Shown: positions 1-36,040 of the stretch, one piece after another
Layout of the letters: each line of letters starts with the position of its first letter
How positions within the stretch are numbered: position 1 is the first letter of the stretch
Source of the DNA: a virus
Taxonomy: Duplodnaviria > Caudoviricetes
Direction: 5' to 3' (one strand)
IMG/VR virus record: IMGVR_UViG_3300016722_000008
Location: 1-36,040 of that record
Length of the DNA: 36,040 bases
Made by a program: the position numbers and the translations under genes
The notes under the pieces: generated by a model
What the model was told of the DNA's origin: nothing
Database searches by the model: none
What the model saw: the letters and a program-made list of their open reading frames with translations, nothing else

Positions 1-7
1 CTGTCAG

Positions 8-1498
8 ATGGGGGTAGTCCTCGATCGGGGGCCCTTCTCCTTCTCCCGTCACGAATGTCTGCAAGCGCCATATTCCGACGATCATCCGCGCCAGGTCGAA
101 CTCAAGTGCGCCCAGATGGGCAACACCACCCGGGCCATTCTGCGGGCGTTCTGGTCCGCCCTGTACATGCCGTTTGTCGGCGTGCTGTACCTGTTCCCGT
201 CCTCCAAGGGGTCGGGCGACTTCTCCCGGTCGCGCGTCGGGCCGCTCGTGGACCGCAACCCCGAGACCCTCGGCAAGTGGGTCGTCGATACGGATTCCAT
301 CGGTCTCAAGCGCGTGCGCGGCAAGAACCTGCTTTTCCGTGGAACAAAATCCACGGAAGGCCTGCGGTCCGATCCGGTGGACTTCGTGATCTACGACGAG
401 TTCGATTTATTCCCGCCGGGCATCGACGCCGTGGCCAGGGAGCGCATGGCCCACTCGGATCACAAGTGGGAGCATTTTCTTTCCAACCCGACCCTGCCGG
501 ATTTCGGCATTGACCGGCTGTACCAGCTCACGGACCAACGGCGTTGGCTGCTCAAGTGCCCCCGGTGCGGCGGCTGGACGGACCCGGTTGAAGAGTGGGA
601 GGCGGCCGCCGCGCCCCGGGAGCGCGGGGTGCCGGATCTGCTGTGGGAGCGCCCGGACGGGACGGTTGTCCTGCGTTGTATGCGATGCCGCGAGGGCGTG
701 CTTGATCCTGCGGTCGGGGAATGGGTGGCCCGCAAACCGGGCGTGACCGACTGGCGCGGCTATCAGTACAGCCAGCTTTTTTCCCAGTATGTGACGCCGG
801 TGGAAATGCTGTCGCAGTATCGCACCACGCTGAACATGGCCGCCTTTTATAATTACAAGCTCGGGCTGGCCTATGTGGAGGCGGATTGCCGCATCACGAA
901 AGAGGAAGTCCTGGCCTTGTGCGGTTCTCATGGCCTTGCGGCTTCCGATTCCGGACCATGCTGCATGGGCATCGACCAGGGGAAGGGTCTACACGTGGTC
1001 ATCGGCCGCCGGGATGGCACCCTTGTGCATGTGGGCGAATACCGGGATTTTGAAGAACTGGACCGGCTCATGGAGTCCTTTACCGTTTCGCGCTGCGTCA
1101 TCGATGGCATGCCCGAAACGCGCAAGGCCCGAGAGTTCGCCGCGCGTTTTCCCGGCCGGGTGTTCCTCAACTGGTACAGCCCGCACCAGAAAGGGGCGTA
1201 CGCCTGGAACGAGGAAAAAATGCAGGTGTCCGTCAACCGCACGGAAAGCATGGACGCTTCGCACGACGCCATGACAAGCAAGCGCATTGTCCTTCCCCGG
1301 CAGTGTGATCCGGTTGAAGAGTTCGCCGTGCATTGCGCCAACACGGCCAAGAAGCTGGAAGAGGACGATGAGACAGGGAGCAAGACCTATACCTGGGTCA
1401 AGCTCGGACCGGATCACTTCAGGCACGCCTTTAACTATTGGTGCATCGCGGCTGATTATGCCAGCAACAGTTTCTATGCGGGGATGAATTTGCAATGA
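8..1498 (+). CDS. terL: Terminase large subunit, GpA (lambda-like) family; may start upstream of the window
   Basis: GpA-type Walker A KCAQMGNT, Walker B VIYDEFD, coupling motif SNPT, two CxxC pairs (CPRC, CMRC), nuclease motifs GIDQG, VIDGMP and DHFRHA. The frame is open back to the window edge. Confidence 0.9.
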   Translation: MGVVLDRGPFSFSRHECLQAPYSDDHPRQVELKCAQMGNTTRAILRAFWSALYMPFVGVLYLFPSSKGSGDFSRSRVGPLVDRNPETLGKWVVDTDSIGLKRVRGKNLLFRGTKSTEGLRSDPVDFVIYDEFDLFPPGIDAVARERMAHSDHKWEHFLSNPTLPDFGIDRLYQLTDQRRWLLKCPRCGGWTDPVEEWEAAAAPRERGVPDLLWERPDGTVVLRCMRCREGVLDPAVGEWVARKPGVTDWRGYQYSQLFSQYVTPVEMLSQYRTTLNMAAFYNYKLGLAYVEADCRITKEEVLALCGSHGLAASDSGPCCMGIDQGKGLHVVIGRRDGTLVHVGEYRDFEELDRLMESFTVSRCVIDGMPETRKAREFAARFPGRVFLNWYSPHQKGAYAWNEEKMQVSVNRTESMDASHDAMTSKRIVLPRQCDPVEEFAVHCANTAKKLEEDDETGSKTYTWVKLGPDHFRHAFNYWCIAADYASNSFYAGMNLQ

Positions 1499-2148
1499 GA
1501 CTCGAACCCTATGTTGAGCCGATGAGCGGTTTGCCGCGACTGCGGGACGTGGAGACCGGGCTGCGGTTCTCGCGTGTTGTGGCCGGGCTCTGCTGGCCAA
1601 AGGGCACCACGCCGGGGGCGGTGGTGGCACTGGCCGAGGACGTGGCCGCAGATCCCACGGACGGATACCACACGCTTCGGGTGGTGGACTACGTGGCCCA
1701 TGCGGATGTGGAGCAGCTCCTGGAGCAGGGGGCCGATATCGCGCCGTATGTCGGGAAATGGGCCGGCCGCTCTGCTGTCGGCGTCTGGGTTGGCAATCCG
1801 TGGCATCCGTTCAAGCGGCACCTCAAGGCGTTCAATGCGCGGCTTACGGCGGATGGCCGGGCCCGGATAAACCTACGCCCCGCCCCCGGGGTGGGGGCAG
1901 GGGGGCAGCTGCATGCCGACTTGGCGCCCTATCTGGCGGCCCGGGTTGTTGGCAGGGCCGCGTTGATTTTGGGGCGGCGCGACCTGATTGCCCAGGTCGA
2001 AGACGCCGGCCGGGACATTCGGCGGCCTCTTGAGGATTTCCCGGCCGTGGCGGCCCTGTTCTGGGCTATTGCCTACTGTGACGAGAGGAAATCCGCCACT
2101 GTGGCGAGCGCCACACCCGAAAGAACCGGCAACTTTGCGGGGTATTGA
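1495..2148 (+). CDS. Hypothetical protein, possibly a catalytically inactive terminase-nuclease (RNase H-like) fold
   Basis: ATGA overlap with the terL stop; GC-rich codon use. Pattern VVAGLCWP...PGAVVALAED...LRVVDY and C-terminal PAVAALFWAI parallels terminase nuclease domains without the catalytic Asp residues (inference). Confidence 0.6.
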   Translation: MRLEPYVEPMSGLPRLRDVETGLRFSRVVAGLCWPKGTTPGAVVALAEDVAADPTDGYHTLRVVDYVAHADVEQLLEQGADIAPYVGKWAGRSAVGVWVGNPWHPFKRHLKAFNARLTADGRARINLRPAPGVGAGGQLHADLAPYLAARVVGRAALILGRRDLIAQVEDAGRDIRRPLEDFPAVAALFWAIAYCDERKSATVASATPERTGNFAGY

Positions 2149-2150
2149 GT

Positions 2151-2348
2151 ATGGCAGTGGGAAGGCAAGACCCCAATGTGCTGCTCGGACGGGAAGCTAT
2201 TCGAGGTGTGCTAGGTGTGGGCCGCAGACGCTTTGAACAGCTTTTGAAGCAGGGCCTGCCGGCGCGGCGTGATGGGTATAGCTATCTGGCGCATCGGGAA
2301 GAGGTATTGCAATGGTGGCGGGATTACACCGATGGGCAACAGGTCTGA
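2151..2348 (+). CDS. Small winged-helix DNA-binding protein (Xis/MerR-like/Nu1-like HTH)
   Basis: 65 aa from ATG 2151; pattern LLGREAIRGVLGVGRRRFEQLLKQGLP...YLAHREEVLQWW resembles excisionase/MerR-type HTH proteins. Confidence 0.7.
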   Translation: MAVGRQDPNVLLGREAIRGVLGVGRRRFEQLLKQGLPARRDGYSYLAHREEVLQWWRDYTDGQQV

Positions 2349-2354
2349 CCCCCA

Positions 2355-2383
2355 TTGACATCCCTGGTCCCCTCGCGCAAACA
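2355..2383 (+). promoter_or_regulatory. Possible promoter for the DUF1640-like gene
   Basis: Perfect TTGACA at 2355-2360 in the intergenic gap, but the -10 at 17-bp spacing (CAAACA) is poor. Confidence 0.25.
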
Positions 2384-2390
2384 GAAGGGC

Positions 2391-2690
2391 ATGACACTTC
2401 TTTTCGACCAATCCAAGGCTATTGAGAAGGCCATCGGCGAGGACGCTGCCAAGCCAATTATTGAGGCATTTCAGTCCACAGATAAGCGGGTGATCGACGC
2501 CCTTTTGGGAGAGGTCGCGACCAAGGCGGATCTTGCACAGCTTGAAGTCAGAATAGAAAAGCGTTTCGGTATGATGGACGCACGTCTTGCCCGTCTTGAA
2601 AATATGGTCAAGGTGCTTATCGGTCTGACTGCCCTGGCCGTGGCATTTTTCAGCCCGGTAGCAGAAAAACTCCTGGCGCTGATAAAATAA
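2391..2690 (+). CDS. DUF1640/CCDC90-like coiled-coil protein with C-terminal membrane anchor (moron-like)
   Basis: ATG 2391 after GAAGGG; signature ATKADL followed by a heptad coiled coil and hydrophobic VLIGLTALAVAFF. Confidence 0.7.
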   Translation: MTLLFDQSKAIEKAIGEDAAKPIIEAFQSTDKRVIDALLGEVATKADLAQLEVRIEKRFGMMDARLARLENMVKVLIGLTALAVAFFSPVAEKLLALIK

Positions 2691-2772
2691 CGGGCTGTTT
2701 GAGGACGCAACGCCGCTGGGAAAAACCTCTTTTCCTCGTCTGCAAACTCTTTTCTCGCCCAACCCGATTCCT

Positions 2773-2797
2773 GTCTTTCTCGTTGTGCAAGAAAGAC
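2773..2797. repeat. 8-bp perfect inverted repeat (GTCTTTCT-N9-AGAAAGAC)
   Basis: Directly visible in the intergenic region; could be a hairpin or an operator for a dimeric protein. Confidence 0.6.
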
Positions 2798-2828
2798 CAC
2801 GAATATTTGTCAAGAAAAAACTCCATAC

Positions 2829-2891
2829 ACATTCCGGTTCATCTTCGGCTCTTTCCGGTTCATCTCCGGCACATTCCGGTACATCGCCCAA
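2829..2891 (+). repeat. Three tandem 21-bp repeats with an internal 10.5-bp period
   Basis: ACATTCCGGTTCATCTTCGGC / TCTTTCCGGTTCATCTCCGGC / ACATTCCGGTACATCGCCCAA; CGG cores end at 2837, 2848, 2858, 2869 and 2879. Confidence 0.9.
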
Positions 2892-2907
2892 AGATCAAAA
2901 AATCCCA

Positions 2908-2916
2908 TGGTACGGT
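2908..2916 (+). promoter_or_regulatory. Putative extended -10 element of the late promoter (TGgTACGGT)
   Basis: TGn-TAnnnT just downstream of the phased repeats and an A-tract, with no consensus -35; this fits an activator-dependent promoter. Confidence 0.4.
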
Positions 2917-2972
2917 TCGACCTGCGTAGGCCGCTCCATGCCAGTTGCTCCCTGACCTGATCCCCTGATCCC

Positions 2973-3015
2973 GGACATGGCGGCCTCTCACCGGAGGTCG
3001 CCATGTCCTCTTTTT
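2973..3015 (+). terminator. 16-bp hairpin plus U-tract that sequesters the endolysin SD and start codon
   Basis: GGACATGGCGGCCTCT (2973-2988) pairs with GGAGGTCGCCATGTCC (2993-3008) with two G-U pairs; loop CACC; followed by TCTTTTT. Confidence 0.8.
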
Positions 3016-3566
3016 GCAGTGTCACTGCCGATCAGATCCAACAAATCGTTGGCGAAACCGCCCCCCGGTATGGCCTGCCGTCGGGCGTTGTTGCGGCCGT
3101 GGTCCAGGTCGAGTCCGGCGGCAACATCTGGGCCTGGAACCCTGAACCGAAATACCGCTGGTTCTGGGACGTGCGGACTAACCAGCCCTTTCGGCCGGTC
3201 ACGCCCGAGGAGCTTGCTTCCAAGATCCCTCCCAAGGATTTCAAAAGCTGCCGCCCTGACATTGATCGCGACGTCGAATGGTGGGGACAGCAAGCGTCCT
3301 GGGGCCTCATGCAGCTCATGGGTGCGGTGGCCCGGGAACGTGGCTTCACTGAAGATTTCCTGAACAGCCTGCATGATCCGGCCGCCAACATCGACGTCGG
3401 CTGCCGGCACCTGGCCGGCTACGTCAAACGCTATCTGCCGTCCTATGGCTGGGCCGGCGTGTTTCGCGCCTACAACGGCGGACCCTATGCCGCCGTGCAT
3501 AATTCCAATCCCGAGTATCCCGAGAAGATCCGTAGCGCTCTTGGGGGGAGTTTCCCCAATGCGTAA
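3003..3566 (+). CDS. Lytic transglycosylase (SLT-family) endolysin
   Basis: SLT motifs VQVESGG (catalytic Glu), GLMQL, NIDVGCRHL and AYNGG; SD GGAGG at 2993-2997. Confidence 0.9.
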   Translation: MSSFCSVTADQIQQIVGETAPRYGLPSGVVAAVVQVESGGNIWAWNPEPKYRWFWDVRTNQPFRPVTPEELASKIPPKDFKSCRPDIDRDVEWWGQQASWGLMQLMGAVARERGFTEDFLNSLHDPAANIDVGCRHLAGYVKRYLPSYGWAGVFRAYNGGPYAAVHNSNPEYPEKIRSALGGSFPNA

Positions 3567-3873
3567 ACCCTCTCTGCTGGAACGGCTGCGGCATTGGTTC
3601 AATCCGCTGCACCTGTTTTGTCGGCTTCGGGAATGTGGGCTGTCCGAACCCAAAGCCCGTCGGGTGGGGGCGGCCTGGGAGTGGATCTATTCCCGGCCCC
3701 GGGTGGCCTTGCTGGTGGCGCTGACCACGGGGCTGGTGCTTCTTTGCTGCACGGTGGCGGCGCACGCCGGCCATGACCACCCCGAGCATTGGTATCGGTC
3801 CGTGTGGCGCGTGAATGCCGAGATCTTCACCATCAACGCGGGCGTCTCCGTGGGCGGCGGCGATGGACACTAA
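3559..3873 (+). CDS. Small membrane-associated hypothetical protein (NPLHxxCRL motif)
   Basis: ATG 3559 overlaps the endolysin end after GGGAG; 104 aa with one hydrophobic helix, VALLVALTTGLVLLCC. Confidence 0.6.
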   Translation: MRKPSLLERLRHWFNPLHLFCRLRECGLSEPKARRVGAAWEWIYSRPRVALLVALTTGLVLLCCTVAAHAGHDHPEHWYRSVWRVNAEIFTINAGVSVGGGDGH

Positions 3874-4162
3874 GGCCGTCGTCACGGCCTACGCCAAATC
3901 AAAGACCACCTGGGGAGGCATGGGCCTGTATGGGCTCAACTTCCTGCTGGTGCTCATGTCGTCGGATAGGCCCCACACCATTTCCATCGGCTTTGATGGC
4001 GCTCCCCTTGTTTCGTTCCCACTGACCGGGCCAGTCCTGTTTGTCCTGGCCTCTGTCTGCCTGTGGTTGTGTCTCTATGGCCGGGGCGTGGCGGCCGGTC
4101 CCCTTTTTGACGTGCTATCCCAGGCCGCCGCGACGGCCCGGCAGGGCGAGGAAAAGCAGTGA
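3863..4162 (+). CDS. Two-TM holin-like membrane protein
   Basis: ATG 3863; SKTxW N-terminal motif, two hydrophobic segments and a C-terminal YGR..A.GP motif typical of small phage lysis-cassette membrane proteins. Confidence 0.65.
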   Translation: MDTKAVVTAYAKSKTTWGGMGLYGLNFLLVLMSSDRPHTISIGFDGAPLVSFPLTGPVLFVLASVCLWLCLYGRGVAAGPLFDVLSQAAATARQGEEKQ

Positions 4163-5067
4163 AAATCCTTTCGATTGACGGCGGCGGTATTCGGGGATTG
4201 CTCCCGGCGTTGGTCCTGGCCGAGTTTGAATCGCAAACAGGCCGACCCATCGCCAAATCCTTCGATCTGATTGCGGGCACCAGCACCGGCGGCATTCTCG
4301 CCCTGGGGCTGGCGGCCGGCATTCCGGCCATGCGTCTGGCCGAATTCTATCTGGAGCGGGGACCGGCCATTTTCAGCCGCTCGTTGAAAAAGCGGATTGA
4401 ATCCGTCGGCGGCCTGACGGACGAAATGTACGGCGCCGGCGAACTGGAGATCGCCCTGGTCGATCTGTTTGGCGACCGGACATTGTCCTCGGTCGAACCC
4501 CACGCCCATGCCCTGGCCGTGGCCTACGATATCGAAGCCAGGGAAACCATGTCATTTTGCTCCTGGGGAGGTGAAGACTTTCGGCTGGCCGATGTCGGCC
4601 GGGCGACAAGCGCCGCGCCCACCTATTTTGAACCGTTCATGCTTAAGAGCCTGAAAGGCGTGGCCATGCCCTGCATTGACGGCGGGGTGGTCGCCAACAA
4701 CCCGTCCATGATTGCTTATCTGTTGTGGGGCGCGGGGACGACGGATGCCAAGAACATCCGGCTTGTTTCTTTGGGGACCGGTCGCCGCGACACGCCGCTT
4801 CTCCTTTCGGATGCCAGGGGTTTCGGTCTGGCGCAATGGGCCCCCCATCTTGTGGACATCATGTTTTCCGGGTCGTCCGAACTGATCCACGAACAATGCG
4901 CCCGTCTGCTTGGGGAGAACTATCTCCGCCTGCAAGCCGATCTGCCCGAAGACGTTCCCATGGATGGCACCGACGCCAAGCATTTTGCCGTGCTCAAGCT
5001 GGCGGCCAAGCGGTTGGCGGCCAGCCCCGAGGCCTCCCGCGCCCTGGCCATAGTGAGAACCGCATAA
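4159..5067 (+). CDS. Patatin-like phospholipase
   Basis: Oxyanion motif DGGGIRG, nucleophile elbow GTSTG, SAAPTYF and catalytic DGG; GTGA and TAATG overlaps with both neighbours. Confidence 0.93.
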   Translation: MKILSIDGGGIRGLLPALVLAEFESQTGRPIAKSFDLIAGTSTGGILALGLAAGIPAMRLAEFYLERGPAIFSRSLKKRIESVGGLTDEMYGAGELEIALVDLFGDRTLSSVEPHAHALAVAYDIEARETMSFCSWGGEDFRLADVGRATSAAPTYFEPFMLKSLKGVAMPCIDGGVVANNPSMIAYLLWGAGTTDAKNIRLVSLGTGRRDTPLLLSDARGFGLAQWAPHLVDIMFSGSSELIHEQCARLLGENYLRLQADLPEDVPMDGTDAKHFAVLKLAAKRLAASPEASRALAIVRTA

Positions 5068-5555
5068 TGTGGTCCGTCGCCCGGGACTACCTGGCGGACG
5101 TCGGCCGGGATCTGCTCGGCGGTTGGGCCGTCAAAACCTGCGGCTCCACGATTGCCGCAGTCGTTTGTGGCTGGATCGGCGGCTGGGACAGACTGGTCAG
5201 CGGCTTGCTGCTGCTGGTCTGTATGGATTTTATCCTGGGCTTCGCCAGGGGCTGGGCGACCGACTGTATCTCACGCATTAAGATCCGGCGCGGACTGGCC
5301 AAGTTCTTTCTGTATGCGGCGGCCATCCTGGCCGCCAGCACGCTGGACGGCGTGCTCAACGCCAAAGCCGAAGCCTTCTTCTTCCACATTGATTTTCGGG
5401 CCGTCATGGTCATGTACCTGTCGATCAACGAGACCCTTTCAATCCTTGGCCATCTGCGCGCCTTTGGCGTGCCGCTCCCCAAAAAGCTCATCCAACGCTT
5501 GAAAGACTATCGGGATTGCACGGTCTTCACCGGCAGGGGGGCTCCTCGTGGCTGA
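5067..5555 (+). CDS. Holin (phage_holin_4_1 / toxin-secretion holin-like)
   Basis: ATG 5067 overlaps the patatin stop; motifs GGWD..LL..MDF..G, IS...RRGL.K and NE..SIL..L...GVP.P..L...L; several hydrophobic segments. Confidence 0.85.
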   Translation: MWSVARDYLADVGRDLLGGWAVKTCGSTIAAVVCGWIGGWDRLVSGLLLLVCMDFILGFARGWATDCISRIKIRRGLAKFFLYAAAILAASTLDGVLNAKAEAFFFHIDFRAVMVMYLSINETLSILGHLRAFGVPLPKKLIQRLKDYRDCTVFTGRGAPRG

Positions 5556-7554
5556 GAAGCTCGCCGCCCTGGCCAGCCGGTTGGTCAGCGAATTGAAGGA
5601 GGACCAACGGGACAAGCGACCGTTAGAGCGGCGCTTGCTTGAAGATTATCGTATGTACATGGGTATTTACGATCCATCTGAAAAACACGCGCCGGGCCGC
5701 AGCCAAGTCTATTTCCGGACCGCCAAAACCAAGACTGACACGGTCGTCTCCAGACTGATGGATGTCTTGTTCCCCAGGGCCGGCGACCCAAACTGGGAAA
5801 TCCAGGCGACGCCGAAACCGTCATTGGACGCCCAGACGATGGCGCAAATTGCTGTCATCGTCCAAACGCAAGGTCCGGATGCGGCCAAGGCCGCGCTTGA
5901 TGCGGTCGTAAAAAAGCGGATTGCGGCCATGACCGAAGTCATGACCGACCAACTGGCCGAAGCGCCTGATCGGACCGGCTATCGGGCCACCATGCGTAAA
6001 GTCGTACGATCTGCGGCTTTGTATGGCCTGGGCATCCACAAGGGACCGTTGGTGGATGAGCAGACCAGAAAATCCTGGAAGCTCAAAACGATCACCCAGA
6101 CGGGCGAGGGCGGCGAGGTGACCTCTCTGGAATCCTGGGTACTGGACGAATCCCCCGTTGGGCTGCGTCCTTATTTCCGGGACGTCTCCATCTGGAATTT
6201 CTTTTGGGACATGACGGCCAAGAGTCTCAAATCCTGCCGGCGCGTCTGGGAAGAATACCTGATGGTCTATGGCGACGTCATTGATCTGGCCAAGCGCAAA
6301 TCTTTTTTCGGGGATGTCATCCGCGACTATCTCCGCCAAAATCGGGATGGAGACGCCGTAGAGCGGCCCTACGAGATGGAGTTGCGCCGGCTGGGCGATA
6401 AGAACGCCAGCAAGCAAATCACAAATCGATTCCGCGTGGTGGAACGCTGGGGTTGGCTGCGCGGGGATGAGTTGGCCGATTGCGGCGTCGAGATGGGCGA
6501 AGATCCTCTGGAAGAGGATTATTTTTGCAACATCTGGCTGCTTGGCGATCAGATCATCAAAGCCGTCCGTGCGCCCCTTCGCGGAGTGGAATATCCCTAT
6601 CAGCTTTTTTGCATTTCCAAGGACGAGTCGGGGCTCTGCGGCGAGGGCATTCCGCGCATCATGCGGCATCAGCAGCTTGCCTACGCCGCCATGGTCCGGG
6701 CCATGATCGACAACGCGGCCGTCACATGCGGTCCGATTGTCGGCGTCAACATGGACGCGTTGCGCCAGTCGGAAAAGGCCGACGACATCCAGGCCTACAA
6801 GCTGTTTAAATTCGACAGCGTTGACGACATGAAAAGCGCCATCACGTTCTGGCAGGCGCAAAGCCATATCCAGGACTATCTGGCCATGGCCAAGTTCATG
6901 GAGGATGCCGGCGATAATCAGACCGTGCCGCGTTGGGTGAACGGCGATGGCAACGTCTCCGATGCCGCCAAGACGCTCGGCGGCCTTTCCATGCTCATGG
7001 CCGCCATGAGCGTGAACCTCGTCGAGATGATCAAGACCTTCGACGATGACGTGACGAGCCAGTTTATCACGGCGCTCTATTACTGGAACATGGACTTCAA
7101 TCCCCGGCAAGACATCAAAGGGGATTTCAATATCAAGGCGCTGGGTTCCACGGCGTTGATGGCCAAAGAAGTCCTGTCCCAGCGGTTGATGCAATTTTTG
7201 CAATTGGCTTCCACCCAACCGCAGCTTTCCACCATGCTCAATTTCCAACAGCTCCTCCGTGAGCTGGCCGCGTCGATGCAGGTGCCTTCGGATCTGGTCT
7301 ACGACGATGCGACTATTGAACAAAATCAAATCAAGCAAATGTCCATGCAGGTTGAAGCCGAACAGCAGTCCCGGCTCAAGACCTTGCTCAATGAAATGAA
7401 CTCCCGGGGAATCCAGCCGGAGGCCTCGTTGCAGCAGATGCTGGCGCAAACCCTGGGGCAGCAGGCTCAGGGACAACCGGGTGGGCAGGCACAATCAGGA
7501 CCAGGCGCGCCAGCAGGGCAACCCGGCCAGGGGAATACGGAGGCCGCAGCATGA
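5548..7554 (+). CDS. Portal protein
   Basis: 668 aa, first gene of the head module; YGLGIHKGP, YPY..F...GEGIP..MRHQQ and TLGGLSMLM motifs; Gln/Gly-rich C-terminal tail typical of podovirus portals. Confidence 0.85.
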   Translation: MAEKLAALASRLVSELKEDQRDKRPLERRLLEDYRMYMGIYDPSEKHAPGRSQVYFRTAKTKTDTVVSRLMDVLFPRAGDPNWEIQATPKPSLDAQTMAQIAVIVQTQGPDAAKAALDAVVKKRIAAMTEVMTDQLAEAPDRTGYRATMRKVVRSAALYGLGIHKGPLVDEQTRKSWKLKTITQTGEGGEVTSLESWVLDESPVGLRPYFRDVSIWNFFWDMTAKSLKSCRRVWEEYLMVYGDVIDLAKRKSFFGDVIRDYLRQNRDGDAVERPYEMELRRLGDKNASKQITNRFRVVERWGWLRGDELADCGVEMGEDPLEEDYFCNIWLLGDQIIKAVRAPLRGVEYPYQLFCISKDESGLCGEGIPRIMRHQQLAYAAMVRAMIDNAAVTCGPIVGVNMDALRQSEKADDIQAYKLFKFDSVDDMKSAITFWQAQSHIQDYLAMAKFMEDAGDNQTVPRWVNGDGNVSDAAKTLGGLSMLMAAMSVNLVEMIKTFDDDVTSQFITALYYWNMDFNPRQDIKGDFNIKALGSTALMAKEVLSQRLMQFLQLASTQPQLSTMLNFQQLLRELAASMQVPSDLVYDDATIEQNQIKQMSMQVEAEQQSRLKTLLNEMNSRGIQPEASLQQMLAQTLGQQAQGQPGGQAQSGPGAPAGQPGQGNTEAAA

Positions 7555-7880
7555 CGCTCACAAGCATGGCCATGTCCAAGGCTGAGCAGAAAAAAGACTC
7601 GTCGATACCAACAACCGCCGAATCCAAAAAGTACCCGTGGGGACTGTCCGTAACGCTTGATGATGTTGCCCTGAAAAAACTCGGACGCGAGCGGGAAGAC
7701 TTTAAATCCGATGGATATGTCTTTCTTGTCTGCAAAGCAAAATGCGCAAGCATCCATACCAATGAAGAAGGTGGCAAGGAAGATGTGAGCATACATCTTC
7801 AGATCGAAGCCATGGATGTGCAGACGGAAGAAAGCAAGGCGGATAAGGCCTTTGATAAGGCATACGGCAATGACAAGTAA
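7551..7880 (+). CDS. Capsid staple-like protein
   Basis: YPWGLSVTLDDVALKKLG and IHLQIEAM motifs resemble the small post-portal protein of Stx-type (phi24B/933W-like) podoviruses. Confidence 0.65.
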   Translation: MTLTSMAMSKAEQKKDSSIPTTAESKKYPWGLSVTLDDVALKKLGREREDFKSDGYVFLVCKAKCASIHTNEEGGKEDVSIHLQIEAMDVQTEESKADKAFDKAYGNDK

Positions 7881-8088
7881 GACAAGCAAAGAAGATTGTA
7901 TTGCCCGTATCTTCGAATATCGAGGGCATCCTCTTTGGACGGCCGTCAATGATTTGCTGGATGTCACCATAGAAGCCGCCCGGGACAAACTGGAAAAAGG
8001 CGATGTGGACAATTTTCGCAAGTGCCAGGGACGGCTTGAGGCGTTGCGCGGTCTGAAAAAGGCCATGGTCCGCCAGCCTGAAGAATAA
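7870..8088 (+). CDS. Small helical head-module protein
   Basis: 72 aa from ATG 7870; QGRLEAL motif commonly seen in small genes between portal and scaffold. Confidence 0.65.
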   Translation: MTSKTSKEDCIARIFEYRGHPLWTAVNDLLDVTIEAARDKLEKGDVDNFRKCQGRLEALRGLKKAMVRQPEE

Positions 8089-8089
8089 A

Positions 8090-8141
8090 CGGTAGCCGTA
8101 AAAGGCCCCGACTGTCCAGGCCCGGTCCGCCGGCACCTGGA
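8090..8141 (+). promoter_or_regulatory. Two-hairpin leader upstream of the scaffold SD
   Basis: GCC-GTAAAA-GGC (8095-8106) and TCCAGG/CCTGGA (8115-8141) enclosing CCGG-TCCG-CCGG; SD AAGGAG at 8146-8151. Confidence 0.4.
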
Positions 8142-8154
8142 GCGTAAGGAGAAC

Positions 8155-9204
8155 ATGATGGCTGAAGACACAGAACAAAACGAGAACCCCGCAGCGGATG
8201 CCGTCTTCGACGCTCTTTACGGTGATGGCGCTGCAGCAAAGCCCGAAGAACGGTCGGCCGGGCAACCTGCGGCCGCCGATGCAGCGGCTGTTGTCGACAA
8301 CCCGTCGACAGAGACCGCTCCTGCCGAGCCGTCCGAAGCGCCGATGGAAGAGGGGACCTCTCTGGGTGTCACCACACCGGACAACCTCGACCAGACCACT
8401 GCGGACAAACCGGAAACAGCGCCCCAACCCCGGGAAGAAGATCCGGAACAACTCCGAAAAATTCTTTCAACCCAGGAAGGCCGGTTGGCCAAGGCCGAGG
8501 CAGACAAAAAAAATCTGGAAGAGGAACTGACGGCGTTGCGTGGCGCGCCTGGGAAGACATCCCCCTCGGACAGCCGGACCGACGGGGATGCGGAGGAACT
8601 CCAGCCAGCCACCTTGCCGGACAGTCTTGTCGAAGACGCCAGGGAATTTGAGACGCTCTATCCCCATCTGGCGGGGATCCTGCGGCAACCCGGTCCCGAA
8701 GGGGAAAGGGTCCGCCGTGTGCTTGGGGAATCCGGGGCGGATATCGCCGCGCTGGCTGCTGAGAATGTGCTGCTGCGCCAGGAAATCCATGCCGTGGATT
8801 CCGGCGTGAAAACGCGGACGCGGCAGGAACAGCAAGTGCAGCTCGTGACGCGGCATCCTGAAGTGTCCGGCGCGTTCGCTGCCGCCGGAACTTCGGAACG
8901 ACAGGCGGCAGACGCCTTTCTGACCAAGGTTGAAACCTGGATCAATGGTCTGCCCTACGGTGAGGCTGCACCAAAAATGCAGATCTTTAAGAATGGGACG
9001 TTCGAACAGGCAGCAGCCTTGTTTGACACATACAAAACACAAGCAAAGCAACAAGCGCCAAAAGAAACACTCGACGCCACAACGCGCCGCAGGGCCACGG
9101 ATGCAGAAGGGGTGGACAACAATCGTGGTCGTAAACCACCGCTTGATGCCTCGGATAAAAGCAATGCTGACGCGATGTTTGATGAGGTCTATGGCGCGAA
9201 GTAG
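8155..9204 (+). CDS. Capsid scaffolding protein
   Basis: Acidic disordered N-terminus, coiled coil (STQEGRL...), strong SD, located immediately before the major capsid gene. Confidence 0.75.
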   Translation: MMAEDTEQNENPAADAVFDALYGDGAAAKPEERSAGQPAAADAAAVVDNPSTETAPAEPSEAPMEEGTSLGVTTPDNLDQTTADKPETAPQPREEDPEQLRKILSTQEGRLAKAEADKKNLEEELTALRGAPGKTSPSDSRTDGDAEELQPATLPDSLVEDAREFETLYPHLAGILRQPGPEGERVRRVLGESGADIAALAAENVLLRQEIHAVDSGVKTRTRQEQQVQLVTRHPEVSGAFAAAGTSERQAADAFLTKVETWINGLPYGEAAPKMQIFKNGTFEQAAALFDTYKTQAKQQAPKETLDATTRRRATDAEGVDNNRGRKPPLDASDKSNADAMFDEVYGAK

Positions 9205-9212
9205 AGGACAGT

Positions 9213-10235
9213 ATGTCTACAGTTTACGGTGATATTTCTGAAGAAACCGGGGTGGCGCTGGGCGCAAAATTCCTTGAGGTCGGACTTCCGTACCTCATGC
9301 TTTTGAATTTTGCGCAACACGACGTCATGCCGCTCAACAAGTCGAGACGCCTGAAGTTTCGGCGCTATGAGCCCTTGCCGACAATCCCCAAGCCGTTGGT
9401 TGAGGGCGTGACCCCCAAGGCCGGGAAATTGGCGACGACAGATGTCCTTGTGGACCTTGCCCAGTACGGTGACCTTCTGAGTCTGACGGACGTGGTGACC
9501 GACACGCATGAAGATCCCGTCCTGGACATGATGACCACGCGTCTGGGCGAATCCGCTGCCGAGATGTTGGAAAACGTGGCCATTGCCCATTTTCTGGCCG
9601 GCACCAATGTCTTTTACGCCAATGGCTCCTCCCGATCCGCAGTCAACACACTGGTCAGCAAGGCCTTGCTGCGAAGGGCAATTAAAAGCCTCAAGCTCAA
9701 CCGCGCCCAATATCACACCCGCATGCTCAAATCGACGCCGGGGTATGGCACGCAAAGCGTACCTCCCTCGTTCGTCGGATTTTGCCATCCGGCGGTGACC
9801 CCCGATTTGCAGGACCTGCCGGGATTTAAAAAGGTTGAAGACTACGGGGCCCTGTCGCCGTGGGACCATGAAATCGGCGCATTCGAAAACGTCCGGTTTA
9901 TCGAGGAAGATCTGATGCTTCCCTATGAAGACGCCGGCGGCGCGGTGAGTGCCGGTCTGACCTCGACAAGTGGCGTCAAATGCGACGTCTATCCTCTCCT
10001 GATTTTTGGGAAGGATGCGTTCGGGGCTGTGGCGCTCAAGGGCTACAAGTCCCAGGTGGCCGACAGCAAGGGGGCGCGGATTGCCCCTGTGGAAGTCAAA
10101 GTCGTGCAGCCGGATAAAATTGATAAGGCTGATCCGCTCGGCCAACGCGGGTTTGCCGGCTACAAGACATGGTTTGGCTGTGAGATCTTGCAGGACATGT
10201 GGATGACCCGCCTGGAAGTTGCGGCGTCGGAATAA
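9213..10235 (+). CDS. Major capsid protein, N4-gp56 family
   Basis: KFRRY, LVEGVTP, LAQYGD, THEDP, EIGAFENVRF and DPLGQRGFAGYK motifs; SD GAGGA. Confidence 0.92.
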   Translation: MSTVYGDISEETGVALGAKFLEVGLPYLMLLNFAQHDVMPLNKSRRLKFRRYEPLPTIPKPLVEGVTPKAGKLATTDVLVDLAQYGDLLSLTDVVTDTHEDPVLDMMTTRLGESAAEMLENVAIAHFLAGTNVFYANGSSRSAVNTLVSKALLRRAIKSLKLNRAQYHTRMLKSTPGYGTQSVPPSFVGFCHPAVTPDLQDLPGFKKVEDYGALSPWDHEIGAFENVRFIEEDLMLPYEDAGGAVSAGLTSTSGVKCDVYPLLIFGKDAFGAVALKGYKSQVADSKGARIAPVEVKVVQPDKIDKADPLGQRGFAGYKTWFGCEILQDMWMTRLEVAASE

Positions 10236-10247
10236 GGAGACGCGACT

Positions 10248-10709
10248 ATGCTTCGTGGATTGTACGATGGATTCCCTGAGGCTGAACAGGCTGGCGCACT
10301 GCAATATCTGCGTTCCGGGGCGACGACCACCCCGGGCCTGGCCATCAAGGCGGCCGGCAGCCCCGACGTGCAGGCAGCGGCATTTTCCTACTGTCTCGGC
10401 GGGAAATTGTACGCCAAGGCGGCGCAGGCCACGTTGTCTCTGGCGGCACTGGGCACCGTGTCCGCTGGCGCAACCAAAACGGCGTTCCTTGGCATCGACA
10501 AAGGCGGCGCGGTGACCGTGGTTGGTGTGGCGGCCGTCAATGGCGTGACCACGGTTCCGGAACCGGCAGACGGCGTGTGTTGGTTCGGGGCAATTATGGT
10601 GACCACAACAACGGCGGCGTGTGTTGCGGGCACCACGGCGTTGGACGCCGCAGGTTTGACGGTCACGTATATCGGTCTGTCCGGCATCGTGCCGGGCGAC
10701 ATCCTGTAG
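10248..10709 (+). CDS. Putative capsid decoration protein
   Basis: Ala/Thr/Gly/Val-rich beta protein directly after the capsid gene; SD AAGGAG. Confidence 0.6.
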   Translation: MLRGLYDGFPEAEQAGALQYLRSGATTTPGLAIKAAGSPDVQAAAFSYCLGGKLYAKAAQATLSLAALGTVSAGATKTAFLGIDKGGAVTVVGVAAVNGVTTVPEPADGVCWFGAIMVTTTTAACVAGTTALDAAGLTVTYIGLSGIVPGDIL

Positions 10710-10721
10710 GGAGAGAACGCT

Positions 10722-11069
10722 ATGGCGAAAACGACTGATCAAACCACGGCAACGGAAAGCCCCGCTGTCACTGAAAAGCGCTACCGGGTCATTATCAATT
10801 CCGAGGCCAGACCGGGTGGTGACTCCAGAGTTACTTTGGTCCTCAATGGCAAAGTGACCTCGATTGCCAGAGACAAAGAGGTGTTGCTCACGGAAGGACA
10901 GATCGAGGTGCTGCGGAACGCGCAAAACCGTGGCTATGAAATATCCGACTCCGGGGAAATGAAGACCGTCGAAGGTCGGCGGCGATTCCCATATTCCGTC
11001 CTTGGAGAGGCGACCGAACCCGTCGCAACCGCGGCGGCCTCCGAGACGGAAGGCAATGCGGCTTCCTGA
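10722..11069 (+). CDS. Hypothetical virion-module protein
   Basis: SD GGGAG; LNGK...I.R..EV.L....EVL.NA...RFPYS pattern often found after N4-gp56-like capsid genes. Confidence 0.65.
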   Translation: MAKTTDQTTATESPAVTEKRYRVIINSEARPGGDSRVTLVLNGKVTSIARDKEVLLTEGQIEVLRNAQNRGYEISDSGEMKTVEGRRRFPYSVLGEATEPVATAAASETEGNAAS

Positions 11070-11904
11070 CCTGCTCATCGCGGTGCGTCGGGTGCTCCGG
11101 GATCCGGATATCGAGGATGCCGAGCTGATCGACTACGCCAACGAGGTCCTGGCGGCGGCCGCCAGACGGGTGTTCCTGCCCGATCTGGAGGCCGCCGCCG
11201 TTGTTGTCGTTCCGGCCGGGGCCATGGCCGCGCCGCTACCGGGCGACTTCCAGCGCGAACTCTTCTCGGCCCGGAACAGCGACGGCCATATGCTCCGGGT
11301 GACCGGACGCGGCGATATCGAACGGCTGCGCCGGACACCGCCATCGGCCGGGACCATCCAGGTTGTGGCCGCCGCAGGGGAAGGGACACTCCTGGTCTGG
11401 CCGCCGTCCCAAAGCGATGCAGCCGTCTTCCTCGGCTATTTTCGTCGCCCCCACACCCTGGAGCAAACAGCCGGGGAGATTGCCTTCGCCGCCGCGACCC
11501 GGACGCTGTCTGCGACCGATCCTGTCTTTCGACGGTTGCGTCCCGGCGACACGTTCACGACGGACAGCGTCGCCAACAGCGGTTCCTTCACCGTGGTGTC
11601 CGCCACGGAGACCACATGCGTGGTGGCTGAGGTCGTGGTTGATGCGGCGGCCTCGCTGGTCAATATCGCGGCCACGGCCATCGAAGGCATTCCGTTCGAG
11701 CAGCGGCGCAACCTGCTGGTCAACGGCGTCCTGGCCCTGGCCTATGAGACCAAGGAAGACGCCAGGGACAGCAAACCGAATTGTGATCGATTCCGAACGC
11801 TGACCGAAACCGCCATGAAGGATCTCAAGCGGGCCGTCAATGCGACCGGCTATCGTGCGCCGACAGCCCAACCTTCCACCGTGCAGTTTCGGAGCCTTTG
11901 CTGA
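11056..11904 (+). CDS. Head-tail adaptor protein with an inserted beta-rich domain
   Basis: ATG 11056; helical N-terminus (LIDYANE), LP.DF, LLVWPPS, Y.R.P and a helical C-terminus typical of adaptors. Confidence 0.65.
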   Translation: MRLPDLLIAVRRVLRDPDIEDAELIDYANEVLAAAARRVFLPDLEAAAVVVVPAGAMAAPLPGDFQRELFSARNSDGHMLRVTGRGDIERLRRTPPSAGTIQVVAAAGEGTLLVWPPSQSDAAVFLGYFRRPHTLEQTAGEIAFAAATRTLSATDPVFRRLRPGDTFTTDSVANSGSFTVVSATETTCVVAEVVVDAAASLVNIAATAIEGIPFEQRRNLLVNGVLALAYETKEDARDSKPNCDRFRTLTETAMKDLKRAVNATGYRAPTAQPSTVQFRSLC

Positions 11905-12827
11905 TGCTGCGCCTGCCATTTACCGTCTGCCTGGGGTTGGACAACCGGAGCGCCCCACGGGCTGTGACCTATAGCCCCCGATCCGGAACATGGGCCGCCG
12001 CAGCGCTGGCCGGTTGTGACGTCGTCGACGCCGGCCAGCGCATCATACCAAGTCCTGGAAAATCCCTGGCGTTGGCCGGGGATTTCCGCAGCGCCTACCA
12101 GGATGGTGACAGGGTCTATGTGGCTTCTGGCGATACCCTGTGCCGGGTGGTCAAATCCGATACGGGCCTGGCTCTGCTGCCGCTTGTGGCCGGTTTGACG
12201 ACGGGCGAACGGCTGGCCTGGGCCAAGCTCGGAGAGCGGGTGTTCTGGAGCAACGGCGTCCAGAAAGGGCTTTTTTACAACGGCGACCCCAGGCCCTGGG
12301 GCGGCCAGCCGTTTTCCAGCGACGCCCGGGAGGATGCCGCATACACGCCGCCGCCAGCCGGAACGGTGCTGGCCGGGTTCGCCGGCCGGATCTGGATTGG
12401 TGTCGACAACCTGCTTTACTTCACGGTTTTCGGCCGCTTTAACCACGTCAAAGCCGGCTTCAACCATCTGCCGCAGTCGTCGCGGGTGCGTATGATCGTG
12501 CCTGTGGACGATGGCTTTTATGTGGGCACCGACGACCGCGTGACCTTCCAGTTCGGATTTGACCCGGGTGCGTTGCGCCAGGTCGTCGTCTCCGATGATC
12601 CTCCCATCCCTGGCGCCTTTGCACCGATCCGCAGCGAAGAGGTGACAGGCAAATTCCAGCCGTCTGGCGCGGCCATCTGGCTGACGCGTCATGGGTGTGT
12701 CGTATTGGGATTGCCGGGCGGCATCGTCATGAACCTTACAAAAAATCGTGTGGCGCTGGATGTGACGCCGGAATGGGGTGCGGCCCTGGTCTCGGCGCGC
12801 CGCATCGTTTTCACACTGCGCCCATAG
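11904..12827 (+). CDS. Putative tail nozzle / beta-propeller protein
   Basis: TGATG overlap with the adaptor; GLDN N-terminus and repeated beta-blade patterns (RVFWSNG, GRIWIG, GFYVGT, AIWLT..G). Confidence 0.6.
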   Translation: MLRLPFTVCLGLDNRSAPRAVTYSPRSGTWAAAALAGCDVVDAGQRIIPSPGKSLALAGDFRSAYQDGDRVYVASGDTLCRVVKSDTGLALLPLVAGLTTGERLAWAKLGERVFWSNGVQKGLFYNGDPRPWGGQPFSSDAREDAAYTPPPAGTVLAGFAGRIWIGVDNLLYFTVFGRFNHVKAGFNHLPQSSRVRMIVPVDDGFYVGTDDRVTFQFGFDPGALRQVVVSDDPPIPGAFAPIRSEEVTGKFQPSGAAIWLTRHGCVVLGLPGGIVMNLTKNRVALDVTPEWGAALVSARRIVFTLRP

Positions 12828-12840
12828 CAAGGAGAGACCC

Positions 12841-13299
12841 ATGGCTTTACGGCTTTCCACCGGACTGAGGGACAAGATTCTCGGTTCACAAAGCTTTCAG
12901 GATATTATGGCCAATGGCGTTATCCGCATCTTTTCCGGTGTGCAGCCGGCCAGCGCCGACGACACGGAAAGCACCACGCCACTCCTTGAAATTACAGTAG
13001 GAAGCGGCGCATTCACTCCGGGGACGGCCAGTAACGGGTTGAATTTTGCCGAACCATCGAACGGCCAATGCCCCAAAGTCACCACAGAAGTCTGGTCCGG
13101 CGTCGCCTCCGCCACAGGAACCGCCGGCTGGTTCCGCTTTTATGCCAACGACCGCACAACCGGAGCGGATACAACCCATGCCCGTTTTGATGGCTCTGTT
13201 GCGACCTCCGGAGCCCAGCTCAACATGAGTTCCACAGCGATTACCGCTGGAGCCACGACGACCATTGACAGCTTCGTCGTGTCCATGCCGGCCAGTTAA
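12841..13299 (+). CDS. Small tail/fibre structural protein
   Basis: SD AAGGAG, ATG 12841; IFSG.QP.SAD, GTAGWFR and FDGSV motifs typical of phage fibre-associated subunits. Confidence 0.7.
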   Translation: MALRLSTGLRDKILGSQSFQDIMANGVIRIFSGVQPASADDTESTTPLLEITVGSGAFTPGTASNGLNFAEPSNGQCPKVTTEVWSGVASATGTAGWFRFYANDRTTGADTTHARFDGSVATSGAQLNMSSTAITAGATTTIDSFVVSMPAS

Positions 13300-13311
13300 A
13301 CCAGGTATTCC

Positions 13312-13336
13312 GGGGCCGCCCAGACAAGGCGGCCCC
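13312..13336 (+). terminator. GC-rich 9-bp hairpin (possible terminator or mRNA stabiliser)
   Basis: GGGGCCGCC-CAGACAA-GGCGGCCCC; no clear U-tract follows. Confidence 0.45.
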
Positions 13337-13370
13337 AACTTGTACGGAATCCTTACCAGTTGCGAGGACG

Positions 13371-14822
13371 GTGATGTTTGGAACCTATCCGTATGTTGCG
13401 GGAGAGGTGTGGGCCGGAGTGCGCTACTCCGGCGACATTCAGGCCGGCGTTGAGCGGATAGGGTTGGTCATCCAGCAATTGCAGCTCCTCAAAAATCTGA
13501 ACATCCAGAACCTTCCTCTCTATCAGACTTCCCGTGGTTATGACGACGGATCACAGATCACGGTTTTCCGGCAAGGGAATGTCTACTCTGCGGCAGTGTA
13601 TGTCCCGCCAAAATCCACGATTAAAATACCAGCGTTAGAAAAAGGGCAGGTTTATTGGATTCCTGGATGCGTGGCGCGCTATGACGCAGCAGTTCTTTCT
13701 TCTCTCGCCAAGTCAGACGCCCTGCATTGGATAAATTCCATACCGACAGGCACACTTTCCAAAGAAGTTCTGCGCTATAGATCCGACGTTTCCTTGAGCG
13801 CAAGGCAGGCTTGCGGATTGCCGGTCATGCAAAGCATGCCAGAAGCAGGGATCACGCGAGATGGTGGTGTTTTCAAATGTTCTGGTGGGGTAAATTCCGG
13901 AATGTATCTTTCAAAGGAACATATGCCAGACGAGGCCATATTTTCCTTTTCCTGCGCATTTCGTCTGCATAAAAAACTCGAGTACGATTATACTTTTGAC
14001 GAGAAGGGCGTGCTCAACCCGGTTCGTCCGTATTATTTGAAAAAAAACAATGGAGGACAATGGACATGGGATTGCCCTGGTTCCTTGTCTCCTGTGATTG
14101 GTTGGGCTTCGCCACAATATTTTACAGCAGACTATGAAAAGGTCACCTTCCCATGGTCTCCCTGGAATGACGATTTTACGAAAAAGACTTCCGTCACCGG
14201 ACTCAAAGCTGTGGACATTGCTTGCGCTGATGCGCCGTTGCTCGCTGACAGTTCACCATATTGGGATAAAAAAGATCCACCCAATGCCTACCCATATCCC
14301 AAGGGTTTTATTGTTGGGATGCGTTTTTGTGGACTGTTTATATATAATGGGAATCAATTGTTATGCGGAAGAATAAATGACTTTACGAAACAGTATCAAC
14401 TGTCACCGATCATAACATCTGAAATATCACTGGGGCAATGGTTTCATGCCGTAGTGGTGCAAGGGAAGAACGGGACACTTAATCTTTTTCTGGCAAATGG
14501 CGCGGCCAAAGATACCACGCAATATACGACAATGAGTCAGATTCAAAGCATGACGCCGCCGACAGTTTATGACTCAAAATATGATTATGTATTTTTAGGA
14601 TATAATAGCTGGGATATAAATATATTGACGACGAATGAAAGGATCAGTCACTTCTCCATGAATCCGCAGATAGATATTTGTATTCCTCGATTTTACAGAC
14701 GCGATCTTACAAAGGCAGAAGCCTTATTGCTGCATGTCGAAGCGTTTGGAAAAGTTTTTATCGCGGATGATTTTGAACTTGGACCATTGGAAGCAACAGG
14801 TTTTTCCCCGGTAACGGTATGA
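13371..14822 (+). CDS. Tail-associated protein with probable LamG/concanavalin-like domain
   Basis: GC-richer N-terminal ~80 aa, then an AT-rich body; FSFSCAF and ISLGQWFHAVVV..GTLNLF..G...FYRRDLT resemble LamG folds. Confidence 0.55.
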   Translation: MMFGTYPYVAGEVWAGVRYSGDIQAGVERIGLVIQQLQLLKNLNIQNLPLYQTSRGYDDGSQITVFRQGNVYSAAVYVPPKSTIKIPALEKGQVYWIPGCVARYDAAVLSSLAKSDALHWINSIPTGTLSKEVLRYRSDVSLSARQACGLPVMQSMPEAGITRDGGVFKCSGGVNSGMYLSKEHMPDEAIFSFSCAFRLHKKLEYDYTFDEKGVLNPVRPYYLKKNNGGQWTWDCPGSLSPVIGWASPQYFTADYEKVTFPWSPWNDDFTKKTSVTGLKAVDIACADAPLLADSSPYWDKKDPPNAYPYPKGFIVGMRFCGLFIYNGNQLLCGRINDFTKQYQLSPIITSEISLGQWFHAVVVQGKNGTLNLFLANGAAKDTTQYTTMSQIQSMTPPTVYDSKYDYVFLGYNSWDINILTTNERISHFSMNPQIDICIPRFYRRDLTKAEALLLHVEAFGKVFIADDFELGPLEATGFSPVTV

Positions 14823-15403
14823 AAAAGAAATATCCTGTTTCCCTCCCTGTTCATTTTGCTGGCTTCCCACCGATGTTCAAGGTGACCTGCGGCGCGTCCA
14901 TTCCGTCTCCGTATAGCTATGGAAGCCGTGTCATACTGCATAGAACGCCATTATGTGGAATTGTTCAAGGAGGGTATGAAGAAGGAAAATCCCTTCCTGA
15001 TTTATCCATGATCTACAGCGACACCGGGCAGGATGGAAACTTTGACCTTAAACTCTCATTCTACGGATGGGGCACTTTTTACAAAGACAACGATGATGCG
15101 CCGTATTGTTCTCTTGAAATACGAAAAGGTATAAAAGTTGAAGCGCATGGTATTTCCAAAAAATTTGAGACACATGATATTTGGGAAACCCTTATCCCTG
15201 CCTCAACTGTTTTGACGGACAATCCCATTATAAAAAATATAGCGCTCCTCTATACAGAAAAATCATCAACGCCAGAACCAGCCGATGGATATGTCAGAGT
15301 CTTAAATAAATCAGACATATTTTCGCCATCTCTTTCTGGCGGCATCAGACTCAATGGGACGTTACAGCTCTCCGGCGAAGGTATTGTCTGGTTGAAGTCA
15401 TGA
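14819..15403 (+). CDS. Hypothetical protein (AT-rich tail module)
   Basis: 194-aa ORF with ATGA overlaps on both sides; no family recognised. Confidence 0.6.
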   Translation: MKKKYPVSLPVHFAGFPPMFKVTCGASIPSPYSYGSRVILHRTPLCGIVQGGYEEGKSLPDLSMIYSDTGQDGNFDLKLSFYGWGTFYKDNDDAPYCSLEIRKGIKVEAHGISKKFETHDIWETLIPASTVLTDNPIIKNIALLYTEKSSTPEPADGYVRVLNKSDIFSPSLSGGIRLNGTLQLSGEGIVWLKS

Positions 15404-16281
15404 GTGATCTTCTCATCTTTTACAACGAAAATGGGGAGATTACTTCTTCCGCAGCGGACCCTGCAACAAGACAGTTTTATGCTGATTACCTGCTTATTGA
15501 TAGGCCATTGGATGCTTTTGGCAGCCTGGAAGAAGTGGGGGGATGCGATTGGGATCCTGATGAATATGATTTTTTATTTTCGAACAAAAACACGCTTATT
15601 GGACTTTTTCGAGCTTGCGACATTCAAGCGCAGGAATCCCAACAGATAGCCACCTGGCAGGATAGCAGCGGATGCGGCAACGATATCGTTACCTTAACTG
15701 GAAATGTTGTATATTCAAATAATCTTGTAAAATTAACAACTGCAAAAGGAAATAGAGATATTACTTTTTCAAAAGATCCTGTGCAACCATTGAATAAAAA
15801 ATCAACGACATTTATTGAATTTGAGATAGACAAAATAGCATCAAACAAAGAAGTATTTCTCGTTGAAATACAAGCAGGATTTGTATGGATTGAATTTGAG
15901 TTTGGACATTCAAATGGTACTATAACTTTTTGTTTTAATGATATAGTAGATAACAATGGCTCAAATTATTATCCTGGTGATGTTCTAGATATAGACATAA
16001 CAAATAGCAGAATGTTTTTAACTGTTATTTGTAGTGAAGATAAAACAATATTTCGACTCAATCAGAATATTATAAAATCAATTGACATGCCACAGGTTGC
16101 ATGGAGCTGGCAGTCGGGCTTTTGGGTCTCTCCGACAATCGGGGGACGCATCTGGCACGAAGGAAAAGAATATGGAACGACGCTGAGCCTCGCGAATATT
16201 ATTTCTTTTTCGACAACGTTATCGGAAAGCGATTGCCTGAACATTGAATCTTTTCTCATGAAAAGATTTAGCAATGGCTAA
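15400..16281 (+). CDS. LamG/lectin-like putative receptor-binding protein
   Basis: IATWQDSSGCGND and C-terminal LSESDCLNIESFLMKRF match the ends of phage LamG-like domains; the central part is very AT-rich. Confidence 0.55.
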   Translation: MSDLLIFYNENGEITSSAADPATRQFYADYLLIDRPLDAFGSLEEVGGCDWDPDEYDFLFSNKNTLIGLFRACDIQAQESQQIATWQDSSGCGNDIVTLTGNVVYSNNLVKLTTAKGNRDITFSKDPVQPLNKKSTTFIEFEIDKIASNKEVFLVEIQAGFVWIEFEFGHSNGTITFCFNDIVDNNGSNYYPGDVLDIDITNSRMFLTVICSEDKTIFRLNQNIIKSIDMPQVAWSWQSGFWVSPTIGGRIWHEGKEYGTTLSLANIISFSTTLSESDCLNIESFLMKRFSNG

Positions 16282-17917
16282 CCTCCTTCAATATATACAG
16301 GCTCTTGAGCCTTATTCCGCTGACACGGTCGGAGACGGAACCGGAGTTCTGCCGCAGCCAACCGCTCAGGGGACAGGAACGTCTGGCGCGGTTGGCATTC
16401 CAGCTCTGCCCACGCTGCAGGGCGAGGGGAGCGCAAGCTGGCGGCCGTTTGGCCTCTGCATCCTTCCCTCTCTGCAAGGCACCGGAACGACGAACGGCTA
16501 CCACCCGGCCTGGGGAACGCTGCATCTCCCGGCCCCAACGCCAGAGGGGACAGCCCACACCCATATTGAATCAGTGGACTTCCTGCCGCTGCTTTTTTCC
16601 GAAAGCCACACCGGAGCCGCCGCAGAAGCAAGCCTTCCGTTACCTTCTCCCTACGCCTTGTCGGGGTATAACACACGAGGAAGCGGCCTCTGCGTCCTGC
16701 GCCTCCCCATTGTCTCCTCCTGGGCCTGCTCGCTTGAGAGCCCTCTCAATAACACGATTGCGGTCTCGCGGGTGGTTGCGCTTCTCAACCAGGGAAATGC
16801 CATCCTGAAAGCCCTCGCCGCGCAGCTTACCGAATACGATGCCGACAATGATGCAAAAGCAATTTCCGTCACCTACGCCGTTTCCCATCTCCTGACCTAT
16901 ACCAGCGACACGAGCGGCATCGGCGATAATTGGACCTGCGCCATCGCCACCTGGATGCGGGCCTTTGGCGACTGTGAAGATGGCGCGATTCTCATCCACG
17001 CCTTGCTCCTGGCCGCAGGCGTGCCGGCAGCCCGACTGCGTACGTGCTTTGGCACCGTTGGCGTGGATCGCACAGGGCATGCCTGGACGATCTACCAACG
17101 CGAAAGCGACTGTGAATGGATACCGCTGGAATGGACCGCCGGGCCGATTCCTTGGGACCGTACCGCCCAGGATATCAAGCGGATGCTCGATTTGACCGCC
17201 ACATACACGGGCGTCGAATATCTGCTGACAAGCTCCGACTTCTTTAAAATTGCAAGTCTTTCATATGCACGGTTGCTGATGGTCAACCATGCCCGGGCAT
17301 CGATTGCGGCATTGTTCCCCACAGCGTCCGGCAAGACGAATGTCTCGGCCTCGGCCTCCCTGCATGTCCTGTTGCCAACACTCACAGGCGCGGCCGGGGC
17401 CTGCGGCTCCATGTGTTCGCCGCTGCCACAGATCCTTGCCACAGGTTTGCAGGCCTCTGTGGGGTTCGGCGACTGCACGCTCTCCCATCCTGAAATTTCA
17501 GGATGCCCTGGCGCACAGGGTGTCTGCTCCATGGGCATGGATGTCTTGGGCTGCGGCGGCATTTCAGGCCGCTGTGCTGTGGCCGTTCCGTTCCCTCTGG
17601 CTGTCGCAACGGGAGGGCAGGCCTCGTCGGGACGTGGTGCGTGCACGATAGCCTTCGACGGCGCGGGACGCATGCTGGCCGGCCTGACCGGAGAGGGGGA
17701 TTGCGCCATGCCGCTGCCGCTTTTGCGGGGCACGGACCTCGCGTCCCTCGTCGGGCGCGGCAATTCCCGCATCCCATTGCCGACGGTGGCCGGGCAGGGC
17801 GGAGCGCTTTCTGACGGCAGGGGCCATTGCCGCATCCCCAGGCTGCGAGTGCGGGGCGCAGCCCATACCACGTCAACACCACACATCTGGGAGTTTGTTC
17901 CCGAGAGGTTGTCATGA
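16274..17917 (+). CDS. Tail/fibre protein with Gly-rich repeats and an inserted transglutaminase-like cysteine-peptidase domain
   Basis: LPxxxGxG-type repeats flank a central domain with GDCEDGAIL, GHAW and WIPLE (Cys-His-acid triad). Confidence 0.7.
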   Translation: MANLLQYIQALEPYSADTVGDGTGVLPQPTAQGTGTSGAVGIPALPTLQGEGSASWRPFGLCILPSLQGTGTTNGYHPAWGTLHLPAPTPEGTAHTHIESVDFLPLLFSESHTGAAAEASLPLPSPYALSGYNTRGSGLCVLRLPIVSSWACSLESPLNNTIAVSRVVALLNQGNAILKALAAQLTEYDADNDAKAISVTYAVSHLLTYTSDTSGIGDNWTCAIATWMRAFGDCEDGAILIHALLLAAGVPAARLRTCFGTVGVDRTGHAWTIYQRESDCEWIPLEWTAGPIPWDRTAQDIKRMLDLTATYTGVEYLLTSSDFFKIASLSYARLLMVNHARASIAALFPTASGKTNVSASASLHVLLPTLTGAAGACGSMCSPLPQILATGLQASVGFGDCTLSHPEISGCPGAQGVCSMGMDVLGCGGISGRCAVAVPFPLAVATGGQASSGRGACTIAFDGAGRMLAGLTGEGDCAMPLPLLRGTDLASLVGRGNSRIPLPTVAGQGGALSDGRGHCRIPRLRVRGAAHTTSTPHIWEFVPERLS

Positions 17918-18375
17918 GCGGATTGGCCCTTTCCATGGCTCTGGATGGCGGACAGGCCGTCAGCCAATATCTTGATTGGCCGTTCGACGGATTTTTTACG
18001 CTGGACGGCGAGACGTACGGCGTCTCTGAAACCGGCCTGTACCGGATCGGCGGCCAGGCGGCAGACACGCCGTCCCTGTCCCTTATCCGGTTGCCGGCGA
18101 CAGATGGCGGCCGGCCGGGGGAATCCCGGCTCGAATGCGTGGAAATTGGCGGCCGCCTGCCGGAAGGTCTGACCATGCGGGTCTGGTACGACGGCATCCT
18201 CAAGGGCACATACGAAGCCCCAAACAGCCAGGCCGGTCAGCATACCATCTATGTCGGTCGGAATTGTTGCGGCCGGTATCTCGAATTGGAGTTCGTTGCC
18301 CACGGCGAACATTTTGAAATCATGTCCATCATGGCCGAATGCCAGGAACTTGGCCGCAGACGCGGGCGGAGGTAG
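17914..18375 (+). CDS. Tail structural protein
   Basis: ATGA overlap at 17914; AVSQY..WPFDGF...GLYRIGG and GR...GRYLE patterns; beta-rich. Confidence 0.6.
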   Translation: MSGLALSMALDGGQAVSQYLDWPFDGFFTLDGETYGVSETGLYRIGGQAADTPSLSLIRLPATDGGRPGESRLECVEIGGRLPEGLTMRVWYDGILKGTYEAPNSQAGQHTIYVGRNCCGRYLELEFVAHGEHFEIMSIMAECQELGRRRGRR

Positions 18376-18377
18376 CT

Positions 18378-20276
18378 ATGGCGTCGGAAGGATTTTTGGA
18401 TACCGACAAAGCCTCGGGTGTCGTCACCAATTTGCTGACCACCCTCCAGGCGCTTGGAGCCTCTCTGACGACCAGCGCCCAGTCCGCAATCGGACAGCTG
18501 GCGGTCGGAACAAACCTGACAGCTCCTTTTGTGGCCATGCCGACTGCTCCGGCCAGTCCAGGCCTCGCATCCCTGCCGGAGGCTCCGGGGCTCTCGGCTG
18601 CGGCCATGCCGTCTGTTGCGCCACCGGAGGCTCCTGGCCTCGAAAGCCTGGATTTGCCGGATGTCCCGATACCATCTTTCACGGCCGTCGCCCCAGAAGT
18701 GACCATTCCGGGGGCCCCGGAACTGACCTACCCGGCCGCGCCGGGCGACGCGCCGTCGGTTCCCGGCGTGGACATGCCGGCCGATCCAGGCGTGGCGCTG
18801 CCGGATCCGCCAACGTTGGCCGCTGTGACAATTCCGGATTTTGCCGGAATGGTCCTGCCCGGGTTCTCCGGCACCCAGCCGGAAGAGCCCGCTCTTGAAG
18901 CCCCTGGCCGGGTGTTCGCCTATTCCGCCGGCGTTTTTGAAAATCCTCTGCAACGGACGCTTGAGGAACAGATCTATGCCGACGTGTTGGCCGGCGGCAA
19001 CATCGAAGCCATCGAGGGCATTACGGCCGCCCTGGCGGAAGTCGAGGCCGTCAACCTGCGCATCCTGCGTCAAAAGAAAACGGCCATATGGGATGCGGCA
19101 GCGGCGCGGGGCCAGGATGCCATCTCGGGCCCGGATCTGGAGCGGGAACGACTGGCGGAGTTGGAATATGCGGACAACGTGCGGGAGTCCGCCGCCAAAC
19201 TGGTGACGGAAAAATGCCGGATGACCATGGAATACCGGCAGTTTCTTCTGGATAAGGGCGTCAATTACATCGGGCTGTTGTTAACGGCCTTCAATGAAGC
19301 GGCCACCCGGGGACTGGAAGCCGCCAAGGCGGCAGCCGAGCTGCAATACAGAAACTGCGAAATCCAGGTGCAGATCCACAACGTCAGACTGGCCCGATAT
19401 CAGGCTGACATCGCGCTTTGGGAAACCCAGTTCAAGGCGGCCCAGCTCGCCCTGGAAGAACGCAAAACCGCATTGGAGGCGGCACGCGTCCGGGGCGAAC
19501 TTCGGAAACAGGATGTCGATGTCTATGTGGCCCAATGTCAGGCCCAGCTGACCGTGGTCGAAGTGTTCAAGGCGCGGGTGCAGGCGGCCATCGCCACGCT
19601 GCAGGGACAGGTCGAACAGGTCCATGCCTATGAGGCCAGGACCAAGGCGTATGAAACGGGCGTCAACGCCCAGGTCGCCAAGCTCAATGCCTACATTGCC
19701 CAGATAGGCGCGCAAAAAGCCAAAGTCGAAATTTTTGTCGAACAGGCCAGGGCGTTTGCCGAGCAAGTGGCCGCTTCAAAAGCGGCGGCGGATATCGGCG
19801 TGGCCCGGGCCGGCATCGTCAACGAACGCAATGCCTCTGCCGTGAAGATCTTTGCGGCCACGATCGACCGCTACAGGGCGGATGTGCAGCAGGCCATCGC
19901 GGCAGTCGAGGCTGTCCAGAAAATGGCCCAGACGAACGCCCAGATCTATGAGGCCAACGTCCGGGGCGTGTCAGCCGAAAATGAAGCGCGCCGCGGCATC
20001 GCCGCGCTTGATGTGCAGATGTTCGGACACAAGCTGACGGCGGCCGTGGAACAAGCCAAAATCAATCTGGACTGCATCGTCCGGGCGGCAACGCTGAACG
20101 AGGAATCCATAAAGGCGGCCGGCTCTATCGCCGCCCAGGTCGCCGCCTCTGCCTTGTCCGGGGTGCATGGCACGGCCAGCATCGGGTTCAGCGGCAGCAA
20201 CAGCAATAACAGTGGGTATTCGGTTGGCGTTTCCACTTCAACCAACACATCCGATATCACGACGCACAACAGTTAG
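18378..20276 (+). CDS. Putative internal virion/ejection protein (Pro-rich spacer, long coiled coil, Ser/Thr-rich tip)
   Basis: SD GGAGG, ATG 18378; three compositionally distinct segments; located just before the other ejection-type genes. Confidence 0.65.
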   Translation: MASEGFLDTDKASGVVTNLLTTLQALGASLTTSAQSAIGQLAVGTNLTAPFVAMPTAPASPGLASLPEAPGLSAAAMPSVAPPEAPGLESLDLPDVPIPSFTAVAPEVTIPGAPELTYPAAPGDAPSVPGVDMPADPGVALPDPPTLAAVTIPDFAGMVLPGFSGTQPEEPALEAPGRVFAYSAGVFENPLQRTLEEQIYADVLAGGNIEAIEGITAALAEVEAVNLRILRQKKTAIWDAAAARGQDAISGPDLERERLAELEYADNVRESAAKLVTEKCRMTMEYRQFLLDKGVNYIGLLLTAFNEAATRGLEAAKAAAELQYRNCEIQVQIHNVRLARYQADIALWETQFKAAQLALEERKTALEAARVRGELRKQDVDVYVAQCQAQLTVVEVFKARVQAAIATLQGQVEQVHAYEARTKAYETGVNAQVAKLNAYIAQIGAQKAKVEIFVEQARAFAEQVAASKAAADIGVARAGIVNERNASAVKIFAATIDRYRADVQQAIAAVEAVQKMAQTNAQIYEANVRGVSAENEARRGIAALDVQMFGHKLTAAVEQAKINLDCIVRAATLNEESIKAAGSIAAQVAASALSGVHGTASIGFSGSNSNNSGYSVGVSTSTNTSDITTHNS

Positions 20277-20284
20277 AGGGCCGC

Positions 20285-21628
20285 ATGGATAACTTTCTTT
20301 CACGGTATCCCCTTATTCGGGAAATGGACGCAGAAAGTGACCCGGATACACGGATAAATATCCGGGAACGTCGGCGGTTGGACACCGAGGCGACAACCGG
20401 ACAGTTGGCGGCCAAGCCGGCACAGTATCTTTCGCTGGACGAGCGGGCCGCGTTGGACCGGCAACGTGTCGCGGCGGAGGCCGAGCGGGCGGCCCGGGAG
20501 AGAATGAGAACCGAAGAGCTGACCCGGGCCGCGAGTACGGCGGCCAGCCGGGCCAATCCCTACGGATCCTGGCGGGAGTCGGCGGATAAGCTGGATGCAA
20601 CCGCCAACAATTGGAATCAGGACACCACCACCCGGGCGGCGGCCCTGGAGGCCAGAAATAATCTCTATTTCAACAGCGGTTCCAACGACGCCATGGCCCG
20701 GCGCATCGACCAGGCCAATGACCCGGCGTCACGCTTTGCGGCCGCAGACGCGGCACAACGCAAGGAATGGGCCGATACCATCCTTGCCGCAGATAAGGAT
20801 GGTCTGGTCCCCGGGGTCGAAAAGGCGGCGGCGGCGATCCGACAACAACGCGTCGATGCCGCCCGGCAGGGGTTGGGACTTCCTTCTGAAGCAGCGAATG
20901 ACATGGCCGCCTCGCACCACGTTGAAACCAGACCACGGTCGAACGAAGTGGCGGAATTTTTTGTTCCGCCCCGAGCGGGAAATACTCCAACTCCCGGTCA
21001 GTCCTCAGGCGTTCCCCCGAGCGCCGGACAACCCGGACAGTCGGGGAACTGGAGACCATCCACGGAATCCGGGCAGCCTGTCGGCGTTTCCTCTCCATCG
21101 GCTGCGGCGGGCGATGACCTGGGGCTTCTGCGCTGGTCGGCGGCCCAAAACAAAACCCCGATGGACAAGGTCAACAATTATCTCGTGAACACGGCAGGCA
21201 CGGCCATGGGCTCCGCCTGGAACTCCGCCAAAACCGCCGCCGGGGCTGTGGGCGATTTTATAAAGCCTGACGTTGACGCGGCCCGGGCCGGTGTCGATTG
21301 GGCCGTCAATCGACCGCAGACGCCGGCCGCACCCGAAACGGAAGCCGTCGCGAATGCCCTCGGAGAGGGGTGGCGCACCGCGATGGATGCAGGACAACTG
21401 GTCGGCGTCATCCCGGCAGTCGGTGGCCCCCGGAGCAAACTGGGACAGGCTGTCGCGCAAAAAGTTGGCCAAATGACCCGTCCCGTCGTCGATGTGGCTT
21501 CGCAAATCGGACGCAACGCCAGCCGGGCGTTCCAGGGGCTGCCCACATACGTGGAAGAAGAGGGCGGATCGGGGACGGACTGGCGGGGTGACGATCAGGC
21601 CAAACGTCGGGAGATGGGGGCGTACTGA
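20285..21628 (+). CDS. Putative internal virion/ejection protein
   Basis: 447 aa, Ala/Gln/Arg-rich helical and disordered; TGATG-coupled to the giant gene. Confidence 0.6.
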   Translation: MDNFLSRYPLIREMDAESDPDTRINIRERRRLDTEATTGQLAAKPAQYLSLDERAALDRQRVAAEAERAARERMRTEELTRAASTAASRANPYGSWRESADKLDATANNWNQDTTTRAAALEARNNLYFNSGSNDAMARRIDQANDPASRFAAADAAQRKEWADTILAADKDGLVPGVEKAAAAIRQQRVDAARQGLGLPSEAANDMAASHHVETRPRSNEVAEFFVPPRAGNTPTPGQSSGVPPSAGQPGQSGNWRPSTESGQPVGVSSPSAAAGDDLGLLRWSAAQNKTPMDKVNNYLVNTAGTAMGSAWNSAKTAAGAVGDFIKPDVDAARAGVDWAVNRPQTPAAPETEAVANALGEGWRTAMDAGQLVGVIPAVGGPRSKLGQAVAQKVGQMTRPVVDVASQIGRNASRAFQGLPTYVEEEGGSGTDWRGDDQAKRREMGAY

Positions 21629-24600
21629 TGCCGATTGATCTTGCGAACTATCGGGACGAACACCGGGACAACTACGGCGATGCCAGCCTGGACGACGTCG
21701 CACAGGATCTGTACGTCCGATCCGGTTCGGCCGCCGCCGGCACGCGGTTCGAGGACTTCGCCAATGCCCACGGCCTGGGCAGCCAGCTCGGCCAGACAAA
21801 GCAGGAGGGCGGGCAGCCTGTCGCACCCCAACCCCAGGCAGGCGATGCGTCCTGGCTGGGGCGACGCTGGAACGATGCCAAGGTCGCCGGCAAGGTTATT
21901 GGCCAGGGGTTGTATTCAGCCGCTGCCGACGTACTGCCCAAAACCGTTGCCGAAGTCTGGCGCGGCGGAGACGTGCCTCTGCACGCCGAAGAAACGGCAG
22001 CCGGTCAGGAAATCGCCGCCCAGCAAAAAGACCTGGAACGATGGAATCTGCCTCCGGAAGAGGCCAACCGGGATTTGTTTGGCCTGGTCAAAGCCAAGGA
22101 TGTGCAGGAAGGCTTGCAAAACCTTGGATATAGCGCCGGTTCCATGGTTGCCGGCATGGGGGCCGGGGCGGCGGCCGGATCCGTAGTCCCTGGCGCGGGC
22201 ACCCTGGCCGGAGCTGTTGGCGGAGCGCTCGGAGCCGGATTGGCTGGCGGCGCGGTCGGCTACCGGGCCACCAAGGATCAATTCATTGAAAGCATGCGGC
22301 AAAAGCTGCTGCAAGCGAACCCCAACCTTTCCGAAGAAAAATGGAACGAGACAAAGGCCGCCCTCGATAAGGACGCCTCATTGTACGCCATGTGGGAGGC
22401 TATTCCCGAGGCCGTCGGGGATGCACTGACCATGGGCATTCTCAAAACACCGGCGGGCAATCTGATCAAGTCGGTGCCGTTTATAAAAAATGGCATTACC
22501 CGGACGTTGGCCAAGGCCGGGGTGAAGGCCGGGCTGGATATCCCCGTGGAATTGGGAACAGAGGCCTGGACCCAACATGAACAGGGAGCCCTGGAAGCCC
22601 AACACGGATTGCGGGATCAAGCCCCGACATGGCGGGAAGCCTTTGACGAGGTCGCCCCGCAAACCACGGTCATGTCCCTGGCCACGATGGGGCTGGGGGG
22701 TGCGGCCGAACATTTTTCCCCCCATACCCGGGCCATCCGGCGTGACACGCGCACAATCAGCGAAGGCGTGCAGGCCGGGGCGCATCGCGATCTGTCCGAC
22801 GAGGATTTACAGCAGGTCTATACTGCGGCCGATGCCCTGTTCCGGGAAAACCCCGGCATCCCAACCCGGGATGCCTTGTTGGAATTGAATGCCGAGCAGC
22901 TTCGCCGACAGAATGCGGCACGTGGTTTTCCGCTCAATGCATTTCTGGCCGACGAGAACCAGCCGGGCGAGGCTGTTGAAACACCACCCCCTGCGCCCCA
23001 GGAGCCCGTGGCTACGACAGCCGAAACACTTCAGGGGCAAGGGATAACAACTGAAACGGAGGCCGTGCCCGGTCCGGACCGGGCGGCCGAACTGGCGGGG
23101 TTGTCCAAGAACAAACTCAATGCATTGGCCATGAATCTGGGCATTGAGAAGCCGGGACGCATCAAGCGGGATGCTCTGGTGGCGTCCGTGCTTGAGGCCG
23201 AGGAAGCGGCCCGAAAGTGGAATGAGCCGGACAACGTGGAAGCCCGTTACCGCGAAACCCATGCCGCCCCGTTCCCGGGACGGTTGGACGATTTTCTGTT
23301 CCAGGTCGCGCCGGTCGCCCCGGAAGTCGTAGCGCCTGGAGCATCCCAGGAAGCGCCGCCTGCCGCCGCGCCCACGGGCCGGCGGGCGCATAGTCGCAAT
23401 CTGACGCAGCCCGTGGCCACGGAAGCGGCCACCGAAGCCCTGGCGTCGGCCACGGGTGAAGTTCCGCTGGTGGAAGCCGGCGCTGAACCGGCCGTGTCCG
23501 AGGCGCAGGCCCCTTCCCCTGTCCCCCCATCCCGGCCGGCCCTGGTGGAGCAGACGCCGGAAGGCGCGTTGCCGACAGGCGAGGTGCCGTTGGTGGAGGC
23601 GGGGAGGGAGGCCGAAGTTCTCAACGAACAGCCGGCAAACGTCCCCAAAACCGAGGCGACTGTAAACGAAGCGGGCAATTCGCTCAACGAAACGCCACCA
23701 ACGGCGCAGCCGACCGAAGATCCGGCCGCCAAATCCAGGCGCGGGTTGAATGATCTGGCTGCGTCCCTTGGTGTGAAGCGGCCCGGAGCCATTCGGCGCG
23801 AGGACCTGGTGGGCCGCATCGAGCAGGCCCGGCAGGAGGAGACGGCCCAGGGGCAACCGGAAGCCTCGATAGGACAGACGCCGGCAACGGCAGGGCCGCA
23901 GACGAAACAGGCGCGGCCGTGGCTGCGGGAGACCGGCGAAAAAGCCACTGTGGGGGCGCTGCTGCGCGCTGATGACCACATGGTGGCGCGCAAGCCCGTT
24001 GAAGGCCGGGTGGTCCATTTCGAGATCCCGGGGCTTGAGGACATCGGTTTCGTGGCCCACCCCGACCTCAACGGCGGCAAGGGCTGGACGGTCACGGAAA
24101 CACAGTCCGGAACCACCGCCGTGACCGGAGCTGCGTCCGAGCAAGAGGCGCTTAAGGCCGTCCATGACCGGCTGGCCGGCTTTGACGCCGAGCGATTTCG
24201 CGTCAACCGGGAGGACCTGGTGTCCCGGTTCGGGAGTGCTGTGCAGACGACGCCGGCGCAGTCGGTCGCCAAACCGCAGGAGCAGCCGACGCAGGCTGTG
24301 CCGGAAAAGTCTCCAGCCGGCCAGGAAGGTCCTCGCTACGCCATGTCACTCCGGGAGACGACGCACGCCAAGAAGGGGCATCCGCTCTATGTCGTGACCC
24401 TGGATGAACACACGTCACGAGAGGACTATGAAAAGCTCAAGTATGAATTTAACAAACTCGGAGGGTATTGGTCGCGCTACAAAGGCAGGGGGGCGATACC
24501 GGGCGTCCAGTTCGAGGACAGGGCCAAGGCCGAGGCGTTTGTGGAGCGGTTCGGCAAAAAGCCGGCAGCTCCGGAGACGGCCACGGAACAGGTTCCCGCG

Positions 24601-27600
24601 CCGGTCAAGGAGGCCCGGCCGTCTTCACCGCAACCGGAACAGGCCACGGACAAGCCTCTTGGTGTCAACAATCAGGGCAACCAGGTCTTCGAAGACGAAC
24701 GCGGCAATCGTTTTGTGCGCGAAGGGAACGTCCGCATCGAGGCCCCGGTTTCGGTCCGACCGACCCGGGCCGGCGTGGTGGCCGAGGCGCATGGAGCGGA
24801 GCAGCTTCACCGGGACGGACACCGGGAATTTTTGACCAAGGACGAGTTGGCGAGGTTTGAGAAACCGGAAGCCTCGACACCGGCTGGCGAAGACATTATT
24901 TTCGACAAGGAAGACCAAGGAGCGCGCGATGCAGGAAGTGCACACCCTGACCGATCCCGACCGGATGTGGGACTGGAAGGCCCATCTGACCTGGCTCCTG
25001 GAGAACAAGCCCCAGGAGACCTGGGCAACGTTCCAGGCGAATCCGGACGAACTGAAGGAAGCCATCGACCGGAAGACACTGCAGTCCGCCAACGTCCAGT
25101 TCGGCCTCAAAGCCCGGAATCTCCCGGAGGACGCGATTCAGGAGGCGATGCTGGCGGTGGTCGCTCCGTCGGACGGCCCGGCCCTGAACGCGGAGAATCC
25201 GCCCGAGCCGCTGCCCCCGCAAAAGGAACACCGGATATGGGCGTGGTGGGAGGACCTGCCGCCCCGAAAGATCACGGTTCTTCCGGACGGGACCTATCGC
25301 GAGACCATAACCACCGCATAGCCCCCGACGACGTGCTGGTGCCCGGCGGCAACGCCACCCGGGCCAAGGCCAATCTCGCCGCTGTCCGGCTTCTCAAGGA
25401 GCTGGAGGCGCAAAACCGTCTCCCCACGCCCCAGGAACGCAAGGTTCTGGCCCAATTCTCGGGCTGGGGCTCCCTGGCCGAAGAGGTCTTCAAGGCCGAT
25501 TTCGAGAATCTCGCCAACCAGTATGGAGGCGAGGATCTGCCATATCACGCCCGCCTGCGCAATGAGGCGATCCTGGACAAGTACGCTGCCTGGAAGCGCA
25601 GGTACGGCGAACTCCATCCCAACATCGGCGGTCTCTTCTCCAAGGAAGAGTGGGACGCGGCCAAGCGGTCGACGTTAAACGCCCACTACACCGACCGGGA
25701 TGTGATCACGGCCATGTGGGACATGGTCCAGCATATGGGCTTTACCGGCGGCCAAGTGGTGGAGCCGGCCGCCGGCATCGGCCATTTCTTTGGCCTCATG
25801 CCCGAAAACCTGGCCGTCGCCTCCCACCTCAAGGGCGTGGAGCTGGATTCCGTCACCGGCCGGATGCTTGAAAAGCTCTATCCCGCCGCCGACATCCAGG
25901 TCACCGGATTCCAGGATGCCAAGCGCATGGGGAACAACACAGCCGATCTGGTCATCTCCAACGTTCCCTTCGGCGACTTCCCGGTCTACGACAAGGCCCA
26001 CAAGGACTATTCCGGCTGGAGCATCCACAACTACTTCCTGGCCAGGGCCCTGGACGTGGTGCGGCCCGGCGGCCTGGTCGCGGCCATCACCTCGCACTAC
26101 ACCATGGACACGACCCGGTGGGGCAGGGTCCGCGAGTACCTGGCCGGCAAGGCGGACCTGGTGGGCGCGATCCGCTTGCCCGGCACGGCCTTTGCCAAGA
26201 ACGCCGGCACCGACGTCACAACCGACATCCTGATCCTGCGCAAAAAGGACGGCCGGCCCTTTGAAGGCCAGCCCTGGCGGCAGGTGGAAAAGGTGGAGAC
26301 GCCCGAGGGACAGGCCGGGGTCAACGAATACTTCGTGGCCCATCCGGAAATGGTGCTCGGCAGGCATTCCCTGACCGGTTCCATGCACGGTGGCCTCGAA
26401 TACACGGTGCTGCCGGACAAGGCCCAGCCCCTTATCAAGCAGGTGCGGGAGGCCGTGGCACAGCTGCCCGTGGACATCATGGGCGAAGGGGCGGCCACCC
26501 AGCCGAAGCCGCTGCCCCAGGCCCTTGGCGAACGGGCCGACGCAGACATGCGGGAAGGGACCCTTGTCGTCCGGGACGGCAAGGTCTTTGCCGTGGAGGA
26601 CGGTCGGCTCTCCCGGCCGGAATGGCAGGACGGAAAGCTGGCCGAGTCCCGAACGGCCATCGCCCGCCAGTATGTCGGCGTCAAGACGGCCGCCCAGGAC
26701 TTGGTCCGGGCTATGCTGTCCGAAGAGGCGACCGATGCGGACATTGCCGCGAAACAGAACGAGCTTGGCCGGTTGTACGATGCCTTTGTCAAGAAGCACG
26801 GGCCGTTCCTCGACAACCGCAAGCTGACCTTTCTTCGCGATGACGTCGAATATCCCAACGTCCTGGCCCTGGAAAAGAAGGAAGAGCAAGTTGTCAGTGG
26901 TGACAAAAATGTGGTCGTCACCAAGGCCGACATCTTTACCAAGCGGACCATCCGGCCTTTTGCCGAGCCCAGGACGGCCGCCTCGGCCGAGGATGCCGTC
27001 AAGATAAGCCTGCTCTACCGGGGCAATGTGGACGCCGCCAAAATCGGCGAGCTGCTCGGCCTGCCGGAGGCCGAAGCCAGACGCCAGCTCCTGGAGACCG
27101 GGGCGGCTTATGAAAACCCGGAGACGGGGTTGCTCGAAACGCCGCAGGAATATCTGTCCGGCAACGTGCGCCAAAAGCTCCAGGTCGCCAGGGACAGCGC
27201 GGAAAGCAATCCGGACTACAAACGCAACCTGGATGCCCTGGAGGCGGTGCAGCCGCCCAAAAAGCCCGTCAGCCGCATCGACGCCCGCCTGGGCGCAACC
27301 TGGATTCCCGACAGCGTGGTGTCCGCCTTCATGGAGCGCATGGGCGTCCGTTGGGGCAAGGCGGTCCAGACGCGCACCCGGGCCGGCGAGGACGGCCTTT
27401 CCTCCTGGGACGTCAAGGGGTCCCTGACCCAGGAGGCCCAAAACCGCTGGACCGTGGGCGACACAAACCTCCTCGACATCCTTAAGGATTCGCTGAACCT
27501 CAAGCTGTCCAAGGCCTACAAGTACCTGCCGGACGGCAAGGGCGGCCGCGACCGCGTGGTGGACCAGGAAGGGACGCTGCTCGTTCAGGAAAAGCAGAAG

Positions 27601-30600
27601 GCCCTGCAGGAGGAGTTTCTCAAATTCGCCCGCGAGACGCCCAAGGTCGCCACGGAGTTGGAAAACCTCTACGACGAGCGGTTCGGCGGGCAGATCCCCC
27701 GCGAGTACAACATCCCGGACGTGGCCCATTATCCGGGCGCGGTCGAGACCATCACCCTGCGCGACCATCAGAAACGCGGGGTCTCGCGCGGGCTCCAGGA
27801 GAACACACTCTTCGCCCACGGCGTCGGGGCCGGCAAAACCTATCTGGTCACGACCCTGGCCATGGAGGCCCGCCGGCTCGGCACGGCCAAAAAGCCCATG
27901 ATCGTGGTCCAGGGCGCGACCCTGGAGCAGTTCGCCGGGGCCTTCAAACGGCTCTATCCGGCCGCCAACGTGCTGGCCCCCAACGCCGATGACCGGACCC
28001 GGGCCAACCGGCAGCGGCTCCTGTCCCAGATCGCCACGGGCGATTGGGACGCCGTGATTGTACCGCATTCGTTTTTCAACGGCCTGGCCATTTCCCCGGA
28101 GCGGGAAACGGCGTTTATCGAAGAGGACCTGGACGCCCTGCGGGCGGATCTGCGCGAAGCCCAGGCCGACAAGAGCCAGGATCGGGGCAGGAAGCCGCCA
28201 CGGGTCAAGCAGATCGAAAAGATGATGCTCAAGCGCGAGGCGCGACTCAAGGCCCTGCTCGACGCCCGCAAGGATGAGAACGTCTTTTTCGAGGACACGG
28301 GCGTGGACATGCTGGTGGTGGATGAGGCCCACGCCTACAAGCGCGGCGATTTCGTCACCAAGATGGACAACGTGAAGGGCCTGGACCGGGATTCCTCCCA
28401 GCGGTCCATGCAGCTCTTGCTCAAGTCCCGGTACATTGCCGAGAAGACCGGGGGCAAAAACGTCCACCTGGCCACCGGAACGCCGGTTTCCAACACCCTG
28501 GCCGAGCTGTGGACCGCTCTGCGCTACATCCGTCCGGACCTTCTGGAGCGGTTCAACGTCACACAGTTCGATGACTTCGCCTCGACCTTTTGCGCCACCA
28601 AGACCGACATCGAGGAGACGGCCACGGGCGACTACAAGCCCGTGACCCGGTTCAACCGCTACCAGAACCTGGGCGAACTCATCTCCATGTGGAAGGCCGG
28701 CGCGGACATCGTGCTGGCCGAAGACCTGGACTACATCAAGGATATTCCGAAGCTCAAAGGCGGCCGGCCCCAGGAAGTGTCCCTGGAGCGCAACCCGGAA
28801 CTGACCGGCTACATCCAGCACCTCAAGCAGTGGCGGATGGAGTGGGAACACCTGACCGGCAAGGAGAAGCGGGAGCAGTCCCATGTTCCGCTTCTCATCT
28901 ACAATCTGGCCCAAAAGGCCGCCCTGGACATGCGGCTGGTCAATCCGGAACTGGAGGAGGCCCCGGGCGGCAAGCTCGATGCGGCGGCCGGGGAGATCTT
29001 CAAGCGGTATCAGGCCCACCAGGACACCCGGGCGGCCCAGGCGGTTTTCAGCGATATCTACCAGTCGTCGGACAAGTCCTTCAATATCTGGAAGGACCTC
29101 AAGGGCAAGCTCGTGGCCAAGGGCATCCCGGCCAAAGAAATCGCCATCATCTACGACTACAACGAGAAGGCCCGGGAAAAGCTCTTTGAAGCGGTCAATG
29201 CCGGCGATGTCCGGGTGGTGATGGGGTCCACGGAAAAGCTCGGCGTGGGCGTCAACATCCAGGAGCGTCTGGTCGCCCTGCACCATTTGGCACCGCCGGT
29301 CAGGCCTATGGATTGGGAACAGCGAAACGGCCGCATCCGTCGCCAGGGCAACAGGTTCGACGAGGTGGAGGTCCTGGCCTACGGCGTGAAAAACACGCTC
29401 GACTCGGTCAGTTTCAATATTCTCCAGAACAAGCAGAAGTTCATCAACCAGCTCCTTCGCGGCGAGATCGACGGCGACGTGATGGAGAACCCCTTTGACG
29501 ACGTCCAGCTCTCCTTCGAGGATATGATGGCGGCCTTTTCCGGCAACCCGCTGGCCATGGAGCGGGTGAAGCTGGAGGGCCAGGTGCGGGACCTGGGCCG
29601 GCTGCGCCAGGCCTTCCAGGACGAAAAGGCCGGCCGCATCCGTCAGCTCGACCTTTTGCGCGGGAGCCGGATACCGGACATCGAAAAGAGCCTGGCCACA
29701 GCCGAAAAGGACGTGGATCGGCTGCGGGGTTCCTTCCCGGACCTCAAGGCGGAAACCTTTACGCTCAAGGACGGCACGTTCGAGAAGAAGGATTTCACCA
29801 GGAAGCTGACGGATTGGTACGACGGGATCAAGACCCGCCTGGAAAAGGAGACGGTGGGCAAGACCGTGGCCCACTACGAAGGGGTGCGCAGCGGCGGCAA
29901 ATTCGGCGGCGCGGTCACCTTCGAGACCGGCGGCCATGAGGTCAAAATCAAGGTTCGTCCCGTACCGGCCAGCCTGGTCGGTGCGGACTCCAACCGGGGG
30001 GATGGCCTGGCCAAGGTCACCGAGGCCACCCTGACCGGTTCCTTCACCGTCACGGCCCAAAACGGGGGAACCCTTTTCGAGCGCAATTTCGGCGCGCCCT
30101 CCGGATTTGTCCGCGCCTTCAACAACGGCCTCGAGGAGCTTTCCCGGGAGCCCGAGCGCATCAAGGGGCAGCTCGACCGGGCTCGGGAGTCGGCCGCGTC
30201 CCTGGAACGGCTCGTGGAGGAGAAGTTTTCCCGGGAAGAGGAATACAAGCAGGCGTCCGCCCGGTTGCGGGAAGTCGAGGAGGAACTGAAAAAGGCCAAG
30301 AACGAGGATCTGGCCGCAGCGGCTCAGGAAGCGGAGGGTGCCCAAGAAGAAGCCAGTGGCCCGGCGGCCCGCTTGGCCCGGGCCGAAGCCCGCACCGCCG
30401 ATATTTCCCCCGTGGCCCGGGCCGTGGCCGAGACGTTGCGCCAGGGCCTGACGCAGGTACCGGCCCTGCGCGGCATCGTGGACATCTACCAGAGCGAGGC
30501 CGATCTGCCGGCGGATCTGCGGCGCGAGATCAAGGAGGCGGGCGTATCGGGCAAATTCTACGGGGCCTATGACCCCGAAACCAAGCGCATTGTGCTCGTG

Positions 30601-33600
30601 GCCGGGAACATTCCCACGGAAAAGGCCGGGCAGACGGCGTTCGTCCAGGCGTTGTTGCGTCACGAGGGCCGGCACGGCGGCCTGGACCTGATTCTGGGCG
30701 GCCGGGAGGCACGTCAGGAGGCCATGCTGCAAGCCGCGCGCATCATGCCCAAGGAGGTTTCCCGCTGGCTGGAGAGAAACGGCCTTGATTCCACCCGCGC
30801 CACCCGCGCCGAAGCGGCCGAGGAACTCCTGGTTTCCTGGGCCCAAAACGGCACCATGCATCGCGCCCTCGACCGCCTGCTGACCAGGATCGCACAGTGG
30901 GCCCGCACCATCTTCCCGAATATCAAACTGACCAAGGCCGAGCTGCGGCAACTGCTTGCCCAGGCTGACAACTTTGTGGACGGCAAGGGCCTCGATTTCG
31001 TGGCTCCACTCGGCCAGTCGCTAACCGCCGCGCCGACTTTCGCGCGTGCTGCAACGCCCAACTTCGCACAACAGGTGGATGCTTATCTCGCCGGCCGGTT
31101 GCGGCCCCATGAAAGATTGGACCTTGGGGGGACGCCACCTGTGATCGGTCTTCTCGGCGGCCATGACCTGTCGTTGGAAATGACCCAGGCGAAAGCGAAC
31201 AAAATTCTCCGAGAGGAGGGGCAGGGAGGAAAACACGGGGTTCCAGCCGAGACACTCAAACAGCTTCCTCAGGCGTTGGAGCGTCCCGTGGTGGTGCTTC
31301 AGTCCGCGACCTGGGCCGATAGCCTGGTGGTGGTGACGGAACTCCCTCACCAGGGATCCTTCCTGGTGGCGGCCGTTCATCTCAACGTTCAGCAGGGGCG
31401 CGCGGAAATCAACGAAGTGGCCAGTGTGTATGCGAGGGGAACACAACCGTATTGGGTCGCCCAACAGATTCGTAACGGAAAGTTGCTGTACCGGGACAAA
31501 ACAAAAATCCCCGGTTGGCAGAGATCTTTCGGGCTGCAATTGCCCACAGAGATACCAACCGGGAACAGGAAGAAAATATTCACTGAGGTCGATCTCGTCA
31601 AGTACAAACAGGGGCTGCCGCCGAAGGGTGCTGGGCCTCGCTTCGCCCGGGCCGGCCAACTGACCGGCGTGCCGGAGGAACCGGAAAAGTTCACCCATTG
31701 GTTTAAAGACGCCACAACCGCCCATGTGCGTTCCATCCTGCCGGCCGTCCATGATTCGCTCAAAGAAACCGCCGTATTGGGCAAGATCCTGCGGTCGCCG
31801 GAATACTGGCAGCACCCAGTCCTTAAGCGCCTTTACGAGACCTTCCGTGACCGCACGGACCACGCCCACGAGATCCTGCACAAGGCCCTTGATGCCGGCG
31901 ACGGTTCGGGCCGCACGATCCTGGACGAGGCCAAGGCCATCCTCAAGAACCCGAAGCAGCGCGAGATACTTTCAGAAGGCGTGGACTACGCCGACGTCAA
32001 CGAGATTCAGCCCGAGGCCATGGAAACCTGGTTTGCCGACCACGGCGCGACCGAGGCCACCATCAATCTCTGGCGGACCATGCGGGAGCGGTATGACATG
32101 CTCCTGGACCAACGCCTGGAATCGTACCGCCGGCTCATGGACAAGGCGCGGGACACCTACGGGGCCAAGATCATCCGCCGTCTGGTCGACGCCGGCATCC
32201 CGTCCGCAGAGGCCAGGACCTTCGACGCGACCGAGTATCAGGCGGACAAGACCCTGTCCGAGGAGCTGGCGCCCTACGCTTCGGAAGTGGCCGACGTTGT
32301 TTTCAAAGCCCGCAAGGACGGCCTGACCATCAAGGACCAGCTCACGGACGTGCGGCTGGTCGGCGAGGACGGGGCGTCCTTTTCGCTCAAGGAAATGATC
32401 GAACGCATGGGCCAGATGCGCGGCTTCTACGCCCCACGCTTGCGCGAGACCGGCGACTATGTGGTGCGCGGCGAGCGCACCGGAACGGATGGAAAAATCG
32501 AGCGGTTCCGGGCGCACAAGGAATGGCGGGCCGGGGCGGAAAAGCTGCGGGCGAAGATGGCCCGGGCTGGTTGGGACATGGAGCCCGTCAGCAAAATCCC
32601 GAAACTGCCGGAGGCCACCCAAGGGCTTATCAAAGCGCTGGAACTGGCCAAGACGGTTGAATCCGCCGTCAACCATGTCGGCGAGGACGTGGACGCCGGG
32701 CTTGTCGAAGAACTGTTGGAGACCCTGGCCGATGAAGTCAAATCGCGTGGTTTTCGATCGCAATCCATCCGGCGCACAGGGCGTCATGGCGAGGTGGTTC
32801 AGGGTTATTTCAAGGACGCGATGGAACGGTTCACGCGCTATGCTGGTTCAACCGCCTACGGGCTGGCCAAGATGGACGCGGCCGGCAAGGCGGCCCGGGC
32901 GCTCTTCGGCAGTGCGGACATGCCGGGGATCGACATCAAAAAGGAGCGCGACGTTTATCGGCTGGCCGTGGACTATCTGGCTGAAAACCTGCGTAACGCC
33001 GAAGCCGGGGACCGGGTTTTCAGCCTGGCCAAGTCCGTCGCCTCGCTCAAATATCTGGGCCTGAATCCGCGTTCGGCCCTGGTCAACCTGTCCTCAATGG
33101 CCACCAGCGTACCGGCGGCGCTTCATGCCTACGCCCTGGAAGGGAAGGGGGGCTGGGCCCGGGTCGGCCGCACCATAGCCCGGTCCATGGGTGACTACCT
33201 GGGGGTGATGACGGGGAAATGGGGCCGGTTCACCCCGGAGGAAAAAGCGTTTCTGACCGCTATCCGTAAAGAATCCCTGGACGATCCGCAGTTCGCCCGC
33301 GAGGCGTTGTCCACGTACCGCGACACGGCCGGGAAAAGCTGGTCCTGGCTCATGGGCAAATCGCTGGCCCTGTTCGGCGCGACAGAACAGCTTAACCGGG
33401 GGGCGACGCTCCTGGCCGCTTATCGTCTGGCCCGGTGGGCCGGAGCCGATCATGAGGCCGCCATGGCCCGGGCCAGGGAGACGTCCGACCGGGCCCATGG
33501 CGTGTATGATCGTTCCACCCAGCCGGTCTGGACCTGGGGCACGAGCGCCGGGGCGCGGCTGGGCCAGTCCTGGTACGTCTACAAAAAGTACGGCCACAAC

Positions 33601-34788
33601 TATCTGCAATTGATCCATGCGCTTTTCCAGAAAAAGGATTGGCAGGCGGCCACGTTCGCTCTGACCGCGCCTGTCCTTCTGGGTGGTCTGGGAAGCCAGG
33701 TGCTGACCTCCATCGTCAAGGGACTGTTCGCGGCGGGCGGATCGGACGAAGACCCCGAGAAATGGGTCTATGACACCATCCGGCACAACTGCGGCAACGG
33801 GGCCGAAGATCTGGCCAGATTCGGGTTACTCGGCATGTTCACAGGCACGGACATGTCTGGCTCCATCGGCACCATGATCGACATGCCCGACACCTGGTCG
33901 GATATCCTGGGACCCATGGGCGGCATGGCCAGGGATATCCTGCAGGGCATCGGCTTTCTTGCCGGCGGCCAGCCCGGCCGGGCTTCGGAAAAGCTGCTGC
34001 CGGCCGGCGTCTCGAAAGTCGTTCAGGCGTTGCGCGAGTCCGATCAGGGCGTTTCCACCTCCAAAAACTATCCGGTCATCGGGGAGGATGGAAAGCCACT
34101 CATGCCGACGGCCGGGGAATCAACGGCCAAGGCGCTTGGCTTCCGGCCGCTTCGCGAAGCCAAAGCCCGGAATAAGACCAGCGAGGCCATTGAGGAAGAA
34201 AGACGCTATGCCGAAAAGCGCGACCGGATTTACGCCCGTTTCCGGGCATTCGCTCTGGCCGGCGGCAGGGACGAGGCCGAACGACAGGCCCTTGTCGCGG
34301 CCATGGCCGCCTACAATCAGAGCGTGGCGGCCGCCGGATTGACCGGCCGCGTTTCGCCCATCACCCGGAAAAGCCTTTTGCGCCAGACCGAACGGGTGGC
34401 CAGTCCGACCAAACGCGAGCAGGCGCGTGTTGACGGCGGTCGGCAACGCCCGATCGAGCCCGTGACAGACGCGGACGTGGAAGACCTCTCCCACCCGTTT
34501 TACGCGGTACGCCGGGCATATGCCCAGGCCAAGGCCCGCTATGACGCCCTGCGTGAAAAAGGGGACCACGAAGGGGCCATGCAGGTGCGGACCGAAACAA
34601 AGCTGCCGCGCCTGCGCATGCTGGTCGGCCGGGTGCAGGCCGTCCGCGAAGCCATGACAACAATACGCAGCTCACGATTGTCCGAGGACGCCAAAGCCCG
34701 CCGGCTGGCCATGCTCCGCGACCGTGAGCGCCGGGAGATGGATCGGGCGGCGCGCACGGCGGGAATACAAACCGCCATTGGAGAATAG
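21628..34788 (+). CDS. Giant polyvalent virion protein: DarB-like N6-adenine MTase + SF2/SNF2 helicase, zincin motif, MuF-C/PBECR-like domain, PLxRFG-like C-terminal region
   Basis: Gly-rich hydrophobic N-terminal segment; EPAAGIG (25762) and NVPF (25960); Walker A AHGVGAGKT (27814), DEAH (28321), ATGTP and QRNGRIRRQGN (29320); HEGRH (30661) with downstream EE; LGGTP...KH...QLP...SVY.R...GLQLP (~31060-31610); GFYAPRLRETGDY (32422). Confidence 0.9.
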   Translation: MPIDLANYRDEHRDNYGDASLDDVAQDLYVRSGSAAAGTRFEDFANAHGLGSQLGQTKQEGGQPVAPQPQAGDASWLGRRWNDAKVAGKVIGQGLYSAAADVLPKTVAEVWRGGDVPLHAEETAAGQEIAAQQKDLERWNLPPEEANRDLFGLVKAKDVQEGLQNLGYSAGSMVAGMGAGAAAGSVVPGAGTLAGAVGGALGAGLAGGAVGYRATKDQFIESMRQKLLQANPNLSEEKWNETKAALDKDASLYAMWEAIPEAVGDALTMGILKTPAGNLIKSVPFIKNGITRTLAKAGVKAGLDIPVELGTEAWTQHEQGALEAQHGLRDQAPTWREAFDEVAPQTTVMSLATMGLGGAAEHFSPHTRAIRRDTRTISEGVQAGAHRDLSDEDLQQVYTAADALFRENPGIPTRDALLELNAEQLRRQNAARGFPLNAFLADENQPGEAVETPPPAPQEPVATTAETLQGQGITTETEAVPGPDRAAELAGLSKNKLNALAMNLGIEKPGRIKRDALVASVLEAEEAARKWNEPDNVEARYRETHAAPFPGRLDDFLFQVAPVAPEVVAPGASQEAPPAAAPTGRRAHSRNLTQPVATEAATEALASATGEVPLVEAGAEPAVSEAQAPSPVPPSRPALVEQTPEGALPTGEVPLVEAGREAEVLNEQPANVPKTEATVNEAGNSLNETPPTAQPTEDPAAKSRRGLNDLAASLGVKRPGAIRREDLVGRIEQARQEETAQGQPEASIGQTPATAGPQTKQARPWLRETGEKATVGALLRADDHMVARKPVEGRVVHFEIPGLEDIGFVAHPDLNGGKGWTVTETQSGTTAVTGAASEQEALKAVHDRLAGFDAERFRVNREDLVSRFGSAVQTTPAQSVAKPQEQPTQAVPEKSPAGQEGPRYAMSLRETTHAKKGHPLYVVTLDEHTSREDYEKLKYEFNKLGGYWSRYKGRGAIPGVQFEDRAKAEAFVERFGKKPAAPETATEQVPAPVKEARPSSPQPEQATDKPLGVNNQGNQVFEDERGNRFVREGNVRIEAPVSVRPTRAGVVAEAHGAEQLHRDGHREFLTKDELARFEKPEASTPAGEDIIFDKEDQGARDAGSAHPDRSRPDVGLEGPSDLAPGEQAPGDLGNVPGESGRTEGSHRPEDTAVRQRPVRPQSPESPGGRDSGGDAGGGRSVGRPGPERGESARAAAPAKGTPDMGVVGGPAAPKDHGSSGRDLSRDHNHRIAPDDVLVPGGNATRAKANLAAVRLLKELEAQNRLPTPQERKVLAQFSGWGSLAEEVFKADFENLANQYGGEDLPYHARLRNEAILDKYAAWKRRYGELHPNIGGLFSKEEWDAAKRSTLNAHYTDRDVITAMWDMVQHMGFTGGQVVEPAAGIGHFFGLMPENLAVASHLKGVELDSVTGRMLEKLYPAADIQVTGFQDAKRMGNNTADLVISNVPFGDFPVYDKAHKDYSGWSIHNYFLARALDVVRPGGLVAAITSHYTMDTTRWGRVREYLAGKADLVGAIRLPGTAFAKNAGTDVTTDILILRKKDGRPFEGQPWRQVEKVETPEGQAGVNEYFVAHPEMVLGRHSLTGSMHGGLEYTVLPDKAQPLIKQVREAVAQLPVDIMGEGAATQPKPLPQALGERADADMREGTLVVRDGKVFAVEDGRLSRPEWQDGKLAESRTAIARQYVGVKTAAQDLVRAMLSEEATDADIAAKQNELGRLYDAFVKKHGPFLDNRKLTFLRDDVEYPNVLALEKKEEQVVSGDKNVVVTKADIFTKRTIRPFAEPRTAASAEDAVKISLLYRGNVDAAKIGELLGLPEAEARRQLLETGAAYENPETGLLETPQEYLSGNVRQKLQVARDSAESNPDYKRNLDALEAVQPPKKPVSRIDARLGATWIPDSVVSAFMERMGVRWGKAVQTRTRAGEDGLSSWDVKGSLTQEAQNRWTVGDTNLLDILKDSLNLKLSKAYKYLPDGKGGRDRVVDQEGTLLVQEKQKALQEEFLKFARETPKVATELENLYDERFGGQIPREYNIPDVAHYPGAVETITLRDHQKRGVSRGLQENTLFAHGVGAGKTYLVTTLAMEARRLGTAKKPMIVVQGATLEQFAGAFKRLYPAANVLAPNADDRTRANRQRLLSQIATGDWDAVIVPHSFFNGLAISPERETAFIEEDLDALRADLREAQADKSQDRGRKPPRVKQIEKMMLKREARLKALLDARKDENVFFEDTGVDMLVVDEAHAYKRGDFVTKMDNVKGLDRDSSQRSMQLLLKSRYIAEKTGGKNVHLATGTPVSNTLAELWTALRYIRPDLLERFNVTQFDDFASTFCATKTDIEETATGDYKPVTRFNRYQNLGELISMWKAGADIVLAEDLDYIKDIPKLKGGRPQEVSLERNPELTGYIQHLKQWRMEWEHLTGKEKREQSHVPLLIYNLAQKAALDMRLVNPELEEAPGGKLDAAAGEIFKRYQAHQDTRAAQAVFSDIYQSSDKSFNIWKDLKGKLVAKGIPAKEIAIIYDYNEKAREKLFEAVNAGDVRVVMGSTEKLGVGVNIQERLVALHHLAPPVRPMDWEQRNGRIRRQGNRFDEVEVLAYGVKNTLDSVSFNILQNKQKFINQLLRGEIDGDVMENPFDDVQLSFEDMMAAFSGNPLAMERVKLEGQVRDLGRLRQAFQDEKAGRIRQLDLLRGSRIPDIEKSLATAEKDVDRLRGSFPDLKAETFTLKDGTFEKKDFTRKLTDWYDGIKTRLEKETVGKTVAHYEGVRSGGKFGGAVTFETGGHEVKIKVRPVPASLVGADSNRGDGLAKVTEATLTGSFTVTAQNGGTLFERNFGAPSGFVRAFNNGLEELSREPERIKGQLDRARESAASLERLVEEKFSREEEYKQASARLREVEEELKKAKNEDLAAAAQEAEGAQEEASGPAARLARAEARTADISPVARAVAETLRQGLTQVPALRGIVDIYQSEADLPADLRREIKEAGVSGKFYGAYDPETKRIVLVAGNIPTEKAGQTAFVQALLRHEGRHGGLDLILGGREARQEAMLQAARIMPKEVSRWLERNGLDSTRATRAEAAEELLVSWAQNGTMHRALDRLLTRIAQWARTIFPNIKLTKAELRQLLAQADNFVDGKGLDFVAPLGQSLTAAPTFARAATPNFAQQVDAYLAGRLRPHERLDLGGTPPVIGLLGGHDLSLEMTQAKANKILREEGQGGKHGVPAETLKQLPQALERPVVVLQSATWADSLVVVTELPHQGSFLVAAVHLNVQQGRAEINEVASVYARGTQPYWVAQQIRNGKLLYRDKTKIPGWQRSFGLQLPTEIPTGNRKKIFTEVDLVKYKQGLPPKGAGPRFARAGQLTGVPEEPEKFTHWFKDATTAHVRSILPAVHDSLKETAVLGKILRSPEYWQHPVLKRLYETFRDRTDHAHEILHKALDAGDGSGRTILDEAKAILKNPKQREILSEGVDYADVNEIQPEAMETWFADHGATEATINLWRTMRERYDMLLDQRLESYRRLMDKARDTYGAKIIRRLVDAGIPSAEARTFDATEYQADKTLSEELAPYASEVADVVFKARKDGLTIKDQLTDVRLVGEDGASFSLKEMIERMGQMRGFYAPRLRETGDYVVRGERTGTDGKIERFRAHKEWRAGAEKLRAKMARAGWDMEPVSKIPKLPEATQGLIKALELAKTVESAVNHVGEDVDAGLVEELLETLADEVKSRGFRSQSIRRTGRHGEVVQGYFKDAMERFTRYAGSTAYGLAKMDAAGKAARALFGSADMPGIDIKKERDVYRLAVDYLAENLRNAEAGDRVFSLAKSVASLKYLGLNPRSALVNLSSMATSVPAALHAYALEGKGGWARVGRTIARSMGDYLGVMTGKWGRFTPEEKAFLTAIRKESLDDPQFAREALSTYRDTAGKSWSWLMGKSLALFGATEQLNRGATLLAAYRLARWAGADHEAAMARARETSDRAHGVYDRSTQPVWTWGTSAGARLGQSWYVYKKYGHNYLQLIHALFQKKDWQAATFALTAPVLLGGLGSQVLTSIVKGLFAAGGSDEDPEKWVYDTIRHNCGNGAEDLARFGLLGMFTGTDMSGSIGTMIDMPDTWSDILGPMGGMARDILQGIGFLAGGQPGRASEKLLPAGVSKVVQALRESDQGVSTSKNYPVIGEDGKPLMPTAGESTAKALGFRPLREAKARNKTSEAIEEERRYAEKRDRIYARFRAFALAGGRDEAERQALVAAMAAYNQSVAAAGLTGRVSPITRKSLLRQTERVASPTKREQARVDGGRQRPIEPVTDADVEDLSHPFYAVRRAYAQAKARYDALREKGDHEGAMQVRTETKLPRLRMLVGRVQAVREAMTTIRSSRLSEDAKARRLAMLRDRERREMDRAARTAGIQTAIGE
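24874..24902 (+). promoter_or_regulatory. Internal sigma70-like promoter for the nested gene
   Basis: TCGACA (24874-24879), 17 bp, TATTTT (24897-24902); SD AAGGAG at 24917-24922 and ATG at 24929 follow. Confidence 0.65.
24929..25321 (+). CDS. Overprinted (+1 frame) 130-aa gene inside the giant gene; weakly DUF1896/TnpV-like helical protein
   Basis: Own promoter and SD; G/C-ending codons in this frame while the host frame is low-complexity G/R/P/S with A/T-ending codons; globular Trp-rich sequence; stops at the start of the MTase domain. Confidence 0.75.
   Translation: MQEVHTLTDPDRMWDWKAHLTWLLENKPQETWATFQANPDELKEAIDRKTLQSANVQFGLKARNLPEDAIQEAMLAVVAPSDGPALNAENPPEPLPPQKEHRIWAWWEDLPPRKITVLPDGTYRETITTA
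31498..31566 (-). ncRNA. Putative ~69-nt structured antisense RNA embedded in the MuF-C/PBECR-like coding region
   Basis: Predicted GUUCCCGGUUGGUAUCUCUGUGGGCAAUUGCAGCCCGAAAGAUCUCUGCCAACCGGGGAUUUUUGUUUU: 14-bp closing stem with G-U pairs that form only on this strand, apical GGGC/GCCC stem with 7-nt loop, terminal U-tract, and a promoter directly upstream. Confidence 0.65.
31573..31601 (-). promoter_or_regulatory. Antisense sigma70-like promoter
   Basis: Minus strand TTGACG (31601-31596), 17 bp, TATTTT (31578-31573); predicted +1 near G at 31566. Confidence 0.7.
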
Positions 34789-34790
34789 CT

Positions 34791-35072
34791 ATGCAAAAGC
34801 CGTATGCCGGCGACGTCGGCACCGAACTGCTCTTGGATGTCCATGAGGATCTGACCGGCGCAATGGTCGGGATAGCCGTCCGGAAACCGTCCGGGGCGGA
34901 AACGGTCTGGGACGCAACGGTCCACGAATCACAATCCGTGCGCCACACCATCGCGGCCGGGGATTTTAACGAGACCGGCATCTACTGCGTCCAGCCCGTC
35001 ATCCGTCTGGCGGGAGGCTGGTCTGGCCGTGGGGCGACGGCCGAATTTCGCGTGTACGAAAAATATCAATAA
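34791..35072 (+). CDS. Small Ig-like/BppU-N-like tail attachment protein
   Basis: SD GGAG; GDVGT.L, KPSG...W.A and GDF...G.Y..Q...W...F.V pattern. Confidence 0.6.
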   Translation: MQKPYAGDVGTELLLDVHEDLTGAMVGIAVRKPSGAETVWDATVHESQSVRHTIAAGDFNETGIYCVQPVIRLAGGWSGRGATAEFRVYEKYQ

Positions 35073-35081
35073 GGAGTATCT

Positions 35082-35444
35082 ATGGGAACTTTAACTGCCA
35101 CTGGAAAAAACACTGTCCTGGATTCCGGCCTGCCGGCCAACCTCTACGCGGCGTTGCACTCGGGTGCGCCCGGCGCGGATGGATCGACCAACGAATTGAC
35201 GGGAGGAACGCCGGCCTATGTCCGCAAAGCCGTGACCATGGCCGCCGCCGCGGCCGGGGCCAAGGCGACGAGTGCGGCCGTCACGTTTGACGTGCCGGCG
35301 GCCGCGACAGTGGCCTACGCCAGCCTGTGGACGGCGGCGACCGGGGGCACCTGCGTGGCCACCGATGACGTGACGTCGGAGACATTCGCGGCCCAGGGCC
35401 AGTACAAACTCAACAGCTTCACGGTCACCATCTCCGACTCGTAA
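35082..35444 (+). CDS. Small tail-fibre-associated subunit
   Basis: SD AAGGAG; LYAALHSGAPG...EL.GG..YVRK and LWTAATGG motifs common in phage fibre/whisker proteins. Confidence 0.7.
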   Translation: MGTLTATGKNTVLDSGLPANLYAALHSGAPGADGSTNELTGGTPAYVRKAVTMAAAAAGAKATSAAVTFDVPAAATVAYASLWTAATGGTCVATDDVTSETFAAQGQYKLNSFTVTISDS

Positions 35445-35447
35445 GCC

Positions 35448-36040
35448 ATGTGGACTCCATGGGTTGGATCAAACAACGCCTGGACCAATGAGGCGACCAG
35501 CTGGGTAGGTACTGCCGCGTCTTCCGTCATTTCGGGTGACGCGGCAGTGGCCGGCGTCGTGGCCAGCGTGGCCAGCGGCCAAAAAAATGGACTGGGCGGC
35601 GCGACTGCAACAGCCAAACCTTCGTGTGCGGCCGTTGGCGCCAAGGTCACGGCAGGGCAGGCCGGAGCCGGTAGCATCGGGACTGTCCAGGCCTCCGGCG
35701 CTGTCATTGCCAGCGGGCAGGCATCTGCCCATGGGGCGGTTACTTGCGCTGCGTCGGGGGCAAAGGTTGCCAGTGGACAGGCTGACACTGCAGGGCGTTG
35801 CGCCGCTATCGCGTCGGGCGGCAAGCTGGTCGGCCAGCGGGCCGACGCCAACGGCCTGGCACAGGCCCGGGCGGTCGGTCAAAAGCTGGCAGTCGGTACG
35901 GCGTCTTCCAACGCACACGTGGAAACAGCCGCTTTTGGCGGTCCTGTCATTGGCGGTAACGGCTTGGCCACCGTGGTGGGCACCCCGACAGCCCGGGGGG
36001 CACAAGAGGGGGCCCGGCCGGCCCGCCGCTACTGCCGCGC
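35448..36040 (+). CDS. Ala/Gly-rich fibre-like protein with 20-aa repeats (3' truncated by the window; not in the ORF track)
   Basis: ATG 35448 three bases after the previous stop; open to the window end. Begins MWTPWVGSNNAW, then A(S/V)GxK-started repeats every 20 residues. Confidence 0.75.
   Translation, partial: MWTPWVGSNNAWTNEATSWVGTAASSVISGDAAVAGVVASVASGQKNGLGGATATAKPSCAAVGAKVTAGQAGAGSIGTVQASGAVIASGQASAHGAVTCAASGAKVASGQADTAGRCAAIASGGKLVGQRADANGLAQARAVGQKLAVGTASSNAHVETAAFGGPVIGGNGLATVVGTPTARGAQEGARPARRYCR

Follow-up and report, generated by a model that had tools for sequence, protein, structure and literature searches.

The locus described here raises the question of whether an open reading frame of 130 codons, lying entirely inside the gene for a giant virion protein, is a gene in its own right and, if so, what its product does. 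The window (the whole stretch of DNA analysed, 36,040 bases) is a virus contig carrying a phage structural block, which encodes a terminase, a portal or head-tail adaptor, the major head protein, head closure and virion proteins upstream of the giant gene. A Pfam search of the giant protein gives Rho_N-like repeats, an N6-methylase match (residues 1353–1541), SNF2/ResIII matches and MuF_C, the N6-methylase and ResIII scores being below their Pfam cut-offs. An LPD36-like GXG[GAS] region, an N6-methylase motif and an SF2 helicase are thus present in a single chain (as GWGS, NVPF and SNF2/ResIII). According to the main text of PMC5512222, this is the methylase-helicase dyad of polyvalent proteins, with P1 DarB as archetype, and as the third most prevalent domain it ranks among the commonest cargo that polyvalent proteins of phages and conjugative elements carry. 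Coordinates are collected in the table.

Features of the nested gene and the giant gene in the window
Feature	Position	Strand	Remark
DarB-like polyvalent protein gene	21628..34788	+	4,386 aa, within phage virion module
Sigma-70-like site TCGACA-17-TATTTT, candidate internal promoter	24874..24902	+	-10 ends 26 nt before ATG
Shine-Dalgarno-like AAGGAG	24917..24922	+	6 nt before ATG
Giant-frame residues 1101–1231, low-complexity G/R/P/S linker	24928..25320	+	same bases as nested gene
Nested 130-aa gene, +1 frame to giant	24929..25321	+	ATG 24929, TAG ends 25321
LPD36-like region, GWGS motif, opens enzyme module	25321..25683	+	label follows the PMC5512222 description, not a profile
N6-adenine methyltransferase domain, NVPF motif	25684..26250	+	
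SF2/SNF2-type helicase region	27751..29547	+	approximate bounds
MuF_C domain of giant	31219..31509	+	Pfam E 4e-22

Several other features of the window may be recorded. Two Rho_N-like repeats are located in the amino-terminal region of the giant, at 23089–23202 and about 23740–23850. In the virion block, a 547-aa open reading frame (16274–17917) contains a transglutaminase-like core (E 4e-5, above the cut-off). The stretch 14001–16000 has a low GC content (0.39–0.44 versus about 0.62) and is possibly an acquired module; the open reading frames 14819–15403 and 15400–16281 in this stretch have no Pfam or PHROGs match. A 1,758-aa antisense open reading frame (25675–30951, minus strand) opposite the enzyme module is read as a shadow of GC-rich coding.

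A sequence-only reading of this DNA had described the promoter-like hexamers, the AAGGAG, the ATG and the 130-aa frame as a hidden gene, and all of these are located where it placed them. The G/C-ending codons that it noticed are reflected in a GC3 of 0.83 for the small frame over 24929–25321, versus 0.44 for the giant frame. The degraded giant frame that it described is likewise present, being 54% G/R/P/S across the nested gene and devoid of I, F, W and Y. When codon usage is scored with the remainder of the gene as training set, a non-giant frame is preferred at the nested gene and nowhere else in the 13 kb. The encoded protein is helical and acidic (net charge -8, pI 4.8), and is likely translated from a ribosome-binding site of its own. 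The length of the frame is unremarkable, as nine of the ten longest stop-free +1 stretches are others, of 135–222 codons; codon signal, conservation and fold, not length, are the grounds on which it is judged real. The stop, said to coincide with the start of the methyltransferase domain, does meet the start of the LPD36-like region, but the Pfam N6-methylase match (from residue 1353) begins around 120 residues further on.

In all three related viral contigs both frames are open, so that the stops in close homologues that would have spoken against the gene are absent, and the small proteins are 79–91% identical. Start and ribosome-binding site are retained in all three: AAGGAG is kept in L001 and L003, and L002 has AAAGGA before a shifted ATG. 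Pairwise comparison of four close sequences gives a dN/dS of 0.26 for the small frame and 1.70 for the giant frame (0.18–0.41 and 1.3–2.4, respectively, over the six comparisons). The values above 1 are the expected reflection of synonymous changes in the small frame, not a sign of positive selection. The inner frame, contained whole within another open frame on the same strand, is therefore the one under purifying selection, in agreement with the earlier proposal that the giant is read through a constrained small gene. One sequencing-run contig spans the stretch without any difference and may be the source of the same DNA. In a representative library, 53 relatives of the nested protein were found at E 0.001 or better, mostly of 105–140 aa.

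The layout recurs well beyond these relatives. Using the first 300 residues of the enzyme module (the methyltransferase) as anchor, 122 loci were assembled: the window, all 26 viral loci, 80 retained from 150 genome loci (mostly Acidobacteriota and Verrucomicrobiota), eight cultured phages picked from 120 matching records, P1, and six plasmids picked from 2,049. A nested +1 frame with an ATG start and at least 80 codons, within 1 kb upstream and inside the enzyme open frame, is present in 97 of the 122 and a +2 frame by the same measure in none, which answers the suggestion that other DarB-like methyltransferase domains be searched for such frames. Two of the 97 (L049 and L050) were dropped because their +1 frames are not coding-like, and a profile search added 13 loci (11 in +1, two in frame 0), bringing the count to 108 of 122; clustering at 90% identity leaves a partner in 82 of 95 clusters, and clustering at 70% in 32 of 41. 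With the small protein and the local codon use taken as fixed, the giant frame would be open by chance with a median probability of 0.03 per locus (0.13 in the window), a figure derived from loci selected as open; its unbiased counterpart is a three-frame profile search of the 122 loci, which gives matches in +1 at 89 and in frame 0 at two. Coding-like +1 frames occur in none of 431 downstream control windows, a control that is partly circular since these windows belong to the training set of the codon model. An untrained upstream control was added for this reason and contains two in 77 windows, one of them the TnpV-like nested frame of L090, 3.5 kb upstream (E 0.002).

All eight cultured phages carry the nested gene (DC1, PBC5, VvAW1, PEp14, LASTA, 8P, Atu_ph08 and Gerry) and none of their records lists it separately, a blind spot of standard annotation that had been foreseen. 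In plasmid record L043 the nested gene is annotated as hypothetical and the enzyme gene as starting after it. Unlisted nested +1 genes are located in AT-rich SNF2/methylase genes of the Campylobacter pTet plasmid (L041:3513–3989, where the chance of an open frame is about 1e-13) and of a Listeria innocua plasmid (L040:3489–3833). In phage PBC5 (AF448724, L031:2100–2461) a one-base gap relative to Atu_ph08, possibly a sequencing error, lies just before the nested start; with this gap the annotated orf33 reads on into the nested frame, leaving the giant in two pieces.

At 11 of the 122 loci the enzyme is found without a detected nearby partner (P1, three plasmids, L029, L051, L052, L054, L059, L084 and L123), so the partner is not strictly required; the genomes of L123, L059 and L051, which are incomplete, were searched whole and contain no detected homologue. 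No association is seen between presence of the nested gene and the type of methylase motif (NVPF, NPPF or NIPF). The nested position varies, being about 550 nt upstream in two phages and 400–900 residues upstream in Lachnospiraceae. The nested proteins, 82% of 95 with a pI below 6, form one cluster of 68, one of seven that includes the window's, a third of 11 and several singletons; the third resembles the window's family weakly (44%), and not all are demonstrated to belong to a single family. A tblastn search of phage records with an Acidobacteria nested protein gave no match, nor did a single-protein scan of genome contigs.

The nested protein of the window has no match in Pfam or PHROGs, including TnpV (PF14198) and DUF1896 (PF08989), the two families that the sequence-only reading pointed to. 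It does not reach the PF14198 cut-off of 27 bits, and five of 56 family members match that profile, with a best E of 0.019. In profile-profile comparison the window's family (A2) matches a second nested family (A4) at 95% (E 3e-8), and the probabilities against TnpV are 42% for A2, 62% for A4 and 92% for a broad alignment (A5), the last match covering the two amino-terminal helices (E 6e-7). Reversed controls stay below 1%. Kinship of the nested family with TnpV/DUF1896, remote and beneath the Pfam cut-offs, is probable. PDB entry 2apl (PG0816) we take to be a member of the DUF1896 family PF08989.

An AlphaFold model calculated on the alignment of relatives (pLDDT 93.8, pTM 0.86) has four main helices, with one more helix and a hairpin at the terminus. 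Foldseek searches of the PDB and BFVD with this model gave no match at E 0.001 or better, the ESM Atlas no usable match, and a PDB sequence search with the window's family nothing beyond designed helical repeats and weak matches. Single genomes searched with PF14198 and PF08989 gave no match, which does not demonstrate absence. Codon bias, selection, the recurring layout and the confident fold together bear out the hidden gene, and the nested frame is almost certainly a real, translated one.

Free-standing homologues are located beside the same enzyme gene. When 201 Bacteroidota genomes were searched, DUF1896 was free-standing directly upstream of it in all four genomes with a match. In two Anaerolinea loci (L049:8370–8810 and L050:10190–10630, E 1e-19) a free homologue of the nested family lies directly downstream. 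Among the 30 best loci from 101 genomes of Lachnospiraceae, six have canonical TnpV nested in +1 within a methylase-helicase gene; in the remaining 24 it is not nested, and no enzyme match is seen in their roughly 3-kb loci. The adjacency of TnpV and DUF1896 to methyltransferase-helicase genes in mobile elements, which the sequence-only reading had mentioned, is thus borne out. Free homologues flanking the same enzyme gene, together with the constraint on the small frame, make it likely that the small gene is the older of the two and the giant's linker the overprint. The sequence-only reading had called the small gene overprinted, a term that likely fits the linker instead.

The enzyme frame of short chromosomal members extends only 120–200 codons upstream, and a methionine, basic residues and the sequence QL[SDTNAG][LF]F, presumably a sliding-clamp-binding motif, are located just ahead of or at the nested start. 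Within the 260 residues that precede the enzyme, the motif occurs in 66 of 84 non-phage loci and three of 38 phage loci, with no match in 178,565 downstream control residues. It is absent from the window's phage, where the upstream part is a 1,100-aa region. Such a motif ahead of the linker would explain why the enzyme frame is translated through the small gene. In loci L053–L125 (for example L058, L076 and L104) the chromosomal DarB-like genes open, upstream of the methylase, with methionine, basic residues, a QL[SD]LF-type motif and then a disordered linker; L065 and L117 are among the loci that repeat the motif. In L059, L084 and L123 motif and linker are present with no nested gene detected, which looks like loss of the nested gene with the enzyme frame kept.

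A promoter of its own, also claimed for the gene, is better seen across relatives than in the window. Promoter-like sites number three in 15 kb of the window versus 1.9 ± 1.1 in shuffles, which is within chance; in close relatives the last base of the site differs in two and the site is absent in the third, and the relative L002/L006 has no strong promoter-like site. Once near-copies are removed, nine of 28 phage loci have a similarly scoring site 12–46 nt before the ATG versus 1.0 expected from shuffles, the other 19 having no strong site; the same criterion gives 13 in 840 upstream windows, and in non-phage loci eight of 59 have a site versus 1.75 expected. Transcription from an internal promoter is likely on the strength of this enrichment. 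The Shine-Dalgarno contrast of 47% versus 1.7% is inflated, as the starts were chosen by best match. A 1,083-nt metatranscriptome contig from a relative at roughly 91% takes in the nested gene from its start plus a further 380 nt; it is not proof of transcription, since such contigs show neither strand, start nor level. Contig cover in RNA run X15 amounts to 24927–26249 of 20 kb, the run having been chosen via this stretch and consisting of contigs only, whose gaps are uninformative.

The arrangement may have arisen from an ancestral cassette in which the small gene and the enzyme gene stood side by side, as DUF1896 does in Bacteroidota. An upstream part, namely a short peptide with the clamp-like motif in chromosomal mobile elements and the 1,100-aa virion region in the window's phage, would have become fused to the enzyme through translation of the small gene's -1 frame, with a flexible linker as the result. 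Nesting would tie the partner to the enzyme, and an internal promoter would allow partner synthesis while the late genes are off. The small acidic protein would then bind the methylase-helicase module of the giant and keep it inactive in the resident, phage-carrying cell. That the nested protein acts on the enzyme is reasonably probable. That it is an inhibitor rather than a loader is a tentative preference, for which the separate promoter signal and the 24 TnpV loci that are not nested and without enzyme match are the grounds. A loader would not be expected on an element by itself; passages of PMC9815147 describe mobilisable elements of S. suis that insert in snf2 genes of ICEs and carry tnpV, and passages of PMC7168690 also describe insertion in snf2. 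A complex prediction with the alignments of nested residues 3–116 and giant residues 1232–2045 (helicase half excluded) scored 0.00, which is evidence neither way. A bolder and quite unlikely extension is that TnpV, DUF1896 and the nested phage genes form one inhibitor superfamily for the DarB-like methylase-helicases brought into new cells by phages and conjugative elements. Made by the resident element from within the enzyme gene itself, the inhibitor would disarm the anti-restriction enzyme of incoming relatives, and mobilisable elements would use free tnpV copies to manipulate helper elements.

The small protein might instead be a chaperone or loader for folding of the giant, its packing into the head (or passage through a conjugation channel) and its delivery, as Ulx for P1 DarB. 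Nested proteins that are small, acidic and tied to the enzyme gene would suit such a role, as would P1 itself, which has ulx and no nested gene, and Ulx is listed in passages of PMC9024508 as helping DarB localisation. This reading is nevertheless rather unlikely: there is no similarity to Ulx, a late transcript would suffice and make a separate promoter unneeded, and the free tnpV genes without enzyme would be left unexplained. Somewhat doubtful too is a real small protein with another target (element excision or regulation, or a host defence protein), its linkage to the enzyme reflecting shared timing and its nesting a frozen fusion accident. The partner stays beside the enzyme gene in three layouts (nested, upstream and downstream), which argues against this, as does the modelled helical bundle, which differs from the fold that we take Xis to have. 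In its favour, the free-standing TnpV loci would also fit a role that has nothing to do with the enzyme, and some loci keep the enzyme with no detected partner; furthermore, TnpV was postulated to act in excision from its likeness to lambda Xis (passages of PMC3158075), and AcrIIA9 homologues are surrounded by DUF1896 and ArdA (passages of PMC6739104).

The remaining readings concern the frame itself. The +1 frame could feed a fusion, by frameshift or restart into the enzyme, or the internal promoter could serve a short enzyme isoform. In many loci the +1 stop does border the enzyme module, and L063 and L067 carry the homologue in the enzyme's own frame, some 350 nt ahead of the methylase match. 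A frame shift separates these two from their close kin, however, and may reflect an assembly error. The bases 25300–25340 contain neither a slippery run nor a ribosome-binding site, and elsewhere the stop is 50–600 nt or more from the module, so that we regard a fusion or isoform as very improbable. An artefact, either a chance frame in GC-rich DNA or paired assembly frameshifts, is scarcely credible. Frames of at least 80 codons in +1 are indeed common, occurring in 113 of the 431 control windows downstream and 27 of the 77 upstream, but the open frames of relatives, the fixed +1 phase and the dN/dS values refute this explanation, a protein family with a confident fold speaks against it, and independent contigs keep both frames.

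A conserved partner inside the gene would offer a direct handle on control of the DarB-like enzyme, and TnpV and DUF1896, two families of unknown function, gain a common candidate role. Deletions in such giant genes may remove two proteins, and virion proteomics against annotated genes cannot detect the small one. The giant's linker would be a new protein segment born by reading through an older gene, in one phase in phages, plasmids and chromosomal elements. The partner gene is real and widespread but apparently unpublished: full-text literature searches, which covered main texts and few subscription papers, did not find it, nor did term look-ups in PMC5512222, PMC9144972, PMC11437467 and PMC8788219. 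The main text of PMC5512222 does not contain TnpV, DUF1896 or the overlap by term look-up, and its domain files could bear on the matter.

When known systems are compared, the giant resembles P1 DarB and other polyvalent methylase-helicase proteins, as described in the main text of PMC5512222, in its LPD36-like region, N6-methylase, SNF2-type helicase, MuF_C and virion gene block; darB differs in that no more than 89 codons precede the match, and it lacks a nested gene. P1 Ulx (background in passages of PMC9024508 and PMC11437467) is similarly a small protein encoded beside the DarB gene and tied to DarB handling, but ulx is downstream of darB and does not overlap it, and homology to Ulx and Lxc was rejected by sequence comparison. 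TnpV of Tn4451-type mobilisable transposons gives a profile match with the broad alignment over the two amino-terminal helices and can itself be nested in +1 in methylase-helicase genes, and the nested +1 gene of the Listeria innocua plasmid passes the TnpV cut-off with 27.7 bits; the window's protein differs by its extra carboxy-terminal helix and hairpin, and its gene by sitting in a phage virion gene. DUF1896 is alike in being encoded just before the methylase-helicase module. Rz1 embedded in Rz (passages of PMC9144972) is, like the nested gene, a whole gene within another on the same strand in a different frame. In contrast to Rz, the containing gene here encodes an enzyme-bearing virion protein of 4,386 aa, the shared bases specify a disordered linker of that protein, and the arrangement occurs across phages, plasmids and chromosomal elements from several phyla.

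Follow-up and report, generated by a model that had tools for sequence, protein, structure and literature searches.

Type III toxin-antitoxin systems (ToxIN, CptIN, TenpIN) rely on a small structured RNA that binds a ribonuclease and holds it in check; the antitoxin RNA is encoded as a repeat array that is located upstream, on the same strand, and is cut by the toxin into pseudoknots. The MuF polymorphic toxins are virion proteins of temperate phages; their toxin-like domains are swappable and self-protection is required, and in the available part of their description the immunity is a separate small protein gene, located downstream (Jamet et al. 2017, PMC5576092). The PBECR/MuF-C domain of polyvalent proteins has been described, with its His/Ser signature, virion context and mosaic shuffling, in the available part of Iyer et al. 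(2017, PMC5512222), the main text of which is silent on antisense, small RNA, noncoding, overlapping and TnpV. STnc6030 of prophage BTP1 is an RNA of 786 nt, expressed in the lysogen and antisense to virion/injection genes, for which pairing with the mRNA is proposed and a compact domain-linked hairpin family does not feature in the part of the source available (Owen et al. 2020, PMC7067206). The internal RNase-like domains of polyvalent proteins leave no space for a downstream immunity gene, and the tolerance of the producer needs an answer.

The window, i.e. the whole stretch of 36,040 nucleotides of viral DNA that has been analysed, contains a giant polyvalent gene that is located downstream of the terminase, portal, capsid and tail-adaptor genes (Table 1). 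The giant protein has Pfam matches to N6_Mtase (1353-1541), ResIII (2042-2240) and also SNF2, and its methylase-helicase is matched by phrog_10089 with an E of 0; the fusion of an N6 methylase with an SNF2 helicase within a virion module, which characterizes the DarB-like methylase-helicase polyvalent proteins, is thus found here. A HEGRH motif, identified by reading the sequence, points to a putative zincin-type peptidase. Neither an integrase nor a repressor occurs among the scanned open reading frames of the window, so that lysogeny is attributed to it on the basis of its relatives, one of which (G001) is a provirus.

Table 1. Positions of the features of the giant gene and of its two embedded units, in coordinates of the window.
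Feature	Position	Strand	Details
Giant polyvalent virion-module gene	21628..34788	+	4386 aa; DarB-like methylase-SNF2 helicase, putative zincin-type peptidase, MuF-C
Promoter-like TCGACA-17-TATTTT, for nested gene	24874..24902	+	weakly conserved
Shine-Dalgarno-like AAGGAG	24917..24922	+	sequence motif; retained in related loci L001 and L002
Nested +1-frame gene	24929..25321	+	ATG start, 130 aa (130 codons), helical, TnpV-like
DarB-like methylase-helicase module	25318..30387	+	N6 MTase ~aa 1353-1541; helicase ~aa 2042-2318
Upstream FAR-coding junction of MuF-C cassette	31039..31047	+	
MuF-C cassette	31048..31638	+	three codons instead in two closest relatives; LPD3 cassette in a third
Pfam MuF_C (PF18819) match	31219..31509	+	codons 3198-3294; E 4e-22; 78.7 bits vs cut-off 27.6
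MuF-C predicted catalytic residues	His 31234-31236; Ser 31423-31425	+	
Predicted small hairpin RNA	31498..31566	-	~69 nt, U-tract end; start by analogy to that mapped in Sakai
Conserved inner stem-loop GGGC-AAUUGNA-GCCC	31531..31545	-	GLQLP on the coding strand
Antisense promoter TTGACG-17-TATTTT	31573..31601 (31601-31573)	-	
Downstream FAR-coding junction of MuF-C cassette	31642..31650	+	

The comparison of 150 aligned MuF-C domains has revealed the signature histidine in 140 and a serine or threonine in all 150, and the window carries both residues; ribonuclease activity is predicted for its domain. PBECR domains cluster with colicin-like RNases, and the members that have been studied are mostly tRNA cutters, according to the available part of a preprint (10.64898/2026.08.28.747851). 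A search by sequence has found no solved structure of a MuF-C relative, a scan of viral contigs with the single MuF-C domain protein has returned no relative, and a phylum-wide genome search has located the domain in 5 of 401 genomes, which are too few for a test of co-occurrence. The cassette that contains the domain is missing together with its RNA, as one block, in the relatives G001 and G002; by this sequence comparison, cassette and RNA form a single in-frame insertion or deletion bounded by FAR motifs, which bears out the in-frame shuffling that an earlier note on this DNA had proposed. The LPD3 cassette that occupies the same slot carries a different hairpin.

The RNA unit of the cassette is encoded antisense to codons ~3291-3325 of the giant gene. 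The earlier note had placed a structured RNA within the RNase-fold domain: the unit stands, while its location is corrected to the tail that follows the Pfam MuF_C match, outside the fold itself. The hairpin of the window has a folding z of -3.75; compared with synonymous recodings of the same codons, its signal is weak (z -1.79, 3 of 60 recodings being equally good). Across 48 non-redundant MuF-C tails, 32 of which were obtained via the loop motif and which, being related loci, are not independent, the median z against synonymous recoding is -2.55, with 34 of the 48 below -2. An antisense promoter with a score of at least 9, on a matrix made for this analysis, is present in 43/48 tails, compared to 5/192 antisense control windows and 0/48 on the sense strand, and a U tract is present in 44/48 tails, compared to 31/137 controls. 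The arms of the hairpin reach -23.9 kcal/mol with their own partners and -11.6 kcal/mol when swapped, at an arm identity of just 29%; the inner 4-bp stem is paired, and a 7-nt loop is located on this short stem, in all 48 relatives. Double-sided base-pair changes affect six pairs in an alignment of a 13-sequence subfamily, a result that is matched by none of 500 shuffles. Adding four tails that were recognised on inspection to the 48 found by motif, the hairpin unit is present in all 52 non-redundant MuF-C tails examined. Judged from these alignments, the hairpin unit is conserved as RNA across phyla, with compensatory changes.

It follows that the GLQLP “protein motif” on the coding strand is largely a shadow of the RNA. 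The CAA and TTG codons are retained in all 16 loci that were obtained through protein similarity, and the variants of the motif track base pairing: valine at position 2 occurs with phenylalanine or tyrosine at position 4 in 7/7 cases, and VLQLH, ELQLL, ELQSL and TLQLR behave likewise. An apparently conserved protein motif that is the imprint of an RNA stem is relevant to the annotation of domains. The bare loop motif is not diagnostic, since 58 of its 125 matches are located away from any MuF-C core and most of these are chance-like. In Rfam, the window has no match at the gathering score, two chance-level matches at E<=10 and no match to a CRISPR repeat. Our literature search has found neither the RNA family nor the nested gene described; most subscription papers lay outside this search, so a prior description is possible.

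Transcription of the unit is documented in a relative, the E. coli Sakai gene ECs1242, where Dataset S1 of Sy et al. (2020) lists an antisense start at 1301472 with a dRNA-seq enrichment of 24.07. This is the site that has been predicted by computation in our analysis, and it is a mapped primary start from a lysogen culture; the expectation of the earlier note that the unit is transcribed in lysogens is thus confirmed in the relative, which also fits the definition of a cis-antisense regulatory RNA as far as transcription opposite a coding gene is concerned. For the window itself, four DNA assemblies yielded merely short pieces and no informative variant, which speaks neither for nor against its expression. 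The same place is occupied by EcOnc36, a small RNA of the E. coli O157:H7 Sakai prophage Sp5 (Tree et al. 2014, PMC4104026 Table S2) that is entered with an unknown target in PMC7873438: it is encoded on the strand opposite to ECs1242, where that gene codes for the MuF-C tail, and overlaps the homologous hairpin, with an identical loop. EcOnc36 is Hfq-bound in 5/5 CRAC sets, like base-pairing sRNAs, an observation that is unfavourable to a decoy function; its peak (1301433-1301515) reaches 43 nt beyond the mapped start on the upstream side. In the available parts of these sources it is catalogued solely as an Hfq peak, to which neither a family nor a structure, a link to a domain or a function is assigned, and the RNA unit supplies both a family and a hypothesis for this orphan Stx-phage sRNA.

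The coupling between the RNA and the domain is close. Among 41 promoter-bearing RNAs with enough flanking sequence, 32 adjoin an intact MuF-C core; the other nine, six of which are intergenic, are kept with no MuF-C core, and eight of the nine retain both the hairpin and the U tract. Ten aligned domains that lack the histidine all retain the motif. Both of these observations count against a decoy function. Mu gp30, whose domain is termed inactive in the available part of Iyer et al. (PMC5512222), has neither the tail nor the RNA unit. Co-occurrence with the respective domains across homologues, as anticipated in the earlier note, holds for both embedded units: each moves with its domain.

The shape of the inner stem-loop, a 7-nt loop on a short stem, is shared with the tRNA anticodon stem-loop, which is characterized by U33 and a purine at position 37. 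Both are missing from AAUUGNA, the second base of which is A and the sixth of which (position 37) is free, so that it is not a canonical anticodon loop; this too is an observation against a decoy. Positions 3-5 of the loop read UUG, UCG, GUA or GCG; in the MuF-C-linked loops UUG dominates, and the variants (UCG in eight, GUA in two, GCG in one) are few cases that mirror the sense codon. With regard to an anticodon reading of these positions, CGA lies one step from CAA anyway.

The second embedded unit, the nested gene, spans codons ~1101-1231 of the giant gene. The earlier note had located it at the boundary of the methylase and the helicase; the reading frame exists, but it is situated upstream of the entire module. 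Of 19 related loci, 17 have TnpV-like counterparts, and the nested frame is conserved better than the frame of its host, the giant gene; the methylase control of L003, being out of register, is left out of the comparison. By these sequence measures it is a real gene under selection, and a further gene-within-gene that would stay hidden if the giant frame were annotated. A promoter score of at least 7, on a weight matrix built for this analysis, is reached by 5/14 nested genes and by 5/168 control windows; the three closest relatives are not among them, and the -10 position in the closest relatives reads AATTCT, TATTTC or nothing. Both promoter sequences of the earlier note, with their 17-bp spacing and TATTTT, are present at their positions. 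The TATTTT that it took for a shared design signal is attributable to chance: the window contains 3 promoter-like sites, compared to 2.1 +/- 1.4 in shuffles, and the -10 of the RNA family is itself variable (TATAAT, TATACT, TACACT, TATTCT and others).

The nested protein of the window is tied to TnpV solely through intermediates. It has no Pfam match, TnpV (PF14198) included; nested +1 proteins from related loci reach the cut-off of that profile (27 bits) in 2/12 cases (L009 and L015) and match it weakly in 4/12, and 3/13 further homologues, which serve as the intermediates, match at E 0.007-0.13. Profile-profile comparison (hhalign) of the window's subfamily with the TnpV-like set gives no significant link, a fold search against the PDB and viral models gives nothing at E<=0.001, and an Atlas search has no usable match; the layout of helices in the models is alike between the nested protein and TnpV-type proteins. 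Partnership with the methylase-helicase is the likely role of the nested protein; inhibition is one candidate option, and no observation favours inhibition over partnership.

For the RNA, the best explanation, which we hold tentatively and at slightly less than an even chance, is a decoy antitoxin. The MuF-C cassette encodes, antisense within its own tail codons, a conserved promoter-hairpin-terminator unit, the RNA of which would serve as a substrate-like decoy that binds and restrains the predicted MuF-C ribonuclease; ribonuclease and RNA would travel together as a single in-frame module, the RNA would protect the lysogen or the producer cell, and lone copies may be orphan immunity genes against the MuF-C of other phages. 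Recognition by a protein seems a better fit than base pairing, given the fixed 7-nt loop with its one free base and the freely varying stems. The proposed logic, an RNA that restrains a ribonuclease, would be that of type III toxin-antitoxin systems, but a single antisense hairpin gene is located here in the toxin's own reading frame, downstream of the domain, and tandem same-strand upstream repeats are not found, tandem copies occurring in only 4/48 tails. Compared with the MuF polymorphic toxins, a candidate RNA inside an internal cassette would take the place of the downstream immunity protein. To the question of producer tolerance, an antisense RNA that is conserved from cassette to cassette offers a directly testable answer. 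The broader proposal, i.e. in-frame RNase cassettes that each carry a cognate antisense, anticodon-like decoy RNA, so that toxin and antitoxin would share one reading frame, and are shuffled as a unit, with lone RNAs as orphan immunity against the injected RNases of rivals and EcOnc36 as the first member, is the more doubtful of the two, while still a serious candidate.

It is rather unlikely, though well within reason, that the RNA is instead a trans-acting phage product that rides in the MuF-C tail with a target in the host (either as a decoy that engages an RNA-binding protein or a defence protein of the host, or as an Hfq-dependent regulator) and has no interaction with MuF-C. The orphan copies, the six intergenic ones having a promoter, the tandem extra copies, the cross-linking of EcOnc36 to Hfq and the motif kept by histidine-less domains would all suit such a product, which would make this a widespread phage sRNA family absent from Rfam; its presence in 52/52 tails is tight for a passenger, the free mid-loop base speaks against a pairing seed, and the hosts (Enterobacteria, Pasteurella, Desulfovibrionaceae and others) have differing defence systems. 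Antisense position and transcription in the lysogen culture of the Sakai relative are what would be expected of a cis-antisense silencer of the giant-gene mRNA, or of a superinfection-exclusion RNA like STnc6030, which is transcribed opposite to a gene for DNA injection and prevents superinfection, according to the available part of PMC7067206. Such an RNA is complementary whatever its sequence, and would need neither a loop conserved across phyla nor a link to a single domain; moreover, the hairpin is closed and ~70 nt long, versus 786 nt, and the orphans have no cis target, all of which makes this reading improbable. A small chance is left to the RNA serving MuF-C as a cofactor or being processed by it as a substrate, in which case the two would form an active ribonucleoprotein rather than an inhibited one: tight coupling is equally expected, tandem copies may be processing arrays, and retention by histidine-less domains suits an RNA-binding role, but an injected domain would need co-packaged RNA, and constitutive expression with the late genes off would suit protection better.

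The full model of the earlier note, in which every effector domain has an embedded inhibitor and the nested protein inhibits the methylase-helicase, overlaps with the decoy explanation for the RNA, so that the two likelihoods are not additive, and we consider it unlikely. Two domains do carry embedded units that move with them, a hairpin of its own is found in the LPD3 replacement cassette, and Sakai ECs1242 has no TnpV-like match, the phi24B relative of ECs1242 having no listed methylase. Against the model, only two units are found among the several domains: by eye, among the promoter-like sites listed for the whole giant open reading frame, neither the helicase nor the putative metallopeptidase shows a further promoter with hairpin and U tract, and the same holds for both terminal parts of the protein. 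Furthermore, the two promoters are unrelated, that of the nested gene is missing in close relatives, and the DarB-like methylase-helicase is an anti-restriction module rather than an evident toxin in the available part of Iyer et al. (2017, PMC5512222). The embedded units are domain-specific, and a rule for all domains is not supported. It is hardly credible that protein coding and base composition have produced both units as by-products: the promoters do occur at chance frequency in the window, but for the RNA family this reading is refuted by the mapped start and the covariation, and for the nested gene it is opposed by the conservation of its frame and by its counterparts in the related loci.

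The antisense hairpin of the window, for which the earlier note had claimed a position within the RNase-fold domain, is located in the tail directly after the Pfam domain, and it belongs to an RNA family whose conservation we have followed by comparing MuF-C domains from other viral loci. Both promoter-like sites named in that note are present in the window; sites of this kind occur three times in 18 kb, against a chance expectation of 2.1 +/- 1.4, and the case for either unit thus depends on the relatives. Scanning of the giant gene gave other promoter-like sites, some scoring 8.6-9.6, none of which was seen with a hairpin and a U tract behind it.

Features of the window, with their coordinates
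Feature	Position	Description
Giant gene	21628-34788	4386 codons; DarB-like methylase-helicase (phrog_10089, E 0)
MuF_C domain	residues 3198-3294 of giant protein	Pfam match
Nested ORF	24929-25321	130 aa
Open frame antisense to methylase-helicase	25675-30951 (-)	1758 codons; probably a codon-bias shadow
Low-GC island	13371-16300	three ORFs (483, 194 and 293 aa)
Patatin-like phospholipase	4159-5067	
Transglutaminase-like protein	16274-17917	

The MuF-C core profile ends before the tail; 125 domain records have been gathered, 52 of them non-redundant, and the loop motif is present in 48 of the 52 (16 loci from protein searches, 32 from a DNA-motif scan). Among these 48 loci, an antisense promoter scoring at least 9 in our own matrix occurs in 43 (5/192 control windows; 0/48 on the sense strand), the hairpin is followed by a U tract in 44 (31/137 controls), and the median folding z is -2.55 against synonymous recoding; the window's hairpin folds at z -3.75, but is weak against synonymous recoding (z -1.79). 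The remaining four records also carry a promoter and a hairpin; frameshifts affect two of them, the stem is a variant in the third, and the fourth has another loop. The outer arms are 29% identical between loci, and pairing with their own partner yields -23.9 kcal/mol, whereas swapped arms yield -11.6 kcal/mol; an arm's own partner ranks first in 29 of the 48 loci and among the top three in 43. In a 13-sequence subfamily alignment, six pairs are altered on both sides, a number equalled in 0/500 shuffles, a control that ignores kinship. The CAA and TTG codons, although locally uncommon, are retained in all 16 protein-found loci, and the amino-acid variants found in 150 domains (GVQFP, VLQLH, ELQSL, TLQLR) are the ones that preserve stem pairing, which argues that the GLQLP protein motif, i.e. 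the coding-strand motif over the inner stem-loop, is largely the imprint of the RNA. Second hairpins follow the first RNA in tandem, still within the reading frame, in L049, L101, L123 and L209, and also in L050 and L077.

The counterpart of the hairpin unit in ECs1242, located in prophage Sp5 of E. coli O157:H7 Sakai, has a computed start at 1301471-1301473; an antisense primary start with an enrichment of 24.07 is mapped to 1301472 in Dataset S1 of Sy et al. 2020 (PMC7547250). This enrichment is the highest of the four rows given there for ECs1242, and the upstream sequence agrees. The culture consisted of a lysogen that had not been induced and in which a subpopulation was lytic. EcOnc36, for which Tree et al. 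2014 (PMC4104026, available in part) give the same strand, positions 1301433-1301515 and five data sets but no northern test, overlaps the 5' half of the Sakai RNA and reaches 43 nt upstream of the mapped start; its target is given as unknown in the accessible text of a 2021 review (PMC7873438). Nine AsxR bases, taken from a cloning oligo in the PMC4104026 supplement, are complementary to the EcOnc36 stem-loop of Sakai Sp5, probably by chance.

The cassette that carries MuF-C behaves as an in-frame block: the two closest relatives lack it entirely, reading FAR-EET-RFAR where the window reads FAR-[197 codons]-RFAR, while the same slot holds an LPD3 domain in a third relative and a MuF-C that is 42% identical in a fourth. 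The LPD3 cassette (L024:2023-2574, G003) has its own, different antisense hairpin, with z -2.9 against base shuffles and a weak promoter. The cassette idea of the earlier note holds for the RNase slot; its extension to every effector domain is not supported, two domains having units, by unrelated means.

As regards function, we tentatively favour the reading that the RNA would serve as a decoy antitoxin of the neighbouring MuF-C, a predicted RNase. The predicted catalytic residues are retained (His in 140 and Ser/Thr in 150 of 150 domains), and PBECR domains are grouped with colicin-like RNases, the studied members being mostly tRNA cutters (10.64898/2026.08.28.747851, part of the text). The fixed 7-nt loop on variable stems is as would be expected of a protein ligand, its positions 3-5 being UUG or, in variants, UCG (8), GCG (1) and GUA (2); Mu gp30, termed inactive by Iyer et al. 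(PMC5512222, in the part available), has neither tail nor RNA; and the LPD3 cassette, lying in the MuF-C slot, bears a different hairpin. Against the antitoxin role, ten His-less domains retain the motif, the loop differs from a canonical anticodon loop, and the binding of EcOnc36 to Hfq is what one would see with an ordinary sRNA.

The stand-alone copies also count against it: the promoter-plus-loop scan gave 70 non-redundant RNAs, of which 29 with short flanks were excluded, and among the 41 counted an intact MuF-C core lies beside 32 (one being a tandem copy), while nine lack the core, six of these being intergenic. These orphans might provide orphan immunity or have a function of their own; an RNA acting in trans, independently of MuF-C, is rather unlikely in our judgement, cis-antisense control is improbable, and a role as cofactor or substrate of MuF-C is slightly less probable still. 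Intergenic stand-alone copies occur in L102, L109, L137, L168, L265, L280 and L296; two stand-alone copies lie close to what we take to be a tRNA end, and the two copies of L137 lie behind a presumably TIR-like gene. A related GGC-GAAUAAA-GCC loop hairpin with the promoter pattern is found in seven large phage contigs without a MuF-C core (L366, L367, L370-L374).

The nested ORF, placed by the earlier note at the methylase-helicase boundary, is located before the methylase, in the linker, and not between methylase and helicase. Nineteen viral loci encoding a related methylase were compared. A profile built from the +1-frame proteins of these loci detected a family member ahead of the methylase in 17 and none in L005 or L019; L011, at 53.6 bits, and L013/L014, with E about 1e-3, were matched although the training set did not include them. 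The +1 frame is stop-free over 80 codons in 12/17 upstream windows versus 30/269 windows inside the enzyme. Identity to three close relatives is 90, 88 and 81% for the nested protein and 80, 79 and 55% for the host frame, with roughly half of all substitutions at nested third positions; this pattern argues that selection operates on the nested frame. The promoter is the weak part of the case: it scores at least 7 in 5/14 loci versus 5/168 controls, and the TATTTT is gone from this region in the three closest relatives. The TnpV cut-off is reached by two of 12 nested proteins, four match weakly, as do three of 13 further homologues, and for the nested protein of the window there is neither a Pfam match nor a significant profile link to the TnpV-like set; the structure models (pLDDT 86.7 and 81.2) share a helix layout, and we describe this protein as TnpV-like, without assigning TnpV membership. 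In L011 and L013/L014 the nested gene is retained 540-900 nt upstream of the methylase match despite an intervening inserted stretch. A Ser/Pro/Thr-rich host-frame stretch directly upstream of the nested gene in L008 (~470-620) and L015 (~2480-2620) may reflect a further antisense element.

No Rfam family matched the hairpin RNA, and literature searches, with most subscription papers and bioRxiv supplements outside reach, found no paper on the RNA family or the nesting. The logic, that of an RNA antitoxin or a toxin-immunity cassette, is known; the layout is unreported within the literature searched, and new here are the family-level covariation at MuF-C, a count of orphans, a clean indel of the cassette, and a link to EcOnc36 and to transcription data already in print.

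The 36,040-base record, a whole virus record, holds terminase, portal, capsid and adaptor genes; from this gene context we infer that the giant protein is packaged into the virion, and its phi24B counterpart has been found in virions and is proposed to be ejected (bioRxiv 10.64898/2026.04.10.717836, available portion). Amid the virion genes lies the low-GC island (GC 0.39-0.46 versus about 0.63), whose ORFs have no match in Pfam, PHROG or PADLOC, a candidate moron or defence island. The patatin-like phospholipase, between terminase and portal, matches PADLOC phospholipase effector models (E 3e-65), and the transglutaminase-like protein (Pfam Transglut_core, E 4e-5) adjoins the island.
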